64,000 nucleotides of DNA from Escherichia phage phiP4. The stretch is taken from sequence record PP993145.1; one strand, 5' to 3'. Under the pieces are notes generated by a model. That model saw only the letters and a program-made list of their open reading frames with translations, ran no database searches and was not told where the DNA came from. This document shows positions 1 to 64,000 of this stretch, in pieces; positions within the stretch are counted from its first letter, which is position 1, and the number at the start of each line of letters is the position of its first letter. Position numbers and translations under genes: made by a program.

Positions 1-12
1 ATTTCATCACGA

Positions 13-150
13 TTAAACTGCACAAAAGAACCCCCCAATCCCCACAGAAGAAACTATTCTCTTTTTAACATACTTATATGGTTTCTTTCTGCTATTAAGA
101 AGTGCAGCTCTATTTATCCTGGCTAAACGTTTTGCTTGTTCCGCTAACAT
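13..150 (-). CDS. small hypothetical protein (about 46 aa)
   Basis: ATG preceded by GGAGG-type RBS; sits directly downstream of a TTGCTA-N17-TATAAT promoter (minus strand, 155-200). Below ORF-track size cutoff. Confidence 0.3.
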   Translation of the reverse strand: MLAEQAKRLARINRAALLNSRKKPYKYVKKRIVSSVGIGGFFCAV

Positions 151-212
151 TTAATCCTCCAATCAATTTATATAACTATTATACCAAAATTTTTAGCAAA
201 AAGCAAGTAAAA

Positions 213-245
213 TAAAAGCCTGATCAGCTAAGATCAGGCTTTGTT
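213..245 (-). terminator. rho-independent terminator
   Basis: Perfect hairpin agcctgatc/gatcaggct followed on minus strand by a T-run; lies just downstream of gene 248..538. Confidence 0.6.
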
Positions 246-247
246 TA

Positions 248-538
248 TTAGTCCTCTGGATTATCATCCAGGAAATTTTTAATAGCTTCGTGCATAGTTT
301 CTTTACGAAGCTGACGTCCAATCAGAATATGATTAGCTTCTACTCGACCATTGGGTAAACGATCCGCCAGAACTACTACAGGAACTTGGCGCACACCAAA
401 TTTCTGCATTAATTCTGTATTATCAGTCTCTTTATGGATTTCCAAATTATAGTCACTGACTACTTTATCAAATACTGGCTCAAACATTTTGCAAGGGTTG
501 CAAGTGGAACCTTTCAATAGATATACTAATTTACTCAT
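248..538 (-). CDS. thioredoxin/glutaredoxin-like redoxin
   Basis: 96 aa; CNPC (CxxC) near N-terminus followed by a VPVVV segment as in the thioredoxin fold. Confidence 0.5.
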   Translation of the reverse strand: MSKLVYLLKGSTCNPCKMFEPVFDKVVSDYNLEIHKETDNTELMQKFGVRQVPVVVLADRLPNGRVEANHILIGRQLRKETMHEAIKNFLDDNPED

Positions 539-962
539 AGTTATTAATGGCCTCTAAGAAGTTTTTCATAGTTTTTACGGTTGCGGTGCTTAGATCAAGA
601 TTTACACCCAAACACTCGGTTAATGCTTCCTGATAAGGAGCCTTCAATCTGCCTTCTGGGACTTCTACCTTTTTATACTCTTTATTTTTGACCTTTTTAA
701 TCATAGTCTCTAGTACAAGAAGCGGTAATTTAGCACCTTCAATATCAGTACCCAAAAGTTCAGTTAAAATTTTATTAAGATCAAGACGAGTTAACTTTTT
801 GCCCTTAGACATAGATGCACCTACCTTTGTATCAATAGATTTTTCCGCTTTCTTTTCGAGCTTTTTGTACTCAGGAGAGTCATGATCACGGAGTGCAATG
901 TTTAGCTCGTAATGTGGTATACGAAAATGTTCCGCCATTTGAGTATAGAAACGATCAGACAT
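531..962 (-). CDS. hypothetical protein
   Basis: 143-aa ORF, ATGA overlap with downstream gene, phage-like codon usage. Confidence 0.5.
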   Translation of the reverse strand: MSDRFYTQMAEHFRIPHYELNIALRDHDSPEYKKLEKKAEKSIDTKVGASMSKGKKLTRLDLNKILTELLGTDIEGAKLPLLVLETMIKKVKNKEYKKVEVPEGRLKAPYQEALTECLGVNLDLSTATVKTMKNFLEAINNYE

Positions 963-1037
963 AATATATACCTCTCTTAACTAATTTATGTATATATTAT
1001 ATAATAACTAGGGCTAAAAGTCAACTACTTTTTTATC

Positions 1038-1454
1038 TTAATCTACTACATGTATAAATCTTTTCCTAACTAGATACATAGTTATTGGGTAAATTGAGTA
1101 CATAAGTATCGGGGAGAAAAGGGTGAAATACGCTGTAACTCCCCCAGCTAACATCAAAGGTATTAATGCTAGAGTAAGGGCCATAAGAATCATGCCGAAT
1201 GAAACAGCCAAAGCTATGGATATAGGATTCTCTAGTTCCATCCATAACCAACAATATTTCGTATCTCTATGGCAATTGCATTTACAAACGCCGAATGAAC
1301 CCATAATTATATACTCTAGTCCGTGAATAACCTTTATTAATAAGCTATTTCGGGTAGTTAATGCAAGGATAGTAAAGACTATCATTAAAACGAATACTAC
1401 TAGACTTATTTTCCAGATACCTAGCAGCATCATAGTGAATAGTTCTGCAAACAT
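1038..1454 (-). CDS. small multi-pass membrane protein
   Basis: 138 aa with several hydrophobic helices; adjacent to endolysin. Confidence 0.45.
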   Translation of the reverse strand: MFAELFTMMLLGIWKISLVVFVLMIVFTILALTTRNSLLIKVIHGLEYIIMGSFGVCKCNCHRDTKYCWLWMELENPISIALAVSFGMILMALTLALIPLMLAGGVTAYFTLFSPILMYSIYPITMYLVRKRFIHVVD

Positions 1455-1493
1455 GGCTTTCTCCTATCTTTAAAAATTATTAAAGCCCCCTTT

Positions 1494-1520
1494 GCCTAAA
1501 AAGGCGGGAATATTCCCGCC
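1494..1520 (-). terminator. rho-independent terminator
   Basis: Hairpin ggcggg-aatatt-cccgcc with T-run on minus strand, immediately downstream of endolysin stop. Confidence 0.55.
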
Positions 1521-1531
1521 TCAGTTATTAA

Positions 1532-1945
1532 TTAAACTAGTTCGACATGACCGCCATCATAGGTACCACGTTTTATTTCATCGTGGTAATCTCCCGAAGC
1601 ATTCCAATCAGCACCAAAACGAAGTTTAATGCCTAGTTCTTTACCAGCTTGTTCAAAAGCCTTTTTAACTGCCCAAAATGCTTCTAAATCATTCCAATCA
1701 ATTTTGCCATTAATGTATGGAGCAAAATCAAGGGCATCCCCAGTAATATGCTTGCTTTTACTAGGATCTTTTAAAAATGAAGTACCATTAGCAATATTCT
1801 GGGCACTTTGTGCTACTGTACGAATACCCTGTACGATTGTGAAATCATATGGAGATAATTCTAAAGCTCTACGAGCTACTTTTTGTAGCTCTGGCTTAAC
1901 GGTAGCTAATTGTTTTTCGCTATTTTTACCAAATTTAAAACTCAT
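1532..1945 (-). CDS. lys: endolysin, L-alanyl-D-glutamate peptidase (M15-type)
   Basis: 137 aa; resembles the zinc peptidase-type endolysin of T5 (same length as I recall); overlaps upstream holin-like gene by 4 nt. Confidence 0.8.
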   Translation of the reverse strand: MSFKFGKNSEKQLATVKPELQKVARRALELSPYDFTIVQGIRTVAQSAQNIANGTSFLKDPSKSKHITGDALDFAPYINGKIDWNDLEAFWAVKKAFEQAGKELGIKLRFGADWNASGDYHDEIKRGTYDGGHVELV

Positions 1946-2598
1946 ATTGATCTACCTAAAGATCTCTGTTGTGGGGAACAGAGCTTTGTTAAATACTCGT
2001 TAAATTTCTCAGAATCGGCTGCATCTACAGGATTATCTTTCCAAGCAATACCAATATATCCAGCATAGATATTGTTTAGATTGAAATACGGACAAGTGTA
2101 TATGTAATTAAAAGTAACGTTCTTAAACGCAGGTATATTTAACCCCATATATTTATTTACTTTTACACTTAAATCCGATGCGTAGTTAAAGCCTTCCAAG
2201 TGACGTCTATATAGCTCAGACGTTTTATTTACCGCTTTATCGGCCAAGTCAGCCCTATCTAATTGCGCATTGCTTTCCCATGCAATAATGTTAGAATAAT
2301 CATTAATGGCATCGGGTTTATACTTGACGACAAAAACAGCATCCGCACCCGTTTGAGAAAAGAGTACCATGCTCTTTTCTCTAGCTACATTAGGAAAGTT
2401 ATCTATCCTTTGAGTTTGAACATCCTGTAGAACCGCAGACGTGGAGAAAGTCTTTAAGAATGACATCACCTCGCTAGTATTACTAACAAATAAGAAAATA
2501 ATGACAGCAACTAAGATAGTTAGCAGACGTTTAAGAAGCGATGCTGGATCTTTCGCTTCTTGGAGCAGTACCGTTAATAATTGTAAGAACTTTTCCAA
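1942..2598 (-). CDS. holin-like membrane protein
   Basis: 218 aa with N-terminal hydrophobic segment; translationally coupled to the endolysin. Confidence 0.5.
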   Translation of the reverse strand: MEKFLQLLTVLLQEAKDPASLLKRLLTILVAVIIFLFVSNTSEVMSFLKTFSTSAVLQDVQTQRIDNFPNVAREKSMVLFSQTGADAVFVVKYKPDAINDYSNIIAWESNAQLDRADLADKAVNKTSELYRRHLEGFNYASDLSVKVNKYMGLNIPAFKNVTFNYIYTCPYFNLNNIYAGYIGIAWKDNPVDAADSEKFNEYLTKLCSPQQRSLGRSI

Positions 2599-2711
2599 TT
2601 GTAACCTCCTCTAACCAGTACCATTATACTAATTTTGGAGGAAAATTACAATGTGTTTTTAAAGATCACTTCTGGAGCATAAAATTTTGTCGTTGTCAAG
2701 AAGAATTTTAG

Positions 2712-2745
2712 ATAAAAGAAAAGCCAGGGTCGTTAAACCCTGGCT
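2712..2745 (-). terminator. rho-independent terminator
   Basis: Hairpin agccagggt/accctggct with T-run on minus strand downstream of 2755..3354. Confidence 0.55.
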
Positions 2746-2754
2746 TAAAACTAC

Positions 2755-3354
2755 TTACTCTTCTTTATGCTCCTCTGATTGAGGTAACTGGGCTTTATTA
2801 TATTGCTCAGATCGATATTTTGCCAAGATTTCAATACGCTTATGGATTTCTTTGCTATCTAGATAGATATTTTTGTTGTCTTTTACCATCTCGTCGATTT
2901 CGTCTATTGAGAAGAACGGATAGTAGACATCTAGCATCATATCTTCTACGAACTTGTTGTAAGATTCATAGGCTTTCTTGATTTCTTGACCCTTCTCACA
3001 GAATCCGCCAGAGAACGTGTGTCCCATTAGCGTAGCATGTGGATGTACTACCCACCCATGGCAGGATAAGAAAATTGTGCAGTAAGCAGAAGCACTAGGA
3101 CCAACCAGATGTCCTATAACTGTTCCACGGCAATTAGCAATTAAGTTAGATAACTGTGCAGCAGTATCAACATAACCACCCGGGCCATTAATCATCAGAT
3201 TAATTTCGTCGTCCTCATGTGCCTGCATAAGTACCATTGATAAATCACGGTATTCATCAGGTGGACCTAATTCTTCATCAAAGAAAAAGGTATACTCATT
3301 AGATTGGCGAATGGAGTGAAACAGGTTAGTCTTTTCTTCTTTTTTATTAGTCAT
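2755..3354 (-). CDS. ClpP-like serine protease (S14 family)
   Basis: 199 aa; INGPGG, GPSAS and HPHA..H segments resemble ClpP catalytic core. Confidence 0.55.
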   Translation of the reverse strand: MTNKKEEKTNLFHSIRQSNEYTFFFDEELGPPDEYRDLSMVLMQAHEDDEINLMINGPGGYVDTAAQLSNLIANCRGTVIGHLVGPSASAYCTIFLSCHGWVVHPHATLMGHTFSGGFCEKGQEIKKAYESYNKFVEDMMLDVYYPFFSIDEIDEMVKDNKNIYLDSKEIHKRIEILAKYRSEQYNKAQLPQSEEHKEE

Positions 3355-3366
3355 AGCGATCCTTGA

Positions 3367-4119
3367 TTATCCAACTAGTGGTTCTAGCTCTAAGTCACAG
3401 AAGTTATAAACTTCTAGTTTAAGGTTATTGATACCATCGAATTTATTAACTAATTCGTGAGTAATATATTTTGCAGGAATACCACTTTCAGATGGATGAT
3501 CTGATTTAATAGTGAACTTCTGCTCAGCGGGCACTACATTTACTATCAAAGAATCCATATCTAAATGGTTTGTTTCTCTGAGTAACTCTCCTTCATTGGG
3601 GAATCTAACATCTGTTATTACGGCGACATCTGGGTCGTCTTTAGCGATGGATTGCTCCAGAATTATGAGCCAAATGCGTTCATGCACCAGCTGCCTTCCT
3701 AGCTCTGTCCCTACGAGCTGTAACATTTTTCTCGGAGAAATAAATAAACTATAAAGTCCGTCTTCTTTATTCTCTGAGATAAGTTGTTGAGGATTAAGGT
3801 ATTTTTCCTCAAAAATAGGCCAAACGTACGAGAAGTCTTCAAACTTATCGATACCGTACTTAAACCATACATCTCTGGCTCGCTCCAATTGAGATTGTGT
3901 GACCGTAAACCATTGGTCAATCTCTTTTCCTCTGCGCTCTCCTAGAAACTCTGGAGTTACACCGAGGATTACGGATGCAAGTTCATAAACTGGCTTAGCA
4001 AAACTATAACGACGAGAAAAACACGTTGGATACGTGTCATTACACCAATCGATAATTAATTTTGCAACGGTATCTTTTCCCGAACCAGCTTCACCATGTA
4101 AACCGACTAATACTGACAT
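3367..4119 (-). CDS. dnk: deoxynucleoside monophosphate kinase
   Basis: 250 aa; N-terminal P-loop GEAGSGKDT as in T4 gp1 / T5 dNMP kinase. Confidence 0.65.
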   Translation of the reverse strand: MSVLVGLHGEAGSGKDTVAKLIIDWCNDTYPTCFSRRYSFAKPVYELASVILGVTPEFLGERRGKEIDQWFTVTQSQLERARDVWFKYGIDKFEDFSYVWPIFEEKYLNPQQLISENKEDGLYSLFISPRKMLQLVGTELGRQLVHERIWLIILEQSIAKDDPDVAVITDVRFPNEGELLRETNHLDMDSLIVNVVPAEQKFTIKSDHPSESGIPAKYITHELVNKFDGINNLKLEVYNFCDLELEPLVG

Positions 4120-4472
4120 TAATCTTTCCTATTGTTAATTGGTGGATAATATACTAAACAACGTTTTTCTTGCAAATCTTGACGATAGAAGCAAACCATA
4201 CTTGTCAGTCGTGAAATATATGAATATTCTGCCTCACGGCATTTTGCCAACATATTCCAATCTTTATATGGTACAACAACTACTACGCCATCTTCTCCAT
4301 TTGTAGCTAATTTCTTTTCAAACTTAAAGTCAAAGCTACAAGGTTGAAGTCCTTTAGGCCAATCTACATGAGCTGTTGGTAACTCATGTGAGGGTTCTGA
4401 CTCTATTTCTTGTGCACAGCCTGTGATTGTGATTGCGGCTGCGAGCAGTATTCCAAGTTTCCAGTTAAACAT
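4119..4472 (-). CDS. lipoprotein (candidate outer-membrane spanin)
   Basis: Signal peptide with lipobox ITGC; overlaps the upstream membrane coiled-coil gene. Confidence 0.4.
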   Translation of the reverse strand: MFNWKLGILLAAAITITGCAQEIESEPSHELPTAHVDWPKGLQPCSFDFKFEKKLATNGEDGVVVVVPYKDWNMLAKCREAEYSYISRLTSMVCFYRQDLQEKRCLVYYPPINNRKD

Positions 4473-4852
4473 GCTAATCTTTCCTCGAACTCTTTACTCT
4501 GCTTTTTAGCAATTAATGTTACCAATCCAGGCTTTGCAGCTATAATGTCTTGACGACTAAGTGCTTTATCAAGCTGACTAATTTTCTTATCTAAGTCTGC
4601 TTGAGAAATATTATTCATCGTGAAATACTGATTCATTCTAGTCTCACGAAGTTCACTTTCAGCTTTCACCTTATTAAGGGAAGTCTCTAGAGAAGAAATC
4701 TTTTTAGTAGCTACTGCAAGATCTCCCGCTAAAGTCTCCACTTTATCTACTAAGTGATAAGCACCGAATCCGATGCCTATCGCTAGACCTGCTCCCAGGA
4801 TATACCACTTACCGTGCCATATTCCTGAAAGAAGTTTTTGTATCAAATCCAT
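4403..4852 (-). CDS. membrane-anchored coiled-coil protein (candidate inner-membrane spanin)
   Basis: N-terminal TM helix then heptad-like coiled coil; 3' end overlaps lipoprotein gene. Confidence 0.4.
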   Translation of the reverse strand: MDLIQKLLSGIWHGKWYILGAGLAIGIGFGAYHLVDKVETLAGDLAVATKKISSLETSLNKVKAESELRETRMNQYFTMNNISQADLDKKISQLDKALSRQDIIAAKPGLVTLIAKKQSKEFEERLACLTGNLEYCSQPQSQSQAVHKK

Positions 4853-5507
4853 GCGCTGCTAACCTGTCTTTATCTGATACTTTAATCATATCAGGCTCAC
4901 CAGTTCCTAGTACACCGAAGATATACTGTTCGAGAACTTGGTGTAAACGGTATAAGTTACTTTCAATTTCCTGCCACGGAATACCTGACTGATGGAAACG
5001 AATGTTAGTCTGAATTACGAAGTTACGAACATCATCGTTATCGTTCTTTTTAATACCTTTCACATATGCAATCGGTACGCGCAGTTCGGATAAGATACGT
5101 TCTGCTTTAGGTTTTGCTTCAGCTAGCAGATCACGCATTGTTTCACGAACATCTCCACGACTCTTATCCATTAAGTAAGAGCGAGCATGCAATCCCATCT
5201 CTTCCATTTTATCGAACATAGTGTCGAGATTAAACGTTTTGAAGCTAAATGCTGGATGCCAGCAGTACAGCTCGTGTAACCAGTAAACTTCACCTGCAAC
5301 AAACAGTGGATTTACGAAGTATTCGAAATCACCACGGAAAGATAGTGAACCATCACGAAATACCTGGCGAGTATGCACAATGTTCTTTTCTGCATCATCG
5401 GTTACTTTAACCAGCAACTCCTCAGTTTTACGTTCCCACACACGATCTGGGTCGAACAAACTGTTCTGCAAATCATACACATCGGCGAACTTAGAAATAA
5501 TCCTCAT
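4809..5507 (-). CDS. hypothetical protein
   Basis: 232-aa ORF, no recognised motif. Confidence 0.5.
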   Translation of the reverse strand: MRIISKFADVYDLQNSLFDPDRVWERKTEELLVKVTDDAEKNIVHTRQVFRDGSLSFRGDFEYFVNPLFVAGEVYWLHELYCWHPAFSFKTFNLDTMFDKMEEMGLHARSYLMDKSRGDVRETMRDLLAEAKPKAERILSELRVPIAYVKGIKKNDNDDVRNFVIQTNIRFHQSGIPWQEIESNLYRLHQVLEQYIFGVLGTGEPDMIKVSDKDRLAAHGFDTKTSFRNMAR

Positions 5508-5580
5508 ATTTAATCCTCTTGCCTCAATCTATAAACATATTATACAAAAGTTTGGGCATCTAAGCAACTAAAATTTTATT

Positions 5581-5617
5581 ATAAAAATAGCCCAGTCGCA
5601 AAAGTGCAGGCTGGGCT
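5581..5617 (-). terminator. rho-independent terminator
   Basis: Hairpin agcccag...ctgggct with T-run on minus strand after gene 5662..6042. Confidence 0.55.
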
Positions 5618-5661
5618 TTGTCATTATTTGCTTTTGCTAGTAAGTTGATTTAGTATCAATC

Positions 5662-6042
5662 TTATGTAATATTAGTTTCTCTAGCTTTGCGTAGTACCCC
5701 TGCGTTTCTCCACAATTTGATGTCAGCAACTGTTTCTTTATATGGAGCAATGGTAGAACCAATTGGGCCAGCAACTAATAACCCAAAGAACCCTACAATA
5801 CGCATGTAGAACAAGCATTCTTTGGCTGTCATATTATTTACTGCTTTTTTCTGCTTTTCATCTTTAAACTTCTGTTCTTGATCATCAATACGTAGATACT
5901 TAATAAACCATTCAGCAGAATATTCGTCCAAATGTCTAATAATAGCTATCGCATATACAGCACCGATTAAAAACCAAGTTGTAACAAGAATTAGTAATAT
6001 AGTCATATTATCTCCAGTTATGGCTAGCAGCCACCTCACCAC
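5662..6042 (-). CDS. membrane protein
   Basis: 126 aa with two hydrophobic helices. Confidence 0.45.
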   Translation of the reverse strand: MVRWLLAITGDNMTILLILVTTWFLIGAVYAIAIIRHLDEYSAEWFIKYLRIDDQEQKFKDEKQKKAVNNMTAKECLFYMRIVGFFGLLVAGPIGSTIAPYKETVADIKLWRNAGVLRKARETNIT

Positions 6043-6116
6043 TTACCGCACTAAGGGGCACGACTCCCTTATCCGTAACAGTTGCAGGTGACGCAACTCG
6101 GTCCTACGCGAGTTCT

Positions 6117-6401
6117 TTAAGTATTCTGCATTTCAGCTTTAAATTTTTTCATATTACGAGTTTTTCTATAAAAGAAAAACACAGATGTTGGGCCTAGAAG
6201 AATATCTACAATAAATATCATAGATCTAGCACATCTGAGTAATGTTTTATCATCAAGAGGTGGCAGATCTAACGGTCGAGTTTTATGTATAACGTATAAT
6301 ATTACATCTTTATTCTTAGAAATATACAGATCATCAACCAAGCTGTAAATAGCAACCACAGATCCAATGACGAACCAAAGAGCAAATGGAGAGATAATCA
6401 T
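6117..6401 (-). CDS. small membrane protein
   Basis: 94-aa ORF, hydrophobic N-terminus. Confidence 0.4.
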   Translation of the reverse strand: MIISPFALWFVIGSVVAIYSLVDDLYISKNKDVILYVIHKTRPLDLPPLDDKTLLRCARSMIFIVDILLGPTSVFFFYRKTRNMKKFKAEMQNT

Positions 6402-6694
6402 TTCAGATCCTTTTCATTAATTAGAATATTAGTAAACAGTGGAGTAAATCCTAGACTCATAGTGGGTCCAAAGGTTTTCATAGCTACCCATAACTGCAGG
6501 GTAATCATCCCATCTTTAATCTCTGGATCTTTATATTCACCAATACGTTTTTTGGCAAAGGCAACTACATCTGGGTTATTTTTATTTTCCTGAATATAGT
6601 CATGCCAAAACTGAGTATTCTCACTACGTAGGAATGTTAAAACATCCTTAGTTGCTGGGATCTGCACTGTGCTGTTGATGTTTAGTCTTTTCAC
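6398..6694 (-). CDS. hypothetical protein
   Basis: 98-aa ORF in tightly packed minus-strand array. Confidence 0.4.
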   Translation of the reverse strand: MKRLNINSTVQIPATKDVLTFLRSENTQFWHDYIQENKNNPDVVAFAKKRIGEYKDPEIKDGMITLQLWVAMKTFGPTMSLGFTPLFTNILINEKDLK

Positions 6695-7091
6695 GTTCTT
6701 CTCTCCGACGTTTACTTTCTTTCATCATATGAGCTGCTACAACTTCATGGTAGTAGTCATTAATGTTACCTTCTGGCAAGAAATGCTTAATAGTCTCTAA
6801 CTGACAAATAACTCGATGAAGATGGTTATTTGGTAGACACAATTTTATACCTGCAACAAATCCTGAGAAGCCTGGAATACTGAACATGGGTTTGGCTTCT
6901 ACTCTACCTTCAGAGTTGATGTTAAGCTCAATTGAAATACCCATTTTCATGCTATAAAGCTGGCAATATTCTCCATTACCAGACCTTGACCAAACAGTGA
7001 AGTCCTCATCAATTTGATCTTGGATTTCTGTAATTGCAAATTTAATTCTAGGGTCTAAATTATTCATCTTCACCTTCAAAGTCGCAATCAT
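6648..7091 (-). CDS. hypothetical protein
   Basis: 147-aa ORF. Confidence 0.4.
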   Translation of the reverse strand: MIATLKVKMNNLDPRIKFAITEIQDQIDEDFTVWSRSGNGEYCQLYSMKMGISIELNINSEGRVEAKPMFSIPGFSGFVAGIKLCLPNNHLHRVICQLETIKHFLPEGNINDYYHEVVAAHMMKESKRRREEREKTKHQQHSADPSN

Positions 7092-7365
7092 AACGACAAG
7101 TAAAAGAATCAGAACTATTAGTACGTTGAGTGGTTATTTCACCGCGTTTGCTAATAGTAACGGCTGGAGTAGAGAAGTTTTTATTAGTATATATTTCTAC
7201 TTTACCATTACGTTCCTTAACATCACGAACTTTACCATACTCGGTAATAATGCCGTTCTGTTGGACTTTAACATTACCATTTTTCATAGAAACTTTGGTA
7301 GACGCCAGAGAACCGAAACTAACTGCGGAGATCATCAGTGCAATAATAAACTTATTCATCTTCAT
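7060..7365 (-). CDS. secreted small protein
   Basis: Signal-peptide-like start MKMNKFIIALMISAVSFGSLAS; upstream part of the listed ORF is probably not translated. Confidence 0.4.
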   Translation of the reverse strand: MKMNKFIIALMISAVSFGSLASTKVSMKNGNVKVQQNGIITEYGKVRDVKERNGKVEIYTNKNFSTPAVTISKRGEITTQRTNSSDSFTCRYDCDFEGEDE

Positions 7366-7633
7366 CCTCCCCACTACAATCACGACATACATCATAATCG
7401 TTGAAAGAACGTTCGTGGGCTTCACACCACCAAGAACAAGAATCACAGAGAAACATTTCGGTTTTCTCCAGTGCTTGACCTAAAAGATCATCAGCTTCCT
7501 CAGCAGTAATCTTCAATCCGCACACATCTGCCACACGTTCTTTAATTAAACGACCTGCTTCGTGGTAAGACATACAGGTTCCCGCAACATCATGTTCAAG
7601 AACATGAACAGCACAGTCTAGACGAGTTTTCAT
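7352..7633 (-). CDS. Cys-rich small protein (putative Zn-binding)
   Basis: 93 aa with CDSCSWWC and CRDC pairs. Confidence 0.4.
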   Translation of the reverse strand: MKTRLDCAVHVLEHDVAGTCMSYHEAGRLIKERVADVCGLKITAEEADDLLGQALEKTEMFLCDSCSWWCEAHERSFNDYDVCRDCSGEDEDE

Positions 7634-7709
7634 TTCAAACCTCTCTCATCAATTTATAAACATATTATAGCAAGAAAAGAGAGGTTTAGCAAATGAATTA
7701 TTTCAGAAT

Positions 7710-8057
7710 TTAGTCATAGCACCACCATAACCCACGTTTACGCATGTCATGATCGCGATTATAATCATAATTTTCTGGATCTTTCATCACGCGGTGGAGT
7801 TCTTGACGATTCCCTTGACGAACCATTTTATTAGAATGCCACTTAACATTCTTACTAATAGAATTCCAGTTATAACCATCCTTTTTCTCATTACGAATGG
7901 TTGCTTCCTTCATTTCTTTTTTGATGTCGTCCCAGGATTTGGCATAAATAACACGAATCCAGTAGCCATTTTCTTTGAGGAAAGAATATTCTTGAGAGAA
8001 TTGTTCTTTAGACTTCCACCACTGATCACCAGATTGTCTACGATAAGTACGGCTCAT
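7710..8057 (-). CDS. hypothetical protein
   Basis: 115-aa ORF. Confidence 0.4.
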   Translation of the reverse strand: MSRTYRRQSGDQWWKSKEQFSQEYSFLKENGYWIRVIYAKSWDDIKKEMKEATIRNEKKDGYNWNSISKNVKWHSNKMVRQGNRQELHRVMKDPENYDYNRDHDMRKRGLWWCYD

Positions 8058-8134
8058 ATTACCTCCATTAAGTCTTTTAAATTAACCTAATGTGGATGAA
8101 TTTTATTATACATATATTATGTACCTTTATACAG

Positions 8135-8168
8135 AAAAACCCCAGACTACTTATTCAATAGCTGGGGT
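8135..8168 (-). terminator. rho-independent terminator
   Basis: Hairpin ccccag...ctgggg with flanking T-run on minus strand after 8179..8484. Confidence 0.55.
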
Positions 8169-8178
8169 TTGTTATTAA

Positions 8179-8484
8179 TTACAGATCGGGGCGTTCATCT
8201 TCGAACGCTACGAAGCCATCAAATTCATCATTTGAAATACCACCAGTATAGGTGATGTCCGCAATCATCGCTTCCATTTTCCTGATCTCCGAGGTTTTCA
8301 TACCTGCTTTACTATTCTTATAATATTTGCGAGGGTTCCCACACATCCAACAAGAACAGATGCAAGGAGTAGTAGTGATAATACCTAACCGCTTAGGGCT
8401 TTCTTCATGTGGAAAGACTGTCCAATACTTCTTACGGTTGTTCTTCACACGTTGCCGGTGATGGCGTCTTAATGCTCGATCCAC
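8179..8484 (-). CDS. hypothetical protein, Cys-rich
   Basis: 101-aa ORF with CICSCWMC cluster. Confidence 0.4.
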   Translation of the reverse strand: MDRALRRHHRQRVKNNRKKYWTVFPHEESPKRLGIITTTPCICSCWMCGNPRKYYKNSKAGMKTSEIRKMEAMIADITYTGGISNDEFDGFVAFEDERPDL

Positions 8485-8565
8485 ACATTTCTCCTAAAAC
8501 TTGGGAGATAAACGGAGTTTGCTCGACTACCTTGCGTAGCTGGGAGAAATCGTATCCAAACCCCA

Positions 8566-8934
8566 TTACATCGCCTGAGTAAATGTACGACTAATAACGT
8601 CGTTCTGTTGTTCACGAGTCAGTGCATTAAATCGAACAGCGTAGCCAGAGACACGGATGGTCAACTGAGGATATTTTTCAGGATGTTTCTGCGCATCCAA
8701 AAGCTGATCACGGCTTAACACATTGACATTTAGGTGCTGACCACCTTCGATTTGAGGGACGACTTCCACCTTAACTTCACGGAAGGATTCAGGATCGAAT
8801 TGCGGTGTGATACCTTCTAGATCTTCAACTAGAACTTTCTGTTTAAGTTCACCGTTGTCGGAGTATAGCTGAATAATCTGATTTTCATGAACAAGGTTAA
8901 TTACGCCAGATTTAAGATTTTGATATGCTTTCAT
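8566..8934 (-). CDS. grcA: GrcA/YfiD-like autonomous glycyl radical cofactor
   Basis: 122 aa; C-terminal half closely resembles E. coli GrcA including the glycyl-radical motif RVSGYAV ([10 protein letters not shown]...[20 protein letters not shown]). Confidence 0.75.
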
Positions 8935-8976
8935 TAGATCTCCCCGATGTTAGAATTTGGCTCAGCTTTTTATTCT

Positions 8977-9171
8977 TTATACTTTTCCATAGTATACGGA
9001 AACTGTCTTACCAGTTTGGTTCATGACATATGCTACTTCATCTTCTTTTAAAAAGATGGCTTGGTCTACTCCAACTATAGCCAATCTTTTATTTCTAGGA
9101 TTAAAGCTTACACTTTTGCCTGTATGAATCTGTTCCCCATTCTTGGCTGACATTATTTTAATTGTTAACAT
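8977..9171 (-). CDS. hypothetical protein
   Basis: 64-aa ORF. Confidence 0.35.
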   Translation of the reverse strand: MLTIKIMSAKNGEQIHTGKSVSFNPRNKRLAIVGVDQAIFLKEDEVAYVMNQTGKTVSVYYGKV

Positions 9172-9208
9172 AGCTGCTCCTAAATTTAGCTATCTCTAGC
9201 TATTTTAA

Positions 9209-9284
9209 TGGTAGTTAGTAGTGGATTTGAACCACTGTAATCGCTCCGTATGAAGGAGGTGCATAACCGCTCTGCCAACTAACT
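9209..9284 (-). tRNA. tRNA, anticodon CAU (Met-type; could be elongator Met or Ile-lysidine)
   Basis: Hand-folded cloverleaf: 7-bp acceptor, T-arm AGTGG-TTCAAAT-CCACT, anticodon loop TTCATAC, encoded CCA. Confidence 0.55.
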
Positions 9285-9380
9285 ATTATGTTTTACTAGA
9301 CTAAGTAAGTATTCTTTATACTCTTTAGTCCAATTAGCTTTTTTAAACTTTCCTGGACGCATAGTCTTAATTCCTAAATT

Positions 9381-9457
9381 TGGTACTCCGGGAGGGATTT
9401 AAACCCCCGATCTCTCGGTTATCAGCCGAGTGCTTTAGATCGCTAAGCTACCGAAGT
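9381..9457 (-). tRNA. tRNA-Ile (GAU)
   Basis: Acceptor ACTTCGG/CCGGAGT, anticodon arm CTCGG-CTGATAA-CCGAG, encoded CCA. Confidence 0.65.
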
Positions 9458-9458
9458 A

Positions 9459-9686
9459 TTAACATTTTACAGCAGAACGTTTGCCATTTCTAGGCGCACC
9501 TGGAAGTCGTGCACGTTCTGCCATTATTCGCTTAATCTTTGAGATATTTTCTAGTGTTTGTTTTTCAGGCTTAATACCTGAAACACTACACCACTGACTA
9601 CCATCCCATGCGGTAATGATCATAACACCATTACTCATGATCTTTTCTGTGAAAGTAATCCTCATTATAGCAACTCGTCTAAGCAA
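9459..9686 (-). CDS. hypothetical protein
   Basis: 75-aa ORF between tRNAs. Confidence 0.35.
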   Translation of the reverse strand: MLRRVAIMRITFTEKIMSNGVMIITAWDGSQWCSVSGIKPEKQTLENISKIKRIMAERARLPGAPRNGKRSAVKC

Positions 9687-9958
9687 GAGGTATATTTAAG
9701 TTTACCATCTTTATCTACTTTGATTTCGACTTCCGCTCGTGGTACTTGACGAACTACACCATGAATCATCTTATAGCGAATGCCTTTAGCTGGTTCATGC
9801 TCTTTTGGAAATACTTGCTTAACCGTTACTACCTTGAAACCCTCACGCGGTGTTAACACTACTACTTGATCACCTTTTTTGATCTTCCAAGAGCTAGGAA
9901 ATTCATAGGTATAGCGTTGACCACCAGTTTGGAACACAACAGAAAGATAACGTTTCAT
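9665..9958 (-). CDS. hypothetical protein
   Basis: 97-aa ORF. Confidence 0.4.
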   Translation of the reverse strand: MKRYLSVVFQTGGQRYTYEFPSSWKIKKGDQVVVLTPREGFKVVTVKQVFPKEHEPAKGIRYKMIHGVVRQVPRAEVEIKVDKDGKLKYTSCLDELL

Positions 9959-10025
9959 TTGGTTTCCCTCTCATTAATTTATATAAATATTATAACAAGA
10001 AATAAGAGAGAAAGCAAATGAATTT

Positions 10026-10193
10026 TTAATAGAGTTTAGTCACTTCATAAACTATACTACGAGATTCTTTATTACGTTCTATTAAATTAGCGTATGCTTT
10101 TTCAGCTTCGTTTTTAGTATTAAAGTCTATAACGTGGGAGGTATTAGCTCTGTTTGATTGACTATACCAGATAACTACTAGGAGTTTAAACAT
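10026..10193 (-). CDS. hypothetical small protein
   Basis: ORF trimmed to second Met to avoid overlap with the tRNA at 10208. Confidence 0.3.
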   Translation of the reverse strand: MFKLLVVIWYSQSNRANTSHVIDFNTKNEAEKAYANLIERNKESRSIVYEVTKLY

Positions 10194-10207
10194 ACTAGTC
10201 CTTAAAT

Positions 10208-10294
10208 TGGTGCTGGGCACAGGATTCGAACCTGCAGTGGGATTACTCCTCCTGATTACAAATCAGGTGCATTCAACCATTCTGCCAACCCAGC
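10208..10294 (-). tRNA. tRNA, anticodon UGU (Thr-type) with unusually long variable region
   Basis: Acceptor GCTGGGT/GCCCAGC, T-arm GCAGG-TTCGAAT-CCTGT, anticodon arm CCTGA-TTTGTAA-TCAGG; 87 nt. Confidence 0.5.
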
Positions 10295-10459
10295 AGAACC
10301 CGTTATTTCAACGGGATTTCTTTTTCAATAACAGGAGACTTATCAGTCATAACTGTCATTGCCATTTGTTGTAGAAATTCAAAGGTGAAGGCTACACGTT
10401 CTTCACCAATCTCTACTTCTACACGTTTCTTTTGTTTATCGATCTTGACTTTTAGGTTA

Positions 10460-10681
10460 TCAGCCATCTTCGGGTTCTCGTTGCTGTGCTACTTCTAGCC
10501 AGTCTGGTAGAAGAAACTTTGTACGAAATTCTTCGTAAGTTTCTTTGGGATAAAAGCTAAAACCTCCTTTCTCATCATTCAGGATAACAGAGCCGTCCGT
10601 TTGTTCGTATGCTCGGTATGTTTCTCCAATAACAATAACTCGTTTATCGGTACTTTTATTACGAAACTCAAAAACGTGCAT
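10460..10681 (-). CDS. hypothetical protein
   Basis: 73-aa ORF. Confidence 0.35.
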   Translation of the reverse strand: MHVFEFRNKSTDKRVIVIGETYRAYEQTDGSVILNDEKGGFSFYPKETYEEFRTKFLLPDWLEVAQQREPEDG

Positions 10682-10697
10682 AACGTTTCCTTAAAGT

Positions 10698-10773
10698 TGG
10701 AGCGGCTAGAGGGAATCGAACCCTACTCAGCGAGGCTTGGAAGGCCTGCGACACAACCCGTGTGCTTAACCGC
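10698..10773 (-). tRNA. tRNA-Gly (UCC)
   Basis: Acceptor GCGGTTA/TAGCCGC, T-loop TTCGATT, anticodon loop CTTCCAA. Confidence 0.5.
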
Positions 10774-10781
10774 TTATTATT

Positions 10782-10857
10782 TGGCTGGAGAAGGAGGAAT
10801 CGAACCTACCATTAACGGAGTCAAAGGCCGTTGTGCTAACCGTTACACTACTCTCCA
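10782..10857 (-). tRNA. tRNA-Gln (UUG)
   Basis: U1-A72 acceptor TGGAGAG/TTCTCCA with G discriminator as in bacterial tRNA-Gln; anticodon loop CTTTGAC. Confidence 0.55.
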
Positions 10858-10863
10858 ATTGTT

Positions 10864-10939
10864 TGGCTGGGATGCCACGGATCGAACGTGGAACCTTCGG
10901 AGTCAGAGGCCGACGATCTGCCAATTGATCTACATCCCA
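10864..10939 (-). tRNA. tRNA-Gln (CUG)
   Basis: Acceptor TGGGATG/CATCCCA, discriminator G, D-arm GATC-AATTGGCA-GATC, anticodon loop CTCTGAC. Confidence 0.55.
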
Positions 10940-10948
10940 AGAATGCTA

Positions 10949-11185
10949 TTAGCTAGATGCTGTTTCTACTGGCTGAGAAACAGCAGGCTGTTCTAACGTA
11001 TCTGGTGCTGATACAGAGAAAAGAGCTTGTAATGCTGCAATATCACGCTCGTAAGTATCAATACGAGTAGTAAGAGTATCTACCATCTGTTTATGGTAGG
11101 ATAAGTTATTCTGAGATTCATCTCGAAGAGTTTGCAGTTCTGCAAGACGTGTTAACATAATTTCACTAATTAAAGCATTACTCAT
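10949..11185 (-). CDS. hypothetical coiled-coil protein
   Basis: 78-aa ORF. Confidence 0.35.
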   Translation of the reverse strand: MSNALISEIMLTRLAELQTLRDESQNNLSYHKQMVDTLTTRIDTYERDIAALQALFSVSAPDTLEQPAVSQPVETASS

Positions 11186-11375
11186 TTGTTTCTCCTAAGT
11201 TTTCCTGTTCTTCTAAACGTTTGCCTTCATGATCTACTCGAATAACTCCGCATCCTTCGCAAATCACAACTGCACCATAACCTTCTTTGACCTCAGCTTC
11301 TGTAATCAAACCAGAAAGATCACCAGTATCTCTGCCCCACATATCAATGGAGCATTGTTTGCAGAAATCAGCCAT
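11178..11375 (-). CDS. small Zn-ribbon-like protein
   Basis: 65 aa with CKQC ... CEGC cysteine pairs. Confidence 0.35.
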   Translation of the reverse strand: MADFCKQCSIDMWGRDTGDLSGLITEAEVKEGYGAVVICEGCGVIRVDHEGKRLEEQENLGETNE

Positions 11376-11400
11376 ATTTTATTTCCTATTTAAGTTAATT

Positions 11401-11477
11401 TGGGGTGGCTAGTGGAATTCGAATCCACATAGGCCTGATTCACAATCAGGATCATTAACCAATTATGATATAGCCAC
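11401..11477 (-). tRNA. tRNA-His (GUG)
   Basis: Acceptor GTGGCTA/TAGCCAC, discriminator C, anticodon arm CCTGA-TTGTGAA-TCAGG, T-arm GTGGA-TTCGAAT-TCCAC. Confidence 0.65.
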
Positions 11478-11704
11478 AATTGAAAACTCGCAGGGTTAGC
11501 GAAACCTTCCTCAATTAGCATGTTCTAGAATACTAATCAAGTTATCTCCTATTGCACGCAGCTCAAGACGAGTACGAATTTTCAATTGTGGCGGCTCTCA
11601 GAAACTCTTCTACTCTAGCTTTAGCAGCTTACTCCCGAACGCATGTCGGGGAAGTCTTACCAAGAGCATCAAATAGCACCGTTACACTTTGAGCCATAGA
11701 TGTA

Positions 11705-11800
11705 TCAAGAAGCAGAAGGATTTGAACCTTCACGAGATAGACCAGTTATCTCAGCCGCTTTATGAGGTATGTTGCAGGGAGTGGATGTTCCCTATAAACC
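11705..11800 (-). ncRNA. tRNA-like element, not foldable as a canonical tRNA
   Basis: Perfect T-arm GAAGG-TTCAAAT-CCTTC at 11716-11732 but no complementary 5' acceptor strand found within 100 nt; bounds are a guess. Confidence 0.25.
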
Positions 11801-12040
11801 TTTTAGGCAGCCCCGTCTACCGATTCCGGCATACTTCAAGAATTTTTTATAAACCAGCAGAAGCCTCATTTAAAGCATCAACAATAGCTTCACGTTGGGT
11901 CATTCCATACCCGGTGGAATCTAGGTGTGGCAAATAAGCCATCCATCCCTTATCTGTTTCATGAAGACATGCTTTAAATTTTTTACCATCCTTCATTGTT
12001 ACAGTAACTGTTTTGCTCATAAGATTTCCTTATAGTTAAT

Positions 12041-12130
12041 TGGCAGAAGATAATGGAGTCGAACCATCACCGTATCGCTACAGCGGGCTGGTTTTCAAGA
12101 CCAGTTACGTACCACTACGTCCTATCTTCT
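12041..12130 (-). tRNA. tRNA-Ser (UGA), type II
   Basis: Acceptor AGAAGAT/ATCTTCT, anticodon arm CTGGT-CTTGAAA-ACCAG (as in E. coli tRNA-Ser UGA), long variable arm, 90 nt. Confidence 0.65.
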
Positions 12131-12143
12131 AGTATTTATTATA

Positions 12144-12491
12144 CTAATAGTCACTCGTACTAGTGAAGTTTTCTACTTTTCCACAGATTTTACAAGTCCT
12201 ACGATGATAGTAGGTAATTTTTACTTTAGACCAGCCATCGTGATCATTACCTAGGTTTTCTGTTACTCCCCAAGTATGAGAACACTCATTTTCAATTTGC
12301 TTAGTAAGAGCGTTATAGCGAGTATAAAACTCCTCCTGAGCAATAGCAAATTCTTTCTGTAGTTTATCACGAGCAATAATAGCACGTTCCAGATATGTTA
12401 AATCAGGCATTCCAGCTTTTTCAGCAACATCTATAATCTTATCTTCATCTAAAGATGCTAAAAACTCTAGAGCTTTATCTTTTGTTAGCAT
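12144..12491 (-). CDS. hypothetical protein with C-terminal Zn-ribbon-like motif
   Basis: 115 aa; CSHTWG ... CKICGK. Confidence 0.4.
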   Translation of the reverse strand: MLTKDKALEFLASLDEDKIIDVAEKAGMPDLTYLERAIIARDKLQKEFAIAQEEFYTRYNALTKQIENECSHTWGVTENLGNDHDGWSKVKITYYHRRTCKICGKVENFTSTSDY

Positions 12492-12510
12492 TATTATTAC
12501 CTCAAGTGTT

Positions 12511-12601
12511 TGGCGGAAGAGGAGAGATTTGAACTCTCAAGCCGTTTTACCAGTCAGCCACTTTCCAAGCGGTTTTCGTCACCAATTCGATTTGCTCTTC
12601 C
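12511..12601 (-). tRNA. tRNA-Ser (GGA), type II
   Basis: Acceptor GGAAGAG/CTCTTCC, anticodon region CCGC-TTGGAAA-GTGG resembling E. coli tRNA-Ser GGA, long variable arm, 91 nt. Confidence 0.55.
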
Positions 12602-12611
12602 AATAATAAGA

Positions 12612-12706
12612 TGATGCCTCTATCACACCAGGCAGTTACGCCTCGCTGGGATTCGAACCCATTAAAACAGCTCAACCGAGATAGTAGGTTTAATTTACTC
12701 TGACCA
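12612..12706 (-). ncRNA. tRNA-like element / degenerate tRNA
   Basis: T-arm-like TGGG-TTCGAAT-CCCA at 12646-12662 without an adjacent acceptor stem; distal ends (12612-12618 and 12700-12706) are partly complementary. Confidence 0.25.
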
Positions 12707-12713
12707 TCAAATT

Positions 12714-12790
12714 TGGTGCGTGACAAGGGATTCGAACCCTCAAAACCCGACTTCTAAGGACGGTATGTATGCCAATTCCATCAATCACGC
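12714..12790 (-). tRNA. tRNA, anticodon UAG (Leu-type anticodon, short variable arm)
   Basis: Acceptor GCGTGAT/GTCACGC, T-arm GAGGG-TTCGAAT-CCCTT, anticodon loop CTTAGAA; anticodon stem has one mismatch. Confidence 0.45.
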
Positions 12791-12795
12791 ATATT

Positions 12796-12874
12796 TGGTG
12801 GAGAATAACGGAATCGAACCGTTCTGATGTCCTCGGTGCAAGCGAGGTGTCCACTCCATGCAGACCCATTCCCC
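12796..12874 (-). tRNA. tRNA-Ala (UGC)
   Basis: Acceptor GGGGAAT/ATTCTCC with G3-U70 pair, anticodon arm CCTCG-CTTGCAC-CGAGG. Confidence 0.65.
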
Positions 12875-12887
12875 AAATTCTTTAGTT

Positions 12888-13072
12888 TACTAAGGCTATT
12901 AGCTCGGCGTAACTACAGCACCTTCGCTTCGAGCGGAAGGAACTGCGTCATCTCGCAAACCCAATACACTATTCAGTTGCCGCTGAATCTAGTGGACCAA
13001 TCTAGAACTTCTCCCGAATCAGGGGGATCGTGCTTTTTGGCAGCCAGTCCTAGGTCGAGCTAATACCTTAGT
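12888..13072 (-). ncRNA. structured ORF-free element closed by terminal inverted repeat (candidate small RNA)
   Basis: About 16-nt inverted repeat taaggctattagctcg (12890-12906) / cgagctaatacctta (13055-13070) enclosing a GC-rich stretch with internal hairpins; strand not determined. Confidence 0.3.
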
Positions 13073-13159
13073 GAACTATGATGAGGATTTCTCCTCATCA
13101 ATTTATATAAATATTATAACAAGAAATTAAGCATCAAGCAACTGCGTTTTTTCTTGAAA

Positions 13160-13239
13160 TTGGTAGATCGCCTGGGACTCGAACCCAGAACCTTCCGATT
13201 AAAAGTCGGATGCTACTAAACCTATTGAGCTAGCGATCT
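13160..13239 (-). tRNA. tRNA-Lys (UUU)
   Basis: Acceptor AGATCGC/GCGATCT, anticodon arm TCCGA-CTTTTAA-TCGGA, T-arm CTGGG-TTCGAGT-CCCAG. Confidence 0.7.
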
Positions 13240-13428
13240 ATTAGTAACCATTATACACTTCTTTAATAGAGTGGACTTTTAAGTAAGGGTGATTAGTACT
13301 AAACTCTACCATTACTTCATCCCAATTTTTACCATAATGAGCAAGTAAGGATTTTGATGTATTCTTACCTAATCGTTTATCACTTACTACTAATCGAAAT
13401 ACTTTCATTTCGAAATCCTCTATTAAAA

Positions 13429-13506
13429 TGGAAGCGGGTGCAGGAATCGAACCTACCTCTTTCTAGCTTATGAGACTAGCGATCTCTACCAGAGATCTAA
13501 CCCGCG
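13429..13506 (-). tRNA. tRNA-fMet-like (CAU), initiator-type
   Basis: Anticodon loop CTCATAA; 5' end CGCGGGT with unpaired position 1-72 (C1/U72), the hallmark of bacterial initiator tRNA. Confidence 0.55.
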
Positions 13507-13512
13507 ATTATT

Positions 13513-13588
13513 TGGTCAGTGCGGCAGGACTCGAACCTGCGACCCGAAGCATCCAAGGCTCCCACGCTACCAACTGCGCTACGCACTG
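13513..13588 (-). tRNA. tRNA-Pro (UGG)
   Basis: Acceptor CAGTGCG/CGCACTG, D-arm GCGC-AGTTGGTA-GCGT, anticodon loop CTTGGAT. Confidence 0.65.
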
Positions 13589-13797
13589 TTAATTTTTGTT
13601 AACTCACTTTATAAGATATATTATACAGAGAATTAAGCAGAATAGCAAATGAATTTTTAATAAATTTACTTATTGTGTAGGCCACCTAGAGGCTATGAAC
13701 CCCACGGCTGACAAAGAAGTTTGCGAGACTTCTCTTAAATGCCAGAATAGACCCGCCGATCTATCGGAACCTACATAATAAGTAAACTTTATAGTGT

Positions 13798-13918
13798 CAT
13801 TCTAGACAGGACTCGAACCTGTTATCACTTGTGCGGACTTACGAGAACCATTCTTTCACTCGAATCGAACGAGCTTCTGCCCTCGCCAAGCTGGTTTCCC
13901 CATCAACCACGCTAGAAT
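13798..13918 (-). ncRNA. unusual tRNA-like RNA of about 120 nt (tRNA with large insertion or novel tRNA-like ncRNA)
   Basis: Perfect 7-bp acceptor pairing between 13799-13805 and 13912-13918, perfect T-arm ACAGG-TTCGAGT-CCTGT, D-arm-like TGGT-loop-ACCA, but about 45 extra nt between D-arm and T-arm including a second T-arm-like hairpin. Confidence 0.4.
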
Positions 13919-14040
13919 GTTTGATTGTTTTCAGTGCAAGAGTCCGAGTCTTGGACACGACCGCTTCGCAAGTACATAGGCAGCTTATCATGAGTCAGCA
14001 CTTCCGAATTGCTAGCTCCGTGTTCTGCACTGAAATTTTA

Positions 14041-14388
14041 TTAGTTTAACCGTAAAGTATTATCTACTTCACCATTAATTGTTCGGCATTCTTCTGGGAT
14101 TGCCGGGGTAGCCTTATATTCCCACCACTCAGCACCATCATATTCCCCACGTTCTAACCAAGTTCCATCGGCAAACCATACATTACCATAAAGTAATTGT
14201 CCACCGTATCCAGAATCATATTCAAAGTCTAGGTTATTAAGAAAATCCTCAATATCTTCTTCTGTATAACCTAAAGGTAATACCCAAACTTTTTTATCCC
14301 CATAATACCCGAATTCTATTTTAATACACTTAACTTCAGAATTAGTATTTTTTAAGGCAAGTAACAACTCTTCTTTAGCATTACGCAT
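14041..14388 (-). CDS. hypothetical protein
   Basis: 115-aa ORF. Confidence 0.4.
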   Translation of the reverse strand: MRNAKEELLLALKNTNSEVKCIKIEFGYYGDKKVWVLPLGYTEEDIEDFLNNLDFEYDSGYGGQLLYGNVWFADGTWLERGEYDGAEWWEYKATPAIPEECRTINGEVDNTLRLN

Positions 14389-14413
14389 AATATATTCTCA
14401 TACTGAATTAATT

Positions 14414-14490
14414 TGGCGCGACCGATGGGATTCGAACCCACATTCTCTCCCGTGACAGGGGAGTACCATTACCAAGCCAGCCCCGGTCGC
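14414..14490 (-). tRNA. tRNA-Asp (GUC)
   Basis: Acceptor GCGACCG/CGGTCGC, anticodon arm CTCCC-CTGTCAC-GGGAG. Confidence 0.7.
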
Positions 14491-14499
14491 ATGATCTGT

Positions 14500-14685
14500 T
14501 TATTCAGCTTTGAGTTTTTCAATAGCTGCATTAAGTTCTTTAAGAAACTCTTTTCGTACATTAAGACGATTGAGACTTACTAGTATATCATGTTTAAGTT
14601 CTTCGATGTATTTCTTCTCAACTTCAATATTGTTGATAGTGCTATCACGATGAACTTCTAACTGTGCAATTACATTCTTGGACAT
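14500..14685 (-). CDS. hypothetical coiled-coil protein
   Basis: 61-aa ORF. Confidence 0.35.
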   Translation of the reverse strand: MSKNVIAQLEVHRDSTINNIEVEKKYIEELKHDILVSLNRLNVRKEFLKELNAAIEKLKAE

Positions 14686-14787
14686 GCTTATTTCCTCAGT
14701 TATTAATGAAAATGGTATCTGTGGCTGAATTCGATGTCAGCAATGATAGCTGGTTGGCTACCGGTTTACTTAACTCTACACAGAATT

Positions 14788-14870
14788 TGGCGGGCCGTGT
14801 AGGATTCGAACCTACGTTGTCTTTCGACATGGATTAACAGTCCACCGCCAAACCGCTTGGCTAACGACCC
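14788..14870 (-). tRNA. tRNA-Asn (GUU) with extended variable arm
   Basis: Anticodon arm TGGA-CTGTTAA-TCCA as in E. coli tRNA-Asn; extra GTC-GAAA-GAC hairpin in the variable region; 83 nt. Confidence 0.55.
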
Positions 14871-15022
14871 TAAATTTATATTGCTGACTAGGATTTTCAC
14901 CTAGACGGAGTTAGCACCGTAGCGTGTAGCGGCATACCTCTCCAAACCGTGCCTCATCTTTCAATTACGGAGACAGTGTTCCTACGCGTGCCTGAATTGA
15001 TTTAACAATTCTTTCAGCAAAT

Positions 15023-15098
15023 TGGACGACCGCATGAGATTTGAACTCACATAAAAAGGATTTGCAATCCTTCGCCTAAGCCATTCAGCCAACGGTCG
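15023..15098 (-). tRNA. tRNA-Cys (GCA)
   Basis: Acceptor CGACCGT/GCGGTCG, anticodon arm AAGGA-TTGCAAA-TCCTT. Confidence 0.65.
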
Positions 15099-15165
15099 AT
15101 TTATTATCTTTCATAACGTGCAGCTACATGGTCGGAACCACAACACTTAAATCTAACTAATCGTT

Positions 15166-15408
15166 TCATTTAACACGCTCCGGTAGATCTTCTAGTTTAT
15201 ATTCAGTAGCCACATTAGCAGCATCTAAAAGTAATCCCATGTGTTTAAGGATTTTAGTGATAGATTCGCCTTTGGCTTCTTCTACGAAAGAACGTAGATG
15301 AACAAAGTCAATTCCACCGTCCATACCAGAGAAAATATTTAGTAAGCGAAGCATTACCAGCTTACGTTCATTCAATTCTTGTTCTGTCATGTTGCTTCTC
15401 CAGTTCAA
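15166..15408 (-). CDS. hypothetical protein
   Basis: 80-aa ORF. Confidence 0.35.
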   Translation of the reverse strand: MNWRSNMTEQELNERKLVMLRLLNIFSGMDGGIDFVHLRSFVEEAKGESITKILKHMGLLLDAANVATEYKLEDLPERVK

Positions 15409-15440
15409 TTTATATAATTATTATACAGAACTTTTGGAAA

Positions 15441-15728
15441 CTAAGCAACTACATTTTTTAAGAATTTGATGCCTTTCTTTTTCTTCTTATATTTCCACGT
15501 TAAGGGATTCTGTCGATTATGAACGCTTGAGATCTTCGTCTCGTCAAAGTTCTTCAATATCATGTAATCACAAGATAATTGTTCTAGTGGAATGTGATCA
15601 CCGTCAAAAGCGTATACATAAGGCTGTTGACTAGCACGATAATGATAGACTTTGTTAATTCTACGTTTCAGCGACTTATCCGCGCAGTAAATAAAGAAGT
15701 TTTCAGGATGCATCAGCAGCTCCTTCAA
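15441..15728 (-). CDS. hypothetical protein
   Basis: 95-aa ORF with TTG start. Confidence 0.35.
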   Translation of the reverse strand: MKELLMHPENFFIYCADKSLKRRINKVYHYRASQQPYVYAFDGDHIPLEQLSCDYMILKNFDETKISSVHNRQNPLTWKYKKKKKGIKFLKNVVA

Positions 15729-15730
15729 TT

Positions 15731-15805
15731 TGGTGCACCCTGTTCGTATCGAACGAACCTCTCAAGCTCTTCAGGCAAGCGCTAATCCATCTCAGCTAAA
15801 GGTGC
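15731..15805 (-). tRNA. tRNA-Phe (GAA)
   Basis: Acceptor GCACCTT/AGGGTGC, D-arm GCTG-AGATGGAT-TAGC, T-arm GTTCG-TTCGATA-CGAAC, anticodon loop CTGAAGA; anticodon stem has two U-U mismatches. Confidence 0.45.
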
Positions 15806-15812
15806 AAATTTT

Positions 15813-15888
15813 TGGCAAACCTACTAGGACTCGAACCTAGACCGTACGGTTTTGGAGACCGACATGCTGTCCAGTAACACTCTAGGAA
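15813..15888 (-). tRNA. tRNA-Trp-like (CCA anticodon arm), acceptor not resolved
   Basis: Anticodon arm TCGGT-CTCCAAA-ACCGT matches E. coli tRNA-Trp, T-arm CTAGG-TTCGAGT-CCTAG, but no complementary 5' acceptor strand; 5' bound is a guess. Confidence 0.35.
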
Positions 15889-15897
15889 TGCAGGAAT

Positions 15898-15974
15898 TGG
15901 CGTCCTGTGAGGGGATCGAACCCGCAAATCCTACCTTGAAAGGGTAGTGACTTTACCAGTTTGTCTAACAGGAC
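15898..15974 (-). tRNA. tRNA-Glu (UUC)
   Basis: Acceptor GTCCTGT/ACAGGAC, anticodon arm CTACC-CTTTCAA-GGTAG. Confidence 0.65.
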
Positions 15975-15980
15975 TTAAAT

Positions 15981-16068
15981 TGGTGGGGAAAGATGGAGTC
16001 GAACCACCCGAGTCGCAATGACAACTGATTTACAGTCAGCTCTGCTACCACTTACAGAATATTTCCCC
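15981..16068 (-). tRNA. tRNA-Tyr (GUA), type II
   Basis: Acceptor GGGGAAA/TTTCCCC, anticodon arm GCTGA-CTGTAAA-TCAGT as in E. coli tRNA-Tyr, long variable arm, 88 nt. Confidence 0.65.
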
Positions 16069-16199
16069 ATATTTAGAAGTATTCAAAAAATTCTCATTTA
16101 AACACTTTTAAATATGTTTCCAAATTAGATAAATATTATATCAAGTTTTATAGCACTGAGCAAGTCAAATTTTAAAGAACTTGCTCAGTGCTGTATTAG

Positions 16200-16475
16200 T
16201 TAGTCGAACTTAGGAGTGACAGTTAAGGAGAATGGAAGTTCGAAAACTTCTTCACCCTCATCACTAACAGTAATTACACGACCTTTAAGTTCAGACATTG
16301 AAATATCAATATCAGCTTTTGCATCTGGAGCCATGCCAGCTTCAACACATTTAGCTTTAATTTCCGGTAGAAGTTCTACATCGTAGAAATAAAGCCATTC
16401 AATCTCACCTTCCCAGCCTTCCCAGGATTTACAGATTGCACTTTCAATACCAGCTGCTATAACACGATTTTGCAT
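16200..16475 (-). CDS. hypothetical protein
   Basis: 91-aa ORF. Confidence 0.4.
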   Translation of the reverse strand: MQNRVIAAGIESAICKSWEGWEGEIEWLYFYDVELLPEIKAKCVEAGMAPDAKADIDISMSELKGRVITVSDEGEEVFELPFSLTVTPKFD

Positions 16476-16565
16476 TCGTTAACTCCTCCATCAATTTATA
16501 TAACTATTATACCAGAAATTTAAAGCAAAAGGCAAGTACATTTTTAAAAATTCTGTTTGGAAGAG

Positions 16566-16772
16566 CTAAACTCCAGACTCTTCAGCCAAGTCTAGACTAA
16601 TAAGAGATATAGCCATAATTGCTGCTCCATGTTCTTTTTCTCCAGTTTCTTTAGCTAGAGTTATAATATCAAGAAATTGCTTATGAAAATCTGCAACCTC
16701 TTGAGTTAAACCCGCCTCAGCAATCATACCTTTAAGCATGAAACGTTGTGCGGTAATTTCAGGATTAGCCAT
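16566..16772 (-). CDS. hypothetical protein
   Basis: 68-aa ORF. Confidence 0.35.
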   Translation of the reverse strand: MANPEITAQRFMLKGMIAEAGLTQEVADFHKQFLDIITLAKETGEKEHGAAIMAISLISLDLAEESGV

Positions 16773-16947
16773 GTTGTTTCTCCAGTTTCATCTTTAATAG
16801 TCTACAAATAAAATCAATGTCTTCATCCGTGCCTAGATCTCTATCTTCAAGAGTTGCCTTGAAGTTTTTAGTCAATTCCATGAGAATAACTTCTCTAGAA
16901 CGACGTGTTGGCGGAGGTGGATGTCTATACATCTTATTTCCTTAATT

Positions 16948-17024
16948 TGGTAGGGGTGGTGGGATTCGAACCCACAAAACCTGAATTTTAAGTCCAGTAC
17001 CTATGCCAATTCGATTACACCCCC
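16948..17024 (-). tRNA. tRNA, anticodon UAA (Leu-type anticodon, short variable arm)
   Basis: Acceptor GGGGGTG/CACCCCT, T-arm GTGGG-TTCGAAT-CCCAC, anticodon arm GGAGT... CTGGA-CTTAAAA-TTCAG. Confidence 0.5.
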
Positions 17025-17125
17025 ATGTAATCAGTTTATTAGTTGATACATATTATAGCCTAGTGAAAATCCTACTACTAATCCCACAAACCAACCAATA
17101 TAATAATCTTTTAGTTTCACAGGTA

Positions 17126-17311
17126 TTATCCTCGTTCAATATCTAGGGAAATACCGCAGTTAGGATTAATACCTGTACCATTGCAATTTGCGCAAACCCA
17201 GATATTGCAAAAAGTATCTCCTGCTTCTGCATCAGAACTTTCACCAATTCCCCTACACTCAGGGCAGGCACATTCCTCTAGCTCTTGCTTGAGTTCTTGA
17301 AACTTGGACAT
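17126..17311 (-). CDS. Cys-rich small protein (putative Zn-binding)
   Basis: 61 aa with CACPEC and CANCNGTG clusters. Confidence 0.35.
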   Translation of the reverse strand: MSKFQELKQELEECACPECRGIGESSDAEAGDTFCNIWVCANCNGTGINPNCGISLDIERG

Positions 17312-17319
17312 ATAGTCTC

Positions 17320-17508
17320 CTAGTTAATTACTTTTGAGGCTTCTAAAGCATTGACGTAGTAAACATCTTCTACATTATACATATAGTCTACTACTTTGTC
17401 CATAGCATGGAGTTCAGATGTAGCCTTTACTAGTCTGTACCCTTGCTTAAACTCGTCCGAATGTTCTCTATCTTGTGCAAATTTAACAGAAACTATGAAT
17501 AATTCCAT
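17320..17508 (-). CDS. hypothetical protein
   Basis: 62-aa ORF. Confidence 0.35.
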   Translation of the reverse strand: MELFIVSVKFAQDREHSDEFKQGYRLVKATSELHAMDKVVDYMYNVEDVYYVNALEASKVIN

Positions 17509-17527
17509 TAGTTGTCCTTATTTAATT

Positions 17528-17605
17528 TGGTGGCTCCCCGAGGATTCGAACCTACGTACCTTCCGGTTATGAGCCGGGTGCTCATACCATATGAGCTTGA
17601 GAACC
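17528..17605 (-). tRNA. tRNA, anticodon CAU (Met-type)
   Basis: Acceptor GGTTCTC/GGGAGCC, D-arm GCTC-ATATGGTAT-GAGC, anticodon arm CCGG-CTCATAA-CCGG; T-stem weak. Confidence 0.5.
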
Positions 17606-17611
17606 AAAATC

Positions 17612-17700
17612 TGGCGGAAGAAGTGGGAATCGAACCCACAAGGCTATATTTCAAGCCGACAGATTAGCAATCTGCTGCAATACCGTTATGCTATTCTTCC
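17612..17700 (-). tRNA. tRNA-Ser (GCU), type II
   Basis: Acceptor GGAAGAA/TTCTTCC, anticodon loop TTGCTAA, long variable arm hairpin GGCT...AGCC, 89 nt. Confidence 0.65.
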
Positions 17701-17721
17701 GAATTTATAAGATATATTATA

Positions 17722-18291
17722 TTAGAAATTTAGCTTCATAGCAAGAAAATTTTTCAAGTTTTCGGTAGACATCTCATCCACATCTACAGGAGAAACAAAG
17801 CCGTTTAATTTTCTAGCAAATTTTTCACCTGCAGGGTCATTATCCCCGACAGCTACCAATTTAAAAGGTAATAATTTCAGTTGCTTTAATAACGCTTTTC
17901 CTGGAGAAGAACCCAACATTGCCAGGGCTGGATAACCAGCGTTATGTAACGCAACTGCCTTAAATACAGATTCAGCAATCAATACTACTTTTTCATCTCC
18001 ATTGAGAGTTTCTAGTCCCCATACACACTGGATAGTAGAATAAGTAAAATATTTAGCTTCAAATGGGCACTTACCATGACCTTTTGGAGCAGAAGGATTA
18101 TACGTCTGATAGCCTCTCAACATCCCAGAGAAGTCATACAACGGGACTGTTAGCCATCCTTCCGGACTTAACCAGCAATGATATTTATCTGTATCAAATC
18201 CTCTAGATAAGAGGTGCTGTGTTAGCTCATCAACATTCATATTTGGTTCCTCTCTCAAATTTATAGATATATTATACAGAGAATTTAGCAT
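17722..18291 (-). CDS. Toprim-domain protein (primase-core-like)
   Basis: 189 aa; conserved Glu segment VVLIAESVFKAVAL and DxD segment VAVGDNDPAGE typical of Toprim folds. Confidence 0.45.
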   Translation of the reverse strand: MLNSLYNISINLREEPNMNVDELTQHLLSRGFDTDKYHCWLSPEGWLTVPLYDFSGMLRGYQTYNPSAPKGHGKCPFEAKYFTYSTIQCVWGLETLNGDEKVVLIAESVFKAVALHNAGYPALAMLGSSPGKALLKQLKLLPFKLVAVGDNDPAGEKFARKLNGFVSPVDVDEMSTENLKNFLAMKLNF

Positions 18292-18409
18292 TCAAGCAAT
18301 CAAATTTTTTAACTTTTTAGAGGAAAATCATATGGCACTTAAGGGTAGCAGATAAGTGGTGAGGACCAAAATTTGTGACCCCACTAAAAATCCGGGGGTA
18401 ATTTTTAAA

Positions 18410-18450
18410 GACCCCTTGACATTTTCTCGGGGGTAGTGTAAAGTATACGT
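18410..18450 (+). promoter_or_regulatory. sigma70-type promoter
   Basis: TTGACA (18416-18421), 17-bp spacer, TAAAGT (18439-18444), upstream of the plus-strand three-gene unit. Confidence 0.5.
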
Positions 18451-18506
18451 TATGGATGAGTGATCAAAGAGACACACATTTTCTATATACTAGGAGGTGT
18501 CAAAAA

Positions 18507-19493
18507 ATGACAGAAGAAGTAGCTAAGAGTCCTGAGACCGTCGCTAGCGTTGCAGCAGAACTGCACCGTCACGAGGAATCGGATAAGAAAAAGTGGGAGA
18601 AGGTCAGAGCCTACGAAGAGAAACATCGCGAACACGACGATGAAGAAGATGACGATGATGAACATTGTCATAAATATGGAAAACATAAAATGCAAGAACC
18701 AGTAAACGTATTCACTAGTGGCTTCCCTGGCCTACTGGGTGGTTACCCAGCAAACGCAGGTGCTTTCGGTGGTGAAGGTATGGGACTATTCGGAGCTATC
18801 CTAATCGGTGCTCTATTAACAGGCGGATTCGGTGGTTTCGGTGGATTCGGTGGACGTGGTGTAGTTGGTGATGGTACCGCAGTTGATGCAGTACTTCAGA
18901 ACCAAGATACCGCTAGTATTCTAGCAGCTATTAACACTACTCGTACAGAAGCTAACCAGGGTACTGGAGCTGTTTTAAGCGCAGTTAACAATGGTTTTAG
19001 CCAGACATCCCAAAACCAGAGCCGTGATACTCAGTCTGTACTAACTACGATCTATGGTACAGGTGCTAATCTGTCTAATCAGATCTGCCAGGAAACTCGC
19101 AACGTTATTCAGGGTCAGTTCGATCTTTCTCGCCAGATTGATCAATCTTTCGCAGCTAACCAGATAGCTCGTGCACAAGATAAGTTTGATTCTGCACAGA
19201 TCGCTTTCCAGCAGACTTTACAAACTAATAACCAGTTTGCCGCTGTTCAGGCTCAGATGTGTGCTAACCAGAACTCTCTGGAACGTCAGATCGCTGAATG
19301 TTGCTGTGAACTTCAGACTGCGATCGCTGGTGTAACTACTGCGCGTATCCAGGATGAGTTAGACGCATGTCGCCTACGTGAAGCAATCGCTGCTGGTAGC
19401 GGTGCTAACGGTCAGGTAATTAATCAAATCGCTTTAAGTCTTGGTGCTATCACTCAGACTCTGGCTGGTCTGCAGGCTAAACTGCCGGCTTAA
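18507..19493 (+). CDS. Gly-rich membrane protein with Gln/Asn-rich C-terminal region
   Basis: Start ATG after AGGAGG; charged N-terminus, glycine-zipper TM (GLFGAILIGALLTGGFGGFGGFGG), long Q/N/A/T-rich domain; host-like codon usage. Confidence 0.6.
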   Translation: MTEEVAKSPETVASVAAELHRHEESDKKKWEKVRAYEEKHREHDDEEDDDDEHCHKYGKHKMQEPVNVFTSGFPGLLGGYPANAGAFGGEGMGLFGAILIGALLTGGFGGFGGFGGRGVVGDGTAVDAVLQNQDTASILAAINTTRTEANQGTGAVLSAVNNGFSQTSQNQSRDTQSVLTTIYGTGANLSNQICQETRNVIQGQFDLSRQIDQSFAANQIARAQDKFDSAQIAFQQTLQTNNQFAAVQAQMCANQNSLERQIAECCCELQTAIAGVTTARIQDELDACRLREAIAAGSGANGQVINQIALSLGAITQTLAGLQAKLPA

Positions 19494-19514
19494 TATTAAG
19501 GGGAGGAGCCCATT

Positions 19515-19919
19515 ATGAGTAAATATGGTTTTGTAAATAACGGACTTAATCAAAGTATGGGCTCCCAGCAGCCCATGCCGGGTCTGGATAACCCCTACTT
19601 ACAACAGTTGCAACAGCGTTTAGCAGAAGCGCAACAGATGCAGCAACAACTCCAGCAAAACCCTGGAAGTGTGAGTCCTATGCAAATGATGCAGCAAATG
19701 AGCGGGCAGTCGCAAATGCCTCAACAAATGCAGCAACAGGTGCCGCAGCAGCAAACCCAACAACCGCAGGTTTCTGCGGAAGGACAGGCAGTACTAGCCC
19801 TTTTCGAAGACTTCGCAAAGACAGAGGATGGGAAACAGCTTGTATCACTTATGGGTAAGTTTAATAGCTTCTGCCAAAGCCAAGTTGCAAAAGCTCAAAA
19901 TGGTGGTAATAACTCCTAA
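19515..19919 (+). CDS. Gln-rich low-complexity protein
   Basis: 134 aa, MQQ/QQL repeats; strong RBS GGGGAGGAG. Confidence 0.5.
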   Translation: MSKYGFVNNGLNQSMGSQQPMPGLDNPYLQQLQQRLAEAQQMQQQLQQNPGSVSPMQMMQQMSGQSQMPQQMQQQVPQQQTQQPQVSAEGQAVLALFEDFAKTEDGKQLVSLMGKFNSFCQSQVAKAQNGGNNS

Positions 19920-19928
19920 GGAGGAATT

Positions 19929-20123
19929 ATGTGTTGCAGAAAATCTGTTTCGTGCTGCCCAATGCCTGTAACACGTTGTTGCTCTCCAGCAATGTTTACG
20001 CAAATACCGGCGTTCAATCCGTTTGCCTTTAAACCTATTCTTATCCTGCCCCCTAGAGTAGATTTTCAGTCAAGATTGGCCTCCCGTATGGGTGGTTGCT
20101 GTACACCGAGAGTGTGGTTCTAA
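19929..20123 (+). CDS. small Cys-rich protein
   Basis: 64 aa with CC pairs (MCCRK..CC..CC..GGCC); RBS AAGGAGG. Confidence 0.45.
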   Translation: MCCRKSVSCCPMPVTRCCSPAMFTQIPAFNPFAFKPILILPPRVDFQSRLASRMGGCCTPRVWF

Positions 20124-20137
20124 ACCAAAAAACAAAA

Positions 20138-20170
20138 GCCCCTGCCGAAAGGTAAGGGGCTTTTTCTTTT
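20138..20170 (+). terminator. rho-independent terminator (plus-strand unit)
   Basis: Hairpin gcccct-gccgaaaggta-aggggc followed by TTTTTCTTTT. Confidence 0.65.
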
Positions 20171-20184
20171 GCCTTAAATACAGA

Positions 20185-20220
20185 AAAGCCCGCGCTCTCG
20201 GAGGAAACGCGGGCTTGGTT
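20185..20220 (-). terminator. rho-independent terminator (SPFH gene)
   Basis: Hairpin agcccgcg...cgcgggct with T-run on minus strand, downstream of 20240..21187. Confidence 0.6.
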
Positions 20221-20239
20221 CGAAGATTACGTGTAACTA

Positions 20240-21187
20240 TTACTTGTTACGCATATCCATGATCATTTGACCATCGTAGCCAGTACCTACCACAGTCTGA
20301 GGCACACCACCTTGATACTTCTGAGCACGAATCATTTCAACTTCCAGTTGCTTCCAGCGAATCATCTCAGGAGTAATGGTACGTTGCAATGCGGCGTTAG
20401 CTTCAGCTTCTTTTTTAGCTGCGTACAGTTTAGCATCTGCGTCACGTTCGTTAGCAATAGCCTGGTTATTACGGGCTTCACGGTCTGCTTCTGCCTGTTT
20501 AACTTTTTGCTGTGCTTCTTGTTCAACACGAGCCAACTCAGCTTTTGCAGCATTAACTTGCTCTTCACGAACTTTGGTATTCTGTACCTGTTCCATGATT
20601 ACTGGTGGCAGAGTAATATCCTGAAGGAATACCTGCTTAACTGTGTAACCATATGGGCGTGCATACTCTTCAACTTCTTGTTGAATTGCAGTTTGCAATT
20701 GAGCCTGAATTTTAGCATCAAACAAATCTTGTGCTTTAGGTACAGACTTACCAAACTCACGAATAGTAGACAGTAATTTTTCAGTTACATATTTGTCTAA
20801 CGCTTGATCCTGAGTACCCGCATTAATACGGTTAATCGGTGCCTTAGAACCATCAAACTGCAACATAACAGTCAGGTCAACAGTGGATTTAAACTTATCC
20901 TGGCTAGGAACCTGAAGTTTATCTAATTTTACAGCAATATCTTTTGTACTAAAAGTATCGAAAGATGCAAATGGGTTTACAAGATGGAAACCCGGTAATA
21001 CTGGGTTAGGATCTACTTTACCCAGAAATGTTTGGGTTTTAACCGTACCATCAGAAACAATAGTATATGAATTAAAGGCTAGAATCAAGCCTGCTAAACC
21101 AACTACAGCACCAATACCCCAACGTTTAATAGTACGAATTACTTTCTGCTCAGAAGTCAGTTCTTTCATATTTTTAGTATTAAACAT
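20240..21187 (-). CDS. SPFH/band-7 (stomatin-prohibitin-HflK/C-like) membrane protein
   Basis: 315 aa; N-terminal TM helix, SPFH-like core, C-terminal coiled coil rich in A/E/Q/K/R (AEADREARNNQAIANERDADAKL). Confidence 0.65.
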   Translation of the reverse strand: MFNTKNMKELTSEQKVIRTIKRWGIGAVVGLAGLILAFNSYTIVSDGTVKTQTFLGKVDPNPVLPGFHLVNPFASFDTFSTKDIAVKLDKLQVPSQDKFKSTVDLTVMLQFDGSKAPINRINAGTQDQALDKYVTEKLLSTIREFGKSVPKAQDLFDAKIQAQLQTAIQQEVEEYARPYGYTVKQVFLQDITLPPVIMEQVQNTKVREEQVNAAKAELARVEQEAQQKVKQAEADREARNNQAIANERDADAKLYAAKKEAEANAALQRTITPEMIRWKQLEVEMIRAQKYQGGVPQTVVGTGYDGQMIMDMRNK

Positions 21188-21221
21188 ATATTTCCTTTGT
21201 TTTAGTTACAGTTAATAAAAT

Positions 21222-21296
21222 TGGCCGAGGTGACAGGATTCGAACCTGCATAAAGGAATTTAGAAGACTCCTGCCTCTCCCTTAGACTACACCCCG
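21222..21296 (-). tRNA. tRNA-Arg (UCU)
   Basis: Acceptor CGGGGTG/CACCTCG, T-arm GCAGG-TTCGAAT-CCTGT, anticodon arm GGAGT-CTTCTAA-ATTCC. Confidence 0.6.
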
Positions 21297-21798
21297 TTTA
21301 AGTATTTTTAAGAACTCTCGTAAAAACTCTTAAAAATACAGACGATACCGGGAGAGTCATAAGTCTCACTCATTAAGTATTTCAAGACAAAATACAGTAA
21401 CGTCTATTATTTTCCAGTTTAAGTCAAGGTGACTTAGTGGTTATGTCCTGCGGTATATTGAGGACTCGGTTAGGCTTGGGGTCATGACTTCCCGCCTTTT
21501 GCTGCTACTCAACAGGAGTTATCGCGAATTACCTGTGCTATTGTGCACCATTAGTGACATCTCTCATGTCAGCATTTCCCACTTTGTGGATAGCTTGAAA
21601 AACTACTCCGATATGGAGAAAGAACTTCACTATCCTAGAATACCTTCTAAAGTTCTTCTTTAGCCTGGACATAGTTAAATCGTAATAAAACTATTCAGCA
21701 GACTGGTTGGTTAGTCTGGAACCAACTACCGCGTGGTTTAGGCAGTGCGCAACTAACCTCGGAAGCTTTTACGTTAAAAGCATCAGTTATCCAGTTCT

Positions 21799-21870
21799 TA
21801 CCGACCGTAGGATTCGAACCTACATCTTCCACCAGTTACGGCTTGATAATACCAATTATACTAGGACGGC
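21799..21870 (-). ncRNA. tRNA-like element (possible pseudo-tRNA)
   Basis: T-arm GTAGG-TTCGAAT-CCTAC and near-complementary acceptor strands, but the anticodon arm does not fold. Confidence 0.3.
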
Positions 21871-22089
21871 AGTGTTACTACATAAGTGATTTCCACACCC
21901 CACTATTTATAAATTAGAGAAGAGTTTAAGGGAGAGGTTTCAGACGCCTCATTTTACACGTTCTAGCCACTAACCGGGATTGCCGCCCCCTGTGTACTAG
22001 TTTTACAACTAACCCACCGACTCTATTCAATGCGCTCCGGTTGGGATTCTGCACTCAGCGTAATCGGCTCGCTGTTCCCTAATTTATGA

Positions 22090-22125
22090 ATATATTATAC
22101 ATAATTTATAAGCATTTAGCAAATG
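22090..22125 (-). promoter_or_regulatory. T5-type early promoter driving leftward transcription into the tRNA region
   Basis: Minus-strand TTGCTA (22117-22122), 17-bp spacer, TATAAT (22094-22099). Confidence 0.5.
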
Positions 22126-22130
22126 AATTT

Positions 22131-22565
22131 TTAGAAAAATTCACTAGCAATCAAAGCAGTTGTTTTACCGTCATAACGTCCAGGAAATTCTGCCTTAATA
22201 GTTTTCATTAAAAGAGCTTTGGTAATTCCTGGATTTAATTTAACCAGTTCTGCAAAATACTCACGAATTTCAGTTTCAGTCAGTTGACTTGGCTGATACT
22301 CTTGCAGCATGGAATAAAGCAGTTGCTCATAGTCTACATCAGTAGGAACTTTCATACCAACTTTAATAGCGCGCTGTTTTGCATTTTCTAGAGCCTTAAT
22401 CTGAGCTTTCAGATAGGCTACGAACTCGGTTCGAGTAACAATGTCTTTATCAATACGTTGCAGATCACCAATCATGGTCTGAAGATTAAGTGCCCGCTCT
22501 TTATCACCGTGAGTACGTGCTAGACTAAGCAGTCCACGAAGGGTCATTAGGATATTTTCACCCAT
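22131..22565 (-). CDS. hypothetical protein
   Basis: 144-aa ORF. Confidence 0.45.
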   Translation of the reverse strand: MGENILMTLRGLLSLARTHGDKERALNLQTMIGDLQRIDKDIVTRTEFVAYLKAQIKALENAKQRAIKVGMKVPTDVDYEQLLYSMLQEYQPSQLTETEIREYFAELVKLNPGITKALLMKTIKAEFPGRYDGKTTALIASEFF

Positions 22566-22803
22566 TATTTCATCCCCAATGCTTGGTTAAAAGATTGTTC
22601 TGTCATAACTGCTGAGACTTTGGCGAAATCAAACTTTTTAGGGTTCGTAGTGATTTCAGCAACGTTAGAAGTTTTAACAGTTTTCGTAGTACGAATACCG
22701 CGAGTGTTAACACCAATAATTACAACTGATTTCATATTTCGCTTCCTCTCATTAATTTATGAAAGTATTATACAGAAATTTAAGTAGTTAAGCAAGTAAA
22801 TTT

Positions 22804-23271
22804 TTAAGTTTTAGTGACAACAGGTTTATAGAATGTATGTCCCTTAATCTTAGTTGTTTTCTTAAATTTCTTTGTCCAGTAAGGTTTATCTTTACCACTA
22901 TGGAAGTATAGTGCTCCATGTGTAGGATCTTGTGGTAAATCAACGTAGTATATCACTCTAGCTAAATTCTTAGCTGTTTGCCAAGCCTCATCAGTTTTAT
23001 CAACTTTTGGTCTCTTAGATACCCAAGAGAACTGGTTAGACTGATATACTACTTTACAGTAGGAATCTGGGAATTTACCGGAGTTTACACGGTTTTTAGT
23101 AACATGTGCAATCGCCGTCATTCCCTTTATGCCCTCACCACGACTTTCGAAATAGATATTTTTAGCAATGCAATCTATTTCTTTTGCATCGTGCGATGCC
23201 TGACTACTAAAGCTGAAGGTAAGGGCAGCTACTAAAAGCAAAGCTGCCTTCATTCTTTTTACTCCTGCCAA
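22804..23271 (-). CDS. secreted cell wall hydrolase (SleB/Hydrolase_2-like)
   Basis: 155 aa; signal peptide, conserved segments NIYFESRGE, AIAHVTKNR, YCKVVYQSNQFSW. Confidence 0.6.
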   Translation of the reverse strand: MAGVKRMKAALLLVAALTFSFSSQASHDAKEIDCIAKNIYFESRGEGIKGMTAIAHVTKNRVNSGKFPDSYCKVVYQSNQFSWVSKRPKVDKTDEAWQTAKNLARVIYYVDLPQDPTHGALYFHSGKDKPYWTKKFKKTTKIKGHTFYKPVVTKT

Positions 23272-23576
23272 TCATATTCAACACGATTGGGATTTTCTTT
23301 ATACCCTAAGTCAAGCAAATCATTACGCATATTTTGCTTAGCTACTGGGTTCGAGGTTACTAGTACCACTTTCTTTGGTCTCTGCCCAAATTCTAAGAGT
23401 AAACGAAGAATTTGATAACCTTCCATACCATCTACAGCCAAGTCATTATCCATATAAACGAAATGGCCTGTGGTATCAGTTTTATTCAGAAACTCTACAG
23501 CGGCTTCTGGGGTTCGAATGATAATGTCCATTCCGTGAAGATTACGCACATCATCAATCAAAATATGAAAAGTCAT
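23259..23576 (-). CDS. standalone CheY-like receiver (REC) domain protein
   Basis: 105 aa; acidic pair ILIDDV, putative phospho-acceptor context YMDNDLAVDGMEG, VVLVTS and conserved Lys region. Confidence 0.5.
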   Translation of the reverse strand: MTFHILIDDVRNLHGMDIIIRTPEAAVEFLNKTDTTGHFVYMDNDLAVDGMEGYQILRLLLEFGQRPKKVVLVTSNPVAKQNMRNDLLDLGYKENPNRVEYDWQE

Positions 23577-24018
23577 AATAGCCTCGTTTCATCAATTTAA
23601 AAATATATTATACAGATAACTTAGTAAATTAGCAAATACATTTTTAAATTGTGAAACTAGTAAACCGATAAACAGCCTAGAGGCGCCACAGGCCATATCT
23701 TATGAGCCATGTACCTTTGATCTAGGGTTTGAATCATCAACGAATACTTTGCATCTTTTAGCTTTAGAAGTTTAGAAGTTTGAGTTCTTTAAACTTTTCA
23801 GCTTTCATACTTAAATGTTGATCTTTGAAGTTGTGTCGGTAATATCAACGACGCTTTGTTTTTACGTGTCAGATTAAATGTCTGATGTAATAAACATAAT
23901 CTCCAATAGATTATACTTTATAGTATGGTCAGCGGTCTTATTTAACCTCGTATTTCAACCGCTGCTGCGAGGTAAGATGCTTGGGCTTTCGTCTACCGAT
24001 TTACTAGCTTTTAAATTA

Positions 24019-24657
24019 TTACTCTACTTCAATGAAGGTAGAGGCGTTAGACTCGGACAGAACAAAGTCAACATTTGTTGCAAAGTCCTGGTATTCCTCG
24101 TCATGCTGCTTAATCAGCTTCTCCAGTTCCAGCGGATCAATCAAGAATGGAGTATTCTTGAGTTCCAGCAGATTGAGCTGCATTTTAACTTCATCTTCGG
24201 AAGTTTTCTTATCGCGGGTAGCCATGCTATCCTGCAAACGCTCATATTTAGCATCAAACTGTGCTTTCTGCGTATTAAACTTAACCGTAGCGGCATGGAA
24301 CTGCTTACGCATGTTAGCCAGCAGTTGAGCTTTAAGCTCCATAGAACGCTTAGCTTCAATTGCTTCCGCAACAGTCATTTTACGAGAACCGATCTCAACG
24401 ATTGTTTCTGCATTGCTCTTAATCAGAGCAGACTTGATACGATCACGCTGAGACATCATATCCAGCAGAGATTGGAAATCAGTCTTAATACGAGTAGACA
24501 GGTCATCTACTTCGATTGCAGCTCCAACTACAACCTGGTTTTTATCCTTACCTTCACCAACAGCAATCAGAAGCTGCTGTTCAGTAGCTTTACGGATTTT
24601 AGCTTCCAGAGATTTGATAGTTGCCAGAGCGCGAGTTTTAGAGATACGAGTAGTCAT
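24019..24657 (-). CDS. hypothetical protein, probably highly expressed
   Basis: 212 aa; strongly E. coli-optimal codons (ctg, cgt, ggt, aaa, gaa); antisense ORF 23878..24690 judged spurious. Confidence 0.55.
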   Translation of the reverse strand: MTTRISKTRALATIKSLEAKIRKATEQQLLIAVGEGKDKNQVVVGAAIEVDDLSTRIKTDFQSLLDMMSQRDRIKSALIKSNAETIVEIGSRKMTVAEAIEAKRSMELKAQLLANMRKQFHAATVKFNTQKAQFDAKYERLQDSMATRDKKTSEDEVKMQLNLLELKNTPFLIDPLELEKLIKQHDEEYQDFATNVDFVLSESNASTFIEVE

Positions 24658-24710
24658 TATTTGCTTCCTTATATGAAGTTTGAGATTTGAATTTATTTAA
24701 AGTTGGTCTA

Positions 24711-24905
24711 TTACAGACCAATTGCCAGCAGAGTGCGCAGAACAGTATCGTTACTGTTATCAATTTTAGGATTAGCACGATTTAGCAGATCAAAGATTTT
24801 CTGGACACCTGATTGACGTTCAGCCATACGACGGATACCCAGATTACGAGTAGCTTTCTTACCATTTTTACGAACATTTTTACGAACATTTTTAGATACT
24901 GGCAT
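24711..24905 (-). CDS. small basic protein
   Basis: 64 aa, Lys/Arg-rich N-terminus with KNVRKNVRKN repeat. Confidence 0.4.
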   Translation of the reverse strand: MPVSKNVRKNVRKNGKKATRNLGIRRMAERQSGVQKIFDLLNRANPKIDNSNDTVLRTLLAIGL

Positions 24906-24975
24906 ATTTGTTTTCCTTTTATTGTTTTCTCAAATTTATGAATATATTATACAGAATTTTGGAGCCGGAAGCAAA

Positions 24976-25677
24976 TCAAATTTTCATTTTTTCGATCATA
25001 GCTGCAACACAATAGCTCTCAACTAAGGCATCGAATGCTGGATCATGCTTAACTGGATAGATTCCATAACGAATAGTGTCCATTTTCTCCATTTTAGCGG
25101 TTGCCCAGCTAATACCTTCAGCCTCTAGCTCTTTGTAACTATATCCAGCTTGCATCCAGAGATTACGAAGAGATCGAACATTGCCCAAATTCCAGAATTT
25201 CCACGGAACTACCTCTTCATTGGTTCCAGCATGGAAAGTGTTTGCAGAGTAGATAGTCATATCAAACTCTGGGCCATTGCCATAATACAAAGCATTATCG
25301 CCTAGAGCCAACTCCATAATATTTTGAGCCATAGAGTAGGCAGCATAGTTAGAGCCGAGTTTATTAGTACAATGATGTTTACCGTTTTGGAATGCAATCA
25401 GCTTTGGATTACGCTCGTTCATAGCTTGCATAATGTGGATAGCAGACGGGCTGTCTTTAGCTTGATCCATCCAGAATGCTAGAGTAGATGCTGTAACTTT
25501 AGCACCAGAGTTAAGCTGATCTTGTACATCCAAAGTAACAAATACTAGATCAGGGTCTTTATCAATTCCATGCATAGCCACAAAAGCGAAAGAAGGCATT
25601 GCGATATGAGTAGTACCACAATCTCCTGGAGTTCCTAGAGATTCAATATCTAGCATACCAAATGGTTTTACTTTCAT
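24976..25677 (-). CDS. DEDD-type 3'-5' exonuclease-like protein
   Basis: 233 aa; N-terminal DxE motif MLDIESLG and C-terminal HDPAFD (H-x4-D) motif. Confidence 0.45.
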   Translation of the reverse strand: MKVKPFGMLDIESLGTPGDCGTTHIAMPSFAFVAMHGIDKDPDLVFVTLDVQDQLNSGAKVTASTLAFWMDQAKDSPSAIHIMQAMNERNPKLIAFQNGKHHCTNKLGSNYAAYSMAQNIMELALGDNALYYGNGPEFDMTIYSANTFHAGTNEEVVPWKFWNLGNVRSLRNLWMQAGYSYKELEAEGISWATAKMEKMDTIRYGIYPVKHDPAFDALVESYCVAAMIEKMKI

Positions 25678-25705
25678 AACTTATCCTTTATTGTGTAGAA
25701 AACTA

Positions 25706-25942
25706 TTAAAGAGCTGTCTCTTTAATAGACTCCCACTTCTTGGGGTCTTTAAAACCAGGAAGCATATCCTCACTGACATCCCAGTTCTCTTCCATAGAGA
25801 AGTCGGGCCATTCATTCCAGCTACCTTCCAGCTCTTCATAACAGGTGTCCATTACCTCATGACTAGAAAGTCGTGTATAATCCCTAGCTGACTTATGGGT
25901 GCTAGCACGGTTAAAATCATTCTTTGCCACAAAATTACGCAT
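25706..25942 (-). CDS. hypothetical acidic protein
   Basis: 78-aa ORF. Confidence 0.4.
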   Translation of the reverse strand: MRNFVAKNDFNRASTHKSARDYTRLSSHEVMDTCYEELEGSWNEWPDFSMEENWDVSEDMLPGFKDPKKWESIKETAL

Positions 25943-25983
25943 AGTTTCTCCAAATAAGAGGGGCTTTCGCCCCCTGATTTAAA

Positions 25984-26199
25984 TCACTTGCCCAGCAGTT
26001 TAAAGATATTTTCCATAATAGTTTGGGCAGATTTTTCACTCTTGTTGGTTTCAGCCAACTTTAAAGCGAGTTCTTCCTGCTGTTTCTGAATATCAGCTGC
26101 GATTTTTTGATCAGCCTCAATACGAGCTTGAAGCTCATCAGTGATAGTGGTAAAGGAAGCAACGATTTCAGTAACGGAACGTGGTTTCTTAGAGAACAT
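25984..26199 (-). CDS. hypothetical protein
   Basis: 71-aa ORF. Confidence 0.4.
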   Translation of the reverse strand: MFSKKPRSVTEIVASFTTITDELQARIEADQKIAADIQKQQEELALKLAETNKSEKSAQTIMENIFKLLGK

Positions 26200-26262
26200 A
26201 AAAATATCCTTGATTAGTTAGAGAATTAGTAGATTGTAGGGGCTTCTGCCCCTATTTATCTA

Positions 26263-26778
26263 TTACTTCGCTTTACGCTTGCTAGCTGGTTTAGCAGATT
26301 TACGAGCAGAATCACCCGTGAACTTAATGCCTACACCGTAACACAGAGCGCGAACGTTATCTTTACTATACTCTACGCCAAAGATATTTGGCTTAACAGA
26401 ACCAAACTGTCCACGAGCATCACGTAGTACGTCTGCCGTTGGTTTACGCTTCTGGTTAACTGCTTTCTCATAGTCTTTCATAGCCATACCATTACGAGAG
26501 AACAATTCAGCCCCAGCGTTGAAGCTCAGGGAAACTGGGGCAGATTTGTGGCCGTAATTTTCTACATACATAACCATTTTGTAGGATTTACGGGTGGCAT
26601 TTTTAGCTTTAGGCTTCTGACGAATCGGAGCCGGATTATTCAGTGCTTGTGCAGCCTGAGCATCGGTAGGATGCTTACGCAGGTGGCGTTCCAGACGAGC
26701 TTTGCGATTAGCTTCGGTCTGCGGGAAAGTTTTAACTGCCGGAGCTGCTTGAGTTTTTGCGTTTTTCTGTTTAGCCAT
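26263..26778 (-). CDS. basic protein, probably highly expressed
   Basis: 171 aa, Lys/Arg/Ala-rich termini, host-optimal codons. Confidence 0.5.
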   Translation of the reverse strand: MAKQKNAKTQAAPAVKTFPQTEANRKARLERHLRKHPTDAQAAQALNNPAPIRQKPKAKNATRKSYKMVMYVENYGHKSAPVSLSFNAGAELFSRNGMAMKDYEKAVNQKRKPTADVLRDARGQFGSVKPNIFGVEYSKDNVRALCYGVGIKFTGDSARKSAKPASKRKAK

Positions 26779-26853
26779 TATTTGTTTTCCTTTTTGTTTA
26801 TCAATTTATGAAGTATATTATACGAGAATTTGAAGCGTTTAGCAAATGAATTT

Positions 26854-27303
26854 TTAATTTATTAACTGTAAGCTTCTTTTAATTTCAGACCTTACCTGCA
26901 TCAAAAGAACTCCTAAAGTATTATCCCCGATGCCTCGGCAAACACCCCAATATGTATCTCCCCAGGTATTTCCTTCGATCAAAGTTGCATTTTTTGTTGC
27001 TAACAGTTTGTCTCTCAAATCAGGGATTGCAAACTTTAACCGTAAAAGCTCTAGCATTACATCATCTTTTACCTTATCCCAGTCAGAGCGCAGAGTTAAT
27101 TTACGTCCTCTACGTTTGGCAACACCTGCATTTAGGGAGCGCAGTACATGAGCTACATCATCTTTTTGGTCGGATTTCATAGCCTGAAAAGCGTGTTCTA
27201 CAGTATCAGCATGCCATATTTCATTTAGATATTCGAAAGTAATTGGTGATAAATAAAAGTTTGATAAGAAACTATAAGCACCTTTAAATTCAGTAATCTT
27301 CAT
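26854..27303 (-). CDS. NADAR-domain protein (YbiA-like)
   Basis: 149 aa; FLSNFY ... EHAFQAMK ... WGVCRGIGDNTLGVLLM segments as in the NADAR/YbiA family. Confidence 0.7.
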   Translation of the reverse strand: MKITEFKGAYSFLSNFYLSPITFEYLNEIWHADTVEHAFQAMKSDQKDDVAHVLRSLNAGVAKRRGRKLTLRSDWDKVKDDVMLELLRLKFAIPDLRDKLLATKNATLIEGNTWGDTYWGVCRGIGDNTLGVLLMQVRSEIKRSLQLIN

Positions 27304-27584
27304 TTTTTACGCCCCGCATCTTTAGCCTCTTCGGCTGTATAGATATACTGATAAGCCCCTTTGGAGTAGGCTGGAGCAGTACACATTTTCTTACGCTCAA
27401 TCTCTTCTTGAGCTTTTCTTTCGCGTTCAGCTAATTCTTCGTCCAGATAAACTAAACGTTGTTCTGGAGGGGGTGGAAGACGTGTTTCTGGCTCACCAAT
27501 ATTAGCCTTTCTTATTTGACGAGGTGATTGTGCACGTTTTCTCAATGGTTTAAATCCTAATGAATTTGAGTTATAAATCCGCAT
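27300..27584 (-). CDS. hypothetical protein
   Basis: 94-aa ORF coupled to NADAR gene. Confidence 0.4.
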   Translation of the reverse strand: MRIYNSNSLGFKPLRKRAQSPRQIRKANIGEPETRLPPPPEQRLVYLDEELAERERKAQEEIERKKMCTAPAYSKGAYQYIYTAEEAKDAGRKK

Positions 27585-27661
27585 AAAGCCCTCCTCACTT
27601 TCAATACGAATATTATACTAAATTAGAGGGCTTTAAGCAAGAGAATTTTTTAATTTATTTA

Positions 27662-28150
27662 TCACATCTCAGCCATTTCAGCTTCAGTAATAACTGTATT
27701 ACATAAGGCATCTACAGCTTCATTACCACTAATACCAGAATGTCCTTTAACCTTAATAAAGGTAGGGTTAGTATTATGAAAGTTGATATACTGCTGTGTT
27801 AATTTAAATGCTTCCTGCCAAAGTTCTAGATTAAGAGGAACTTCACCATCTGCTTTCTTCCAGCCTTTCCTTTGCCAAGAAAACATCCAACTTTCCATGC
27901 CATTTTTGCAATAAGCAGAGTCAGTATAGATAGCAATTGGTCTATTATCTTTTTTAACAGACCAACGTAGAGCTTCTACAATAGCTGTGAGTTCCATCTC
28001 ATTATTTGTAGTTTTAGGACTATAACCAGATTTAGAGCCTAAACGATCGTCGTTATCATCATAGACAATAAAACCCCAAGCACCTGGACCCGGGTTAGCC
28101 TTACAAGCACCATCTGTGTAAATGTGGAAAACCGACATTATACCTCCCAA
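27662..28150 (-). CDS. rnhA: ribonuclease H
   Basis: 162 aa; N-terminal YTDGACKANPGPGAWG as in RNase HI. Confidence 0.8.
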   Translation of the reverse strand: MGGIMSVFHIYTDGACKANPGPGAWGFIVYDDNDDRLGSKSGYSPKTTNNEMELTAIVEALRWSVKKDNRPIAIYTDSAYCKNGMESWMFSWQRKGWKKADGEVPLNLELWQEAFKLTQQYINFHNTNPTFIKVKGHSGISGNEAVDALCNTVITEAEMAEM

Positions 28151-28419
28151 CTAATTTTAAGACCCATGTCTACAAAGGCGGCTTCTCGGTAGTATTGTGA
28201 GAGATGATACCCCTTATCCGATAAGGTTTTTAGTACCGATTTAGCTGCTCCTGGCATTTCTCTAGGATTATATAGCCACCTAGCGTAAGGATTATCTCGA
28301 ATAATTACTTCTGTATTTCCAGACTTAGCAGCTTCTACAATCTTTTCTTCTATAAACTTTAGAAGTGCGGGGACTTCTGTTAATCCTGCAAGTTCTTGAG
28401 CTTCTTTGGCTGAAATCAT
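28138..28419 (-). CDS. hypothetical protein
   Basis: 93-aa ORF. Confidence 0.4.
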   Translation of the reverse strand: MISAKEAQELAGLTEVPALLKFIEEKIVEAAKSGNTEVIIRDNPYARWLYNPREMPGAAKSVLKTLSDKGYHLSQYYREAAFVDMGLKISWEV

Positions 28420-28435
28420 GGCTTTTCACCTTCTG

Positions 28436-28618
28436 CTACACTTCTAGTTTTTGATGGAATGGGGGGTTAGGTTTTATAGCCTCTAATTCTCTATCTAAGA
28501 ATTCCTCTATTGCTCTATCTACAAAGTAGTCATAGGGTAAATGATAATATTCTGATAGAGTAAGAAGTTTGTGTTCTTGCCCTTCTGTTAAATAAACTTT
28601 CTTTCTAAAGAGTCCCAT
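28436..28618 (-). CDS. hypothetical protein
   Basis: 60-aa ORF. Confidence 0.35.
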   Translation of the reverse strand: MGLFRKKVYLTEGQEHKLLTLSEYYHLPYDYFVDRAIEEFLDRELEAIKPNPPFHQKLEV

Positions 28619-28712
28619 ATGTGTATCTCCAATTTATAAAATATATTATATTTAAATTTCACTAAATAAGCAAATGAAATTTAAATATAATAGCCCCGAA
28701 GGGCTACTTAAG

Positions 28713-29552
28713 TTAAGAGGACATTTTAGCTTTAAGAGCTGGATGTGGGTCATATCCTTCAAGGTGGAAGGACCAAGCCGCAGTATTATTCTCTAATAAA
28801 TCATAGAGATCTACAAATTCTGGCATTACTAGAGTTGGCAAAGGACGTGGTTTACGTTTCATTTGCTCCTCTACTTGCTCTATATGATCACTGTAAATAT
28901 GTGTATCTCCACCACTAAAGATGAGATAACGAGGTTTTAATCCAGTCAATTTTGCTAGGATATGTGTTAATAAAGCATAACTAGCAATATTGAAAGGTAG
29001 GCCTAGAAAACAGTCTACAGAACGTTGTGTCCATTTAAGATCTAAGTATCCATCATTACTTACGTAACACTGGAAACCATAGTGACATGGTGGTAATGCC
29101 ATCTTATCTAGTTCGGCAACGTTCCATGCAGATACTAGGTGTCTACGACCATGTGGATTATTCTTGAGACCCTCAATGAGTTCTAGGATCTGATCTCGTC
29201 CACCAAAGTTGCGCCATTGTTTACCATATACTGGTCCTAGATTACCGTTGTCATAGCCCATACTTATAGCTTGGTCTTCATAATTTGGAGTCCAGATAGT
29301 CCACTGTCCTTCGTCACGCCCAAATGTGAATACTCGCAGATCATGGAGATTTGTAGATCCAGATAAAAACCACAGGAGTTCTCCAACTACTGATTTCCAA
29401 GCTAGACGTTTAGTGGTTACGGCGGGGAATCCCTCACGTAGGTCGAACTTAGCATAGGAATCAAAAATTGAAACTGTGCCTGTTCCTGTACGATCGTTAC
29501 GTGGTTCACCCAGTAAAATTACATCTGTTAGAATTTTTAAATATTGTTGCAT
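28713..29552 (-). CDS. thyA: thymidylate synthase
   Basis: 279 aa; NDRTGTGT, FPAVTTKR, ELLWFLSG conserved blocks. Confidence 0.95.
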   Translation of the reverse strand: MQQYLKILTDVILLGEPRNDRTGTGTVSIFDSYAKFDLREGFPAVTTKRLAWKSVVGELLWFLSGSTNLHDLRVFTFGRDEGQWTIWTPNYEDQAISMGYDNGNLGPVYGKQWRNFGGRDQILELIEGLKNNPHGRRHLVSAWNVAELDKMALPPCHYGFQCYVSNDGYLDLKWTQRSVDCFLGLPFNIASYALLTHILAKLTGLKPRYLIFSGGDTHIYSDHIEQVEEQMKRKPRPLPTLVMPEFVDLYDLLENNTAAWSFHLEGYDPHPALKAKMSS

Positions 29553-30085
29553 TAATAAGTAACCAATTCCTGTACAAATCGCAGGCTGTTATCACTGTTT
29601 GCGCCAGTTGCGTAAACTAAACGAGTAGATTCATAGTTGTAATCTAGAATCGTATTATCTAGATGTACATCTGCCTCTAGTTTTTGATCACTAAAGATTG
29701 TGGATACAAAAGCACTTTCAATATGTCCATGAATATACATTTCGTACAGTAATGTTGCACCACCTAAAACCACTGTCTGTTGATCTTTCAGAAATGTAGG
29801 TAAAGCATCCCCAATCTTAGAAATTGGAGTGTAAATATCATGTGTAATATCGTCTGGTAGTGGACGATCAGCACGAATAAATAGGTCAGAAGCTCCAATC
29901 ATACGTTCCCTAACGGCGTATGGAAGAGCTAAATAAGTACCCGCACCAATGATGATGTTATCTGGATTCAACACGTCCAGTTGAGAATAGAAAGCATCTA
30001 GTTCTTCTTTGAAGGAACCCCATGGAAGTTTACCGCGGAGGCCGAACTCCCCATTCGGCCCAACTGCATACATTGCTGTAATCAT
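29552..30085 (-). CDS. folA: dihydrofolate reductase
   Basis: 177 aa; LPW and VLGGATLLYE segments; translationally coupled to thyA and nrdB. Confidence 0.75.
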   Translation of the reverse strand: MITAMYAVGPNGEFGLRGKLPWGSFKEELDAFYSQLDVLNPDNIIIGAGTYLALPYAVRERMIGASDLFIRADRPLPDDITHDIYTPISKIGDALPTFLKDQQTVVLGGATLLYEMYIHGHIESAFVSTIFSDQKLEADVHLDNTILDYNYESTRLVYATGANSDNSLRFVQELVTY

Positions 30086-31227
30086 AAGAAATCTCCAAAT
30101 TCATTACCCAGATCTTTCAGAGTATCAGTAGAGGTCTCAGTTACCTGACCTACACGGTAAGCTGCACCAATCTGGATTTCTTGCGGAGCAGGCTGTAGAG
30201 AAGTAGTATCCAACCAGTTCATGATCCACGGAATAGGGTTTTTGGTGATTACTGGTAAGTGACTAGGCCATTCTACACCGATGTGCATAAATGCATTACG
30301 CCCCACAAAGTACAGATATTCTTCTAGAAGTTCTGCATTCAAGCCAATCAGACTACGACCTTTGAAAATGAAATGACCCCATTCAATTTCAGTTTTCAGA
30401 GTTTTCAGGAGCTGTGCTGGTGCTTTAGCCACTGCTTCATCTACCAGATCTTTGTCAAACTGCTGGAACATAATCTGGATGATTGCTTTAGACATCTGAG
30501 TGTGTAGAGCTTCATCTTTAGCAATTAATTGTAGGTTTTTAGCAATACCTTGCAGAATATCGTTCTCTGCTAATGCAAAGGTACATGCAAAGGATGCATA
30601 AAACTGCATTGCTTCCAGACCATAGATCGCAAAGTAAGCGTCTAATAGTTTAGCCTGAGTTTCACGTTTAACTTCAGGGAACTCAGTTTCTGGATATGTA
30701 TTGTCGCCACGATGATCGCGTACTGCGATGAAATACTGACCTAACTGGTACAGTTCATCGAATAGTTCAACAGAATCAGCGATGCGTGCGAATGCTTCTT
30801 GGTTTTTGGTTACAGAATCAATAAATTCTGCTGGATCAGTTAGCACATTACGAATAATATTGCTATAAGCACGACTATGCAGATCTTCGAAGTAGCTCCA
30901 CTGCTTGAGCATACCTTCCAATTCTGGACGACTTACAAGCGGCATAATAGCTGCTTCAGGAGCACGACTGATAAAGGAATCTGTTTGAGTTTGCCATGCT
31001 AAGTTCAGGAGTGTAATTTCCTGAATTTCCCGTGGGAGATTAGGCCATTGTTTCTTATCTGCTTCCAGACTGATTTCAGTTTCAGTCCAAAATTGAGAGC
31101 GTTGCAGAAGTGCCAGACGTTCTAGTTCTGGATGTGCTACACGTACATAATCTGCGATACCGAGAGAATCGCCCAGGAAAAGATCAGCGTTAGTATGGTC
31201 CCAATTCAGGTTTAGTAAAGTAGTCAT
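30082..31227 (-). CDS. nrdB: ribonucleotide reductase class I beta subunit
   Basis: 381 aa; diiron-site EALHT and conserved C-terminal region. Confidence 0.9.
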   Translation of the reverse strand: MTTLLNLNWDHTNADLFLGDSLGIADYVRVAHPELERLALLQRSQFWTETEISLEADKKQWPNLPREIQEITLLNLAWQTQTDSFISRAPEAAIMPLVSRPELEGMLKQWSYFEDLHSRAYSNIIRNVLTDPAEFIDSVTKNQEAFARIADSVELFDELYQLGQYFIAVRDHRGDNTYPETEFPEVKRETQAKLLDAYFAIYGLEAMQFYASFACTFALAENDILQGIAKNLQLIAKDEALHTQMSKAIIQIMFQQFDKDLVDEAVAKAPAQLLKTLKTEIEWGHFIFKGRSLIGLNAELLEEYLYFVGRNAFMHIGVEWPSHLPVITKNPIPWIMNWLDTTSLQPAPQEIQIGAAYRVGQVTETSTDTLKDLGNEFGDFL

Positions 31228-31333
31228 TGATTTTCCTCTTTCTCACTATTTCAGGAATATTATAGCAAATCTGGTAGCGATTAGCAAGTAAAATTTCAAA
31301 GAAAAAGGAGACCCGAAGATCTCCTTGTTTTTA

Positions 31334-33664
31334 TTAAATAGTACAACCACCGGATGCACAACCTGCTGCTTCTTCTCCAGCACCTCCACCATTTGCAGTA
31401 TTGAAGTTAGCATAGTAGAAAGTTTTCCACCCATACTTAACAGCAGTCATGAAATCACGAACTACTACTGGGCCAGGAATGATTTCATTCTCAAACTTGG
31501 TGTAGTCATAGTACATATTCGTACTGATAGACTGGCTGAAGAATTTCTGCATAGTTGCTACCCACTTGATCCACTCGATACGATCTACATCATAAGCCAG
31601 TTTATAGCTCATTAACGTTTCCCAATCGGTTGCACCTGGAGCAATTGCAATTACTTTATTCACTGCACTACCCTTGATAGATACAATCTTACGAGGCGGT
31701 TCAATAGAGTTAGTAACACCTAACAGAACAGAAGAACTTTCTCCTGGCATCTGAGCAGTCAGAACAGAGTTACGCATACCATATTTCAGAATATCTGCAC
31801 GCAGAGACTCCCAATCCATTTCTAGACCTACGGATACCAGTTCATCAACAGTTTTCTTGTAAGTGTCGATTACCAGAATTCCTTTAGATGGTTTAGTACG
31901 ATCAAACCACTCACATGCACCCTGTTCTTTAGCTAGGCGTACAGAGGCTTTATGCAGAAAGTAAGACAGTTTTTCAGCCTCACGGTGAATCCAGTTACGG
32001 GCTTCAATACCTTCATAAGCCAGACCTTCTGCTGCCATTGCACCTGCTGCGTTCATCAGGCCAATACCAACATTACGACGTTTCTTAGCCGTATATTCCA
32101 TAGTTGGGAACGGATAATCCTGAATTTCAATAATTGTATCAACGAATTTCAGGAGGATGTAGCAAGTTTTTTCCCACTCAGCCAGAGATTCCATGCGTCC
32201 AAGTACAACACCACCTAAGTTACACAGAGATACTTCACCAATATCCTCCGGCTTCATTTGATCAAGCTGCTCTTTTGTCTTATACAGCTCTGTGATATGA
32301 TGGAACGGGCGTGTAGGCTGAGTAATTTCAACACAAAGGTTTGTCATACGGATCGGATCAAGGAAGTTACCGTGACGGTTAGATTCCCCGATGTGATGAG
32401 CGTACATACGTCCTGTTTCCATTCGGATACGTAGCCAAGTATCTAGGATTTCTTTTGCAGAGACTTTAGGAGCTGCAGGAACTGTTTTTCCTTCGTGGTC
32501 GATCTTTGTAAGAGATGCCACACGTTTCTCCGCTGCCACGTAGATTTCTTCAAATTTAGCCTCGTCATCACTATAAAACGCTTCATGAACTTCTGGAGCA
32601 TAGAAGTATGACATTAGCGTAATATCTTCGTTTTTAAGATAACGTTTTAACAAAAGATTGTTAAAGCTCAGAGAATAATCCATCTTATCGATTTTATTCT
32701 CATCTGTAGCACGTTGTTGCTTAACCTGCATCAATTGAATGATTTCAGGGTCGAAGTACGGATAAGACACTGTGGCAGAACCACCACGAGTTTGCTGAGT
32801 ATTGGCCTTTACTGAGCGGTCAATGTGTCGATAATATGGCAGTTTTCCGGAATGCGGGAATGCCCCATTTCGCACCGGATCAGCAATTGATCGGCTTTCA
32901 AGATGATACCCGATTCCCGCTCTGGCTGCGACCATTTTGAAGACGATGTGCTCGGCGGTGTCGATTGAATCCAACGTGTCAGTGGAATCCACGAGGCAGC
33001 AACTAGCAAATCCACGGTCACTAGAGCGCAGACCAACCAGTGGCGGCGTAGGAACGTTGATTTTGTGGAGTGACATTGCATTGTAGAGGTCGATTGCATC
33101 TAGAATTGTCCAGTTAGGTTGAGATAACATCGCCATTGCCATACCCATGTAGGCAAACTGCGGGGTTTCATAAATTTCACCAGTGGCTATGTTACGACGG
33201 GAATACTTATCAAAGAACTGTTTCAGCCCACCACTAGTAAAAAGACGGTCACGATCGTGGTCTATAACCTGATTCAGAGCTTCAAATTGCTCATCGGTAA
33301 TCCATGCACTCATGTCTTCCCATGCACCTACGCTAACCATATGGTCATGGAAGAAGCGTAGAGAGGGTGGTTCGAAAGAATCATAAAGGCGTTTACGCAT
33401 TTGCGCAAGACGTAATTCCTTTGCTGGCACATCGTATGCTGGATTATCTTTGATAAGACTTTCAGCAGCTTTAATTAATGCATCCATCAGAGTGTCGGAA
33501 TCTACAACCCCTTTAGGCAGAGTTTTTTGAGCAGCCATAGTAATGGCTGACCAACTTACATCAACTGTTTTGCAACCATACTCTGCCCAACCATTGAGTT
33601 TTTCAGGAGCAAAGTCTTCTACAGTACCGTCACGTTTAATTACTTTTTCAATGCGATGGCTCAT
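31334..33664 (-). CDS. nrdA: ribonucleotide reductase class I alpha subunit
   Basis: ATP-cone start MSHRIEKVIKRDG with RBS AAGGAAA; catalytic core including NLCVEI; upstream in-frame Met codons of the 811-aa ORF probably not used. Confidence 0.9.
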   Translation of the reverse strand: MSHRIEKVIKRDGTVEDFAPEKLNGWAEYGCKTVDVSWSAITMAAQKTLPKGVVDSDTLMDALIKAAESLIKDNPAYDVPAKELRLAQMRKRLYDSFEPPSLRFFHDHMVSVGAWEDMSAWITDEQFEALNQVIDHDRDRLFTSGGLKQFFDKYSRRNIATGEIYETPQFAYMGMAMAMLSQPNWTILDAIDLYNAMSLHKINVPTPPLVGLRSSDRGFASCCLVDSTDTLDSIDTAEHIVFKMVAARAGIGYHLESRSIADPVRNGAFPHSGKLPYYRHIDRSVKANTQQTRGGSATVSYPYFDPEIIQLMQVKQQRATDENKIDKMDYSLSFNNLLLKRYLKNEDITLMSYFYAPEVHEAFYSDDEAKFEEIYVAAEKRVASLTKIDHEGKTVPAAPKVSAKEILDTWLRIRMETGRMYAHHIGESNRHGNFLDPIRMTNLCVEITQPTRPFHHITELYKTKEQLDQMKPEDIGEVSLCNLGGVVLGRMESLAEWEKTCYILLKFVDTIIEIQDYPFPTMEYTAKKRRNVGIGLMNAAGAMAAEGLAYEGIEARNWIHREAEKLSYFLHKASVRLAKEQGACEWFDRTKPSKGILVIDTYKKTVDELVSVGLEMDWESLRADILKYGMRNSVLTAQMPGESSSVLLGVTNSIEPPRKIVSIKGSAVNKVIAIAPGATDWETLMSYKLAYDVDRIEWIKWVATMQKFFSQSISTNMYYDYTKFENEIIPGPVVVRDFMTAVKYGWKTFYYANFNTANGGGAGEEAAGCASGGCTI

Positions 33665-33806
33665 TTGGCTTTCCTTTTTATAGTTATCAGGATTTAAGGA
33701 ATATTCTACTTTATTATCGGTCATTAGGCAAATAAAATTTTCTGATAGAAAAGGCCCGAGTATTTTCATACCCAGGCCCTGTATATTACCAGTCTAGCTT
33801 TTTAGC

Positions 33807-34028
33807 TTATTCAATTACTTTAGCTCTAGCTACTTCTTTTAATAGAATATCTATGGAGGTGCTCAGCTCGTTATAGTTGAATGGTTTATTTGGATTTGAG
33901 GTTACAATTTTCCACGCTAGGGTTGTCTTAGGACTTTCTTCCCCTTCCTTACGTGTAATCATATTAGCAGCACTCAGTGAAGTACGATGTATTTTAGTTT
34001 TACGGCTCAGATGAACGACGTTTCCCAT
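33807..34028 (-). CDS. hypothetical protein
   Basis: Trimmed to Met overlapping phoH stop (ATG/TAA overlap). Confidence 0.3.
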   Translation of the reverse strand: MGNVVHLSRKTKIHRTSLSAANMITRKEGEESPKTTLAWKIVTSNPNKPFNYNELSTSIDILLKEVARAKVIE

Positions 34029-34029
34029 A

Positions 34030-34791
34030 TTACACCTTCCCCATGTCTTTAAAAATATCATAGAATGCTTTAGACTCAACAGAACGAACGTTATCAATCA
34101 ATTCGATCATTGAGAATGGGGCATTTTCGTATTTTTCATAGACTTCCATAAGGAGTGCTAGACCTGAGTCACCTTTAATGTCTTTCTGAGCTATATCTCC
34201 GCAGATAATTAAACGGCAGTCTTGTCCTACACGAGTTAGGAGACAAATCATTGCCTCAACGGAAATATTCTGAGCTTCATCGACAATTACATAGGAGTTG
34301 TTGAAAGTTCTGCCACGAGCATGTTCGATAGCCAAAAATTTAATTTTCTGACGTTCGACATATCCTTTATATGCATGATCGCCGATGGCCCATTTCATAC
34401 CATCAGCTATTGGCTCCAACCAAGGCTCTAGCTTTTCCGCTAGATCACCAGGAAGCATACCAAGAGACTTACCTAGAGGTTCATTAGGACGTACGAGAAT
34501 CACTTGCTCAATATCTGAGTGAATGTCTACGAGTTCCTGAGCTGCAAGAACGGACGGAATAAAGGTTTTACCAGTACCTGGCTCGCCGATACCCACAGTC
34601 ACTGTGTTGTTCTTGATCATATTGATATATGATTTTTGCTCGCGGTTTTTACCTACTAGGGATTTAGCAACTGGGTTAGCGTAATCATTAGAAAAATCAG
34701 CCTGAATTACGTTGTTCTCATATTTGTTGCCACGCTTTCTTGAACCATTGCGGTTCTCTCTTTTTTGACGTGCTTTTCCCATAAATAACAC
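34030..34791 (-). CDS. phoH: PhoH-like ATPase
   Basis: 253 aa; Walker A GEPGTGKTF and DEAQN Walker B. Confidence 0.85.
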   Translation of the reverse strand: MLFMGKARQKRENRNGSRKRGNKYENNVIQADFSNDYANPVAKSLVGKNREQKSYINMIKNNTVTVGIGEPGTGKTFIPSVLAAQELVDIHSDIEQVILVRPNEPLGKSLGMLPGDLAEKLEPWLEPIADGMKWAIGDHAYKGYVERQKIKFLAIEHARGRTFNNSYVIVDEAQNISVEAMICLLTRVGQDCRLIICGDIAQKDIKGDSGLALLMEVYEKYENAPFSMIELIDNVRSVESKAFYDIFKDMGKV

Positions 34792-35069
34792 TCCTATAGT
34801 GTACTTCGCTAACAGAGGATCAACAAAAAGATCTTGTTTATCAACTTACAAATATATTATACCAATATATACAGTAAAAAGCAACTACAATTTTAAATAA
34901 GCCTATGATATTGCATTTAAATAAAAAATTTGCTTGCTTTTAACGTGAGATGTGTGATACTAGATAATCATTTTATATCGCGTGCACGAGTGCGTGATTA
35001 TACAATTTTTAATAGAGATTGGCAAATAAAATTTTTTGACTCAGATCATGTTACAGAACTTTATAGTAA

Positions 35070-35110
35070 AATATTGTTGACATCCGCCCTCGAATGAGTT
35101 ATAATAGTAG
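35070..35110 (+). promoter_or_regulatory. sigma70-type promoter for nrdD
   Basis: TTGACA (35077-35082), 17-bp spacer, TATAAT (35100-35105). Confidence 0.55.
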
Positions 35111-35134
35111 TCTTAGTTAGAGAAGGAGAGTATA

Positions 35135-37009
35135 ATGAATCGCAATGAAGAACTAAAGTATAAAGAAATGCAGGCGTTAATTAGAAACTGCAAAGAGATT
35201 ATCGAAGGGTCAGCAGATGAAGAGCTGCTGTTTAATAATGCTAATAAACCCTCAGAACGTTTCCCTACACAAAGGGATATGCTTGCAGGTGAGTTGAGTA
35301 AGTATCTGATTCTAGAAGAAATGCCAATTCAGATTCGAAATGCTCATATGATTGGGGATATTCATTTCCATGATGCTGATTATGCTGCATTAGGCATGAC
35401 TAACTGTTGCCTGGTAGCTCTGGAAGATATGTTAAAGAATGGTATGAAGGTTGGTAATGCTGAAATTAGCACTCCAAACTCTATCACTACTGCGGCGGCT
35501 ATCACTGCTCAGATTATCACTCAAGTTAGCTCCCATCAGTATGGTGGTACTTCTGTAGATCGCCTTGATGAAGTATTAGCCCCTTATGTTCGTAAATCCT
35601 ATGACAAAAATCATGCGTTTGCAAAACGTTGGACTAAGGATGAAGCCAAAGCATCTGTAATGGCTACGGAGATGACTGAAAAAGAAGTCTATGACGCTTG
35701 TCAGGGTTTAGAATATGAAATCAATACCATGTTTAACTCTAATGGTCAGAGTCCATTTATTACCTTTGGTTTTGGTCTAGGAACTTCCTGGGAAGCACGT
35801 CTAGTACAGAAAGCAATACTGAAAGTACGCATGGATGGTTTAGGTATCAATAAACGTACAGCTATCTTCCCAAAACTGGTATTTGTACTTCGTGATGGCG
35901 TAAATATGAAACCAGGAGATGTTAATTATGACATCAAGAAGTTAGCTATGAAATGTACTGCTGAACGTATGTATCCAGATTATATCAGCTATGACAAAGT
36001 TGTAGAAGTTACTGGAGACTACAAAGTTTCTATGGGCTGCCGTTCATTCCTAGCTGCTACAGAAGATGGTGAAACTGCCGGTCGTAATAACTTAGGTGTT
36101 GTTTCTGTAAACTTGCCTAGAATTGCTATCGAAGCTGAAGGAAATATTGACCTATTCTTTGATTTGCTTGAGCTACGTGTGGATACAGCATTAAAAGCGT
36201 TGGAGTGGAGAGTTGATCGCTTAAAATATATCCAAGCTAAAGCTGCACCCATCCTCTATATGTCAGGAGCTTTTGGGTTACGCTTGGAGCCTGATGAATA
36301 TGTATTCGATCATTTCTATAACCGTGCTTCTGTATCCCTAGGGTATATTGGTTGCCATGAAATGCTACAGTTCATGTTTGGCAAAGATGTAGACACAATG
36401 TCCGAGACCTGCATCAAGTTTGTTCAGCGTGTATTGCAGTACATGCGAGATAGGGTAGATCAGAAGAAGGAAGAAACTAAGTTAGGTTATAGCCTATATG
36501 CTACACCATCGGAATCCCTATGCGATCGTTTTTGTCGTCTAGACCGTGAGTATTTCCCGGAGCATGAAGATATTCTGTCCAAAGGATACTACACTAACTC
36601 GCACCACCTTGATGTAGAACGTAAAGTTGCTCCTAACGTCAAATTTGATTATGAATCTAACTTTACTCCGATTGCTTCTGGTGGGTGCATTTCCTATGTA
36701 GAACTACCAGATATGAAACGATTCCCAGATGCACTGGAATGGGTTATTAATTATGCCGCTAGTAAAGTTCATTACTTCGGTATCAATACTCCAGTGGATT
36801 CTTGTGGTAAATGTGGATTCTTAGGTGAAACAATAGCATCCGAGGATGGATTTAAGTGCCCTATCTGTGGTAATCATGACCCCGAAACTCTTGAAGTAAC
36901 TCGTCGAGTTTGTGGGTATCTTGGAAATCCGGGTGCTCGTCCCTTTAACCCCGGCAAACAGCACGAGGTGATGGGCAGAGTGAAACATCAGGATATTCGA
37001 GCTAAATAA
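35135..37009 (+). CDS. nrdD: anaerobic ribonucleotide reductase class III
   Basis: 624 aa; C-terminal glycyl radical motif RVCGYLG and Cys-rich Zn site. Confidence 0.9.
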   Translation: MNRNEELKYKEMQALIRNCKEIIEGSADEELLFNNANKPSERFPTQRDMLAGELSKYLILEEMPIQIRNAHMIGDIHFHDADYAALGMTNCCLVALEDMLKNGMKVGNAEISTPNSITTAAAITAQIITQVSSHQYGGTSVDRLDEVLAPYVRKSYDKNHAFAKRWTKDEAKASVMATEMTEKEVYDACQGLEYEINTMFNSNGQSPFITFGFGLGTSWEARLVQKAILKVRMDGLGINKRTAIFPKLVFVLRDGVNMKPGDVNYDIKKLAMKCTAERMYPDYISYDKVVEVTGDYKVSMGCRSFLAATEDGETAGRNNLGVVSVNLPRIAIEAEGNIDLFFDLLELRVDTALKALEWRVDRLKYIQAKAAPILYMSGAFGLRLEPDEYVFDHFYNRASVSLGYIGCHEMLQFMFGKDVDTMSETCIKFVQRVLQYMRDRVDQKKEETKLGYSLYATPSESLCDRFCRLDREYFPEHEDILSKGYYTNSHHLDVERKVAPNVKFDYESNFTPIASGGCISYVELPDMKRFPDALEWVINYAASKVHYFGINTPVDSCGKCGFLGETIASEDGFKCPICGNHDPETLEVTRRVCGYLGNPGARPFNPGKQHEVMGRVKHQDIRAK

Positions 37010-37016
37010 GCTAATC

Positions 37017-37050
37017 AGCCGGGTTGCTAGTCGACCTGGCTTTTATTTTA
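37017..37050 (+). terminator. rho-independent terminator
   Basis: Hairpin after nrdD stop followed by TTTTATTTTATTT. Confidence 0.5.
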
Positions 37051-37088
37051 TTTGCTTTCAGCCAAAAATTTATATATAATAGATTTAT
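37045..37088 (+). promoter_or_regulatory. T5-type early promoter
   Basis: TTGCTT (37052-37057), 17-bp spacer, TATAAT (37075-37080), A/T-rich upstream. Confidence 0.55.
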
Positions 37089-37108
37089 AAATTTGATGAG
37101 AGAAAGAT

Positions 37109-37321
37109 ATGAGAGTTCACAAGGTAGATAAAGAACGTATCTATTTTATTATGGATTCTGGGGCGTATGGTTCCATTCTCCGTGGGGATATAACTAAATT
37201 ATGTTTAGTAAATACTTGGATGAACGAAGGGAAGATTGATCCTAGGGTGGGATTGTGCTTATCCGAACCCGCCCTTTCTATTGCTAATGCAGAAATTGAA
37301 ATGTTTGAGGAACAAGAATGA
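37109..37321 (+). CDS. hypothetical protein
   Basis: 70-aa ORF with RBS. Confidence 0.4.
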   Translation: MRVHKVDKERIYFIMDSGAYGSILRGDITKLCLVNTWMNEGKIDPRVGLCLSEPALSIANAEIEMFEEQE

Positions 37322-37521
37322 AAAACGTAAAACATCTTAAATATCGCTTAATTTACAACGGACGTATGGAAACAGAAGATCTGGCCCAGTTAGCTATTAA
37401 TTCTAATGAGGTTACAGTGCGTGCGCTGGCAATTGAAAAGTTGCGTGCCTCTTATGAAAATCGTGTTATGGAACTAGAGGAGAAACTTTATGGCATTCTC
37501 GAAGCTGATGCTACCAGATAA
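37318..37521 (+). CDS. hypothetical protein
   Basis: 67-aa ORF, ATGA overlap. Confidence 0.4.
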   Translation: MKNVKHLKYRLIYNGRMETEDLAQLAINSNEVTVRALAIEKLRASYENRVMELEEKLYGILEADATR

Positions 37522-37711
37522 GGGTTTAAACGACGCTTTGGAAAACGCATTAATGCAGCAGTGGGAAACTGGCTATAAGGATGGTGTTGAATCCTGTGCT
37601 ACTATGCTAGAAGTTATTGCTAATACCTTAATGGAGAAAGGCAATAAAGAATTAGCTGAGCTATTAGACAGTATTGGGCAAAACTTCAGAGAACAGGTGA
37701 AAAATGCGTAG
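37490..37711 (+). CDS. hypothetical protein
   Basis: 73-aa ORF. Confidence 0.4.
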   Translation: MAFSKLMLPDKGLNDALENALMQQWETGYKDGVESCATMLEVIANTLMEKGNKELAELLDSIGQNFREQVKNA

Positions 37712-38519
37712 ATTAATTATTATTAGTGGTGCAGGTTTGAGTGTTGAAAGTGGTGTACGAGCTTTTCGTACTGATACTGCTAGTGGTAAAGCATTGTGGG
37801 ATGATTATGATCTAGAAGAGGTATGTAATATTCATGCCTTTCGTGGTAATTTTTATCATAAAACCCATATGTTTTACAACAAGCGTCGTGAAGAGCTAAA
37901 AACTGTTGAACCCAATCTTGCGCATTTGCGTATTGGTGAATGGTATAAACAATATCCAGGCCAAGTAGTAAACTTGACTACCAACGTTGATGACCTTATT
38001 GAGCGTGCTGGCGTTCCACATAGTGACATTCTGCACATTCACGGATATTTAAAAGAGGTTGTTGTAGCTGATAGCTACAATAGTAGCAATAAACGGATTA
38101 TTGATGTAGGGTACAATTCTATTGATCCAGACGATTATAAATGGGTTAAACCTAATGTAATCTTTTTTGGGGAGCATGCTCCAGCGTACGCAGAAATGTA
38201 CAATGTTTTTGATGGTATTACCAGTCAAGATATGATCGTTGTGGTTGGTTGCTCTAACCAAGTAATTAACTTCTACTGGGAATTATTTCCTGTTCTTAAT
38301 TTGACTGCTGCCAAGCTAATGGTTGTTAACTACTATGATAGTGCCCTAGCGGCGGAACCGAGCTATCAAGGTATGACTCGTAGTGAGATGTACCAGCTGG
38401 AAGAACGCGGTATCCCTTACTGGAGTAAAGGTGCGGTAGATGCTTTCAGTGATCCTGATTTTATTGCTCGTGTAGAAGCTCATTTAGAGGGTAGACCTTA
38501 TGTGTCAGGAAATAAGTAA
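37704..38519 (+). CDS. Sir2-family (sirtuin-like) NAD-dependent protein
   Basis: 271 aa; N-terminal GAGLSVESGVRAFR matches the sirtuin NAD-binding signature; HIHGYL catalytic-His context. Confidence 0.6.
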   Translation: MRRLIIISGAGLSVESGVRAFRTDTASGKALWDDYDLEEVCNIHAFRGNFYHKTHMFYNKRREELKTVEPNLAHLRIGEWYKQYPGQVVNLTTNVDDLIERAGVPHSDILHIHGYLKEVVVADSYNSSNKRIIDVGYNSIDPDDYKWVKPNVIFFGEHAPAYAEMYNVFDGITSQDMIVVVGCSNQVINFYWELFPVLNLTAAKLMVVNYYDSALAAEPSYQGMTRSEMYQLEERGIPYWSKGAVDAFSDPDFIARVEAHLEGRPYVSGNK

Positions 38520-39012
38520 TACTCCAATTATTTTTCTAGACATTGATGGGGTGCTCAATTCGAGCATCTCCCAATATCATGCGCCTGATGATGAAAAGAT
38601 TTTCTTTGGAAGTGATTGGGTTTTCAAACCGCTTCTCAAGGCTTTTCAGGACTTTATTCGTCCTTCTCCAATAATGATTGTTGGAGTATCATCTTGGTTC
38701 TCTGTCAGAAATGAGATGGAGAACGTTCAGATTATGACCGGATTAGGTCTTATCGATCGTTTTCTTGGTACAACGGATTTTACTGGGGGTGGATTATCTA
38801 GGGGTAATTCTGTTCTTCGCTTCGTTGAAAAGCATAAGCTCAAACATTGGTGTGTGCTTGATGATGCGGGTGCTATGATGTATCAGTATCCAACGGTTAT
38901 AGTCAACGGTAGGACTGGAATAAATCTTCAAGATTTAAGAGCTGTTAGCTATATGTTAGAATTTAGTCCGGATCTTGAAATGTGTAAATCCTTACAACAA
39001 TTTAAGGTGTAA
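38500..39012 (+). CDS. HAD-superfamily phosphatase-like protein
   Basis: 170 aa; N-terminal FLDIDGVLN resembles HAD motif I. Confidence 0.4.
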   Translation: MCQEISNTPIIFLDIDGVLNSSISQYHAPDDEKIFFGSDWVFKPLLKAFQDFIRPSPIMIVGVSSWFSVRNEMENVQIMTGLGLIDRFLGTTDFTGGGLSRGNSVLRFVEKHKLKHWCVLDDAGAMMYQYPTVIVNGRTGINLQDLRAVSYMLEFSPDLEMCKSLQQFKV

Positions 39013-39014
39013 AT

Positions 39015-39443
39015 ATGTTCAACAATGTATTCTCTAAAGAAGCTAACCCAATTTTGGTTAACTTTTGGCGTACTCTCCCAGCTAGCCTGTATAATGAGAC
39101 TATTAACTCTTTGAAAATATGGTGTGAGAATAACGAAATCTCCTTTGCTTTTAAAGATGATATTGATGAGGCTCCCTGTATTGGTTTAATTGTTCAGGTA
39201 GAGGAGGGTCTTGAAGAGATTGTCGGCTGGAAAGAGTTAGATGAAATGGGCTTAGTTTTTGCATTAAACTATAAGCTGTTTATGCCTGCTAAGCATCGCC
39301 TCGTTGTTAACTATAAAACTAGTGAATCTCCTGGTTTTCAGGTTAATGAACGTTATGGTTGGTCTTACTCACCGGAAGAAGTAAATGAGGGGATTCAGAA
39401 ACTTCGACGTTTCGGGTATATGATCCCAGGTTTAACTGCTTAA
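39015..39443 (+). CDS. hypothetical protein (paralog 1 of tandem pair)
   Basis: 142 aa; shares W..L.EMGL.FALN..LF.P and C-terminal G(Y/I)..PGL with the next ORF. Confidence 0.5.
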   Translation: MFNNVFSKEANPILVNFWRTLPASLYNETINSLKIWCENNEISFAFKDDIDEAPCIGLIVQVEEGLEEIVGWKELDEMGLVFALNYKLFMPAKHRLVVNYKTSESPGFQVNERYGWSYSPEEVNEGIQKLRRFGYMIPGLTA

Positions 39444-39452
39444 GGAGGCAGA

Positions 39453-39845
39453 ATGGAACAAGTATATTGGCGTCAGATTGATCCTAGTTTGGTGAAACGT
39501 GCGGAGAAGCTGCTACAACGTTGGTTGGGGGTAAGACAAGCCTCCTTCACTTTTCCGGAGCAGCAAATAGATGATCCCTGTGTTGGTGTTTTCCTATCCG
39601 GCTACGCGGGGGGATGGGAGTTGGATTGGAATGAATTGTCTGCTATGGGCTTGATTGTTGCCCTAAACTTCTCTTTGTTCCATCCACGTGGTTTGGCCAT
39701 ATGTCGTGTGCCGGATGATGGTTGTTCGCCATATCTTTTACAGGTGGAAGATGATATTTGGGAGTACACTCCAGATATTCTCGCAGAAGCTAAAGAACAA
39801 TTAAATCGTGTTGGGATTTATGTTCCGGGCCTAAATGATGAATGA
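39453..39845 (+). CDS. hypothetical protein (paralog 2 of tandem pair)
   Basis: 130 aa; same conserved blocks as 39015..39443. Confidence 0.5.
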   Translation: MEQVYWRQIDPSLVKRAEKLLQRWLGVRQASFTFPEQQIDDPCVGVFLSGYAGGWELDWNELSAMGLIVALNFSLFHPRGLAICRVPDDGCSPYLLQVEDDIWEYTPDILAEAKEQLNRVGIYVPGLNDE

Positions 39846-39875
39846 TTTTTATTAGCTCAACTCTGATTACCGAGT

Positions 39876-39906
39876 CATTTTGGCTCGGTTTTATCCGTAC
39901 TCAAGA
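39876..39906 (+). terminator. rho-independent terminator
   Basis: Hairpin accgag-tcattttgg-ctcggt followed by TTTTAT. Confidence 0.5.
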
Positions 39907-39929
39907 CCAATGATAGCACCATCCGGAAA

Positions 39930-39972
39930 ATTTTACTTGCAGGATGCCCAAAATCTTGATATAATATTTATA
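39930..39972 (+). promoter_or_regulatory. early promoter
   Basis: TTGCAG (39937-39942), 17-bp spacer, TATAAT (39960-39965). Confidence 0.5.
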
Positions 39973-39974
39973 TT

Positions 39975-40464
39975 GAATTGAGAGACATTAGTAAAAATTG
40001 ATTTTGCTAATTTTTCTTGTTTACAATCCGCGATACGGAACAGTTAGGCTGCCCCATTAAGGGTTGTTTTAACTGTTACGTGTTAGTTTTTAAACAAATA
40101 GTTAATAGAATACTTAGCGATCTACATCCCGTAGGAACCCTGGTAAGGCCTCGAAGCAACCTAGTGTGAGGTGGTTGTGAAGTGAGACGGGAGGAGTGAA
40201 AAACTCCGAGAAGTGATGACGTAAGGTATACTGCATCTAGTATGAGCTAGTACATGAAGCATTAGGTGAGCAAATCTGGCTTAGCGGCCATCCTCAAGGA
40301 TTTGTGCGGTATAGTGAAGCGGCAGTGTAGCGTGAAAGTGGAAGTTGCCACCCCACTTCAGTATTTGCAATTAATTTGTTGAGAAATTGACAGTAACAGT
40401 TGTTCTATTCTTTCTGAATAGTCCTAAAGAAAACTTATTTCATTTCCAACACAGGAGTATTGTT
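39975..40464 (+). other. long ORF-free leader with repeated GTGAAG-like motifs (candidate origin/iteron array or structured 5' UTR)
   Basis: About 490 nt without an ORF of 60 aa or more on either strand; purine-rich, GC-richer than surroundings; repeated (A)GTGAAG / GTGAAA units. Confidence 0.4.
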
Positions 40465-43254
40465 GTGTTCTCAATCCTACAAGGTCATGCAGGATTTCAT
40501 CGCGACTTAGCCACAGGCATTTGGCGAGAAGTTAAAGCAGAAGACTATCTTTTTGCTAAAAGATTTTCCTCAAAGCATCCTGAAGGTAAACCAGCTTCAA
40601 TGCCCTTCAAGTTTGATGTAATTGATGAAGTTGATCCTCAAACCCTAGTAGAAATGCTCCCTCTTATGAGACGTTTAACGTCTGACCCTCATATCGTTGC
40701 GGTACGAGGTCGATGTCTTGCACCTAAAAATAATGTGCGACGTAAGAAGGGCAACTTTAATGTATCTAATCCAAGTCATATAATTGCAATGGATGTGGAT
40801 GGTATTGTAGATACAGGTGGTTGTAACAAGTTTGATCTTGTTGGCATGGCTCGACATATTATTAGAATGTTAAATAGTATTAGTGAGGATATGTTTCCTC
40901 TTGATGCAGGGTTTATCGCTCATGCATCGTCTTCGGCTGGGCTAAAACCAGGTATCCGAATGCACTTAATACTAGAATCTAATGTTAAGGTAACTCAGGG
41001 TCAAATCAAGTTCTTATTTACATCTATCAACGAAAGTAGTAGACAAAAGTATGGCTTTGATATTGCCGACTTAGCTTATTACTCTTCCGTACAGCTCCAT
41101 TATTTCGCAGATCCGTTATTTACTGATGGTATAGTAGATCCGTTTAAAGCGGAGGGTGCTTCACGTCTGGTATTTGTTAAGGGTTCTAAAGTAAATTTAC
41201 CAAATAATCTGGTTGACTATGAAACAACTAGAGGTGAGTTTAAGGAGGAGTTTTACTCTTTACTCGATCAAATTAAAGGTAAAAAAGCTGCCTCTGATAA
41301 AGTAGAGGAAACTATCAGCGAACTAGAAGAAGCTGAGGATGGAGTGTATCTACGTATCATACCTAAACTCTATCACAGAGCTTTAGAGGATGGTGTTGAT
41401 TTTGCATGGCTAGAAAAAGAAATCCGTCCAGCCTTATCAGAATATATTGCAACTAAAGATAATAGTCGTAATATTCAAGATTACTTTAATAATGGTCGTA
41501 AACAGGCTCTGAAGGCGTTTGTTAATAATTCTAAACGCGATATACCTGATGTTTTAAAAGGTATTCCACTTAAAAAGCTAGAAACTAATTCTCTAGAAAC
41601 TGATAACTTCTTGAAATTAAATACTGTACCACCAGAAGGTTATATGACTTTTGTAAAAGCAAGTCTAGGTACAGGTAAAACTACGGCGGTTGTGCGTTGG
41701 TTAGATTCAGGAGTTATTAAAGGTAATTTCTTAGCAATTACCAACACTCGAGCACTGGTATCTTCAAATGCTAAGAAATTTAGTGCAGGACAATATGATA
41801 AGTCTGTAGATATGCTTAATTTTAAGCGTGGCGCTATTGACCGTATGTCCACAACTATTCACTCTTTGCATAAGTTCAAGAGTTTTATTGGTCAAATTGA
41901 TGCAATCTTTATCGATGAATGTGATGCTGTAATGAATGACCTATTATTCGCCCCGGTTGTTAAACAACGTCGTGAATGTATTCAGGTTCTTCGGGATATT
42001 CTTGCAACTGCAAAAATTATTATATTATCTGATGGGGATATTAGTGCAGAAACAATTGAAGCATATGGTTCTTTGATTGAGTTCGATAAACCGGTTGCAT
42101 TTTATAATCATCACCGTAAAATGCTATCAAAAGCTCATGCTTATGAGTTCCCGGATGAATCCAGTATTTGGGTTGCACTTCAGACTTCTCTAGAAATGGG
42201 TGAGAAATCTATTCTGGTATCTGATTGTGGTCCTGATGAACTGAATGAGAAGGGTATGGCACTGCGTCGTAATACGGGTGCATTAGTTAAGGAAATCCAC
42301 TCAAACTCTACGTCTGATGTAGATATTCGACGTATTCTGGATTACACAACTAATGAGCTAATTGACCAACAAATTGATTGCTTATTATGTAGTCCATCCG
42401 TAACGAGTGGTGTTGACTTCAACTACTTTGATAACGTATTCGTTATTACTAGAACTAGTAATCAAGCGCCAAACATGCGTTTCCAAGCAATCAGGCGCGA
42501 CCGTGGCGCTCAGAACATTTATTATTTTATTGATAAATCTACTAGTGGATTCTCTGCAGGTTCTGAACAATATAACATTGATGAAGGTTGGCTGGAGTTA
42601 GCACAGCAATTATACGCACGTCGTAGGGAGCTGGAGTCTAGGAACTATACTAGTACTTTACGTTATTACTTGCTTGATCAGGGTGCAACTATTGATATTT
42701 TCAGTGAAAGCTGGGGAACTATCGAAGGTGCAGGAAAAGAGTATACGGAAGAGCGAATCAAAGCTATTTTGTATTCAACTCCTGATTATTGTGCTCCACG
42801 CCATGCAGATGCGTATGAAGCTAAACTACTTCTTGTTCGCTATTATCATCTTGAGTCTATTAAAGATGTAACAGTTGAGCACGTTGAACAATATATCAAG
42901 GATAAACCGAATGATCGAGCGGCATTCTTCCATAAAATGCACGAGATGTTCTGGGAAGATATTAAGAAGTGTTCAAATGTCACTATCAAACCATTCATAG
43001 AAGCTCTGAAAGGTAAGAAGAAAGATTTCTTCCTTAAAACAGGCCAGAGTGCTAACCCAAAATATGCAAGAATGTATCTTGGTATGATGGGTATTGGTAA
43101 GGATATGAACACGGAGAATATTGTAGACTGGTACAGAACCTATTGTAAAATCGAGTGTATGCCAATCCCGTATAAGTTTATGACTGATGAGGAGAAACAT
43201 ATGCATGATGAAGCAATGGCAGAGCTAGGTGCTAGAAATGACAGTGAAGAATAA
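40465..43254 (+). CDS. putative replication origin-binding helicase with N-terminal primase-polymerase-like region
   Basis: GTG start after AGGAG (in frame with the 40387 ORF); Walker A SLGTGKTT, Walker B IFIDECD; N-terminal IIAMDVDG and SSAGLKPGIRMHLIL resemble AEP prim-pol motifs I/II. Confidence 0.55.
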   Translation: MFSILQGHAGFHRDLATGIWREVKAEDYLFAKRFSSKHPEGKPASMPFKFDVIDEVDPQTLVEMLPLMRRLTSDPHIVAVRGRCLAPKNNVRRKKGNFNVSNPSHIIAMDVDGIVDTGGCNKFDLVGMARHIIRMLNSISEDMFPLDAGFIAHASSSAGLKPGIRMHLILESNVKVTQGQIKFLFTSINESSRQKYGFDIADLAYYSSVQLHYFADPLFTDGIVDPFKAEGASRLVFVKGSKVNLPNNLVDYETTRGEFKEEFYSLLDQIKGKKAASDKVEETISELEEAEDGVYLRIIPKLYHRALEDGVDFAWLEKEIRPALSEYIATKDNSRNIQDYFNNGRKQALKAFVNNSKRDIPDVLKGIPLKKLETNSLETDNFLKLNTVPPEGYMTFVKASLGTGKTTAVVRWLDSGVIKGNFLAITNTRALVSSNAKKFSAGQYDKSVDMLNFKRGAIDRMSTTIHSLHKFKSFIGQIDAIFIDECDAVMNDLLFAPVVKQRRECIQVLRDILATAKIIILSDGDISAETIEAYGSLIEFDKPVAFYNHHRKMLSKAHAYEFPDESSIWVALQTSLEMGEKSILVSDCGPDELNEKGMALRRNTGALVKEIHSNSTSDVDIRRILDYTTNELIDQQIDCLLCSPSVTSGVDFNYFDNVFVITRTSNQAPNMRFQAIRRDRGAQNIYYFIDKSTSGFSAGSEQYNIDEGWLELAQQLYARRRELESRNYTSTLRYYLLDQGATIDIFSESWGTIEGAGKEYTEERIKAILYSTPDYCAPRHADAYEAKLLLVRYYHLESIKDVTVEHVEQYIKDKPNDRAAFFHKMHEMFWEDIKKCSNVTIKPFIEALKGKKKDFFLKTGQSANPKYARMYLGMMGIGKDMNTENIVDWYRTYCKIECMPIPYKFMTDEEKHMHDEAMAELGARNDSEE

Positions 43255-43471
43255 AAAATGGGAAACAAGGAAGTTCCCAGTAAAAGAGCGTAAAGTTCCT
43301 GTTTACGACACTTCGGAAAAGCTATGTAGGGTGGTACCACATAGATTAGCTGGCATCCCTAACATATCCGAGTGGTTACTTAAACAACGGAAAACAAACG
43401 TGTCTCTTCGCATCGGCTTTGAGTTAGATAAAGTCTATGCTGAACTTGCTTCTTTGCTCAAGGAATCGTAA
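43229..43471 (+). CDS. hypothetical protein
   Basis: 80-aa ORF overlapping the 3' end of the preceding gene. Confidence 0.3.
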   Translation: MLEMTVKNKKWETRKFPVKERKVPVYDTSEKLCRVVPHRLAGIPNISEWLLKQRKTNVSLRIGFELDKVYAELASLLKES

Positions 43472-43516
43472 AAATTTATTTGCTTTCAGGAAAATTTTTC
43501 TGTATAATAGATTCAT
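43470..43516 (+). promoter_or_regulatory. PN25-like strong early promoter
   Basis: AAAAATTTATTTGCTTTCAGGAAAATTTTTCTGTATAATAGATTCATAAATTTGAGAGAGGAG matches the T5 PN25 promoter as I recall it; TTGCTT 43480-43485, TATAAT 43503-43508. Confidence 0.8.
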
Positions 43517-43539
43517 AAATTTGAGAGAGGAGTTTAAAT

Positions 43540-44244
43540 ATGGCTGGTTCTCGTAGAAAGAAACACATTCATGAAATCCCGGATGAGGTCTTTAAAAAGG
43601 TTATAGAGCATCTGGAGAACGGGGGCACTAAGAAAGCAGCATGTGAAATGCTCGGCGTATCATCCAATCCAACTATGGAAAGGATGATTGAAGAATGGCA
43701 AGACCGCCAGATTCAAGTTGCCGAAATGAAGAAAAAGAAACGTGGCACACTTATTGAGGGCATCGAGTTAGCTAACGTTATTGAGCAGTATTTATCTGGT
43801 GATTCTTTCGAAGAAATTGCCGATCGTAATTACCGCTCTGTAGCAATGGTTAAATCTGTTCTGGAACGATATGGTGCTCTACTTCGTTTGAACGATATTG
43901 TAGATCCATTGAATCCCCCAATTATTCCTGATGATGCTGTAGCAGAAGAATTTGCAGTTGGTGAGCTTGTTTGGGTTCCTGGATACCAGTGTATCGGTGA
44001 AATCAAAAAAGCAATGGATAATCCTGTTGGTTGTTACCGTGTATGGCTTCTATCGGAAGGCAAACAACAGAACGTCCATTATATGAATTACGAGCTGGCC
44101 TCTGTTAAACATCTGGAAAAGCTAGGGGTTGACGTAAAGTCTCTGGGATATAAATGGACTCGTGAAGAAATTATTACGTTGATTAACGAAGCTGTTAAGG
44201 CTGCCCTGAAACTTGATAAAGAAAAAGGAAAACGCCGTGAGTAG
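43540..44244 (+). CDS. HTH DNA-binding protein
   Basis: 234 aa; N-terminal helix-turn-helix-like segment GGTKKAACEMLGVSSNPTMER; first gene downstream of the PN25-like promoter. Confidence 0.45.
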   Translation: MAGSRRKKHIHEIPDEVFKKVIEHLENGGTKKAACEMLGVSSNPTMERMIEEWQDRQIQVAEMKKKKRGTLIEGIELANVIEQYLSGDSFEEIADRNYRSVAMVKSVLERYGALLRLNDIVDPLNPPIIPDDAVAEEFAVGELVWVPGYQCIGEIKKAMDNPVGCYRVWLLSEGKQQNVHYMNYELASVKHLEKLGVDVKSLGYKWTREEIITLINEAVKAALKLDKEKGKRRE

Positions 44245-44488
44245 GCTAACTGATTTGCTTAAAGATGGGGAAGTAAAAACTCTCTATCGTAGAAGCTGGG
44301 ATAATGATAATAATGGCTTAGTATTACTAACTCTAGATGCTGACTCAGATGTAGTTACCCAACATACCTGGGTAGCTGGTAATTATCCCTATAGTGAGGT
44401 TGTTACGTTAACAGTATGCGAAGCTATTGCCGACGATTGGGAGGTTGCCAGCATCGATGATATGCTCGCTGTTGGCCTGGTGGAGTAA
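44213..44488 (+). CDS. hypothetical protein
   Basis: 91-aa ORF. Confidence 0.4.
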   Translation: MIKKKENAVSRLTDLLKDGEVKTLYRRSWDNDNNGLVLLTLDADSDVVTQHTWVAGNYPYSEVVTLTVCEAIADDWEVASIDDMLAVGLVE

Positions 44489-44499
44489 CTACAGAAAAA

Positions 44500-44542
44500 T
44501 TTCAGTTGCTTAATCCTATAATTCTTGATATAATATTCTCAT
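44500..44542 (+). promoter_or_regulatory. T5-type early promoter
   Basis: TTGCTT (44506-44511), 17-bp spacer, TATAAT (44529-44534). Confidence 0.55.
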
Positions 44543-44591
44543 AGTTTGAAAGAACTATTCTGTTTAATTCTTAATTAAGGAAATATAAAAT

Positions 44592-45002
44592 ATGACTACT
44601 CCAACTCAGTGGACTGATGAACTGTTCGAAAAAATGTCTTCCGAATACGTTGCTCGTATGGAGCAATTCCCCGAGGATGAACGTCCGGGTGTTAGCATGG
44701 AAATTGTTAGCGAAATTGCCCAGGAAAATGGTGTAACTCCGAACGGTTTTCGTATGAAGCTGACTAAAGCAGGTTTGTATATCAAGAAAGCTGCTGGCTC
44801 CGCTTCTAAATCTAGCGCATCTACTGGAGAAAAAGCTTCTGGTGGTTCTCGTACTTCCAAAGCTCAAGCTCATGCCGATCTTCGTTCAGCATTCTCTGAT
44901 GCTGGCCTAGCACCAGATTTTCTGGATGATGCAATTATCGACAAACTGACCGGTAAAGCGGCCGCTCATCTGGCAGAAGCAATCCGAGCTATCACTAAGT
45001 AA
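44592..45002 (+). CDS. hypothetical protein, probably highly expressed
   Basis: 136 aa; strong RBS, host-optimal codons. Confidence 0.55.
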   Translation: MTTPTQWTDELFEKMSSEYVARMEQFPEDERPGVSMEIVSEIAQENGVTPNGFRMKLTKAGLYIKKAAGSASKSSASTGEKASGGSRTSKAQAHADLRSAFSDAGLAPDFLDDAIIDKLTGKAAAHLAEAIRAITK

Positions 45003-45039
45003 TTTTTAGATAAATCCACCAACAAAAGGAACTACAGTT

Positions 45040-45336
45040 ATGACCAAAGCTGAAATTATCGCACAATGTGAAAAATTTGGTGAGTTTTATCTTCATTACG
45101 AGAAACTTCGTCAGAAAGGAACCACGTACCTTCAGGGTACGATGGAATTTGATCCAGCCCAAGATAAATATCTGGCTGAGCGTATTAAACGTGAACGTAT
45201 TCGTAAAGCGAAAGATGATGAGATCCTTGTCTTCTCTCGTACTAATGATAGCTTCCGTTTTATTCCTGTCGAGAAAGTCCGTCGTGTGACTAGCCTCCAA
45301 TCAGAGTTAGATCGTGCTTCTCCAGTAGGCCGATAA
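45040..45336 (+). CDS. hypothetical protein
   Basis: 98-aa ORF. Confidence 0.45.
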   Translation: MTKAEIIAQCEKFGEFYLHYEKLRQKGTTYLQGTMEFDPAQDKYLAERIKRERIRKAKDDEILVFSRTNDSFRFIPVEKVRRVTSLQSELDRASPVGR

Positions 45337-45345
45337 GAAACCAAT

Positions 45346-45376
45346 TAGCCCCTATATGGGGCTTTTTGTGTATTTG
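45346..45376 (+). terminator. rho-independent terminator
   Basis: Hairpin agcccc-tatat-ggggct followed by TTTTTGTGT. Confidence 0.6.
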
Positions 45377-45386
45377 GGATATGTAA

Positions 45387-45695
45387 ATGAGCGAACAGGT
45401 AAATCAAAACTATGAAGGACACGTTGATGACCAGTCCATCATACTTTGGGAGAAGGAGGGAGAACAAGTAAGATTAACAGTATCTGAATTTCGTGGGAAT
45501 CTATACATGGGTATTCGTTACTGGCTTCTTGATATTAATGATGAATGGTTTCCAACGAAATCTGGCTTCTCTTTTCCTTACACCCTAGAAACAACATCAC
45601 AGCTTTTCTACGCGTTTACACAGATTCTTAGCGAATCTGAGGTTTTGCATGAAGTACAGAAACGAGCTGAAGAACTCAAAGCCAAGAATGCCTAG
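45387..45695 (+). CDS. hypothetical protein
   Basis: 102-aa ORF. Confidence 0.45.
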   Translation: MSEQVNQNYEGHVDDQSIILWEKEGEQVRLTVSEFRGNLYMGIRYWLLDINDEWFPTKSGFSFPYTLETTSQLFYAFTQILSESEVLHEVQKRAEELKAKNA

Positions 45696-45712
45696 TTCTT
45701 GGCTTTTTCTTT
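45681..45712 (+). terminator. rho-independent terminator
   Basis: Hairpin gccaagaa...ttcttggc followed by TTTTTCTTT. Confidence 0.55.
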
Positions 45713-45714
45713 AT

Positions 45715-45760
45715 AAATGTATTTGCTTTCAACTCAGTTTTGTTATATAATATTTATATA
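45715..45760 (+). promoter_or_regulatory. T5-type early promoter
   Basis: TTGCTT (45723-45728), 17-bp spacer, TATAAT (45746-45751). Confidence 0.55.
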
Positions 45761-45782
45761 AATTAATGAGAGATATAAATAA

Positions 45783-46754
45783 ATGACTAATGTAAAAGAA
45801 TTTATTAAACGCTGTCAAGAAGCATATTATCAAGGCATGTCTTTAATCTCTGATGAAGAATATGATCGTCTTATTAAAAGATTCCCACTAGAGGAAGAGA
45901 TTGGGCCTAAGGGTGATATTCCACATCTGTATCGTATGTATTCTTTACAGAAAGTTTATTATAATCGTGGAGATAAACCTCCGTTTAACCCATTAGGTCA
46001 GGTAGAAACTGATAAGTTAGATGGTTGTGCGATTTCTCTGCTATATATTAATGGAGAATTTGTTCAAGCATTAACTCGTGGTAATGGTATTCTAGGGAAT
46101 GATGTCACAAGCAACGTAAGATTGCTGAACATCCCTAAAAAGATCTCCCAAAAAGTACCTACTCAAATCACTGGTGAAGTTCTAATTACAAAAGAAGTAG
46201 AAAATAAACGTAACTTTGCCTCTGGTGCTATTAACCTCAAAGATAGTGATGATTTCGTACAACGTATCGGAGAAGGTGGTTTAATCTTCGTTGCATACGG
46301 TATCCAGTGTTCTGCTGAATCTGTAGGTATTACAGAAGCATATTTAAAAGATATGCTTTGGCTGGAGAATGAGAACTTCTTAACAGTTGTTAATGTGCGT
46401 TCCTTCTTTAAATGGATTCCGACGGACGGTAAAGTTGTTCGTATTAATGATAACAACAAATTCTTTCGTGAAGGCTGGACTAATAAATTTCCTCGTGGCG
46501 CATTCGCTATTAAAGAAGATGAAGAAGGCGAAATTACAACTCTTACTAAAGTTGAATGGCAGGTAGGGGCTTCTGGTAAAGTAACTCCAGTTGGTTATTT
46601 CGAACCGGTAATTATTGATGATGCTACAATTGTTAAAGCGACTCTTAATAACGTTGATTATATTAACTCTCTTGATCTAGAGATCGGTTGCCAGATTCGA
46701 GTAATTCGTGCTGGTGGTGTAATCCCGTGTATAGTAGAGCGAGTATACGATTAA
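45783..46754 (+). CDS. ligA: NAD-dependent DNA ligase, N-terminal portion (adenylation and OB domains)
   Basis: 323 aa; KxDG adenylation motif DKLDGCAISLLY and TRGNGILGNDVTSNV block; ORF ends before the Zn-finger region. Confidence 0.75.
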   Translation: MTNVKEFIKRCQEAYYQGMSLISDEEYDRLIKRFPLEEEIGPKGDIPHLYRMYSLQKVYYNRGDKPPFNPLGQVETDKLDGCAISLLYINGEFVQALTRGNGILGNDVTSNVRLLNIPKKISQKVPTQITGEVLITKEVENKRNFASGAINLKDSDDFVQRIGEGGLIFVAYGIQCSAESVGITEAYLKDMLWLENENFLTVVNVRSFFKWIPTDGKVVRINDNNKFFREGWTNKFPRGAFAIKEDEEGEITTLTKVEWQVGASGKVTPVGYFEPVIIDDATIVKATLNNVDYINSLDLEIGCQIRVIRAGGVIPCIVERVYD

Positions 46755-46799
46755 TACATAACCCTTTGCTACCCATCTACCATATCGGAATTATAAAGT

Positions 46800-46842
46800 G
46801 GTTATTGACATTTTCGCCGCTTAGGTATATACTATTATCATT
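46800..46842 (+). promoter_or_regulatory. sigma70-type promoter inside the ligase gap
   Basis: TTGACA (46805-46810), 17-bp spacer, TATACT (46828-46833). Confidence 0.5.
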
Positions 46843-46889
46843 CAGTTGAGGGATAGAAAGTTATGGCGAGGGTAAGCAAAGTTAGTTAA

Positions 46890-46935
46890 AATTGTAGTTG
46901 CTAAATGCTTAAATACTTGCTATAATATTTATATA
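46890..46935 (+). promoter_or_regulatory. T5-type early promoter inside the ligase gap
   Basis: TTGCTA (46898-46903), 17-bp spacer, TATAAT (46921-46926). Confidence 0.5.
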
Positions 46936-46953
46936 AATTGATAAGGAAGAAAT

Positions 46954-47727
46954 TTGATGAAAATCGAAATTCCAACACAATGTCCCTCTTGTGGTTCTAA
47001 GCTAGATCTTGTCAACGGACAATTATTCTGTCGGAATAAGTCCAACTGTCCAGCGCAATCAAGTAAGTTAATTGAGAACTTCTGTACAAAAATGAAGTTA
47101 AAGGGCTTTGGTCCGAAAACTATTGAGAAGCTGGAGCTGACGAAGATTTCAGAACTATTTTACCTAACCGAAGAAGATTTGGTTAGAGCCGTGGGTAGCA
47201 AGGTTGCCGCTAAGTTAATTAGCGAATTAAATACTAAAGTTCGCGGAGACATTGACTTTGGTTCAGTTCTCGGTTCTTTAGGAATCCCTCTAATCGGAGA
47301 GGTTGCAGCAAAGAAATTATCCCAAAATTGCACTAGCTTCCACGATGTGAAGGCTGACGGCAAGGCTGGAGAAAACTACAAAGCCTGGCTAAATTCCCCA
47401 CAAGGCAAGGATGTTATCGAACTACCGTGGAAATTCTCAACTGGTGCTAAAGCTAAAACCGTCGTTACTGATGATTTAGTTGCCCAGCCAAATGGAATCG
47501 TGGTATGTATTACCGGATCTTTGCAAGATTTTGCAAATCGAACGGATGCAACAAACTATTTAGAAAGTCTAGGATATACGGTTAAGAAATCCGTTACCAA
47601 AGACGTCAAATACCTAATCTGTGAGGATGAATCAAAACGTTCCTCCTCATCTTATAAGAAAGCCGAAACGAATGGGATAGAAATCCTGTCGATTAAAGAA
47701 CTATTGGAGAAAAATAATAATGTCTAA
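46954..47727 (+). CDS. ligA: NAD-dependent DNA ligase, C-terminal portion (Zn finger, HhH, BRCT-like)
   Basis: 257 aa; Cys4 Zn finger CPSCGS...CRNKSNCPAQ directly at the N-terminus as in LigA domain 3. Confidence 0.7.
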   Translation: MMKIEIPTQCPSCGSKLDLVNGQLFCRNKSNCPAQSSKLIENFCTKMKLKGFGPKTIEKLELTKISELFYLTEEDLVRAVGSKVAAKLISELNTKVRGDIDFGSVLGSLGIPLIGEVAAKKLSQNCTSFHDVKADGKAGENYKAWLNSPQGKDVIELPWKFSTGAKAKTVVTDDLVAQPNGIVVCITGSLQDFANRTDATNYLESLGYTVKKSVTKDVKYLICEDESKRSSSSYKKAETNGIEILSIKELLEKNNNV

Positions 47728-48487
47728 ACTGAACTGGAACGTAGAAGGTGTAACCGAGTCTCTGAAAGCAAAAGCCACTGCTCTGGGTGTTGCTGTAATC
47801 TCTCAAGAACAAGTAGCTGCTATCGCTGCTGAACTGGCCGCTGAAACTGGCAAAGATGTTACCGCTCGCTCTGTTGGCTCTAAACTGCGTAAAGAAGGTT
47901 TTGAAGTACAGAAAGCTAATGAAGTACAGAAATCTCCGTGGACTCCTGAGCAGGAAGCTGAACTGGTTGATTTCCTGAACGCTCATGCTGGTCAGTATAC
48001 CTATGCTGAAATCGCTGCTGCTGTAGCTGGTGGTCAGTTCGGTGCTAAGCAGGTACAGGGTAAGATCCTGAGTCTGGAAATGACCGCTTCTGTTAAGCCA
48101 ACCGAAAAAGCTGCTGCTGTTCGTTCCTTCACTCCGGATGAAGAAACTGATTTTGTTAATCAGGTTGTTGCCGGTGCTACTATTGAAGCTATCGCTGCTC
48201 ACTTCGGTCGCAATATTAAGCAGATCCGTGGTAAAGCTCTGAGCCTGCTTCGTGAAGGTCGTATCGCTGCTATGCCGGTACAGGAAACTTCAAGTGCTAA
48301 AACTCGTGAAGATCTGTTAGAAGGTCTGGATCTGGTTAACATGACTGTTGCTGAGATCGCTGAGAAAACTGGTAAGTCTGAGCGTGGTGTTAAATCTATG
48401 CTGTCTCGTCGTGGTCTGGTTGCTAAGGACTATGATGGTGCCGCTAAGCGTGCTAAACTGGATGCAAAAGCTGCGGCTGCTGAATAA
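47720..48487 (+). CDS. abundant repeat-containing protein (possible DNA-binding protein)
   Basis: 255 aa; four internal repeats of an (E/A)IAxxxGxx...K.LSL..G unit; extreme host-optimal codon bias. Confidence 0.55.
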   Translation: MSKLNWNVEGVTESLKAKATALGVAVISQEQVAAIAAELAAETGKDVTARSVGSKLRKEGFEVQKANEVQKSPWTPEQEAELVDFLNAHAGQYTYAEIAAAVAGGQFGAKQVQGKILSLEMTASVKPTEKAAAVRSFTPDEETDFVNQVVAGATIEAIAAHFGRNIKQIRGKALSLLREGRIAAMPVQETSSAKTREDLLEGLDLVNMTVAEIAEKTGKSERGVKSMLSRRGLVAKDYDGAAKRAKLDAKAAAAE

Positions 48488-48503
48488 TCTGGTAAATTAA
48501 ACC

Positions 48504-48540
48504 TAAGGGGAGGGGGCTATGCTCCTTCCCCTTTTTGCAT
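48504..48540 (+). terminator. rho-independent terminator
   Basis: Hairpin aggggaggg...ccttcccct followed by TTTTGC. Confidence 0.5.
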
Positions 48541-48569
48541 TTAGAAGGCACGAAAGCGTGCAAAGGAGA

Positions 48570-50042
48570 ATGACCTTGTTTAACGTGCAAGCTGTAGTGT
48601 TGAAGATGCTTCTAGCTTCCGAACAGAAGCAAATAGCATTGGAAACATTCTCAAAACTGCATAAAGATCATTTTAATGACGCTTTCTCCTCAATTTACCA
48701 AGCCGTCCAGAATTATTATAAAAAATATAACACAATGCCGTCCATTGACGCACTTATGCTTGAAGCTAATAGGAACGCCCGCCTTTCTCAAGCCCTAGTC
48801 GTCTTAGCTAACACTCAAATTCCAGAAGTGAGCATGGAACAGGCACTTGAAGTCCTAGAGGCCGAATATACACAGGATTTATTCCTGAAGCTTCTAGAAA
48901 CAGACGTGCTTCAAGATTTAACAATGCTGGATCAGGGAGAAATTCTCAACCGAGTTGCCTCCCTTCACTTAAAATTAGAAGAGAAAGTAACGAATACTGG
49001 AAAAGTATTCAACGCAGATAACATGCGTATTTTCCAGAGAGAAGAAGATACCAAACTGAACTTAATCGCTCTTGGTATTTGTAATGAGTTCGACGCTCAA
49101 ATTGGTTTAGCTCGCACAGAAACGTTACTGCTTGGTGGTTGGCGTGGTACTGGTAAATCCATTATCTGTTCAAACATACAGGTTCAGCAATATTTGAATG
49201 GGGATATTGCTCCATACTTCTCAATTGAGATGAAAGAACATGAAGTATTTAGACGTAATCTAGCCATGTTAGCTGGTGTATCAGCATTAGCAATGCGTAA
49301 TAATACTCTAGAAGGTGCAGCTCTATTGAGATTAGCCAGAACTAGAGCTAGAATGTTTAATGGGGGTGAAGAGCTTTTCGATAACTTCGTTAAACAGTAT
49401 ACAATGGCTAAGATGAGTGATTTCTACGATATGGAGAGTAAGCTAATAGAAGGGTATGAGCTACATACTCCTATGATTATTGTTTATGACCCTGAGCTGT
49501 CTATTACAACAGTTGACGTAGAATTAAATAAATTAGTTGCTAGATATGGAGATAAAGTTACAGTAGCTTTACTGGACTATATTAACCAAACCCGACTTCC
49601 AGACTCTAAAACCATTGATATGTATGACTGGAAAGAACAGATGGTTGTTAGCTCGTCTTTCAAATCTATCTGCCAGAAACATAACGTGGCTGGTGTAGCT
49701 CCTTACCAGATCGATCAAGATGGTAGAACACGTATGTCAAAGGGGATTCTTGATTCCGCAGACATGGCTGCTAATCTTAATGCTGCAAAAGCTGATAATG
49801 GTCAAGGTGCCATTATGTTTGACTTCGTTAAGACTCGTTCTTCTGATAGCGTGAAGTTTATGCCTAAAATGAACTGGGAAACTCTGCGAATGGATAACAC
49901 TACCAACCTAGCAATGGAAGATATATCTCAAATGGAAGCTGAGTTCGTTATCCCTATTGAGAAGGATAAGCCGGCTCAACCTAAACGTGCTAAGAAAGAC
50001 AAAACTGAAAATTCAACAGGTGAACAGGCCAGCGATATATGA
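48570..50042 (+). CDS. DnaB-like replicative helicase
   Basis: Start at MTLFNVQ after AAGGAGA; RecA-like core with Walker A GWRGTGKS. Confidence 0.65.
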   Translation: MTLFNVQAVVLKMLLASEQKQIALETFSKLHKDHFNDAFSSIYQAVQNYYKKYNTMPSIDALMLEANRNARLSQALVVLANTQIPEVSMEQALEVLEAEYTQDLFLKLLETDVLQDLTMLDQGEILNRVASLHLKLEEKVTNTGKVFNADNMRIFQREEDTKLNLIALGICNEFDAQIGLARTETLLLGGWRGTGKSIICSNIQVQQYLNGDIAPYFSIEMKEHEVFRRNLAMLAGVSALAMRNNTLEGAALLRLARTRARMFNGGEELFDNFVKQYTMAKMSDFYDMESKLIEGYELHTPMIIVYDPELSITTVDVELNKLVARYGDKVTVALLDYINQTRLPDSKTIDMYDWKEQMVVSSSFKSICQKHNVAGVAPYQIDQDGRTRMSKGILDSADMAANLNAAKADNGQGAIMFDFVKTRSSDSVKFMPKMNWETLRMDNTTNLAMEDISQMEAEFVIPIEKDKPAQPKRAKKDKTENSTGEQASDI

Positions 50043-50929
50043 GTAGAATAACAGAACTACTTGATCTGAAAGGCATTGAATATAAAGACACAGGTGGGGA
50101 CATCCTCATCTGTTGTCTCAATCCAGATCATGACGATAAACACCCAAGTTTGCGTATTGATCCTGAAACAGGTATTATGCACTGCTTGAGTTGTGGCTTC
50201 GGTAAAGGTATACCGAGCATTTACCATTATTTTAATGAGACTCAGTACCGACAGTCTCCAAGACTATCGCAGGTACGTAAAAAGATTTCAGAGATTAGGA
50301 ATGGATCTACGAATCTTGCAATTCCTGAATCTGCTTACCTTTTCGAAGGTGATTTCCGAGGTATAAGTTCTAAGACCTTGAAGAAATATTTTGCTTTCCA
50401 ACATCAAGCAGACTGGGAAGGCAGAATTGTATTCCCAATCACAGATGCTGTTGGACGCAATATCCTATTTTTGGGTCGTTCTATAAACAGTTCTGCCCCT
50501 CCTAAATACTTAGTAAAACCAAAACAAGTTTCACCACCGATTTTCCCTGTACGATATAATACTCCAGTTCTTATTCTAGTTGAAGGTATCTTTGATATGC
50601 TGAACCTAGAGGATAATGGTATAGACTATGCTTCTTGCTGCTTTGGTACACATCAGTTTACTTCGGATAACATTGCAGATAAGTTCAGTCCTTATATTAT
50701 TGCTGGTGTAAAAGTTGTTGTTATCTTACTAGATAATGATGCTTCTGGTAATAAAGCTGCACAAGCATTGGCCAAGTTAATTCGTACAAAAACGCGTTTA
50801 ACACCTGTAGTTGCTAACTTTCTTCTGCCCGAAGGCAAAGATCCTGGTGATTTAAACAAAGATGAAATTGATATGTTAGCAAAACGTATTGAAATTTTAG
50901 TTGCTGAATCGCTTAAAGATTTGGTATAA
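50039..50929 (+). CDS. DnaG-like DNA primase
   Basis: 296 aa; CHC2-type Zn finger (C..H..HCLSCG) and Toprim segments LVEGIFDM / LLDNDASG. Confidence 0.8.
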   Translation: MSRITELLDLKGIEYKDTGGDILICCLNPDHDDKHPSLRIDPETGIMHCLSCGFGKGIPSIYHYFNETQYRQSPRLSQVRKKISEIRNGSTNLAIPESAYLFEGDFRGISSKTLKKYFAFQHQADWEGRIVFPITDAVGRNILFLGRSINSSAPPKYLVKPKQVSPPIFPVRYNTPVLILVEGIFDMLNLEDNGIDYASCCFGTHQFTSDNIADKFSPYIIAGVKVVVILLDNDASGNKAAQALAKLIRTKTRLTPVVANFLLPEGKDPGDLNKDEIDMLAKRIEILVAESLKDLV

Positions 50930-50991
50930 TATATTGGTAAGTTAGAGAAGAAACACTGAAGTTATACTTACTTACCAAGAGGAGATTAAAT

Positions 50992-53559
50992 TTGAAAATC
51001 GCAGTAGTTGATAAAGCTCTAAATAACACTCGTTACGATAAACATTTCCAGCTATACGGCGAGGAAGTTGATGTATTCCATATGTGTAATGAGAAGTTAT
51101 CCGGTCGTTTGCTCAAAAAGCATATTACTATCGGGACTCCGGAAAACCCATTTGATCCGAATGATTATGATTTTGTTATACTGGTAGGTGCCGAACCTTT
51201 CCTGTACTTTGCTGGTAAGAAAGGCATTGGTGACTATACTGGTAAACGTGTAGAGTATAATGGATATGCTAACTGGATTGCGAGCATCAGCCCAGCCCAG
51301 TTACACTTCAAACCTGAAATGAAACCAGTTTTCGATGCAACAGTAGAGAATATCCACGATATTATCAATGGTCGTGAGAAGATTGCAAAAGCTGGTGATT
51401 ACCGTCCTATTACTGACCCTGACGAGGCGGAAGAATATATCAAGATGGTGTATAATATGGTTATCGGACCTGTAGCATTTGACTCCGAAACCTCAGCACT
51501 ATACTGTCGAGATGGTTATCTGCTTGGTGTTTCTATGTCTCACCAAGAATATCAGGGTGTATATATCGATTCTGATTGTCTCACAGAGGTTGCAGTATAT
51601 TATCTCCAGAAAATTCTGGATAGTGAAAACCACACTATTGTTTTTCACAACCTGAAGTTTGATATGCACTTTTATAAGTACCATCTGGGACTTACTTTTG
51701 ATAAAGCACATAAAGAACGCAGGCTCCATGATACAATGTTGCAGCATTATGTTCTAGATGAGCGTCGTGGTACTCATGGCTTGAAATCTCTAGCAATGAA
51801 GTATACCGATATGGGTGACTATGATTTTGAACTAGATAAGTTCAAGGAGGATTATTGCAAAGCACATAAAATCAAGAAAGAAGATTTCACCTATGATTTA
51901 ATTCCGTTTGATATTATGTGGCCTTACGCTGCAAAAGATACCGATGCCACCATACGTTTGCACAACTTCTTCTTACCAAAAATTGAGAAGAATGAAAAAC
52001 TTTGCAGTCTGTATTATGATGTTCTAATGCCTGGTTGCGTGTTCCTGCAACGTGTTGAGGATCGTGGTGTACCTATTTCTATTGATCGTTTAAAAGAAGC
52101 TCAGTACCAGTTAACCCATAATCTGAATAAAGCTCGTGAGAAACTGTATACTTATCCAGAAGTCGTTCAGCTAGAGAAAGACCAGAACGAAGCGTTTAAC
52201 CCAAACTCTGTTAAGCAGCTACGTGTTCTTCTGTTTGATTATGTTGGGTTAACTCCAACAGGTAAATTGACAGATACTGGAGCGGACTCTACAGATGCAG
52301 AAGCTCTGAACGAATTGTCTACGCAGCATCCAATTGCTAAGACCCTACTAGAGATTCGTAAGCTGACTAAGCTGATCTCTACTTACGTTGAGAAGATTCT
52401 TCTGAGCATTGATGCTGATGGTTGCATTCGTACTGGCTTCCATGAGCATATGACTACTTCTGGTCGTCTGAGTTCTTCTGGTAAACTGAACCTGCAACAG
52501 TTACCTCGTGATGAATCCATTATCAAGGGTTGTGTAGTAGCCCCTGTAGGATACCGTGTAATTGCATGGGACTTAACAACTGCGGAAGTTTATTATGCTG
52601 CTGTTCTATCTGGTGATAGAAATATGCAACAGGTATTTATCAACATGAGAAATGAACCTGATAAATACCCTGACTTCCACTCTAACATCGCACACATGGT
52701 GTTTAAACTCCAATGCGAGCCTCGTGATGTTAAAAAGTTATTCCCAGCTCTGCGTCAGGCTGCTAAGGCAATTACCTTCGGTATTTTGTATGGTTCTGGC
52801 CCGGCTAAAGTAGCTCATTCTGTTAATGAAGCTCTTCTGGAACAAGCTGCTAAGACAGGTGAACCGTTTGTAGAGTGTACTGTTGCAGATGCTAAAGAGT
52901 ACATTGAAACTTACTTCGGTCAGTTCCCGCAGCTTAAGCGTTGGATTGATAAATGTCATGACCAGATCAAGAATCATGGGTTTATCTATAGTCACTTTGG
53001 TCGTAAACGTCGTCTGCATAATATCCATTCCGAAGACCGTGGTGTTCAGGGTGAAGAAATCCGTTCTGGATTTAACGCAATCATTCAGTCTGCTTCTTCT
53101 GACAGTCTCCTTTTAGGTGCTGTAGATGCAGATAATGAGATCATTTCTCTTGGCCTAGAACAAGAGATGAAGATTGTTATGCTGGTTCATGACTCCGTAG
53201 TTGCTATTGTTCGTGAGGATTTGATCGACCAATACAATGAAATCCTGATTCGTAATATCCAAAAAGACCGTGGTATCAGTATTCCTGGCTGTCCGATTGG
53301 TATTGATTCAGATTCTGAAGCCGGAGGTTCTCGTGACTATTCTTGTGGTAAGATGAAGAAACAGCACCCATCAATCGCTTGTATTGATGATGATGAATAT
53401 ACTCGTTATGTCAAGGGTGTATTACTTGATGCAGAGTTCGAGTATAAGAAACTAGCTGCAATGGATAAAGAGCATCCAGATCATAGCAAATACAAGGATG
53501 ATAAGTTTATTGCTGTATGTAAAGATTTGGATAACGTGAGAAGGATTCTCGGTGCTTGA
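50992..53559 (+). CDS. DNA polymerase, family A, with 3'-5' exonuclease domain
   Basis: 855 aa (TTG start); exo motif FDSETSAL, Pol A motif B RQAAKAITFGILYGSG, motif C LVHDSVV. Confidence 0.95.
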   Translation: MKIAVVDKALNNTRYDKHFQLYGEEVDVFHMCNEKLSGRLLKKHITIGTPENPFDPNDYDFVILVGAEPFLYFAGKKGIGDYTGKRVEYNGYANWIASISPAQLHFKPEMKPVFDATVENIHDIINGREKIAKAGDYRPITDPDEAEEYIKMVYNMVIGPVAFDSETSALYCRDGYLLGVSMSHQEYQGVYIDSDCLTEVAVYYLQKILDSENHTIVFHNLKFDMHFYKYHLGLTFDKAHKERRLHDTMLQHYVLDERRGTHGLKSLAMKYTDMGDYDFELDKFKEDYCKAHKIKKEDFTYDLIPFDIMWPYAAKDTDATIRLHNFFLPKIEKNEKLCSLYYDVLMPGCVFLQRVEDRGVPISIDRLKEAQYQLTHNLNKAREKLYTYPEVVQLEKDQNEAFNPNSVKQLRVLLFDYVGLTPTGKLTDTGADSTDAEALNELSTQHPIAKTLLEIRKLTKLISTYVEKILLSIDADGCIRTGFHEHMTTSGRLSSSGKLNLQQLPRDESIIKGCVVAPVGYRVIAWDLTTAEVYYAAVLSGDRNMQQVFINMRNEPDKYPDFHSNIAHMVFKLQCEPRDVKKLFPALRQAAKAITFGILYGSGPAKVAHSVNEALLEQAAKTGEPFVECTVADAKEYIETYFGQFPQLKRWIDKCHDQIKNHGFIYSHFGRKRRLHNIHSEDRGVQGEEIRSGFNAIIQSASSDSLLLGAVDADNEIISLGLEQEMKIVMLVHDSVVAIVREDLIDQYNEILIRNIQKDRGISIPGCPIGIDSDSEAGGSRDYSCGKMKKQHPSIACIDDDEYTRYVKGVLLDAEFEYKKLAAMDKEHPDHSKYKDDKFIAVCKDLDNVRRILGA

Positions 53560-54049
53560 TTTCAAATTGCCCGTATATGCTTTACGGGCGTTTGTATCAA
53601 TTGAGCAAGAAGGTGATTATTCCGTAATTACAACAAGGTATAATAAATATGTGCTAGATAACAGGAAGTTGCCCGGCACTTTTTCTCAACGTAGGCTTAT
53701 TCTATTTGAGAAACGGAAAGAATTACCATACAAGCTCTACCCTATTAGAGGTAGAATATCAATGTTGTCTCAATTAGTTGGGTCAAAGCGTAGCCAATTT
53801 ATAGATTCTGATGGAAATCTTATTAACTGGAAGAAAACTACGTTCTATGATGTTGTCACCTCTAAAGTTTTGCATTCAGCTAGAATTTATAACGGAAAAT
53901 ACCAATGCTATGTAGCTAAAGTTCCATATCCATTTGTATTATCCTATGTTCCAGCTTATATAAGCTATATTCTGGTAAATAATAGCCCTGTTATTTATCA
54001 AGTCCATCAAGAGGAGCCTGAAATTCCTAGACTTAGAATAAAATTATGA
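53552..54049 (+). CDS. hypothetical protein
   Basis: 165-aa ORF coupled to polymerase gene. Confidence 0.45.
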   Translation: MLDFKLPVYALRAFVSIEQEGDYSVITTRYNKYVLDNRKLPGTFSQRRLILFEKRKELPYKLYPIRGRISMLSQLVGSKRSQFIDSDGNLINWKKTTFYDVVTSKVLHSARIYNGKYQCYVAKVPYPFVLSYVPAYISYILVNNSPVIYQVHQEEPEIPRLRIKL

Positions 54050-55398
54050 AGGTTGTTATATCTAATAAAGCCTATTTCAAGCCCGATGATGAACTTTGGG
54101 ATTACTGTAGTAAGCAAACCACTTATCACATAGAGACAATGACTAGTAAATACCCTATTATGTATAAGAATAGTGGTGTTGTTGCTAAAGAGATTAAGTG
54201 GATTCCTATCACGCGTCTGGATTTATTAGATGCTAAAGGAGTAAAATACGAATTAGTTGATAAACGCACATTAGCTCCGGTAGATATACCAAAACCTAAG
54301 TTCAAGCTGCGTGAAGAAGACCAGCTCCCAATATATGAAGAGTGTGATGATACCTGTATTATTAATGGTAAGCCCGGATTTGGCAAAACTATCCTAGCTC
54401 TTGCACTTGCATATAAATTTGGTCAGAAAACTCTGGTAATATGTACGAATACATCCATTCGTGAGATGTGGGCAGCAGAAGTTCGTAAATGGTTTGGGTT
54501 TGAACCAGGCATCATAGGTTCTGGGAAATATAACATTGATCCACCAATTGTGGTCAGTAATATTCAAACAGTGAATAAACATGCGAATAATCTTTCTAAA
54601 GTATTCGGTACTGTTATAGTTGATGAGGTTCACCATTGTGTGGCTACAACTTTCACTAACTTCCTAGAAATATCATGTGCTCGCTATAAGATTGGATTAT
54701 CCGGTACATTAAAACGAAAAGATGGTCTACAAGTTATGTTCAAAGATTTCTTTGGATATAAGATCTTTAGCCCACCGGTTAATAATACTGTTGCACCTAC
54801 AATCCATAGGTACTCCGTACCTGTTGAGTTATCAGGAAACCAAAACGTACCGTGGGCATTACGTGCTAACGATGTGTATAATCATCCTGAATATCGAGAG
54901 ACTATTATAAATCTAGCACATTTATACGTGAATATGGGGCATAAAGTACTCATTGTAAGTGACAGAACAGAGTTAATCCAAACAGTACTAGAAGCTCTTG
55001 CACAGCGTGGTGTTACAACATATGAAATTATAGGGGCAACCCACTTGGATGACCGATTAAAAATTCAGGAAGATATAGCAAAAGGTGGCCCTTGTGTACT
55101 TGCAGCAGCTCAAAGTATCTTCTCTGAAGGTATTTCCCTTAATGAGCTGTCTTGTTTAATAATGGGAAGTCTCATTAATAATGAATCTCTCATTGAACAG
55201 CTTGCAGGACGTGTTCAACGTATTGTCGATGGTAAACTCGACCCTATTGTTGTGGATCTAATTATGAAAGGTGGCACTGGACTAAGACAGGCTTCTGGAC
55301 GTATGGCAGTATATCGTAACAACGGGTGGAAAACTATTACCATGACTCCGGAGAAAGCAGTTCAATTAGCTAAAATTGCATTTGGCAACAGCCCATAA
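54046..55398 (+). CDS. SF2 DNA helicase (DEAH-like)
   Basis: 450 aa; Walker A GKPGFGKT, motif II VIVDEVHH. Confidence 0.7.
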   Translation: MKVVISNKAYFKPDDELWDYCSKQTTYHIETMTSKYPIMYKNSGVVAKEIKWIPITRLDLLDAKGVKYELVDKRTLAPVDIPKPKFKLREEDQLPIYEECDDTCIINGKPGFGKTILALALAYKFGQKTLVICTNTSIREMWAAEVRKWFGFEPGIIGSGKYNIDPPIVVSNIQTVNKHANNLSKVFGTVIVDEVHHCVATTFTNFLEISCARYKIGLSGTLKRKDGLQVMFKDFFGYKIFSPPVNNTVAPTIHRYSVPVELSGNQNVPWALRANDVYNHPEYRETIINLAHLYVNMGHKVLIVSDRTELIQTVLEALAQRGVTTYEIIGATHLDDRLKIQEDIAKGGPCVLAAAQSIFSEGISLNELSCLIMGSLINNESLIEQLAGRVQRIVDGKLDPIVVDLIMKGGTGLRQASGRMAVYRNNGWKTITMTPEKAVQLAKIAFGNSP

Positions 55399-55475
55399 AT
55401 GATGTATAATATATACATAAATTTGAGAGAGAAAGTTTCGGATTAATAAGAAAGTCCGAAGCAGAAAAATAAAAA

Positions 55476-55520
55476 TTTTAGTTGCTAAATTCTCTCGAAA
55501 TCTAGTATAATATATACATA
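55476..55520 (+). promoter_or_regulatory. T5-type early promoter
   Basis: TTGCTA (55482-55487), 18-bp spacer, TATAAT (55506-55511); -10/leader segment is a direct repeat of 55405-55431. Confidence 0.5.
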
Positions 55521-55619
55521 AATTCGAGGAGAAAACAAAAAATTAAATTCTTCGATTATGAAAAGCTATACTTACTAGCTAGAGGAAATTCCGACCTAAT
55601 TATTAAGCTATTCAAAAGA

Positions 55620-55904
55620 ATGCTTACAGAGCCTGATGCTCACCAATTATTGGTCGGTTCCTCATTCATTTTGAATGAATCAACAATAGTTGATAATCCA
55701 AATAAATTGTCTAATAGACAACTGGCAGAATATCTAGGAATTTTAAGTCTACGAAATTATGCCGAATACAAGTTTACAAACGATCCTAGTTTGGACATAC
55801 AATATGTTCCAGTATGGATACCACGTTTAGTAATCGACACTAACCCACTAATCGCAATTAACAAATCGAAATTAATCTTTAAAGAGGAAATAAAATATGG
55901 CTAA
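55620..55904 (+). CDS. hypothetical protein
   Basis: 94-aa ORF. Confidence 0.4.
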   Translation: MLTEPDAHQLLVGSSFILNESTIVDNPNKLSNRQLAEYLGILSLRNYAEYKFTNDPSLDIQYVPVWIPRLVIDTNPLIAINKSKLIFKEEIKYG

Positions 55905-56670
55905 GTCTTGGGGCGAAACTACTGGCGGTTCTAACGATAAAATCGAATTCCTGAAGTTCAACAACGGCATCACTCGTGTTCGTATCGTTTCTGGTGTTCT
56001 TCCACGTTATGTCTATTGGCTGACTAATAAAGAGGGTAATGTAGCTCCTTTCGAATGTCTCCGTTTTAACCGTGACAAAGAGAGTTTTGTTCGTGGTAAA
56101 GCTGATCCGGTTCATGAGATGGGCTTCTTCGAGAAAGAGCTGGATAAAGATGGTAATCGTGTTCCACTGAAGCCGAAGAAAAACTATATCGCTTTTGTTA
56201 TCGACCGTTCTGATAACAAACTGAAAGTAATGGAAGTCAAGGCTACTATCCTGAAAGGCATTCAGTCTATCATGAAGCAGTTGAGTCTGGCAACTCCGTT
56301 TGATATTGATATTTCTATCGAGAAAAAAGGTAAAGGTTTCGATACTGAGTATGATGTACAGCAGATTGCTGCTATGCAGTTCCAGATTAAGCTGCAAGAT
56401 CCTAACAGTGCAGAATCTAAGCAATATGCTGCAGATGTAGATCTGATCGGTGAAGCTATGTGTGATGAAGATGGCGACATCATTAAGTTCGAAAAAGTTC
56501 CTTCTCTGGAACAAACCTATCCGGTTCCTACCTATGAAGAGCAGAAAGAAGCAATTCTAGCCTTCATGGAGGGTCGTGAGAATAAAGATGATGATGCCAA
56601 ATCTGGTAATAGCAATGCAGGTTCCCAGAAAGGTATTGACTCAGAAGCTGCAAGCGATCTGGACGACTAA
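55897..56670 (+). CDS. putative ssDNA-binding-like protein (acidic C-terminal tail)
   Basis: 257 aa; host-optimal codons; C-terminus GIDSEAASDLDD is acidic like SSB tails. Functional call is inference. Confidence 0.35.
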   Translation: MAKSWGETTGGSNDKIEFLKFNNGITRVRIVSGVLPRYVYWLTNKEGNVAPFECLRFNRDKESFVRGKADPVHEMGFFEKELDKDGNRVPLKPKKNYIAFVIDRSDNKLKVMEVKATILKGIQSIMKQLSLATPFDIDISIEKKGKGFDTEYDVQQIAAMQFQIKLQDPNSAESKQYAADVDLIGEAMCDEDGDIIKFEKVPSLEQTYPVPTYEEQKEAILAFMEGRENKDDDAKSGNSNAGSQKGIDSEAASDLDD

Positions 56671-56676
56671 TAAATA

Positions 56677-56700
56677 GAGGGGCTTCGGCCCCTTTCTTTT
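56677..56700 (+). terminator. rho-independent terminator
   Basis: Hairpin gaggggc-ttcg-gcccct followed by TTCTTTT. Confidence 0.6.
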
Positions 56701-56706
56701 TAACCA

Positions 56707-57684
56707 ATGAGAATATTATTTAGTGCTGATCATCATATCAAACTGGGACAAGATAAAGTTCCAAAGGAATGGCAGAAGCGTCGCTTCCTGATGCTAGGAG
56801 AACGGTTAAATGATATATTCCATAATCATAACTGTGATCTTCATATTGCTGGTGGTGATATACTTGATGTTGCCGACCCGTCGTCAGAAGAAATAGAACT
56901 GCTTGAACAGTTCATGTCAAGACTTGACCACCCAGGCAAAATCTTTACTGGAAATCATGAAATGTTAACTAAAACCATTTCATGTCTATATCATTATGCA
57001 GGAGTTATTAATAAAGTAACGAGTGGTAAGTGGGAAGTAATTACCAAACCATATCGTTCCCCTGAATTTGATATTGTTCCGTATGATGAAATCCATAAAT
57101 CTAAGTGGAAACCATCTGAATCAAAACTATGTTTCACGCATGTTCGTGGTGAAATCCCTCCACATGTAAAACCAGAAATTGATCTAACTAAGTATAACTG
57201 TTATGATACTGTAATTGCTGGCGATTTACATTCTTATACTAATAGCCAGACTATCGGATCTACTAGACTTCTCTACCCAGGGTCTCCATTAACTACATCG
57301 TTCCATAGAGAACGCACAAAAGGTACAAATGGTTGTTTTATCGTTGATACCGACACATTAAAAGTAGAATGGATTGAACTCGGTGATTTACCACAACTGA
57401 TTCGTAAAACAATCGGAGCCGGTGAAGAGATGGAACCTAGTGATTATGATCGTGTAGTCTATGAAGTTACTGGTGACGTTGTTCAATTAAAGTCTATCAA
57501 AGACTCTGATTTATTAGATAAGAAGATTAACCATCGAGTTACTAAAGACGCTAAGTTAAATCTTGTTGATCTTGATATGTTAGGCGAACTTGAACTTTAC
57601 TTCCGTGAAGTCGAGAAGCTATCTCAAGGCGACATTGATAGAATCTTGGCTAGAGCTGCGAAATATGTCAAAGATTACAATTAA
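56707..57684 (+). CDS. Mre11/SbcD-like nuclease
   Basis: 325 aa; calcineurin-like phosphoesterase motifs (SADHH, GDILD, GNHE). Confidence 0.75.
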   Translation: MRILFSADHHIKLGQDKVPKEWQKRRFLMLGERLNDIFHNHNCDLHIAGGDILDVADPSSEEIELLEQFMSRLDHPGKIFTGNHEMLTKTISCLYHYAGVINKVTSGKWEVITKPYRSPEFDIVPYDEIHKSKWKPSESKLCFTHVRGEIPPHVKPEIDLTKYNCYDTVIAGDLHSYTNSQTIGSTRLLYPGSPLTTSFHRERTKGTNGCFIVDTDTLKVEWIELGDLPQLIRKTIGAGEEMEPSDYDRVVYEVTGDVVQLKSIKDSDLLDKKINHRVTKDAKLNLVDLDMLGELELYFREVEKLSQGDIDRILARAAKYVKDYN

Positions 57685-59503
57685 GACACTAAAATTTAGT
57701 AACGTTATGTCTTACGGTAAGGACATCGTAATTCATTTCGATAAGAATCCAGTTACTCAACTAATTGGTGGCAATGGGTTAGGAAAATCCACCATCGCCA
57801 CTGTTATTGAAGAACTCTTTTATAATAAGAACTCACGCGGTATTAAGAAGGATGCTCTGTTCTCCTGGTCTTCTCCGAAAAAAGAATACGATATGCACGC
57901 TTACTTCTCGAAAGATGAAGATGAGTACGAACTGCATAAAGTAGTTAAATCAACTGCTAAAGTAACTCTTATTAAGAATGGAGAAGATATTAGTGGGCAT
58001 ACGGCAACCCAAACATACAAGATGATTGAAGAGATTATGGGTGGTGACTTCCAAACATTCACCAAACTAATTTATCAATCAGTGGGTTCCAACCTAGATT
58101 TTCTAAAAGCAACAGATGCAACACGTAAGGCTTTTCTTGTTAACTTGTTCAATCAAGAACAGTATAAAGAAATGTCAGAAACTATTAAGGCTGACCGTAA
58201 AGAAATAGCAAATACCTTAAATAATTTGCAAGGCCAAATGGCTGTAATTACGAAAATCCTTAATGGAAAGAATAATCTGGGAACTTTGCAGGAACCTGTA
58301 GAAGTACCAGAGTTTGATGAAGAGCCATTAGCACAAGAACTTACTGAATCGAAAATTAAGGCGGCATTAGCCAAGTCTCAAGAGGCTAATATTACTAAAT
58401 TGCGTAATTTGGACAAAGCTGTACAAGTTGCCGAACAATCTTTCGAGCCTTTCAAAAATTTACCCGCGCCCACTGACCAAAACGAAGAGATCTCAAGTGT
58501 TACGCGTGACCTAACGATTGTGACCTCACGTGCGGGAGAAGTTAAGAAACGTTATCAGAAGTTCAAGCAAGAGGCTTCAAATACTGAATGTCCTACTTGC
58601 GGTACTCATCTGGATACAACTGCTGCTCAAAAAGCAATGGATATGGCTAGAACAGAATATGATCCTCTGTTCAAAGAGAAGCAATCTCTTGAAGCTAAGT
58701 TAGAACAGTTGAAGAAAGAACAATTTGAGTACGTTGCGTATACTAGAGCAAAGGATGCTTTGGATAAAGCAGTGGTAGCTAGAGACGAGTTCAAAAATTC
58801 AATGAGTGATGCTTATTTTGAAGAACTCAATGTGCAAATCCTACAGGTGCAAATCCGACAATTAGAACAGGAAATCGCTGATGGCCGTTCTAAGGTTGCA
58901 ATTGCCAAAGAACATAATGCAAATGTAGAATTAGCCAATGCAAAATATAAAGCGAAACTAGAACAGATTGAGAAAGCTGAGGCAGAACTGTCTGAGATTA
59001 CTTCCAAACTGGATGAGGTATCAGAGGCTGTTGCTGATCTCGATATTCTGATCGCTGCACTAAAGAATCTAGTAGGATATAAACTAGAGCATAGTGTGAA
59101 AGTATTTGAAGAGCTTATCAATAAATACCTTTCCATTATGACTGGCGGTAAGTTCGCACTTGGATTCGAACTTGATGAAACGAAATTACAAGTAGTAATC
59201 TTCAATGATGGAAATCGTACCAGTATGGAGAATTGCTCTACTGGTCAGCAAAGTCGAATCAACCTAGCAACTCTGTTAGCTATTCGAATGTTACTAACAT
59301 CTATTAGTAAAGTTAATATTAATCTTCTATTCCTTGATGAAGTAATTAGCTTTATTGATACTAAAGGACTTGACACCCTTGTTGAATTATTAAATGAGGA
59401 AGAAAGTCTAAATTCTATCATTGTTTCTCATGGGCATACGCATCCATTAGCTCATAAGATTACTGTTAAAAAAGATGCAGAAGGATTTTCCTACTTAGAA
59501 TAA
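57665..59503 (+). CDS. Rad50/SbcC-like ATPase
   Basis: Start MSKITIK overlapping upstream stop; Walker A GGNGLGKST, long coiled coil, central CPTC hook-like motif, C-terminal signature and Walker B (LLFLDE). Confidence 0.75.
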   Translation: MSKITIKTLKFSNVMSYGKDIVIHFDKNPVTQLIGGNGLGKSTIATVIEELFYNKNSRGIKKDALFSWSSPKKEYDMHAYFSKDEDEYELHKVVKSTAKVTLIKNGEDISGHTATQTYKMIEEIMGGDFQTFTKLIYQSVGSNLDFLKATDATRKAFLVNLFNQEQYKEMSETIKADRKEIANTLNNLQGQMAVITKILNGKNNLGTLQEPVEVPEFDEEPLAQELTESKIKAALAKSQEANITKLRNLDKAVQVAEQSFEPFKNLPAPTDQNEEISSVTRDLTIVTSRAGEVKKRYQKFKQEASNTECPTCGTHLDTTAAQKAMDMARTEYDPLFKEKQSLEAKLEQLKKEQFEYVAYTRAKDALDKAVVARDEFKNSMSDAYFEELNVQILQVQIRQLEQEIADGRSKVAIAKEHNANVELANAKYKAKLEQIEKAEAELSEITSKLDEVSEAVADLDILIAALKNLVGYKLEHSVKVFEELINKYLSIMTGGKFALGFELDETKLQVVIFNDGNRTSMENCSTGQQSRINLATLLAIRMLLTSISKVNINLLFLDEVISFIDTKGLDTLVELLNEEESLNSIIVSHGHTHPLAHKITVKKDAEGFSYLE

Positions 59504-59506
59504 AAC

Positions 59507-59989
59507 ATGGCTGTAGATAGTAGAGAGAAAGGTAAACGTGGTGAATATCAGGTAAGAGATATTTTACGTGAACGTACAGGTCTTGAGTGGGAACGTGTTC
59601 CTGGCTCTGGTGCTTTTGGCCAGAGCCACGGGCTGAAAGGTGACATCTACCTTCCACCACAAAGTGGACACATTAGTAAATACTGCTTCGAAGTTAAGTG
59701 GTATAAAGATGATAATATATCAAGTAATTTATTTAATGTTGGTGAATCCACTCTAGAGAAGTGGTGGCAGCAATGCTCACGTGAAGGTGAGCAGATGAAC
59801 TCCAAACCTGCATTAATATTCAAGAAAGACAGAGGACAGTGGTTAATAGCTTTGGATAGCTCAGACCCGATGGTTGACAACTTAATGAGTCGTACCCATA
59901 TGGTGTTAAATAAGAAAGACATGGAAATCGTAATTGGTTTATTTGAGCCGTGGCTACATCATGCATCTGTTGAGGACTTAATTAAATAA
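59507..59989 (+). CDS. hypothetical protein
   Basis: 160-aa ORF between recombination ATPase and flap endonuclease. Confidence 0.5.
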   Translation: MAVDSREKGKRGEYQVRDILRERTGLEWERVPGSGAFGQSHGLKGDIYLPPQSGHISKYCFEVKWYKDDNISSNLFNVGESTLEKWWQQCSREGEQMNSKPALIFKKDRGQWLIALDSSDPMVDNLMSRTHMVLNKKDMEIVIGLFEPWLHHASVEDLIK

Positions 59990-60864
59990 TGAGTAAATCC
60001 TGGGGAAAATTTATTGAAGAAGAGGAAGCTGAAATGGCTTCCCGTCGTAACCTAATGATTGTCGATGGAACTAACTTAGGCTTTCGCTTCAAGCATAACA
60101 ATAGTAAAAAACCATTTGCCTCAAGTTATGTTTCCACTATTCAATCTCTTGCAAAATCTTATTCTGCTAGAACTACAATAGTTTTAGGAGATAAAGGGAA
60201 GTCCGCATTCCGCCTAGAGCATCTCCCCGAGTATAAAGGGAACCGAGATGAGAAATACTCGCAGCGTACGGAAGAGGAGAAAGCGTTAGATGAGCAGTTC
60301 TTCGAGTATTTGAAAGATGCTTTCGAGTTATGTGAAACTACATTCCCAACTTTCACTATTCGTGGTGTAGAAGCAGACGACATGGCAGCTTATATTGTTA
60401 AGCTCATCGGGCATCTATATGATCACGTTTGGTTGATTTCTACTGACGGTGACTGGGATACCTTATTAACTGATAAAGTTTCTCGCTTCTCTTTCACAAC
60501 ACGTCGTGAATATCATCTTCGTGATATGTATGAGCATCATAATGTTGACGATGTAGAGCAGTTTATCTCTCTGAAAGCAATTATGGGTGATTTAGGGGAT
60601 AATATCCGAGGTGTTGAAGGTATTGGGGCAAAACGCGGGTATAATATTATTCGTGAATTTGGTAACGTTCTGGATATTATTGATCAGCTTCCACTACCTG
60701 GAAAACAGAAATATATACAGAATTTAAATGCTTCGGAAGAATTGCTTTATCGAAATTTAATTCTGGTTGATTTACCAACCTACTGTGTAGACGCTATTGC
60801 TGCGGTAGGTCAAGACGTATTAGATAAGTTTACAAAAGATATTTTGGAGATTGCAGAACAATGA
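59989..60864 (+). CDS. 5'-3' exonuclease / flap endonuclease
   Basis: 291 aa; N-terminal LMIVDGTNLGFRF and acidic metal-binding clusters typical of FEN/5'-exo family. Confidence 0.85.
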   Translation: MSKSWGKFIEEEEAEMASRRNLMIVDGTNLGFRFKHNNSKKPFASSYVSTIQSLAKSYSARTTIVLGDKGKSAFRLEHLPEYKGNRDEKYSQRTEEEKALDEQFFEYLKDAFELCETTFPTFTIRGVEADDMAAYIVKLIGHLYDHVWLISTDGDWDTLLTDKVSRFSFTTRREYHLRDMYEHHNVDDVEQFISLKAIMGDLGDNIRGVEGIGAKRGYNIIREFGNVLDIIDQLPLPGKQKYIQNLNASEELLYRNLILVDLPTYCVDAIAAVGQDVLDKFTKDILEIAEQ

Positions 60865-61307
60865 TTAAAATTAAATTAACTCATCCAGATTGTATGCCTA
60901 AGATTGGTTCCGAAGATGCTGCAGGTATGGATCTGCGAGCATTCTTTGGTACTAATCCAGCTGCAGACTTACGCGCTATTGCACCAGGCAAATCCCTAAT
61001 GATTGACACCGGTGTCGCGGTAGAAATTCCGCGAGGTTGGTTCGGTTTGGTAGTTCCTCGTAGCTCCTTAGGTAAGCGTCATCTGATGATTGCAAACACC
61101 GCAGGAGTGATCGACTCAGACTATCGCGGAACTATTAAGATGAACCTTTATAACTATGGTTCTGAAATTCAAACTCTGGAGAATTTTGAAAGACTCTGTC
61201 AGCTAGTAGTAGTACCACACTACTCAACTCATAATTTTGAAATCGTTGACGAACTAGGGGAGACTAATCGTGGGGAAGGCGGATTTGGAAGTTCAGGAAG
61301 CAAATAA
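60861..61307 (+). CDS. dut: dUTP pyrophosphatase
   Basis: 148 aa; dUTPase motifs AGMDLR, RSSLG, GVIDSDYRG. Confidence 0.9.
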   Translation: MIKIKLTHPDCMPKIGSEDAAGMDLRAFFGTNPAADLRAIAPGKSLMIDTGVAVEIPRGWFGLVVPRSSLGKRHLMIANTAGVIDSDYRGTIKMNLYNYGSEIQTLENFERLCQLVVVPHYSTHNFEIVDELGETNRGEGGFGSSGSK

Positions 61308-61530
61308 TTTTACCGATCCTAATATAGTAGGTATTGATACTAGTACATCAACTTATCAGATTAAAACTACTAAACCAGAAACAGTTGTACTAAAAACAGA
61401 TAAAGAAGGTAATGTTATTTTCTGGGATCCTGAAGGTTTTGTAGAGCTTTGTACTAATAGCGACAATGAGCATTTAAAAATACTGTTAACCATTTATAAT
61501 CTTGGTATTATAGAGGGTTGTAGAAGCTAA
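61270..61530 (+). CDS. hypothetical protein
   Basis: 86-aa ORF. Confidence 0.4.
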   Translation: MGKADLEVQEANNFTDPNIVGIDTSTSTYQIKTTKPETVVLKTDKEGNVIFWDPEGFVELCTNSDNEHLKILLTIYNLGIIEGCRS

Positions 61531-61537
61531 TAATAGA

Positions 61538-61575
61538 AAAACCCCAGTGGATTTTGTCCACCGGGGTTTCTTTTT
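61538..61575. terminator. bidirectional rho-independent terminator
   Basis: Hairpin cccagtgg...ccaccgggg flanked by A-run and T-run, between convergent plus-strand replication genes and minus-strand tail fibre gene. Confidence 0.6.
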
Positions 61576-61580
61576 ATATT

Positions 61581-64000
61581 TTAACTATTTTTCATGGTAG
61601 TCAACAGATGCTCTACTACAGTTTTCAAGTCTTCCACATCTTTCTCAAGTTTATTAATACGTTCGGTTTTCTCCTCATCCCGTTGTGCTAATACTTTTAT
61701 AGCACATAGCGCGTCTAGTAAAAGCACGTTATTATCTAGAACAATCCTTTCCTTTGTATCAGTATACCCTTGAACAACCCCCTCATCATCAACAATAGGC
61801 TCTCCACATGGTTCATACGTATGTTTAACGTATGTAGGATCTATCTGCTCAATCTGCTGAGCAATAACCCCCCTGCGAGTACGTTTTTTCTCATCATCCT
61901 TAAATACAAAAGTAACAAGATCCATAGCCTTAATATTTTCTATGGAATGAATACCGTCATATTCTTCTATATTAGTCTTGTAGTTAATATCTGATGTACC
62001 ACTAAGTGCTAGGGTACCTCCCGCTGTAGGGAAGTGTATGATCCATTGTCCAGTAAGGTTACTTCTATTACGTCGAGCCAAGTAAAAACTATTGTCTGGT
62101 GCAACCTCAAATTGGTTACGTGCACCAACACTATCAGTTGAGGATGTTGTAATAAAAGAAATGCCACTATACCCTGAAGTAGTTACATCTACAGAACCTC
62201 TAGATGTCCAGCCTTGTTCAAATCTTGTGTTTAACGTGAAATACGAGCTTACTCCCAGCTTTAAATTGTTTTGGGATCGGCTGTAGTTAAATATTTCCGC
62301 ACCTCCAGTATTATCCCTATTAAGTCTAAAACCACCCCCATCTGCTACAAACATGTACGTAGAGTTATTCACGTCAGACTCTACAAAAGATAATGTAGGG
62401 TTTGCAGACGTAAGAGTAAGCGGATTGGCAGCACTACATAGAATATCTCCAATAAAGGTATTAGTACCAGTAAAGCGGTTATCCAGCTCCAACATAGCAG
62501 CACTTTTCCAGGGAACATCAGTTTTCGAAGTTGTAGGCTGATTAGTTGTTAGAAATCTGCTGTAGAGTCTTCCAGCGGCATCAATCCAGCTCTGCATAAT
62601 GCGGTTTTCAGCGTAACTAGACTGAAAACCCCCACCATTGCTAGGTGCCCAAGAGGTATCTCCTGCGTTATCACTGATGAAACCATCTCGTGCATCCGTA
62701 GGAATTTTAGGGGCTAATGTAGCAGTAATAAGTTTTAACCATTCTTTACTTTCCCCAGATTCGATACTTCTTACCCAAAATCTGGAATTACGTCCTGCAA
62801 GTTGAGTAGCATAACTTTCACTAAAACTGGTGTGAAAACCAGCATAAACAATTCCATTTTCCGGTGAGTTTACTTGTCCAGCAATAGGTTTAAACTTATT
62901 TACTCCATCTGTATGTTGAGTATTCCAATCTTGGTTTAAGTATGTTGCAACACCATTTGCCGGCTGGATAGTGCCATTTGCTGATATTACTGAGTAAGGA
63001 TCTCCATACTTATTACGATATGTATCAGAGCAATAAAACCCTGCTGCACCCGATGTAAAATCAAGTAAATTTCCGTATATACCTAGACCACCGTCAATGC
63101 CGTCATTTGCATCTGAGATACCCCATTTATAAACAGGAGCATCACTTGCAGTTGCTGGCGACCAATCTGCTGTAGGAATGGTGATAGTAGATCCTACTGT
63201 TGCAGCAAGTCTAATTGGAAAAGCGTCACCGCGAACATAGATCGCGTTATGTGGATAGTATGCCTTGTCAGTACCACGCACACAAAGTATAGCTACCTCA
63301 CCAGAATCATAGCAATGGTAGTGCCCAAAAGCTCCCTGACCCATATCAGACCAACCAGCATCACGAATCCACATATGTATCATGTTACAGTTTGGCTCTT
63401 GTGATCCACTAAGAGATCGTGTACGCATTGACACTTCTACAAATGCATCGCCATTCCATCCTGCCGGATGACTAATAATTACTGGGTAATATTTTTTAGC
63501 TTCAGCTCCTGCAGGGGCGTTATAGTCATACCAACGAGATAATCCAGTATTAGGAATTAATAGACTATCTTTTGTTTGTTGCAATCTTGCTTTGGGAACA
63601 GATAGGAGATTAGCCCGTACATTTGGTAAGTCAATCTGGTCATCCCTATAACTGTAACCTATTACGTATTCACCATTATACCCGTCTCCATCTTTTTGTA
63701 TACGCCAGTTACCACCATCAAAAATGAAGTTGTAGTAAGGGGCATCAGATGGACGATCACTTTCATCAAACTTAATAGTAGGATGCTGGCTTGTCAGAGT
63801 TAATGGATTATTTACATTAGACCTTAAGTTAGCACTAGAACCAATGAACTTTCCATAAGTAGCAACGTTACCATCTTCATCCAGTCCAAGATACTGATTT
63901 TTATCACCTGTTTGCAGGTGCAGTGTAGCCCACCCTCTATTATCTCCTCGAAATTCTGGGTATACTCGGAGCCGCATTCTTTGTGAACCAGCACCGTCAT
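61581..64000 (-). CDS. tail fibre protein, 3' portion (gene continues beyond window end), with C-terminal chaperone-like domain
   Basis: ORF runs to the window edge; Gly/Ser/Thr/Asn-rich beta-type sequence; C-terminal about 130 aa end in a coiled-coil segment, resembling intramolecular-chaperone domains of phage fibres. Confidence 0.6.
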   Translation of the reverse strand, partial: DGAGSQRMRLRVYPEFRGDNRGWATLHLQTGDKNQYLGLDEDGNVATYGKFIGSSANLRSNVNNPLTLTSQHPTIKFDESDRPSDAPYYNFIFDGGNWRIQKDGDGYNGEYVIGYSYRDDQIDLPNVRANLLSVPKARLQQTKDSLLIPNTGLSRWYDYNAPAGAEAKKYYPVIISHPAGWNGDAFVEVSMRTRSLSGSQEPNCNMIHMWIRDAGWSDMGQGAFGHYHCYDSGEVAILCVRGTDKAYYPHNAIYVRGDAFPIRLAATVGSTITIPTADWSPATASDAPVYKWGISDANDGIDGGLGIYGNLLDFTSGAAGFYCSDTYRNKYGDPYSVISANGTIQPANGVATYLNQDWNTQHTDGVNKFKPIAGQVNSPENGIVYAGFHTSFSESYATQLAGRNSRFWVRSIESGESKEWLKLITATLAPKIPTDARDGFISDNAGDTSWAPSNGGGFQSSYAENRIMQSWIDAAGRLYSRFLTTNQPTTSKTDVPWKSAAMLELDNRFTGTNTFIGDILCSAANPLTLTSANPTLSFVESDVNNSTYMFVADGGGFRLNRDNTGGAEIFNYSRSQNNLKLGVSSYFTLNTRFEQGWTSRGSVDVTTSGYSGISFITTSSTDSVGARNQFEVAPDNSFYLARRNRSNLTGQWIIHFPTAGGTLALSGTSDINYKTNIEEYDGIHSIENIKAMDLVTFVFKDDEKKRTRRGVIAQQIEQIDPTYVKHTYEPCGEPIVDDEGVVQGYTDTKERIVLDNNVLLLDALCAIKVLAQRDEEKTERINKLEKDVEDLKTVVEHLLTTMKNS

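What the first reader, a model, noticed from the sequence alone, without database searches (positions are those of the whole stretch)
21297..22130. Roughly 800 nt without credible ORFs inside the tRNA cluster, driven by its own promoter
Between tRNA-Arg (21222-21296) and the gene at 22131 there are only short frames. The region contains a tRNA-like element (21799-21870), several GC-rich hairpins and a minus-strand TTGCTA-N17-TATAAT promoter at 22094-22122 pointing into it. This suggests a dedicated transcript for tRNAs or ncRNAs.
Basis: seen in the sequence. Interest (0 to 1): 0.45.

Follow-up and report, generated by a model that had tools for sequence, protein, structure and literature searches.

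The report
Phage T5 'RNAX' structured RNA gene
The ORF-free 0.8 kb next to tRNA-Arg is the gene for 'RNAX', a long non-coding RNA already annotated in phage T5 with unknown function; comparing relatives shows it folds into an elaborate conserved structure, so it is a real RNA with an unsolved job.

Summary
The window comes from a T5-like phage (Tequintavirus, 99.3-99.5% identical to many isolates). The flagged stretch is orthologous to the misc_RNA 'rnaX / RNAX, stable RNA with unknown functions', annotated in T5 RefSeq and in Salmonella phage 5. There it lies between 'promoter P16-17' and tRNA-Arg. No reading frame is conserved. The TTGCTA-N17-TATAAT promoter is present and conserved. The tRNA-like element passes the Rfam tRNA threshold (35.5 bits) but lacks a conserved anticodon arm.

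New here is comparison of about 30 distinct homologues (Markadamsvirinae, Sugarlandvirus, Mccorquodalevirinae). RNAX is modular:
- an optional 5' cassette;
- a tRNA-like domain at the tip of a roughly 12-bp covarying 'clamp' helix;
- a roughly 500-nt 3' core, ending in a near-invariant 17-bp hairpin that abuts tRNA-Arg.

In the two tested segments 34 of 65 pairs show compensatory changes, and 91-95% of cells pair against 31-47% in slid controls. G.U pairs outnumber A.C about 68 to 1, which fixes the transcribed strand. One hairpin presents an invariant loop holding the palindrome GUCAUGAC, a candidate dimerisation site.

No Rfam family other than tRNA matches, and GOLLD and ROOL do not. The gene is known; its architecture and function are not.

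The parts
22094..22122 (-). Sigma-70 promoter (TTGCTA -35 at 22122-22117, 17-nt spacer, TATAAT -10 at 22099-22094); equals T5 'promoter P16-17'
   Evidence: 10/12 match; annotated; conserved in homologues; similar to other annotated T5 early promoters.
21297..22081 (-). RNAX non-coding RNA gene, 785 nt by analogy with the AJ604531 annotation. The true 5' end was not mapped here; a start near 22087-22081 fits the -10 hexamer.
   Evidence: 99.3% identical to annotated rnaX of Salmonella phage 5; orthologous to T5 rnaX; no conserved ORF; single copy in the window.
21916..22075 (-). Optional 5' cassette: hairpin CAGCG..CGCUG (22074-22056), conserved motif UGAAUAGAGUCGGUGGGUUAG (22029-22009), hairpin GAGG..CCUC (21950-21934), motif UAAACUCUUCUCU (21928-21916)
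   Evidence: Absent from T5 and several relatives; replaced by an HNH endonuclease ORF or by other cassettes in others.
21895..21898 (-). Motif 'a' (GUGG, the first four bases of the conserved GUGGGGUGU at 21895-21903), 5' strand of a long-range helix with CCAC at 21733-21736
   Evidence: Predicted independently by RNAalifold. 2 of 4 pairs covary, but only through the Pectobacterium phage (ACGG/CCGU).
21877..21890 (-). 5' strand of the 'clamp' helix (AUCAC-UUAUGUAGU)
   Evidence: Pairs with 21782-21795. 5 of 8 core pairs have compensatory changes and there is a conserved G.G mismatch. RNAalifold adds a 4-bp extension in which two pairs covary.
21799..21870 (-). Embedded tRNA-like domain: acceptor stem with a G1.U72 pair and a U5.U68 mismatch, D arm, canonical T arm GUAGG-UUCGAAU-CCUAC; no proper anticodon arm, no CCA
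   Evidence: Rfam tRNA 35.5 bits. Acceptor and T arm covary. Anticodon calls are inconsistent or absent in homologues. The anticodon arm is replaced by a GC hairpin in phiR201. The whole domain is replaced by a 49-nt hairpin in L016.
21782..21795 (-). 3' strand of the clamp helix (ACUGGAUAAC-UGAU), containing the conserved GAUAAC
21765..21781 (-). Hairpin Pa (GCUUUU-AACGU-AAAAGC)
   Evidence: 3 of 6 pairs covary (UA/AU/CG at one position in 10/5/5 sequences).
21732..21758 (-). Hairpin Pb (GGUUAGU..ACUGCC, an expansion site in relatives), followed by the conserved AAACCACG (motif 'c')
   Evidence: Seen in alignments. Pb was not counted formally because MAFFT misaligns its 3' strand.
21590..21731 (-). 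Variable middle region (local hairpins; conserved UCGGAG motif); structure not resolved
   Evidence: Differs by lineage; 98.7% identical to L019 over 156 nt, but only a 67-nt stretch (80.6%) aligns with L014 and nothing aligns with L013 or L016.
21473..21589 (-). 3' core, first half: CCAC-AAA-GUGGGAAA (21589-21575), hairpin H1 (21571-21555), H3 with loop GCGAUAAC (21536-21512), H4 (21496-21473)
   Evidence: H1, H3 and H4 have compensatory pairs. RNAalifold predicts H3 and H4.
21481..21488 (-). Palindrome GUCAUGAC within the invariant H4 loop sequence (G/A)AGUCAUGACC
   Evidence: Invariant in 16 of 16 aligned sequences while the stem below covaries. GAGTCATGACC occurs once in each of 33 loci; the window-type sequences carry the AAGTCATGACC variant and were confirmed separately.
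21412..21465 (-). H5 (GUCCU..AGGAC, 21465-21445), AUAACCAC (21444-21437), H6 AGUCA-CCU-UGACU (21434-21422), UAAACUGGAA (21421-21412)
   Evidence: All 5 H5 pairs covary; H6 is invariant. T5 carries an 83-nt insertion flanked by a 23-nt duplication of H6 plus UAAACUGGAA.
21341..21404 (-). Three-way junction: outer helix GACGUUACUG/CGGUAUCGUC, two inner hairpins, junction CUUAAU
   Evidence: Three very different sequence types fold on their own into the same topology. The outer helix covaries at 5 positions in a fitted alignment.
21302..21339 (-). Terminal 17-bp AU-rich hairpin, ending 5 nt before tRNA-Arg; the most conserved segment of the family
   Evidence: 90-100% identical across three subfamilies. 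96.8% of cells paired; 12 of 17 pairs invariant. No U-tract follows, so it is not an intrinsic terminator (sequence).
21222..21296 (-). tRNA-Arg(UCU), immediately 3' of RNAX; its 5' processing would create the RNAX 3' end
   Evidence: adjacency is annotated in T5 and phage 5.

Best explanation
The stretch is the gene for RNAX, the stable non-coding RNA annotated in phage T5.

Shown here:
- It is an orthologue of annotated rnaX, it has a conserved sigma-70 promoter, and it has no conserved ORF.
- The RNA strand (window minus strand) carries a modular secondary structure supported by many compensatory changes.
- The modules are an optional 5' cassette, a tRNA-like domain held at the tip of a roughly 12-bp leader-trailer 'clamp' helix, and a roughly 500-nt 3' core.
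- The 3' core contains several covarying hairpins, one with an invariant loop AGUCAUGA. It also contains a three-way junction and a nearly invariant 17-bp terminal hairpin that abuts tRNA-Arg.

Inferred:
- Host RNA polymerase transcribes RNAX, tRNA-Arg and the SPFH gene as one early transcript.
- RNase P cleavage at the 5' end of tRNA-Arg releases RNAX.
- The terminal hairpin shields the RNAX 3' end from exonucleases, which would explain why the RNA is 'stable'.
- The clamp keeps the tRNA-like domain inside the molecule rather than letting it be excised as a tRNA.

Most speculative: the conserved 3' core is the working part. It acts in trans as a folded RNA scaffold. The 6-nt self-complementary UCAUGA in the H4 loop lets two copies pair loop to loop (dimer or higher assembly), and the sequence-invariant motifs bind a protein or RNA partner. 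The biological role is not established.
For: Identity:
- 99.3-99.5% identity to T5-like genomes.
- rnaX, promoter P16-17 and tRNA-Arg are annotated in the same order in T5 and phage 5 and in DT571/2.

Non-coding: every frame is broken in diverged homologues.

Structure:
- Alignment A1: 33 pairs, 94.5% of cells paired against 35-41% when slid, 18 pairs with changes on both sides, 0 of 500 shuffles as high.
- Alignment A2: 32 pairs, 91.5% against 31-47%, 16 compensatory pairs, 0 of 500.
- RNAalifold, run independently, recovers the clamp, acceptor stem, T arm, Pa, the a-c helix, H3, H4 and H5.
- The three-way junction topology recurs in three unrelated sequence types.

Strand: 68 G.U against about 1 A.C among the tested cells.

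Constraint:
- The aligned RNAX segments are 78-84% identical to Epseptimavirus, against 71-75% for the part of the flanking YqeY-like CDS that aligns.
- The invariant H4 loop is present once in every homologue.

Independence from tRNA-Arg: ORFs are inserted between RNAX and tRNA-Arg in several phages, and no tRNA lies in the Sugarlandvirus loci.

Family size: 532 phage records match the whole RNAX query, 498 match a Pectobacterium RNAX query, and 615 match a query of terminal hairpin plus tRNA-Arg (which includes tRNA-only matches outside T5-like phages). IMG/VR and metagenome scans returned only T5-like contigs.
Against: - No expression data were examined here. 'Stable RNA' rests on the depositors' annotation, and no paper describing RNAX could be found in the searchable library.
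- The annotated 5' end (22081) lies 13 nt past the -10 hexamer, so it is probably not a mapped start site.
- Single-sequence folding energy is ordinary (z = -0.88).
- The tRNA-like domain is replaced by a plain hairpin in L016, L045 and L078. The 5' cassette is optional. Neither can therefore be essential.
- Obesumbacterium phage Ob_P keeps only the leader and tRNA-like part within the 3 kb examined.
- The a-c helix covaries in one clade only. The b-d helix, H6 and the terminal hairpin are invariant, so covariation cannot test them.
- Dimerisation through the palindromic loop is inference from sequence alone. The palindromes could instead be protein sites or DNA-level sites.
- The middle 140 nt and any tertiary contacts are unresolved.
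Confidence: 0.62

Rival explanations
1. RNAX is only a long processed leader or spacer of a tRNA-Arg operon. It would carry a decayed tRNA gene and processing signals and have no function once tRNA-Arg is cut out.
For: It abuts tRNA-Arg exactly. It contains a tRNA-like element with a degenerate anticodon arm. The region is mosaic, with indels and mobile-element insertions.
Against: About 500 nt of structure is maintained by compensatory changes across three subfamilies. RNAX persists where ORFs separate it from tRNA-Arg and where no tRNA follows. Sequence-invariant loops and junctions lie far from the tRNA. The depositors call it a stable RNA.
Confidence: 0.13
2. RNAX is a tRNA mimic, acting as decoy or sponge. 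Its tRNA-like domain would bind a tRNA-recognising host factor (RNase P, a modification enzyme, or a tRNA-targeting defence nuclease) to protect or favour the phage tRNA pool.
For: Acceptor stem, D arm and a canonical T arm are conserved with covariation. The gene sits in a tRNA-rich region next to a weakly YqeY-like protein (Pfam 20.8 bits, below the cut-off of 27). T5 tRNAs are known to counter tRNA-cleaving defences (cited in PMC10644984).
Against: The anticodon arm, the usual target of anticodon nucleases, is not conserved. The whole domain is replaced by a non-tRNA hairpin in some phages that keep the rest of RNAX. Most of the constraint lies in the 3' core, not in the tRNA-like part.
Confidence: 0.1
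3. RNAX is a giant cis-acting 5' leader that controls expression of the downstream genes (inserted ORFs, tRNA-Arg, SPFH/band-7 protein).
For: RNAX is always at the 5' end of a co-oriented unit. In several phages the terminal hairpin is followed directly by a ribosome-binding site and an ORF.
Against: The downstream gene differs between lineages (tRNA-Arg, unrelated small ORFs, a different CDS in Sugarlandvirus) while RNAX is conserved. A length of 640-1300 nt with many independent domains is far beyond known leaders. It is annotated as a stable species.
Confidence: 0.08
4. The conservation reflects a DNA-level element, such as operators for a dimeric DNA-binding protein at the AGTCA..TGACT palindromes, a homing-endonuclease target, or a replication or packaging site.
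For: GTCATGAC, AGTCACCTTGACT and the terminal hairpin are conserved in sequence beyond what pairing needs. The locus is a hotspot for HNH and other insertions.
Against: Strong strand asymmetry (68 G.U against about 1 A.C) and compensatory changes that keep RNA pairing while changing the sequence. A dedicated conserved promoter points into the element. This rival could explain a few motifs but not the whole element.
Confidence: 0.05
5. The region encodes one or more small proteins.
For: ORFs of 42-60 aa exist on both strands, and some depositors annotate them as hypothetical proteins.
Against: None is conserved; stops and frameshifts appear in every frame in relatives at 75-80% identity. Several ORFs run antisense through the tRNA-like element. 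Indels are not multiples of three.
Confidence: 0.02

Closest known systems
T5 'RNAX' (misc_RNA rnaX, locus T5s08 in NC_005859; also annotated in Salmonella phage 5 AJ604531 and phage DT571/2)
   Same: Orthologous by sequence and by position: promoter P16-17, then rnaX, then tRNA-Arg, then the SPFH 'lipoprotein' gene. The window copy is 99.3% identical to the phage 5 rnaX.
   Different: T5 itself lacks the roughly 150-nt 5' cassette present here. It carries an 83-nt hairpin insertion flanked by a 23-nt duplication. The annotation gives only 'stable RNA with unknown functions', with no structure, domains or family model.
GOLLD RNA (giant ornate phage/prophage RNA; Weinberg et al. 2009; cryo-EM in PMC12286853)
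   Same: Phage-encoded, 600-800+ nt, next to tRNA genes, with a less conserved 5' region and a conserved 3' region, sometimes a tRNA embedded between them, and unknown function (PMC12286853). RNAX has the same layout.
   Different: No match to the Rfam GOLLD model even at E <= 10 on a 941-nt search or in homologues. Hosts are Enterobacterales phages rather than Lactobacillales, Actinobacteria or marine phages. Oligomerisation of RNAX is untested.
ROOL RNA (rumen-originating ornate large RNA)
   Same: Large structured RNA of phages and prophages, often near tRNA islands, forming RNA-only assemblies (PMC12286853).
   Different: No Rfam match; no shared motifs identified; ROOL has no embedded tRNA-like domain as far as I know (own knowledge).
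tRNA-like domains embedded in larger RNAs (bacterial Y RNA YrlA, PMC4201824; tmRNA; plant-virus TLS)
   Same: An acceptor/T-arm/D-arm module that mimics tRNA, joined to the rest of the RNA through a helix.
   Different: No Rfam hit to YrlA or tmRNA (ARAGORN). RNAX is five to seven times longer. The tRNA-like domain is dispensable in some lineages.
Self-complementary kissing-loop dimerisation sites (e.g. the HIV-1 DIS; own knowledge)
   Same: Apical loop of 8 nt in most homologues (the window-type variant has an A.C in place of the closing G-C pair) with two 5' purines followed by a 6-nt self-complementary sequence (AG-UCAUGA). The loop is invariant while the stem covaries.
   Different: A resemblance of form only; no experiment or structure supports dimerisation for RNAX.

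Membership tests
T5 RNAX (annotated stable RNA of Tequintavirus) | Sequence orthology to annotated rnaX | tested here: met
   834 of 834 nt at 99.3% identity to AJ604531, whose rnaX feature covers the stretch; 92-99% identity to T5 outside the indels.
T5 RNAX (annotated stable RNA of Tequintavirus) | Synteny: promoter P16-17 upstream, tRNA-Arg(UCU) immediately downstream, same strand | tested here: met
T5 RNAX (annotated stable RNA of Tequintavirus) | Accumulates as a stable RNA in infected cells | not testable with these tools
   Only the depositors' note; no primary paper found in the library.
tRNA (Rfam tRNA model) - for the element at 21799-21870 | Score above the curated threshold | tested here: met
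   35.5 bits against a gathering score of 29; homologues score 26.6-38.3 bits.
tRNA (Rfam tRNA model) - for the element at 21799-21870 | Anticodon stem-loop with a conserved anticodon | tested here: not met
   The Rfam alignment skips the arm. ARAGORN makes no call in the window. Homologues give SeC-tca, Leu-tag, Ser-act or nothing. phiR201 has a GC hairpin with a pentaloop instead.
tRNA (Rfam tRNA model) - for the element at 21799-21870 | Free 5' and 3' ends after processing; 3' CCA | tested here: not met
   No CCA follows the discriminator base (sequence). Leader and trailer form a covarying helix of about 12 bp. Whether RNase P cuts here was not testable.
GOLLD RNA | Match to the Rfam covariance model (conserved 3' domain) | tested here: not met
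   No hit at E <= 10 on the locus nor at E <= 1 on four diverged homologues.
GOLLD RNA | Phage-encoded, near tRNA genes, variable 5' and conserved 3' halves, occasional embedded tRNA | tested here: met
   description of GOLLD from PMC12286853. These are shared traits and do not prove homology.
GOLLD RNA | Homo-oligomeric nanocage | not testable with these tools
   Only an invariant palindromic loop hints at self-association.
ROOL RNA | Match to the Rfam covariance model | tested here: not met
tmRNA / Y RNA (YrlA) | Detected by ARAGORN (tmRNA) or by Rfam models | tested here: not met

The most novel reading that the evidence does not exclude
RNAX may be a third, unrelated class of giant 'ornate' phage RNA, a functional analogue of GOLLD and ROOL. 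In this reading it self-assembles through its invariant self-complementary H4 loop (and perhaps the related H6 hairpin) into dimers or larger RNA-only particles, with the clamped tRNA-like domain displayed as an exchangeable peripheral module. Unlike GOLLD and ROOL, it would sit in a classical, genetically tractable coliphage.
Probability: 0.2. Interest if true: 0.85.

Novelty: already known. Interest (0 to 1): 0.5.

Why it matters
The locus is already in GenBank as RNAX, so finding it is not new. It has no Rfam family. I found no published structure or function in the papers I could search.

This analysis shows it is not a spacer. It is a 0.6-1.3 kb RNA with a conserved multi-domain fold, present in roughly 500 or more T5-like phage records covering Escherichia, Salmonella, Klebsiella, Yersinia and Pectobacterium hosts.

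Large structured RNAs that sit next to phage tRNA clusters (GOLLD, ROOL) are an open problem because their phages are hard to manipulate. T5 and E. coli are easy to work with. If RNAX works in a similar way, deletions, loop mutants, pull-downs and cryo-EM could be done at once.

The results also give concrete targets: the H4 palindromic loop, the clamp helix and the terminal hairpin.

Tried and rejected
- **Rfam.** Scans at permissive thresholds on the window and on four diverged homologues returned only tRNA hits. There was no GOLLD, ROOL, tmRNA, Y RNA, RNase P, riboswitch or ribozyme match.
- **Folding energy.** Single-sequence MFE with shuffles was not informative (z = -0.88).
- **Protein coding.** Rejected by tblastn of all frames.
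- **More diversity.**
  - The search for related loci with the YqeY-like protein gave only 7 loci.
  - Motif scans of IMG/VR and of the metagenome collection gave only T5-like contigs plus chance matches.
  - No relative outside Demerecviridae was found.
- **MAFFT and the three-way junction.** MAFFT placed the 5' strand three columns out of register between sequence types. I therefore used per-sequence folding and a fitted helix count, which leans towards the proposed structure.
- **Dropped or undecided helices.**
  - Hairpin H2 (GUGC/GCAC) was dropped because it overlaps H3 and is absent in Sugarlandvirus.
  - The b-d long-range helix (GUGG/CCAC) could not be tested because it is invariant. 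A local CCAC-AAA-GUGG hairpin is an alternative.
  - A UGCU/AGCA closing helix was rejected because T5-type sequences do not support it.
- **Literature.** Searches for RNAX or T5 stable RNAs found nothing.
- **Dispensability.** The escaper-deletion table of the DRT9 paper, which might show whether rnaX can be lost, was not in the stored supplement.
- **Covariance model.** None was built. nhmmer profiles already showed a single copy in the window.
Full report
**What the window is.** The 1-kb stretch around the finding is 99.3-99.5% identical to many T5-like phages of Escherichia and Salmonella (Tequintavirus, Demerecviridae). The window carries 22 ARAGORN tRNA genes on the minus strand. The last is tRNA-Arg(UCU) at 21222-21296.

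**Checking the observation.**
- ORFs. Between tRNA-Arg and the 144-aa gene at 22131-22565 only short ORFs exist (at most 60 aa).
- tRNA-like element. Rfam finds a second tRNA-like hit at 21799-21870 (minus) at 35.5 bits, above the gathering score of 29. ARAGORN does not call it. The Rfam alignment treats the anticodon arm as an 18-nt insertion.
- Promoter. TTGCTA-17-TATAAT is at 22122..22094 on the minus strand (10 of 12). The consensus scan is not above chance on its own (4 found, 7.2 expected). The site is conserved in relatives, resembles other annotated T5 early promoters, and is annotated as a promoter in reference records.
- Verdict.

**It is already named.**
- T5 RefSeq (NC_005859) annotates the orthologous stretch as misc_RNA rnaX (T5s08), 'RNAX, stable RNA with unknown functions', 40848..41566.
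- That feature abuts tRNA-Arg (40773..40847) and is preceded by 'promoter P 16-17'.
- The tRNA-region record of Salmonella phage 5 (AJ604531), 99.3% identical to the window, annotates rnaX as 785 nt. This corresponds to window 22081..21297. DT571/2 carries the same annotation.
- The annotated 5' end lies 13 nt past the -10 hexamer, so it is probably not a mapped start.
- I found no paper on RNAX in the searchable library.

**Not protein-coding.** Every stop-to-stop frame of at least 30 aa in the window copy was compared with eleven diverged homologues. Each frame is interrupted by stops or frameshifts in relatives at 75-80% DNA identity. The ORFs that some depositors annotate are not conserved.

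**Modular anatomy.** I compared 26 representatives from 'phages' and IMG/VR, plus 7 metagenome contigs and Yersinia phage phiR201.

- Overall size. The distance from promoter to terminal hairpin ranges from 688 to 1347 nt.
- 5' cassette (window about 22075-21916). It has its own conserved motifs and variable hairpins.
  - It is absent from T5.
  - In some Epseptimaviruses an HNH endonuclease ORF takes its place (Pfam HNH_3, 1.2e-11).
- The part from the conserved leader (AUAGUGGGGUGU...) to the terminal hairpin is kept in Markadamsvirinae, Sugarlandvirus and the Pectobacterium phages of Mccorquodalevirinae.
  - It carries expansion segments at fixed sites.
  - Invariant motifs alternate with hairpins that change sequence but keep pairing: GAUAAC, AAACCAC, GUGGGAAA, AGUCAUGACC, AUAACCAC, AGUCACCUUGACU, UAAACUGGAA and CUUAAU.
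- Conservation. The aligned RNAX segments are 78-84% identical between the window and Epseptimaviruses. The aligned part of the neighbouring YqeY-like CDS is 71-75% identical.
- Recombination. L019 is 98% identical to the window in the 5' two-thirds but 79% in the 3' core, so recombination occurs inside the gene.

**Covariation.**

Alignment A1 (20 sequences, leader to AAACCACG):
- A hand-drawn structure of 33 pairs is 94.5% paired, against 35-41% when partners are slid.
- 18 pairs have changes on both sides, and 0 of 500 shuffles reach the observed score.
- The most informative helix is a 'clamp' formed by the leader and trailer of the tRNA-like domain (UUAUGUAGU with ACUGGAUAA). 5 of its 8 pairs have compensatory changes and it has a conserved G.G mismatch.
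- RNAalifold, run without my input, predicts the same clamp plus a 4-bp extension in which two pairs covary. It also predicts the acceptor stem, T arm, hairpin Pa and a long-range helix GUGG/CCAC that encloses the whole domain. That last helix covaries only through the Pectobacterium phage.

Alignment A2 (16 sequences, GUGGGAAA to UAAACUGGAA):
- 32 pairs are 91.5% paired against 31-47% slid; 16 pairs are compensatory; 0 of 500 shuffles.
- RNAalifold recovers H3, H4 and H5. All five pairs of H5 covary.

3' end:
- A three-way junction has three very different sequence versions that each fold on their own into the same topology. Its outer helix covaries at five positions in a fitted alignment.
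- The final 17-bp hairpin is almost invariant (12 of 17 pairs never vary). It is the best conserved segment across subfamilies (90-100% identity). This suggests sequence-specific recognition rather than pairing alone.

Strand: among the tested cells there are 68 G.U pairs and about one A.C. The structure therefore belongs to the RNA of the window's minus strand, not to DNA or the opposite transcript.

**The tRNA-like domain.**
- Acceptor stem and T arm are conserved and covary. The first pair is G.U or G.A, and U5.U68 is usually mismatched.
- The anticodon arm is not conserved. ARAGORN gives SeC(tca), Leu(tag), Ser(act) or nothing in different phages. One lineage has a different body with a long extra arm. 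phiR201 has a GC hairpin with a GCGAA pentaloop.
- In L016 (and, from the missing T-arm motif and the same architecture, probably L045 and L078) the whole domain is replaced by a 49-nt hairpin, while the clamp and the rest of RNAX remain.
- No CCA follows, and the flanks are paired.
- It is therefore an embedded, exchangeable structural module and not a decoding tRNA. tRNA mimicry cannot be the core function.

**The H4 loop.**
- Hairpin H4 has a covarying stem (GGC/GCC, GACU/AGUC, GUGAC/GUCAC, AAAUU/AAGUUU).
- It presents a loop whose sequence (G/A)AGUCAUGACC is invariant in all homologues.
- The loop AGUCAUGA has two purines followed by the self-complementary UCAUGA. This is the form of known kissing-loop dimerisation sites (own knowledge).
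- The invariant hairpin H6 (AGUCA-CCU-UGACU) is made of the same two half-sites.
- This is a lead and has not been demonstrated.

**Comparison with known families.**
- Rfam 15 gives no hit other than tRNA, even at E <= 10 on the locus and at E <= 1 on four diverged homologues. RNAX is therefore not a member of GOLLD, ROOL, tmRNA, Y RNA or any other curated family.
- In layout it resembles GOLLD as described in PMC12286853. Both are phage-encoded, lie next to tRNA genes, have a variable 5' part, sometimes an embedded tRNA, and a conserved 3' part, and both have unknown function.

**Most likely mechanism.**
- Shown: an orthologue of the annotated stable RNA, a conserved promoter, no coding capacity, and a strand-specific conserved fold.
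- Inferred: transcription by host polymerase as RNAX, tRNA-Arg and the SPFH gene (Pfam Band_7) up to the bidirectional terminator annotated in T5. RNase P cleavage at the tRNA-Arg 5' end would release RNAX. The terminal hairpin would protect the 3' end.
- Where ORFs separate RNAX from tRNA-Arg, or where no tRNA follows, another nuclease or read-through must define the 3' end.
- Speculative: the 3' core acts in trans as a scaffold that self-associates through H4 and binds a partner through its invariant motifs.

**Verdict.** The added value is the evidence that RNAX is a large, modular, structurally constrained RNA family confined to T5-like phages, together with specific testable features.

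Noticed in passing
L003 (T5) 12987-13050 region; L065; compare window 21412-21434: T5 and one metagenome relative carry an 83-nt hairpin-forming insertion inside RNAX, flanked by a direct duplication of the 23-nt AGTCACCTTGACTTAAACTGGAA. It looks like the footprint of a small mobile element with a target-site duplication.
   Followed up: partly
L014 417-899, L019 417-899, L055 (Epseptimavirus): A 160-aa HNH endonuclease ORF (Pfam HNH_3, 1.2e-11) sits between the RNAX promoter and the conserved leader, replacing the 5' cassette. Other unannotated-function ORFs are inserted between the terminal hairpin and tRNA-Arg in L011, L012, L015 and L104 (those of L012 and L015 were scanned against Pfam without a hit).
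   Followed up: partly
L019 901-1505 versus window 21297-21913: Mosaicism inside the RNA gene: L019 is 98% identical to the window from the leader through the middle region but only 79% in the 3' core. This implies recombination between RNAX variants.
   Followed up: partly
L023 (Obesumbacterium phage Ob_P) 1495-1596: Only the leader and tRNA-like part of RNAX is detectable, flanked by annotated ORFs. The 3' core and terminal hairpin were not found in the 3-kb locus.
   Followed up: no
window 17531-17605 (-), 10701-10774 (-), 11707-11838 (-): Rfam tRNA-type hits that ARAGORN does not call: 40.3 bits, 30.9 bits (tRNA-Sec model) and 26.5 bits. By position, the first matches T5 tRNA-Ile2(CAU). 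The third lies where T5 annotates the tRNA-like stable RNA 'RNA1', upstream of tRNA-His.
   Followed up: no
window 11478-11840, 12875-13160, 13590-13900 (approximate): T5 annotates seven further 'stable RNAs with unknown functions' inside the tRNA cluster (RNAI, RNAIII, RNAIV, RNA1, RNA2, RNA2H, RNA3). Their orthologues in this window were not examined.
   Followed up: no
window 21477-21494 (+): The only 'terminator-like' site found by the scan is the reverse complement of hairpin H4. It is most likely a by-product of the RNAX structure and not a terminator.
   Followed up: yes
window 20130-20219: Weak Rfam hits (anti-hemB 29.1 bits, ctRNA_p42d, Bp2_287; all far below threshold) cluster just past the SPFH gene stop. 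T5 annotates an efficient bidirectional rho-independent terminator at this position.
   Followed up: no
phage collection: A few records named for Listeria, Campylobacter or Pseudomonas hosts match the RNAX or tRNA-Arg query. They may be T5-like phages with odd host labels, or tRNA-only matches.
   Followed up: no

What the first reader, a model, noticed from the sequence alone, without database searches (positions are those of the whole stretch)
23259..23576. Standalone CheY-like receiver domain encoded by a phage
The 105-aa protein has the acidic pocket (ILIDDV), a putative phospho-acceptor Asp in YMDNDLAVDGMEG, the conserved Thr/Ser (VVLVTS) and Lys regions of response-regulator receiver domains, with no output domain. 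A phage single-domain receiver could act as a phosphate sink or decoy for host two-component systems.
Basis: partly seen in the sequence, partly recalled or inferred. Interest (0 to 1): 0.55.

Follow-up and report, generated by a model that had tools for sequence, protein, structure and literature searches.

The report
Phage T5 cREC receiver-like enzyme domain
This small T5-like phage gene does encode a CheY-shaped protein, but it belongs to the already named "cREC" family, which is predicted (not yet shown) to process phosphate groups during phage RNA repair rather than to interfere with bacterial two-component signalling.

Summary
The ORF is real: window 23259-23576, minus strand, 105 aa, with its own promoter-like site and Shine-Dalgarno sequence. 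It is the ortholog of phage T5 gene T5.084, and the window is a T5-like Tequintavirus.

It is not a canonical receiver:
- It scores 12.5 bits on Pfam Response_reg (cut-off 30.2) but 56.8 bits on PF20274 cREC_REC (cut-off 27).
- It lacks helices α1 and α5 and the conserved Lys.
- It carries extra family-invariant residues (R11, D17, R21, D45, N76).

No histidine kinase was detected beside any of 28 homolog loci. In rV5-like phages cREC sits between an RNA ligase and a sirtuin. In another viral contig it heads a kinase/RNA-ligase/phosphoesterase cassette. The window itself encodes a sirtuin plus a HAD_SAK_2 RNA-repair phosphatase 14 kb away.

The most likely function is a phosphoesterase acting on 2',3'-cyclic phosphate RNA ends or ADP-ribose cyclic phosphate. 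The family was described in 2021 and remains biochemically untested.

The parts
23259..23576 (-). cREC (cyclic-phosphate processing receiver-like) protein, 105 aa; ortholog of T5.084
23607..23635 (-). sigma-70-like promoter (TTGCTA-17-TATAAT, 10 of 12 matches) about 30 nt upstream of the start codon
   Evidence: The T5 record annotates a promoter at the equivalent place, directly upstream of T5.084. This is a consensus match only.
23582..23585 (-). Shine-Dalgarno GAGG, 5 nt before the ATG at 23576
   Evidence: Read directly from the sequence.
22804..23253 (-). Downstream gene, probably co-transcribed: SleB-type cell-wall hydrolase with a signal peptide (T5.083 ortholog). Its ATG lies 5 nt after the cREC stop codon. 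No functional link is evident.
   Evidence: Pfam Hydrolase_2 E 2.4e-25; spacing read from the sequence; no terminator-like site found between the two genes.
37704..38519 (+). SIR2-family protein (T5.102 ortholog). Inferred functional partner: its 57%-identical rV5 homolog is encoded immediately after a cREC gene.
   Evidence: Pfam SIR2 E 1.2e-24; rV5 linkage. The partnership is inferred, not shown.
38500..39012 (+). HAD_SAK_2 phosphatase ('Swiss Army Knife RNA repair' HAD domain), overlapping the end of the SIR2 gene. Inferred partner in RNA-end healing.
   Evidence: Pfam PF18143 E 1.2e-19. The partnership is inferred.
9209..21296 (-). Cluster of 22 phage tRNA genes starting 2 kb downstream of the cREC gene. 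These are possible substrates to be protected or repaired (speculative context).
   Evidence: ARAGORN. The rV5 cREC cassette also lies about 4 kb from a tRNA cluster.

Best explanation
The gene encodes a member of the cREC family (Pfam PF20274), a stripped-down receiver-like domain found mainly in phages.

The protein keeps the phosphoryl-chemistry core of receiver domains:
- an acidic pair, D8/D9, at the end of strand 1, which probably binds Mg2+;
- an Asp, D43, at the end of strand 3;
- a Thr, T74, at the end of strand 4.

It has lost the two helices (α1, α5) and the Lys that belong to signalling receivers. It has gained family-invariant residues around the pocket: R11, D17 and R21 in the loop that replaces α1, D45 two residues after D43 (motif D-[H/N]-D-L-G), and N76 two residues after T74.

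I infer that it is an enzyme, not a switch. In this model D43 attacks a phosphate ester to form an aspartyl-phosphate intermediate. D45 acts as general acid/base, as the second Asp of the DxD motif does in HAD phosphatases. The arginines bind the substrate phosphate.

The most likely substrates are 2',3'-cyclic phosphate ends of cleaved RNA (tRNA) or ADP-ribose 1'',2''-cyclic phosphate. The latter is the by-product expected if a sirtuin or Tpt1-type enzyme removes an RNA 2'-phosphate using NAD+.

In this T5-like phage the protein would work early in infection, in trans with the phage's SIR2 and HAD_SAK_2 phosphatase. No phage RNA ligase was detected in T5-like phages.

What is shown: the gene, its family membership, the fold, the conserved residues and the gene linkages. 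What is inferred: the catalytic mechanism, the substrate and the partnership with SIR2/HAD_SAK_2.
For: Family membership: PF20274 at 56.8 bits against a cut-off of 27. UniProt and NCBI already name close relatives 'cyclic-phosphate processing receiver domain-containing protein'.

Conservation: across 426 cluster representatives at 50% identity, D8, D9, R21, D43, D45 and G53 are invariant in a 113-sequence alignment. R11, D17, G47, P67, N76 and Y92 are above 90%, and T/S74 is present in 151 of 152.

Context in rV5_ev156: Rnl1-type RNA ligase, then cREC (E 4.5e-15), then SIR2, with a divergently transcribed kinase-only PNK-like protein and a calcineurin-like phosphoesterase. Adjacency to the RNA ligase is annotated in most listed rows down to about 53% identity; 345 records hold this cREC type.

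Context elsewhere:
- Viral contig L018 reads cREC, AAA_33 kinase, Rnl1, then two metallophosphoesterases.
- SIR2 lies one gene from cREC in L031 and 5 kb away in L029.
- RlaP and a WYL-WCX regulator occur among neighbours.
- The window carries SIR2 plus HAD_SAK_2.

Co-occurrence: organism counts of cREC-bearing phages fit inside those of phages with this sirtuin. Counts for the rV5-type cREC nearly equal those of Rnl1.

Published prediction: PMC7824862 and PMC9503650.
Against: - No biochemical or genetic experiment exists for any family member. PMC9503650 itself calls cREC 'experimentally uncharacterized'.
- In this genome the cREC gene is not next to any RNA-repair gene. Its immediate neighbours are a SleB-type hydrolase and an unknown protein, and SIR2/HAD_SAK_2 lie 14 kb away on the other strand.
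- Most surveyed loci (for example L004, L005, L007 and Vibrio phage nt-1) show only small unknown early genes around cREC.
- T5-like phages appear to lack an Rnl1-type ligase and a PNK-like kinase, so a complete phage heal-and-seal pathway is absent here.
- The family's common C-terminal basic residue is replaced in the T5 clade (D102).
- I could not inspect model coordinates, so the active-site geometry is inferred from alignment alone.
Confidence: 0.6

Rival explanations
1. One reading: a CheY-like single-domain receiver that is phosphorylated by host histidine kinases, or by acetyl phosphate, and acts as a phosphate sink or decoy that perturbs host two-component signalling.
For: REC-like fold. 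The acidic pair, the Asp at the end of strand 3 and the Thr at the end of strand 4 are conserved. It is a standalone early gene with its own promoter. Small-molecule phosphodonors do not need a kinase docking surface.
Against: - Response_reg scores 12.5 bits against a cut-off of 30.2.
- Helices α1 and α5 are absent in both models.
- The position equivalent to K109 is N95 and is not conserved.
- The family is overwhelmingly phage-borne, and no kinase or Hpt family was listed among neighbours of 28 loci.
- The extra invariant residues R11, D17, R21, D45 and N76 have no role in a passive sink.
- Recurrent linkage is to RNA ligase, kinase and sirtuin genes.
Confidence: 0.06
2. Anti-defence enzyme or sponge for immune signalling nucleotides. 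In this reading cREC degrades or sequesters small molecules such as cyclic ADP-ribose isomers (Thoeris), cyclic oligoadenylates or their cyclic-phosphate products, or the 2',3'-cyclic-phosphate RNA fragments sensed by CARF or WYL regulators. It would not repair RNA.
For: In L018 a Tad3 Thoeris inhibitor lies two genes upstream of cREC. A WYL-WCX regulator occurs among neighbours. Many loci look like early-gene islands of small accessory proteins. T5-like phages appear to have no RNA ligase to complete a repair. The authors who defined the family also list cADPr as a possible substrate.
Against: The Tad3 co-location is a single case. There is no match to any PADLOC defence-related model. The strongest and most conserved linkage is to an RNA ligase. 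The protein is small and catalytic-looking rather than an oligomeric sponge, although oligomeric state was not assessed.
Confidence: 0.15
3. Same family and same aspartyl-phosphate chemistry, but the activity is a phosphomonoesterase rather than a cyclic phosphodiesterase. It would remove 3'- or 2'-phosphates from RNA ends, replacing the HAD phosphatase half of T4-type polynucleotide kinase-phosphatase.
For: The PNK-like kinases in both cREC cassettes are kinase-only (136 and 149 aa, AAA_33 only). From established knowledge, T4 Pnkp carries a fused DxDxT phosphatase. The D-x-D motif mimics HAD phosphatases. Receiver domains naturally hydrolyse a phosphomonoester-like acyl phosphate.
Against: The same cassettes already contain calcineurin-like phosphoesterases that could do this. 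The window already has a HAD_SAK_2 phosphatase, which would make a second monoesterase redundant. No data discriminate between the two activities.
Confidence: 0.15
4. Non-catalytic partner or regulator of the co-transcribed SleB-type cell-wall hydrolase, or of another phage protein, using the receiver-like fold only as a binding module.
For: The hydrolase gene starts 5 nt after the cREC stop, with no terminator-like site between them. This gene order is kept in T5 and its relatives.
Against: Relatives of the hydrolase were not found near cREC in any non-T5 locus. The hydrolase has a signal peptide, and cREC shows no N-terminal hydrophobic leader in its sequence. Invariant acidic and basic pocket residues across 426 clusters argue for catalysis.
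Confidence: 0.04

Closest known systems
cREC / cREC_REC family (Pfam PF20274), defined by Iyer, Anantharaman, Krishnan, Burroughs and Aravind 2021 (PMC7824862) and revisited in PMC9503650; for example the rV5 protein encoded between RNA ligase 1 and Sir2
   Same: Scores well above the family cut-off. Has the same length of about 100 aa and the same standalone architecture. Shares the invariant residues (DD, R, D, R, D-[H/N]-D-L-G, [T/S]-x-N-P). Is phage-borne, has no kinase partner, and occurs in a genome that carries the associated sirtuin.
   Different: In T5-like phages the gene is not adjacent to RNA-repair or NAD genes. No Rnl1-type ligase or PNK-like kinase was detected in T5-like phages. 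The T5 clade has N at D+1 (DND rather than DHD) and lacks the C-terminal Arg/Lys common in the family.
Response-regulator receiver domains (CheY, Spo0F; Pfam PF00072)
   Different: Below the family score cut-off. Has three helices instead of five (α1 and α5 missing). Has no conserved Lys and no kinase or Hpt partner. Carries extra invariant Arg, Asp and Asn residues. Its contexts point to RNA-end processing rather than signalling.
HAD-superfamily phosphatases, for example the phosphatase domain of T4 polynucleotide kinase-phosphatase (functional analogy only)
   Same: Asp-x-Asp motif at the C-terminal end of a central strand in a Rossmann-like sheet. The expected chemistry goes through an aspartyl-phosphate intermediate. 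Both occur in RNA heal-and-seal cassettes (the HAD mechanism is from established knowledge).
   Different: The DxD motif follows strand 3 rather than strand 1. There is no cap or squiggle/flap elements, no HAD family was returned in the Pfam scan, and the best structural matches are receivers.
2H phosphoesterases (LigT, CPDase; functional analogy only)
   Same: Predicted to act on the same substrates (2',3'-cyclic phosphate RNA ends, ADP-ribose 1'',2''-cyclic phosphate). Found in comparable phage sirtuin and RNA-ligase neighbourhoods according to PMC9503650.
   Different: Unrelated fold and catalytic residues: two H-x-T/S motifs against aspartates.

Membership tests
cREC_REC (Pfam PF20274) | Sequence score above the curated gathering threshold | tested here: met
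   56.8 bits against a cut-off of 27, E 3.8e-15, covering profile positions 2-86 of 88.
cREC_REC (Pfam PF20274) | Conserved aspartates at receiver-equivalent catalytic positions, plus the family motifs | tested here: met
   D8, D9, D43, D45, R11, D17, R21, T74 and N76 are all present in the window protein and invariant or above 90% across the family.
cREC_REC (Pfam PF20274) | Receiver-like Rossmannoid fold | tested here: met
cREC_REC (Pfam PF20274) | Never associated with histidine kinases | tested here: met
   No HisKA, HATPase_c or Hpt family was listed among 127 neighbour proteins of 28 loci, among the 33 largest neighbours, or among the eight window neighbours scanned. An H-box pattern search of the neighbours was empty. 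Only the top 25 families per scan were visible.
cREC_REC (Pfam PF20274) | Gene-neighbourhood link to RNA-repair or NAD/ADP-ribose-processing genes | tested here: inconclusive
   Met in relatives: rV5 has Rnl1-cREC-SIR2, L018 has cREC-kinase-Rnl1-phosphoesterases, and L031/L029 have SIR2 nearby. In this window SIR2 and HAD_SAK_2 are present but 14 kb away, and the immediate neighbours are unrelated.
cREC_REC (Pfam PF20274) | Hydrolysis of cyclic phosphates (the activity that gives the family its name) | not testable with these tools
   This is a prediction only. No experimental paper was found.
Response-regulator receiver (Pfam PF00072, CheY-like) | Sequence score above the curated gathering threshold | tested here: not met
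   12.5 bits against a cut-off of 30.2, E 0.17. hhalign of the family profile against CheY gives probability 37%.
Response-regulator receiver (Pfam PF00072, CheY-like) | (βα)5 fold with five helices, including the α1 and α5 surfaces | tested here: not met
   Only three helices are predicted (residues 23-32, 53-62, 77-89). A 10-residue loop replaces α1 and a short hairpin replaces α5, in two independent models.
Response-regulator receiver (Pfam PF00072, CheY-like) | Conserved quintet: two acidic residues, phospho-acceptor Asp, Thr/Ser, Lys | tested here: not met
   Four of the five are present (D8, D9, D43, T74). The Lys is absent: K109 aligns with N95, and that column is Lys in 24 of 152 sequences.
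Response-regulator receiver (Pfam PF00072, CheY-like) | Cognate histidine kinase or Hpt donor, and phosphorylation on the Asp | not testable with these tools
   No kinase was detected in the surveyed contexts. Phosphorylation itself needs an experiment.
HAD phosphatases | DxDx[T/V] motif after strand 1, with squiggle/flap and cap elements | tested here: not met
   The DxD motif follows strand 3. No HAD family was returned in the Pfam scan at E up to 10. Top structural matches are not HAD proteins. HAD is considered only as a mechanistic analogy.
Toprim domain | Conserved Glu after strand 1 and DxD after strand 3, in a four-stranded Rossmann-like fold | tested here: not met

The most novel reading that the evidence does not exclude
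cREC would be the first receiver-fold domain shown to work as a stand-alone enzyme rather than a switch, using an HAD-like Asp-x-Asp mechanism on cyclic phosphates. In T5-like phages, where no phage RNA ligase was detected, it would act with the phage sirtuin and HAD_SAK_2 phosphatase in one of two ways. It could make nuclease-damaged tRNA ends usable again. Alternatively it could erase the 2',3'-cyclic-phosphate or ADP-ribose-derived molecules that report RNA damage to host defences. Either way it would be a new kind of phage counter-defence that can be tested in a classic model phage.
Probability: 0.3. Interest if true: 0.6.

Novelty: already known. Interest (0 to 1): 0.27.

Why it matters
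The finding itself is ordinary. It re-detects a family that already has a Pfam entry, two descriptive papers and database names, and identical proteins sit in dozens of deposited T5-like genomes.

Its residual value is practical:
- The family is widespread: at least 426 clusters at 50% identity, and matches in 493 + 345 of the 50,697 phage records.
- It is conserved in well-studied model phages (T5, rV5, KVP40-like), yet no member has been tested biochemically.
- A demonstrated activity would clarify how phages without an RNA ligase deal with RNA-cleaving defences, and what the phage sirtuin/HAD_SAK module does.
- The analysis also guards against a recurring mis-annotation. One GenBank record already calls the ortholog a 'cell division response regulator'.

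Tried and rejected
- NCBIfam gave no hit, and PADLOC gave no hit for three family members.
- PDB sequence searches with the single protein and with the family profile found no solved relative. The apparent beta-trefoil and TALE-repeat hits are sums of tiny repeated matches and were discarded.
- The first word-indexed homolog search reached only close relatives. The exhaustive profile search was needed to reach the wider family.
- The search for related loci with the 113-sequence alignment failed because no stretch was conserved enough. A tighter 25-sequence alignment worked.
- The afdb50 fold library was unavailable.
- Three long-contig neighbourhoods (L004, L005, L007) and two KVP40-like Vibrio phage records were largely uninformative, showing mostly small unknown genes.
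- Local searches found no Rnl1 ligase or PNK-like kinase in the window.
- Literature searches for experimental work on cREC or T5.084 found none.
- Considered and rejected: Toprim or HAD membership (see the membership table), and a spurious ORF. The ORF is real: it has a promoter-like site and Shine-Dalgarno sequence, is conserved in 493 phage records, and keeps its invariant residues.

Full report
**1. The observation**

The window has an ATG-to-TAA ORF at 23259..23576 on the minus strand.

The ORF is preceded by a promoter-like site, TTGCTA-17-TATAAT, at 23635..23607. A GAGG Shine-Dalgarno sequence lies 5 nt before the ATG.

The window is a T5-like phage (Tequintavirus), 98.5% identical over 3 kb to Salmonella phage PS3-1. 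The gene is the ortholog of T5.084, a 'hypothetical protein' 96% identical to it, in front of which the T5 record also annotates a promoter.

Proteins matching at E ≤ 1e-5 are encoded in 493 phage records. So the gene is real and conserved.

**2. Is it receiver-like?**

Yes. Two AlphaFold models were built, from a 14-sequence and a 93-sequence alignment. They are confident (pLDDT 90.6 and 94.8; pTM 0.84 and 0.87) and have identical secondary structure.

Fold searches agree:
- Foldseek against the PDB puts receiver domains first (DesR and others, TM about 0.57).
- A family-profile alignment to E. coli CheY matches D43 to D57, T74 to T87 and Y92 to Y106.
- D8/D9 end strand 1, as D12/D13 do in CheY.

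The fifth canonical residue is missing. CheY K109 aligns with N95, and that column is Lys in only 24 of 152 family representatives.

**3. It is not a canonical receiver**

Pfam Response_reg scores 12.5 bits against a cut-off of 30.2. PF20274 cREC_REC ('cyclic-phosphate processing receiver domain') scores 56.8 bits against a cut-off of 27, E 3.8e-15. PHROG 1479, of unknown function, matches at E 4e-30.

The models have only three helices. The ten residues between strands 1 and 2 replace helix α1, and a short hairpin replaces α5. From established knowledge of two-component systems, α1 and the β5-α5 region are the main docking surface for histidine kinases.

An exhaustive profile search found 426 cluster representatives at 50% identity. 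A word-indexed search found 1,764 clusters at 90% identity. In the top 120 listed, nearly all are 96-125 aa and all carry only PF20274.

Conservation across the family:
- D8, D9, R21, D43, D45 and G53 are invariant in a 113-sequence alignment.
- R11, D17, G47, P67, N76, L87 and Y92 exceed 90%.
- Position 74 is T or S in 151 of 152 sequences.

So the family has a D-[H/N]-D-L-G motif after strand 3 and a [T/S]-x-N-P motif after strand 4. It also has two arginines and an aspartate in the loop that replaces α1. These extra invariant residues around the pocket are what one expects of a substrate-binding enzyme, not of a phosphorylation-driven switch. That last point is my inference.

**4. What the literature says**

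The family was defined computationally in PMC7824862 (2021). The paper describes it as a divergent receiver domain never found with histidine kinases. It reports links to NAD+/ADP-ribose-processing and RNA-ligase genes, and predicts activity on 2',3'-cyclic phosphate RNA ends or cyclic ADP-ribose derivatives.

PMC9503650 (2022) repeats the prediction. It lists sirtuin-centred neighbourhoods, including an rV5-type one with cREC and a T5-like (SP15) one with a HAD 'Swiss-army-knife' phosphatase. It states that cREC remains experimentally uncharacterized.

I found no later experimental work. No family member has a solved structure detectable by sequence.

Some database records already name this very protein 'cyclic-phosphate processing receiver domain-containing protein'. 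One record calls it 'cell division response regulator'.

**5. Independent test of the context claims**

I examined 28 loci containing diverse homologs. They came from metagenomic contigs, viral contigs, bacterial MAGs and annotated phages.

*No kinases.* No histidine-kinase or Hpt family was listed among 127 neighbour proteins or among the 33 largest neighbours. A pattern search for kinase H-boxes was empty. Only the top 25 families of each bulk scan were visible.

*Many uninformative loci.* Many neighbourhoods contain only small unknown early genes.

*Informative loci agree with the published picture:*
- In rV5_ev156 the order is Rnl1-type RNA ligase, then cREC (PF20274, E 4.5e-15), then SIR2. 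A kinase-only PNK-like protein and a calcineurin-like phosphoesterase are transcribed divergently, and a tRNA cluster lies about 4 kb away.
- This rV5-type cREC occurs in 345 phage records. The RNA-ligase adjacency is annotated in most listed rows down to about 53% identity.
- Its counts by host genus (Escherichia 216, Klebsiella 39, Campylobacter 23, Salmonella 14) nearly equal those of the Rnl1 ligase (209, 39, 23, 14).
- In viral contig L018 the order is Tad3, an unknown gene, cREC, AAA_33 kinase, Rnl1 and two metallophosphoesterases.
- SIR2 lies one gene from cREC in L031 and 5 kb from it in L029.
- An RlaP nucleotidyltransferase and a WYL-WCX regulator also occur among neighbours.

**6. 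The situation in this window**

The immediate neighbours are unrelated to RNA repair:
- a SleB-type cell-wall hydrolase whose ATG lies 5 nt after the cREC stop codon;
- a 212-aa unknown protein upstream.

An Rv2179c-like 3'-5' exoribonuclease lies two genes further upstream of that 212-aa protein. Downstream of the hydrolase come a 56-aa DUF7616 gene, a weak YqeY-like protein, and then the 22-gene tRNA cluster from 21.3 kb.

Fourteen kilobases away on the other strand, the window encodes a SIR2 protein (37704-38519) overlapping a HAD_SAK_2 'Swiss Army Knife RNA repair' phosphatase (38500-39012). That SIR2 is 57% identical to the rV5 sirtuin that directly follows the rV5 cREC gene.

Organism counts of phages carrying T5-type cREC (Salmonella 269, Escherichia 129, Vibrio 50) plus rV5-type cREC fit within those carrying this sirtuin (Escherichia 375, Salmonella 289, Klebsiella 131, Vibrio 50). 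This suggests genome-level co-occurrence. It is a rough comparison of counts, not a per-genome table.

The window has no Rnl1 or PNK-like homolog, and T5-like phages barely appear among Rnl1-bearing phages.

**7. Most likely mechanism**

Shown: the gene, the family, the fold, the conserved residues and the linkages.

Inferred: the protein is a small phosphoesterase working through an aspartyl-phosphate intermediate. The proposed roles are:
- D43 is the nucleophile.
- D8/D9 hold Mg2+, as in receivers.
- D45, two residues after the nucleophile, plays the general acid/base role of the second Asp in HAD phosphatases.
- T74 and N76 hold the phosphoryl oxygens.
- R11 and R21 take over the charge-neutralising role of the missing Lys and bind the substrate.

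The substrate is most likely a 2',3'-cyclic phosphate RNA end, or ADP-ribose 1'',2''-cyclic phosphate produced if the sirtuin removes an RNA 2'-phosphate with NAD+.

Because no ligase was detected in T5-like phages, the pathway here would either hand healed ends to host enzymes or destroy cyclic-phosphate molecules rather than complete a repair.

I give about 0.97 to family membership and about 0.6 to the enzymatic RNA-end or ADP-ribose phosphate-processing role as a whole. Within that role, the choice between cyclic diesterase and monoesterase, and between RNA and small-molecule substrate, remains open.

**8. Rivals**

- The two-component decoy idea keeps a small probability (about 0.06), because acetyl phosphate could still phosphorylate D43. 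The structure, conservation pattern and contexts all speak against it.
- An anti-defence role on signalling nucleotides (about 0.15) is suggested by the Tad3 neighbour, the WYL regulator and the apparent absence of a ligase.
- A phosphomonoesterase role (about 0.15) is suggested by the kinase-only PNK proteins in the cREC cassettes.
- A non-catalytic role tied to the downstream hydrolase (about 0.04) is not supported outside T5-like phages.

**9. Verdict**

The thing is an already named, already annotated family member, and the proposed signalling-decoy function is unlikely.

Novelty: already known. Interest is low to moderate. It rests only on the fact that this widespread phage family, present in the tractable model phage T5, has never been tested experimentally.

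Noticed in passing
window 24976-25677 (-): The T5.087 ortholog is annotated 'putative metallopeptidase' in T5 and many relatives. Pfam instead matches the Rv2179c-like 3'-5' exoribonuclease domain (PF16473, E 2.4e-8, above the cut-off). This is probably a long-standing mis-annotation, and it is an RNA-related enzyme three genes upstream of cREC.
   Followed up: partly
window 37704-39845 (+): SIR2 gene overlapping a HAD_SAK_2 'Swiss Army Knife RNA repair' phosphatase gene, followed by two tandem DUF7415 paralogs (39015-39443 and 39453-39845). This is the sirtuin-centred module predicted in PMC9503650 to heal RNA ends, and it is untested experimentally.
   Followed up: partly
P0033 (273 aa); phage records OQ291035.1 (Kenya-K38) and MZ501103.1 (SelmaRatti): Metagenome protein P0033 is one 273-aa ORF whose N-terminal ~170 residues carry an HNH-endonuclease-like motif (by eye; no domain scan was run) and whose C-terminal ~100 residues are a cREC domain. 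In two T5-like phages whose cREC match is only ~50% identical to the window protein, the feature over the match is annotated 'HNH endonuclease' or 'intein-containing hypothetical protein'. This may be a homing-endonuclease insertion or a read-through.
   Followed up: no
   Followed up: no
window 9209-21296 (-) and 21297-22130: There are 22 tRNA genes, all on the minus strand. Between tRNA-Arg (21222-21296) and the T5.081 ortholog lies the stretch that T5 annotates as 'RNAX, stable RNA with unknown functions' (T5 40848-41566).
   Followed up: no
L018 4840-5286 (IMGVR_UViG_3300024054_000020): A Tad3 Thoeris-inhibitor homolog (PF25185, E 2e-35) lies two genes upstream of a cREC-kinase-RNA ligase-phosphoesterase cassette. 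This suggests an anti-defence island that mixes NAD-signal and RNA-repair countermeasures.
   Followed up: partly
L009 8434-10441 (Vibrio phage nt-1): Four genes downstream of the KVP40-type cREC lie a DUF2828/DUF7788 protein, annotated 'RNA-binding protein', and an RNaseH_like (PF04308) protein. This may be another RNA-centred module.
   Followed up: no
L030 1357-3830 (Bordetella-labelled MAG contig): Here cREC is flanked by a histone-deacetylase-family protein upstream and a tubulin/FtsZ-like protein downstream. The contig may be from a phage with a PhuZ-like tubulin.
   Followed up: no

What the first reader, a model, noticed from the sequence alone, without database searches (positions are those of the whole stretch)
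24976..25677. DEDD-like exonuclease among early genes
The DxE (MLDIESLG) and H-x4-D (HDPAFD) motifs suggest a DnaQ-like 3'-5' exonuclease separate from the polymerase proofreading domain. It could be an RNase T/oligoribonuclease-like or anti-defence nuclease (for example degrading cyclic or linear signalling nucleotides).
Basis: partly seen in the sequence, partly recalled or inferred. Interest (0 to 1): 0.4.

Follow-up and report, generated by a model that had tools for sequence, protein, structure and literature searches.

The report
DexA-like 3'-5' exonuclease of T5-like phage
This early gene of a T5-like phage encodes a stand-alone 3'-to-5' nuclease that is a distant relative of phage T4 exonuclease A (DexA); it is widely mislabelled "metallopeptidase" in databases, and is a real but ordinary member of a known enzyme family.

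Summary
Window 24976..25677 (minus strand) is a 233-aa ORF with its own Shine-Dalgarno sequence. It carries MLDIESLG (residues 8-15) and HDPAFD (211-216).

The motifs are not chance:
- D10, E12, D139, H211 and D216, a full DEDDh set, are invariant in homologs down to 23% identity.
- Pfam places the protein in PF16473 (Rv2179c-like), above the curated cut-off.
- It hits PHROG 255 "exonuclease" at 2e-52.
- A family profile aligns to DexA at 98.9% probability, with all five catalytic residues in register.

The window is a T5-like phage, and the gene is the ortholog of T5p085/T5.087. The common "metallopeptidase" label comes from a chance, non-conserved match to a carboxypeptidase signature.

The gene lies in the early P-H207 operon, downstream of nrdAB-dhfr-thyA-RNase H. 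It is near-universal in enterobacterial T5-like phages. It scored "Not Fit" (dispensable) in a published T5 knock-down screen.

The substrate (DNA or RNA) is not settled, and I found no evidence for an anti-defence role. The upstream 78-aa ORF is fused to the exonuclease in some relatives, which is a minor new lead.

Verdict: an uncharacterised member of a known kind, of low interest.

The parts
24976..25677 (-). CDS of the 233-aa DEDDh 3'-5' exonuclease (ortholog of T5p085 / T5.087), stop codon included
25633..25656 (-). Exo I motif MLDIESLG (D10, E12: metal-binding carboxylates)
   Evidence: D10 and E12 are invariant in A1 (28 sequences) and A2 (31 sequences). They align to DexA D7/E9. Coordinates checked.
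25249..25281 (-). Exo II motif GNGPEFDMTIY (D139)
   Evidence: F138 and D139 are invariant in A1 and A2. G133 and N134 are invariant only in the close set A1. They align to DexA ...SFD(119)F.... Coordinates checked.
25024..25050 (-). Exo III motif KHDPAFDAL (H211 general base, D216), the 'h' type of DEDD
   Evidence: H211 and D216 are invariant. They align to DexA H186/D191, which PMC12153337 lists as catalytic. Coordinates checked.
25201..25233 (-). HAGTNEEVVPW: chance match to the zinc-carboxypeptidase signature-2 pattern, the source of the 'metallopeptidase' mislabel. Not a functional element.
   Evidence: Regex match, shuffle frequency 0.001 per protein, and His149 conserved in only 14 of 28 homologs. 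The T5 note reads 'contains peptidase M14/carboxypeptidase A motif'.
25684..25688 (-). Shine-Dalgarno AAGGA, 6 nt upstream of the ATG; an in-frame TAA lies at 25681-25683
   Evidence: Read directly from the sequence.
25706..25942 (-). Upstream 78-aa ORF (T5p086 / T5.088 ortholog). It has a basic, highly conserved N-terminal peptide MRNFVAKNDFNRASTHKSARDYTR (DUF7230-like) and an acidic tail. It is fused to the exonuclease as an N-terminal domain in some relatives.
   Evidence: The fusions P0015, P0020, P0021, P0023 and P0024 align to it. The PHROG 255 profile covers both modules. The syntenic gene in a Klebsiella T5-like phage is a 334-aa fusion. DUF7230 scores below threshold, E=2.8e-4.
26817..26845 (-). 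Operon promoter TTGCTA-17-TATAAT, identical to the T5 promoter annotated 'P-H 207'
   Evidence: Promoter scan. 96% identity overall, and 100% across the promoter, in the alignment with the T5 P-H 207 region.
26263..26778 (-). First gene of the same operon: DUF7022 protein (T5p087 / T5.089 ortholog)
   Evidence: Pfam PF22887 at 253.7 bits. Conserved upstream of the exonuclease in L001, L002 and L006.

Best explanation
The ORF encodes a stand-alone, metal-dependent DEDDh 3'-to-5' exonuclease of the Rv2179c-like/DexA family (PF16473, PHROG 255). It is the T5-lineage counterpart of phage T4 exonuclease A.

Inferred mechanism, from the family: D10, E12, D139 and D216 hold two divalent cations. H211 activates the attacking water. 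The enzyme removes nucleoside 5'-monophosphates one at a time from free 3' ends of single-stranded nucleic acid.

I take the most likely substrate to be single-stranded DNA: 3' tails and oligonucleotides produced during phage DNA replication and recombination, or left from breakdown of host DNA. That would make it a dispensable accessory enzyme of DNA metabolism, expressed early from promoter P-H207 together with a DUF7022 protein and a small DUF7230-like protein. The small protein is fused to the nuclease in some relatives, so it probably acts with it.

Shown here: fold, family, an intact catalytic pentad, operon context, conservation, and dispensability of the T5 ortholog. Inferred: catalytic activity, DNA preference, physiological role, and any partnership with the small ORF.

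The confidence of 0.6 is for the whole statement. It is about 0.9 for the enzyme class and about 0.5 for DNA over RNA as the substrate.
For: Family and catalytic site:
- Pfam PF16473 above the gathering score; PHROG 255 'exonuclease' at 2e-52.
- T4 dexA belongs to the same PHROG 255 (PMC11879866, supplement 8) and the same Pfam family at 79.9 bits.
- All five DEDDh residues are invariant down to 23% identity.
- The AF2 model has pLDDT 90.9 and pTM 0.90.
- hhalign of the family profile against DexA gives 98.9% probability and E=1.4e-17, with the catalytic residues in register.
- BFVD matches include phage proteins named 'DexA exonuclease A' and 'exodeoxyribonuclease'.

Context:
- The block nrdA-nrdB-dhfr-thyA-RNase H-...-DUF7022-small ORF-exonuclease is conserved in T5, HK6, a Klebsiella T5-like phage and a metagenomic phage at 38% identity.
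- About 437 phage records carry the exonuclease at 80% identity or more, against 443 that carry the polymerase at 80% or more.

Dispensability:
- T5.087 is 'Not Fit' in CRISPRi-ART, as is T4 dexA. This fits DexA's known non-essential status.
Against: - No biochemistry exists for this protein or any close relative.
- The founding member of the Pfam family, Rv2179c, is an exoribonuclease (PMC10534295), and Foldseek's best solved match is RNase T. An RNA substrate is therefore a real possibility.
- Pairwise BLAST to DexA is not significant; the relationship shows only at profile and structure level.
- DexA's best-known role, salvaging host DNA for nucleotides, fits T5 poorly. T5 is reported to dephosphorylate and excrete host-derived nucleotides and to synthesise its own de novo (bioRxiv 10.64898/2026.04.02.716235).
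- The Pfam HMM alignment stops at residue 180 and does not cover Exo III.
Confidence: 0.6

Rival explanations
1. It is an exoribonuclease like Rv2179c or RNase T. It trims 3' trailers of the phage's many tRNA precursors, or degrades RNA primers or mRNA fragments.
For: - The Pfam family is named for the exoribonuclease Rv2179c, reported to attack 3' single-stranded overhangs of dsRNA (PMC10534295).
- Foldseek's best solved hits are RNase T structures, E about 6e-5.
- 22 tRNA genes lie downstream on the same strand. All encode CCA followed by A/T-rich trailers that need 3' exonucleolytic trimming.
- An RNase H gene lies about 2 kb upstream, in the same gene block.
Against: - The gene is 3.7 kb from the nearest tRNA gene, with other genes and promoters in between.
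- PF16473 homologs occur in many smaller phage genomes (45-68 kb, e.g. Salmonella phage 9NA, Pseudomonas LKO4, Rhodobacter phages), so the family is not confined to T5-like phages. I did not check those genomes for tRNA genes.
- Host RNases already perform this trimming, which is established E. coli biology.
- Knock-down has no fitness effect.
Confidence: 0.25
2. It is an anti-defence nuclease. It would destroy an immune nucleic-acid signal or component: cyclic or linear oligonucleotide messengers, retron msDNA or other defence-made ssDNA. Or it would offset dNTP-depletion defences by releasing dNMPs.
For: - It is dispensable on a laboratory host, as accessory counter-defence genes usually are.
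- Its neighbours include a NADAR gene, and the adjacent tRNA region is described as an anti-defence island containing Rad (bioRxiv 10.1101/2023.03.15.532788).
- Structural neighbours include Orn/REXO2 (dinucleotidase) and CBASS Cap18.
- T4 DexA becomes essential when the host dGTPase is over-produced (optA1) (PMC12153337).
Against: - No direct evidence of any kind.
- The gene was not among the anti-retron determinants mapped in the T5 family. Rad is a different protein of 189 aa with a TOPRIM domain.
- It sits at a fixed position in a replication/nucleotide-metabolism operon across divergent phages rather than in a variable island.
- The similarity to Orn and Cap18 is no greater than to any other DEDDh enzyme.
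Confidence: 0.1
3. It is a zinc metallopeptidase of the M14 carboxypeptidase type, as most GenBank records say.
For: - The T5 record notes a 'peptidase M14/carboxypeptidase A motif'.
- Residues 149-159, HAGTNEEVVPW, fit the carboxypeptidase zinc signature-2 pattern.
Against: - No Pfam M14 hit, even with E up to 10 allowed.
- Signature 1, HExxH and HxxE are all absent.
- The motif's His is conserved in only 14 of 28 homologs, and the pattern is lost already at 61% identity.
Confidence: 0.01

Closest known systems
Phage T4 exonuclease A (DexA; PDB 8kel; PF16473; PHROG 255)
   Different: Only about 17% identity, and pairwise BLAST is not significant. The T5 clade has its own insertions relative to compact family members: a beta-hairpin around residues 92-106 and a helix around 181-204. 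T5 DNA is not reported to carry 5hmC, so DexA's discrimination of 5hmC DNA and its role in intron homing (PMC12153337) have no obvious counterpart. T5 is reported not to recycle host nucleotides. The T5 clade is linked to a DUF7230-like module that is unrelated to T4 dexA.1 and dexA.2. Oligomeric state not tested.
Mycobacterium tuberculosis Rv2179c (PDB 4hec), founder of PF16473
   Different: Rv2179c is a compact protein (155 residues in the solved chain) and is reported to be an exoribonuclease. No sequence-level hit to it appeared in PDB searches with the protein or with its profile. The Pfam alignment covers only residues 8-180.
E. coli RNase T / oligoribonuclease (DEDDh, Pfam RNase_T PF00929)
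   Different: No PF00929 hit. 11-14% identity. TM-scores are only about 0.45-0.52. RNase T's dimer and basic nucleotide-binding segments were not examined.

Membership tests
DEDDh (DnaQ-like) 3'-5' exonuclease superfamily | Exo I motif D-x-E | tested here: met
   D10 and E12 in MLDIESLG are invariant in 28 and in 31 homologs.
DEDDh (DnaQ-like) 3'-5' exonuclease superfamily | Exo II motif with a conserved Asp (N-x2-3-[FY]-D) | tested here: met
   In GNGPEFD, F138 and D139 are invariant. They align to DexA D119.
DEDDh (DnaQ-like) 3'-5' exonuclease superfamily | Exo III motif H-x4-D (the 'h' subtype) | tested here: met
   H211 and D216 are invariant. They align to DexA H186/D191.
DEDDh (DnaQ-like) 3'-5' exonuclease superfamily | RNase H-like alpha/beta fold | tested here: met
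DEDDh (DnaQ-like) 3'-5' exonuclease superfamily | Metal-dependent 3'-5' exonuclease activity | not testable with these tools
   Needs a biochemical assay.
Pfam PF16473 Rv2179c-like / PHROG 255 (includes T4 DexA) | Score above the curated Pfam gathering threshold | tested here: met
   34.3 bits against 27. The alignment covers residues 8-180 only. T4 DexA scores 79.9 bits.
Pfam PF16473 Rv2179c-like / PHROG 255 (includes T4 DexA) | Membership of the same remote-homology cluster as DexA | tested here: met
   PHROG 255 at 2e-52. T4 dexA is listed as phrog_255 in PMC11879866, supplement 8.
T4 DexA (functional equivalence) | Significant direct sequence similarity | tested here: inconclusive
   BLASTP E=0.21, but profile against sequence gives 98.9% probability and E=1.4e-17.
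T4 DexA (functional equivalence) | ssDNA/dsDNA 3'-5' exonuclease activity; needed on optA1 hosts; dimer-tetramer switch (S87/D90) | not testable with these tools
   Properties taken from PMC12153337.
M14 zinc carboxypeptidase ('metallopeptidase' annotation) | Match to the family profile (Pfam Peptidase_M14) | tested here: not met
   No hit with E up to 10 allowed.
M14 zinc carboxypeptidase ('metallopeptidase' annotation) | Zinc ligands: H-x-x-E (signature 1) plus a distal His (signature 2), conserved | tested here: not met
   Signature 1 and HxxE are absent. The signature-2-like match at 149-159 is not conserved: His in 14 of 28 homologs. The patterns were recalled from memory.
Pfam RNase_T (PF00929: RNase T, Orn, the epsilon subunit) | Match to the family profile | tested here: not met
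   No hit for the window protein. The similarity is structural only.
Rad (retron anti-defence) of T5-family phages | 189-aa protein with a TOPRIM/primase-like domain, in the tRNA region | tested here: not met
   Description in bioRxiv 10.1101/2023.03.15.532788. The exonuclease is 233 aa with a DEDDh fold. A different window ORF (17722-18291) fits Rad.

The most novel reading that the evidence does not exclude
The exonuclease and the upstream 78-aa ORF could form a two-part system. The small protein's N-terminal peptide (MRNFVAKNDFNRA.THKS..DY.R) is extremely conserved and is predicted to be disordered. It could tether or regulate the nuclease on a specific host or phage target. It is fused to the nuclease in Klebsiella T5-like phages. 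It also occurs free next to NAD-salvage genes in unrelated phages. In this reading the pair serves as a counter-defence or nucleotide-supply device, for example against dNTP-depleting or ssDNA-producing immune systems, rather than as a housekeeping nuclease.
Probability: 0.12. Interest if true: 0.55.

Novelty: new member of a known kind. Interest (0 to 1): 0.2.

Why it matters
The main value is corrective. Hundreds of T5-like phage genomes, many proposed for therapy or biocontrol, label this gene "metallopeptidase" because of a chance motif match made in the 2005 T5 annotation. It should read "DEDDh 3'-5' exonuclease, DexA/Rv2179c-like".

It also shows that T5, a model phage reported not to recycle host nucleotides, still keeps a DexA-type exonuclease in its nucleotide-metabolism/replication operon. 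That makes it a clean system for asking what DexA-like enzymes do apart from host-DNA salvage and 5hmC discrimination.

The fused or adjacent DUF7230-like peptide is a small new lead. None of this is surprising to a specialist.

Tried and rejected
- **PDB sequence searches.** phmmer with the protein and hmmsearch with its profile gave only chance hits: designed armadillo repeats and PCNA. The link to solved structures needed fold comparison.
- **NCBIfam and PADLOC.** No hits for the exonuclease.
- **Rad.** I checked whether the gene is Rad, the T5-family anti-retron protein. It is not: Rad is 189 aa with a TOPRIM domain.
- **Recoding to a fusion.** I asked whether the window makes a fused protein, as some relatives do, by recoding. 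That would need a +1 frameshift and read-through of a TAA, and the exonuclease has its own SD and ATG. The weak linker-like similarity in the exonuclease frame ('FNSFLHNKG*') may be an artefact of the A/G-rich sequence. Rejected as unlikely.
- **Small ORF against ArfA.** hhalign probability 0.08%. Rejected.
- **Small ORF against T7 gp1.1.** gp1.1 is PF08200, not DUF7230, and only 'MRNF' is shared. Rejected.
- **Small ORF against T4 dexA.1 and dexA.2.** No alignment. Rejected.
- **DUF7230 always next to an exonuclease?** No. In three other phage contexts it lies next to NAPRTase/PRPP-synthetase genes or DUF7022.
- **Nucleotide-level element?** The strong conservation of the N-terminal peptide is not due to a DNA or RNA element: 13 synonymous against 5 non-synonymous codon changes between the window and a Klebsiella phage.
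- **Literature.** Searches for T5p085, T5.087 and related names found nothing. The OLD-sentinel preprint does not mention the gene.
- **Not obtainable.** The Rv2179c founding paper (PMC3900960) is not held. AF2 coordinates are not exposed, so metal-site geometry was not measured.

Full report
**Observation.** Window 24976..25677 holds a 233-aa ORF on the minus strand, running from ATG to TGA. An AAGGA Shine-Dalgarno sequence lies 6 nt upstream of the ATG. An in-frame TAA sits just before it. MLDIESLG is residues 8-15 and HDPAFD is residues 211-216. So the described feature is there, at the stated coordinates.

**Is it more than chance?** Yes, on four counts.
- Pfam gives a single hit: PF16473, the Rv2179c-like 3'-5' exoribonuclease domain. 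E is 2.4e-8, with 34.3 bits against a gathering score of 27, over residues 8-180.
- PHROGs gives phrog_255 'exonuclease' at 2e-52.
- In 28 homologs at 36-89% identity, D10, E12, D139, H211 and D216 are invariant.
- After adding compact members of 170-200 aa found by an exhaustive HMMER scan of 1.84 billion representatives, identity falls to 23%. The only invariant columns are then those five residues plus W69, F138 and R168.

**Structure.** AlphaFold2 on the 28-sequence alignment gives pLDDT 90.9 and pTM 0.90.
- Foldseek against the PDB ranks RNase T structures first (E about 6e-5, TM about 0.45-0.52), then 3'hExo and a TREX1 homolog.
- Next come 3'hExo (13.7), CBASS Cap18 (13.3), RNase T (13.3), REXO2 (13.3), the Pol III epsilon subunit (12.8) and Rv2179c (4hec, 11.8).
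- BFVD returns phage proteins named DexA exonuclease A, exodeoxyribonuclease and Rv2179c-like.
- Sequence-only searches of the PDB found nothing real.

**Link to DexA.**
- T4 DexA, taken from NC_000866, is itself a PF16473 member at 79.9 bits.
- It is listed as phrog_255 in the annotation table of PMC11879866.
- Pairwise BLAST to the window protein is not significant.
- The 31-sequence profile, however, aligns to DexA at 98.9% probability, E=1.4e-17, over 182 columns.
- In that alignment D10/E12, D139, H211 and D216 sit on DexA D7/E9, D119, H186 and D191.
- PMC12153337 names the catalytic motif as 'D7, E12, D119, D191, and H186'. The second residue differs from my alignment, which places E9 there.

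**Genome and annotation.** The window is a T5-like phage (Tequintavirus). It is 98% identical over 3.5 kb to phages slur09 and HK6, and the protein is 100% identical to HK6's and 95% identical to T5p085.

Public labels are split between 'metallopeptidase', 'exonuclease', '3' exoribonuclease' and 'hypothetical'. The T5 record explains the first label: 'contains peptidase M14/carboxypeptidase A motif'.
- Residues 149-159 (HAGTNEEVVPW) fit the carboxypeptidase zinc signature-2 pattern, which I recalled from memory.
- Signature 1, HExxH and HxxE are absent.
- The His is present in only 14 of 28 homologs, and the pattern is already lost at 61% identity.
- Shuffled sequences of the same composition match at a rate of 0.001.
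- Pfam M14 gives no hit.

The peptidase label is a propagated false positive.

**Context.** On the minus strand the order is:
- PhoH, nrdA, nrdB, dhfr and thyA;
- RNase H (27662-28150);
- a 94-aa ORF;
- a NADAR gene (26854-27303);
- the promoter;
- DUF7022 (26263-26778);
- a 71-aa ORF;
- the 78-aa ORF (25706-25942);
- the exonuclease;
- further small genes, then 22 tRNA genes at 9209-21296.

The promoter-like site at 26845-26817 lies in a stretch identical to the T5 promoter annotated 'P-H 207'. My recollection that P-H207 is an early T5 promoter is from memory. The position, between the ribonucleotide reductase genes and the tRNA region, is in T5's early region.

The same block, including DUF7022, the small ORF and the exonuclease, recurs in T5, HK6, a Klebsiella T5-like phage and a metagenomic phage whose exonuclease is only 38% identical.

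About 437 phage records carry the exonuclease at 80% identity or more, against 443 that carry the polymerase at 80% or more. All 82 Klebsiella T5-like records have it. Vibrio T5-like phages have at most a very distant version.

The window also encodes other nucleases:
- the polymerase's own PF01612 proofreading domain;
- the D15-type flap endonuclease;
- an Mre11/Rad50-like pair.

So this is a separate, additional nuclease.

**Function.** Experimental information comes only from relatives and from one screen.
- In CRISPRi-ART, T5.087 (702 nt, 'metallopeptidase') is 'Not Fit'. So are T5.088 (the small ORF) and T4 dexA. T5.089 (DUF7022) is 'Fit'.
- DexA is a non-essential 3'-5' DNA exonuclease. 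It is used for host-DNA scavenging, becoming essential on optA1 hosts, and for intron homing (PMC12153337).
- Rv2179c is reported to be an exoribonuclease that acts on 3' overhangs (PMC10534295).
- T5 is reported to convert host-derived nucleotides to nucleosides via Dmp, excrete them, and make its own nucleotides de novo (bioRxiv 10.64898/2026.04.02.716235).

Putting this together, I commit to a Mg-dependent DEDDh 3'-5' exonuclease that acts on single-stranded 3' ends. The substrate is most probably DNA, and the enzyme serves as a dispensable accessory of phage DNA metabolism. My confidence is about 0.9 for the enzyme class and about 0.5 for DNA over RNA.

The RNA rival, tRNA 3' trimming, is mechanistically possible. 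All 22 tRNA genes encode CCA followed by A/T-rich trailers. But proximity is its only support.

The anti-defence rival has no specific support. The T5-family anti-retron protein Rad is a different protein.

**The small upstream ORF.** Five relatives of 324-334 aa carry an N-terminal extension that is 52-73% identical to the window's separate 78-aa ORF. The PHROG 255 profile spans both modules.
- The small protein has a basic N-terminal part (residues 1-26, pI 10.9; conserved peptide MRNFVAKNDFNRASTHKSARDYTR) and an acidic remainder (residues 27-78, pI 4.1).
- The peptide is nearly invariant across phages whose exonucleases are less than 40% identical.
- The constraint is on the protein: 13 synonymous against 5 non-synonymous codon changes between the window and a Klebsiella phage.
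- In the AF2 model of a fused relative, residues 1-24 have pLDDT below 50 while the nuclease domain is confident. This is typical of a short linear interaction motif.
- It matches Pfam DUF7230, below threshold in the window protein.
- Similar tiny proteins occur elsewhere without an adjacent exonuclease.

Its role is unknown. The fusion suggests it acts with the nuclease.

**Verdict.** The anti-defence idea is unsupported. This is an uncharacterised member of a known family, already classified correctly by Pfam and PHROGs and mislabelled in most GenBank records. Interest is low.

Noticed in passing
window 25706-25942 (minus): A 78-aa ORF (T5p086/T5.088 ortholog). Its N-terminal peptide MRNFVAKNDFNRASTHKSARDYTR (DUF7230-like) is nearly invariant and under protein-level selection, and it is predicted to be disordered. 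An acidic tail follows. The ORF is fused to the exonuclease in Klebsiella T5-like phages and some metagenomic phages. It occurs free next to NAPRTase/PRPP-synthetase genes or DUF7022 in other phages. Function unknown.
   Followed up: yes
window 26854-27303 (minus): A NADAR-domain gene (Pfam 78.9 bits), annotated 'swarming motility protein YbiA' or 'GTP cyclohydrolase II' in relatives. It is present here and in HK6 and slur09 but absent from this position in T5. From memory, NADAR proteins reverse ADP-ribosylation of guanine in DNA, so this may be a counter-defence accessory gene.
   Followed up: partly
window 17722-18291 (minus): A 189-aa ORF with a Toprim_2 domain inside the tRNA cluster. Its size, domain and location match Rad, the retron anti-defence protein described for T5-family phages (bioRxiv 10.1101/2023.03.15.532788).
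   Followed up: partly
window 26263-26778 (minus): A DUF7022 protein, the first gene of the P-H207 operon. Its T5 ortholog T5.089 scored 'Fit' in the CRISPRi-ART screen, although nothing is known about its function. A DUF7022 gene also lies next to a DUF7230 mini-protein in an unrelated contig (L009).
   Followed up: partly
window 23878-24690 (+) versus 24019-24657 (minus): Conflicting gene calls in public records. T5 st0 (AY692264) annotates a 798-nt ORF on the opposite strand (T5p083). HK6 and the T5 annotation used in PMC11879866 (T5.085) annotate a 639-nt ORF on the same strand as the exonuclease. The minus-strand ORF hits PHROG 1491 at 1.4e-81. That PHROG's label, 'tail fiber protein', is implausible for a gene in the early region.
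   Followed up: partly
window 9209-21296 (minus): All 22 tRNA genes encode their 3' CCA and are followed by A/T-rich trailers (typically AATT.. or ATTT..). The precursors therefore need 3' exonucleolytic trimming rather than CCA addition.
   Followed up: yes
window 25703-25728 and 25959-25974 (minus): Two hairpins. One is an 11-bp A/T-rich stem that overlaps the stop codon of the 78-aa ORF, just upstream of the exonuclease Shine-Dalgarno sequence. The other is a G+C-rich terminator-like hairpin between the 71-aa ORF and the 78-aa ORF. They may modulate expression within the operon. The scan's counts were only about 1.9 sd above the shuffled mean (7 against 3.4).
   Followed up: no
window 20240-21187 (minus): A 315-aa SPFH/Band-7 domain protein, annotated 'lipoprotein' in HK6, just upstream of tRNA-Arg within the variable tRNA region.
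   Followed up: no
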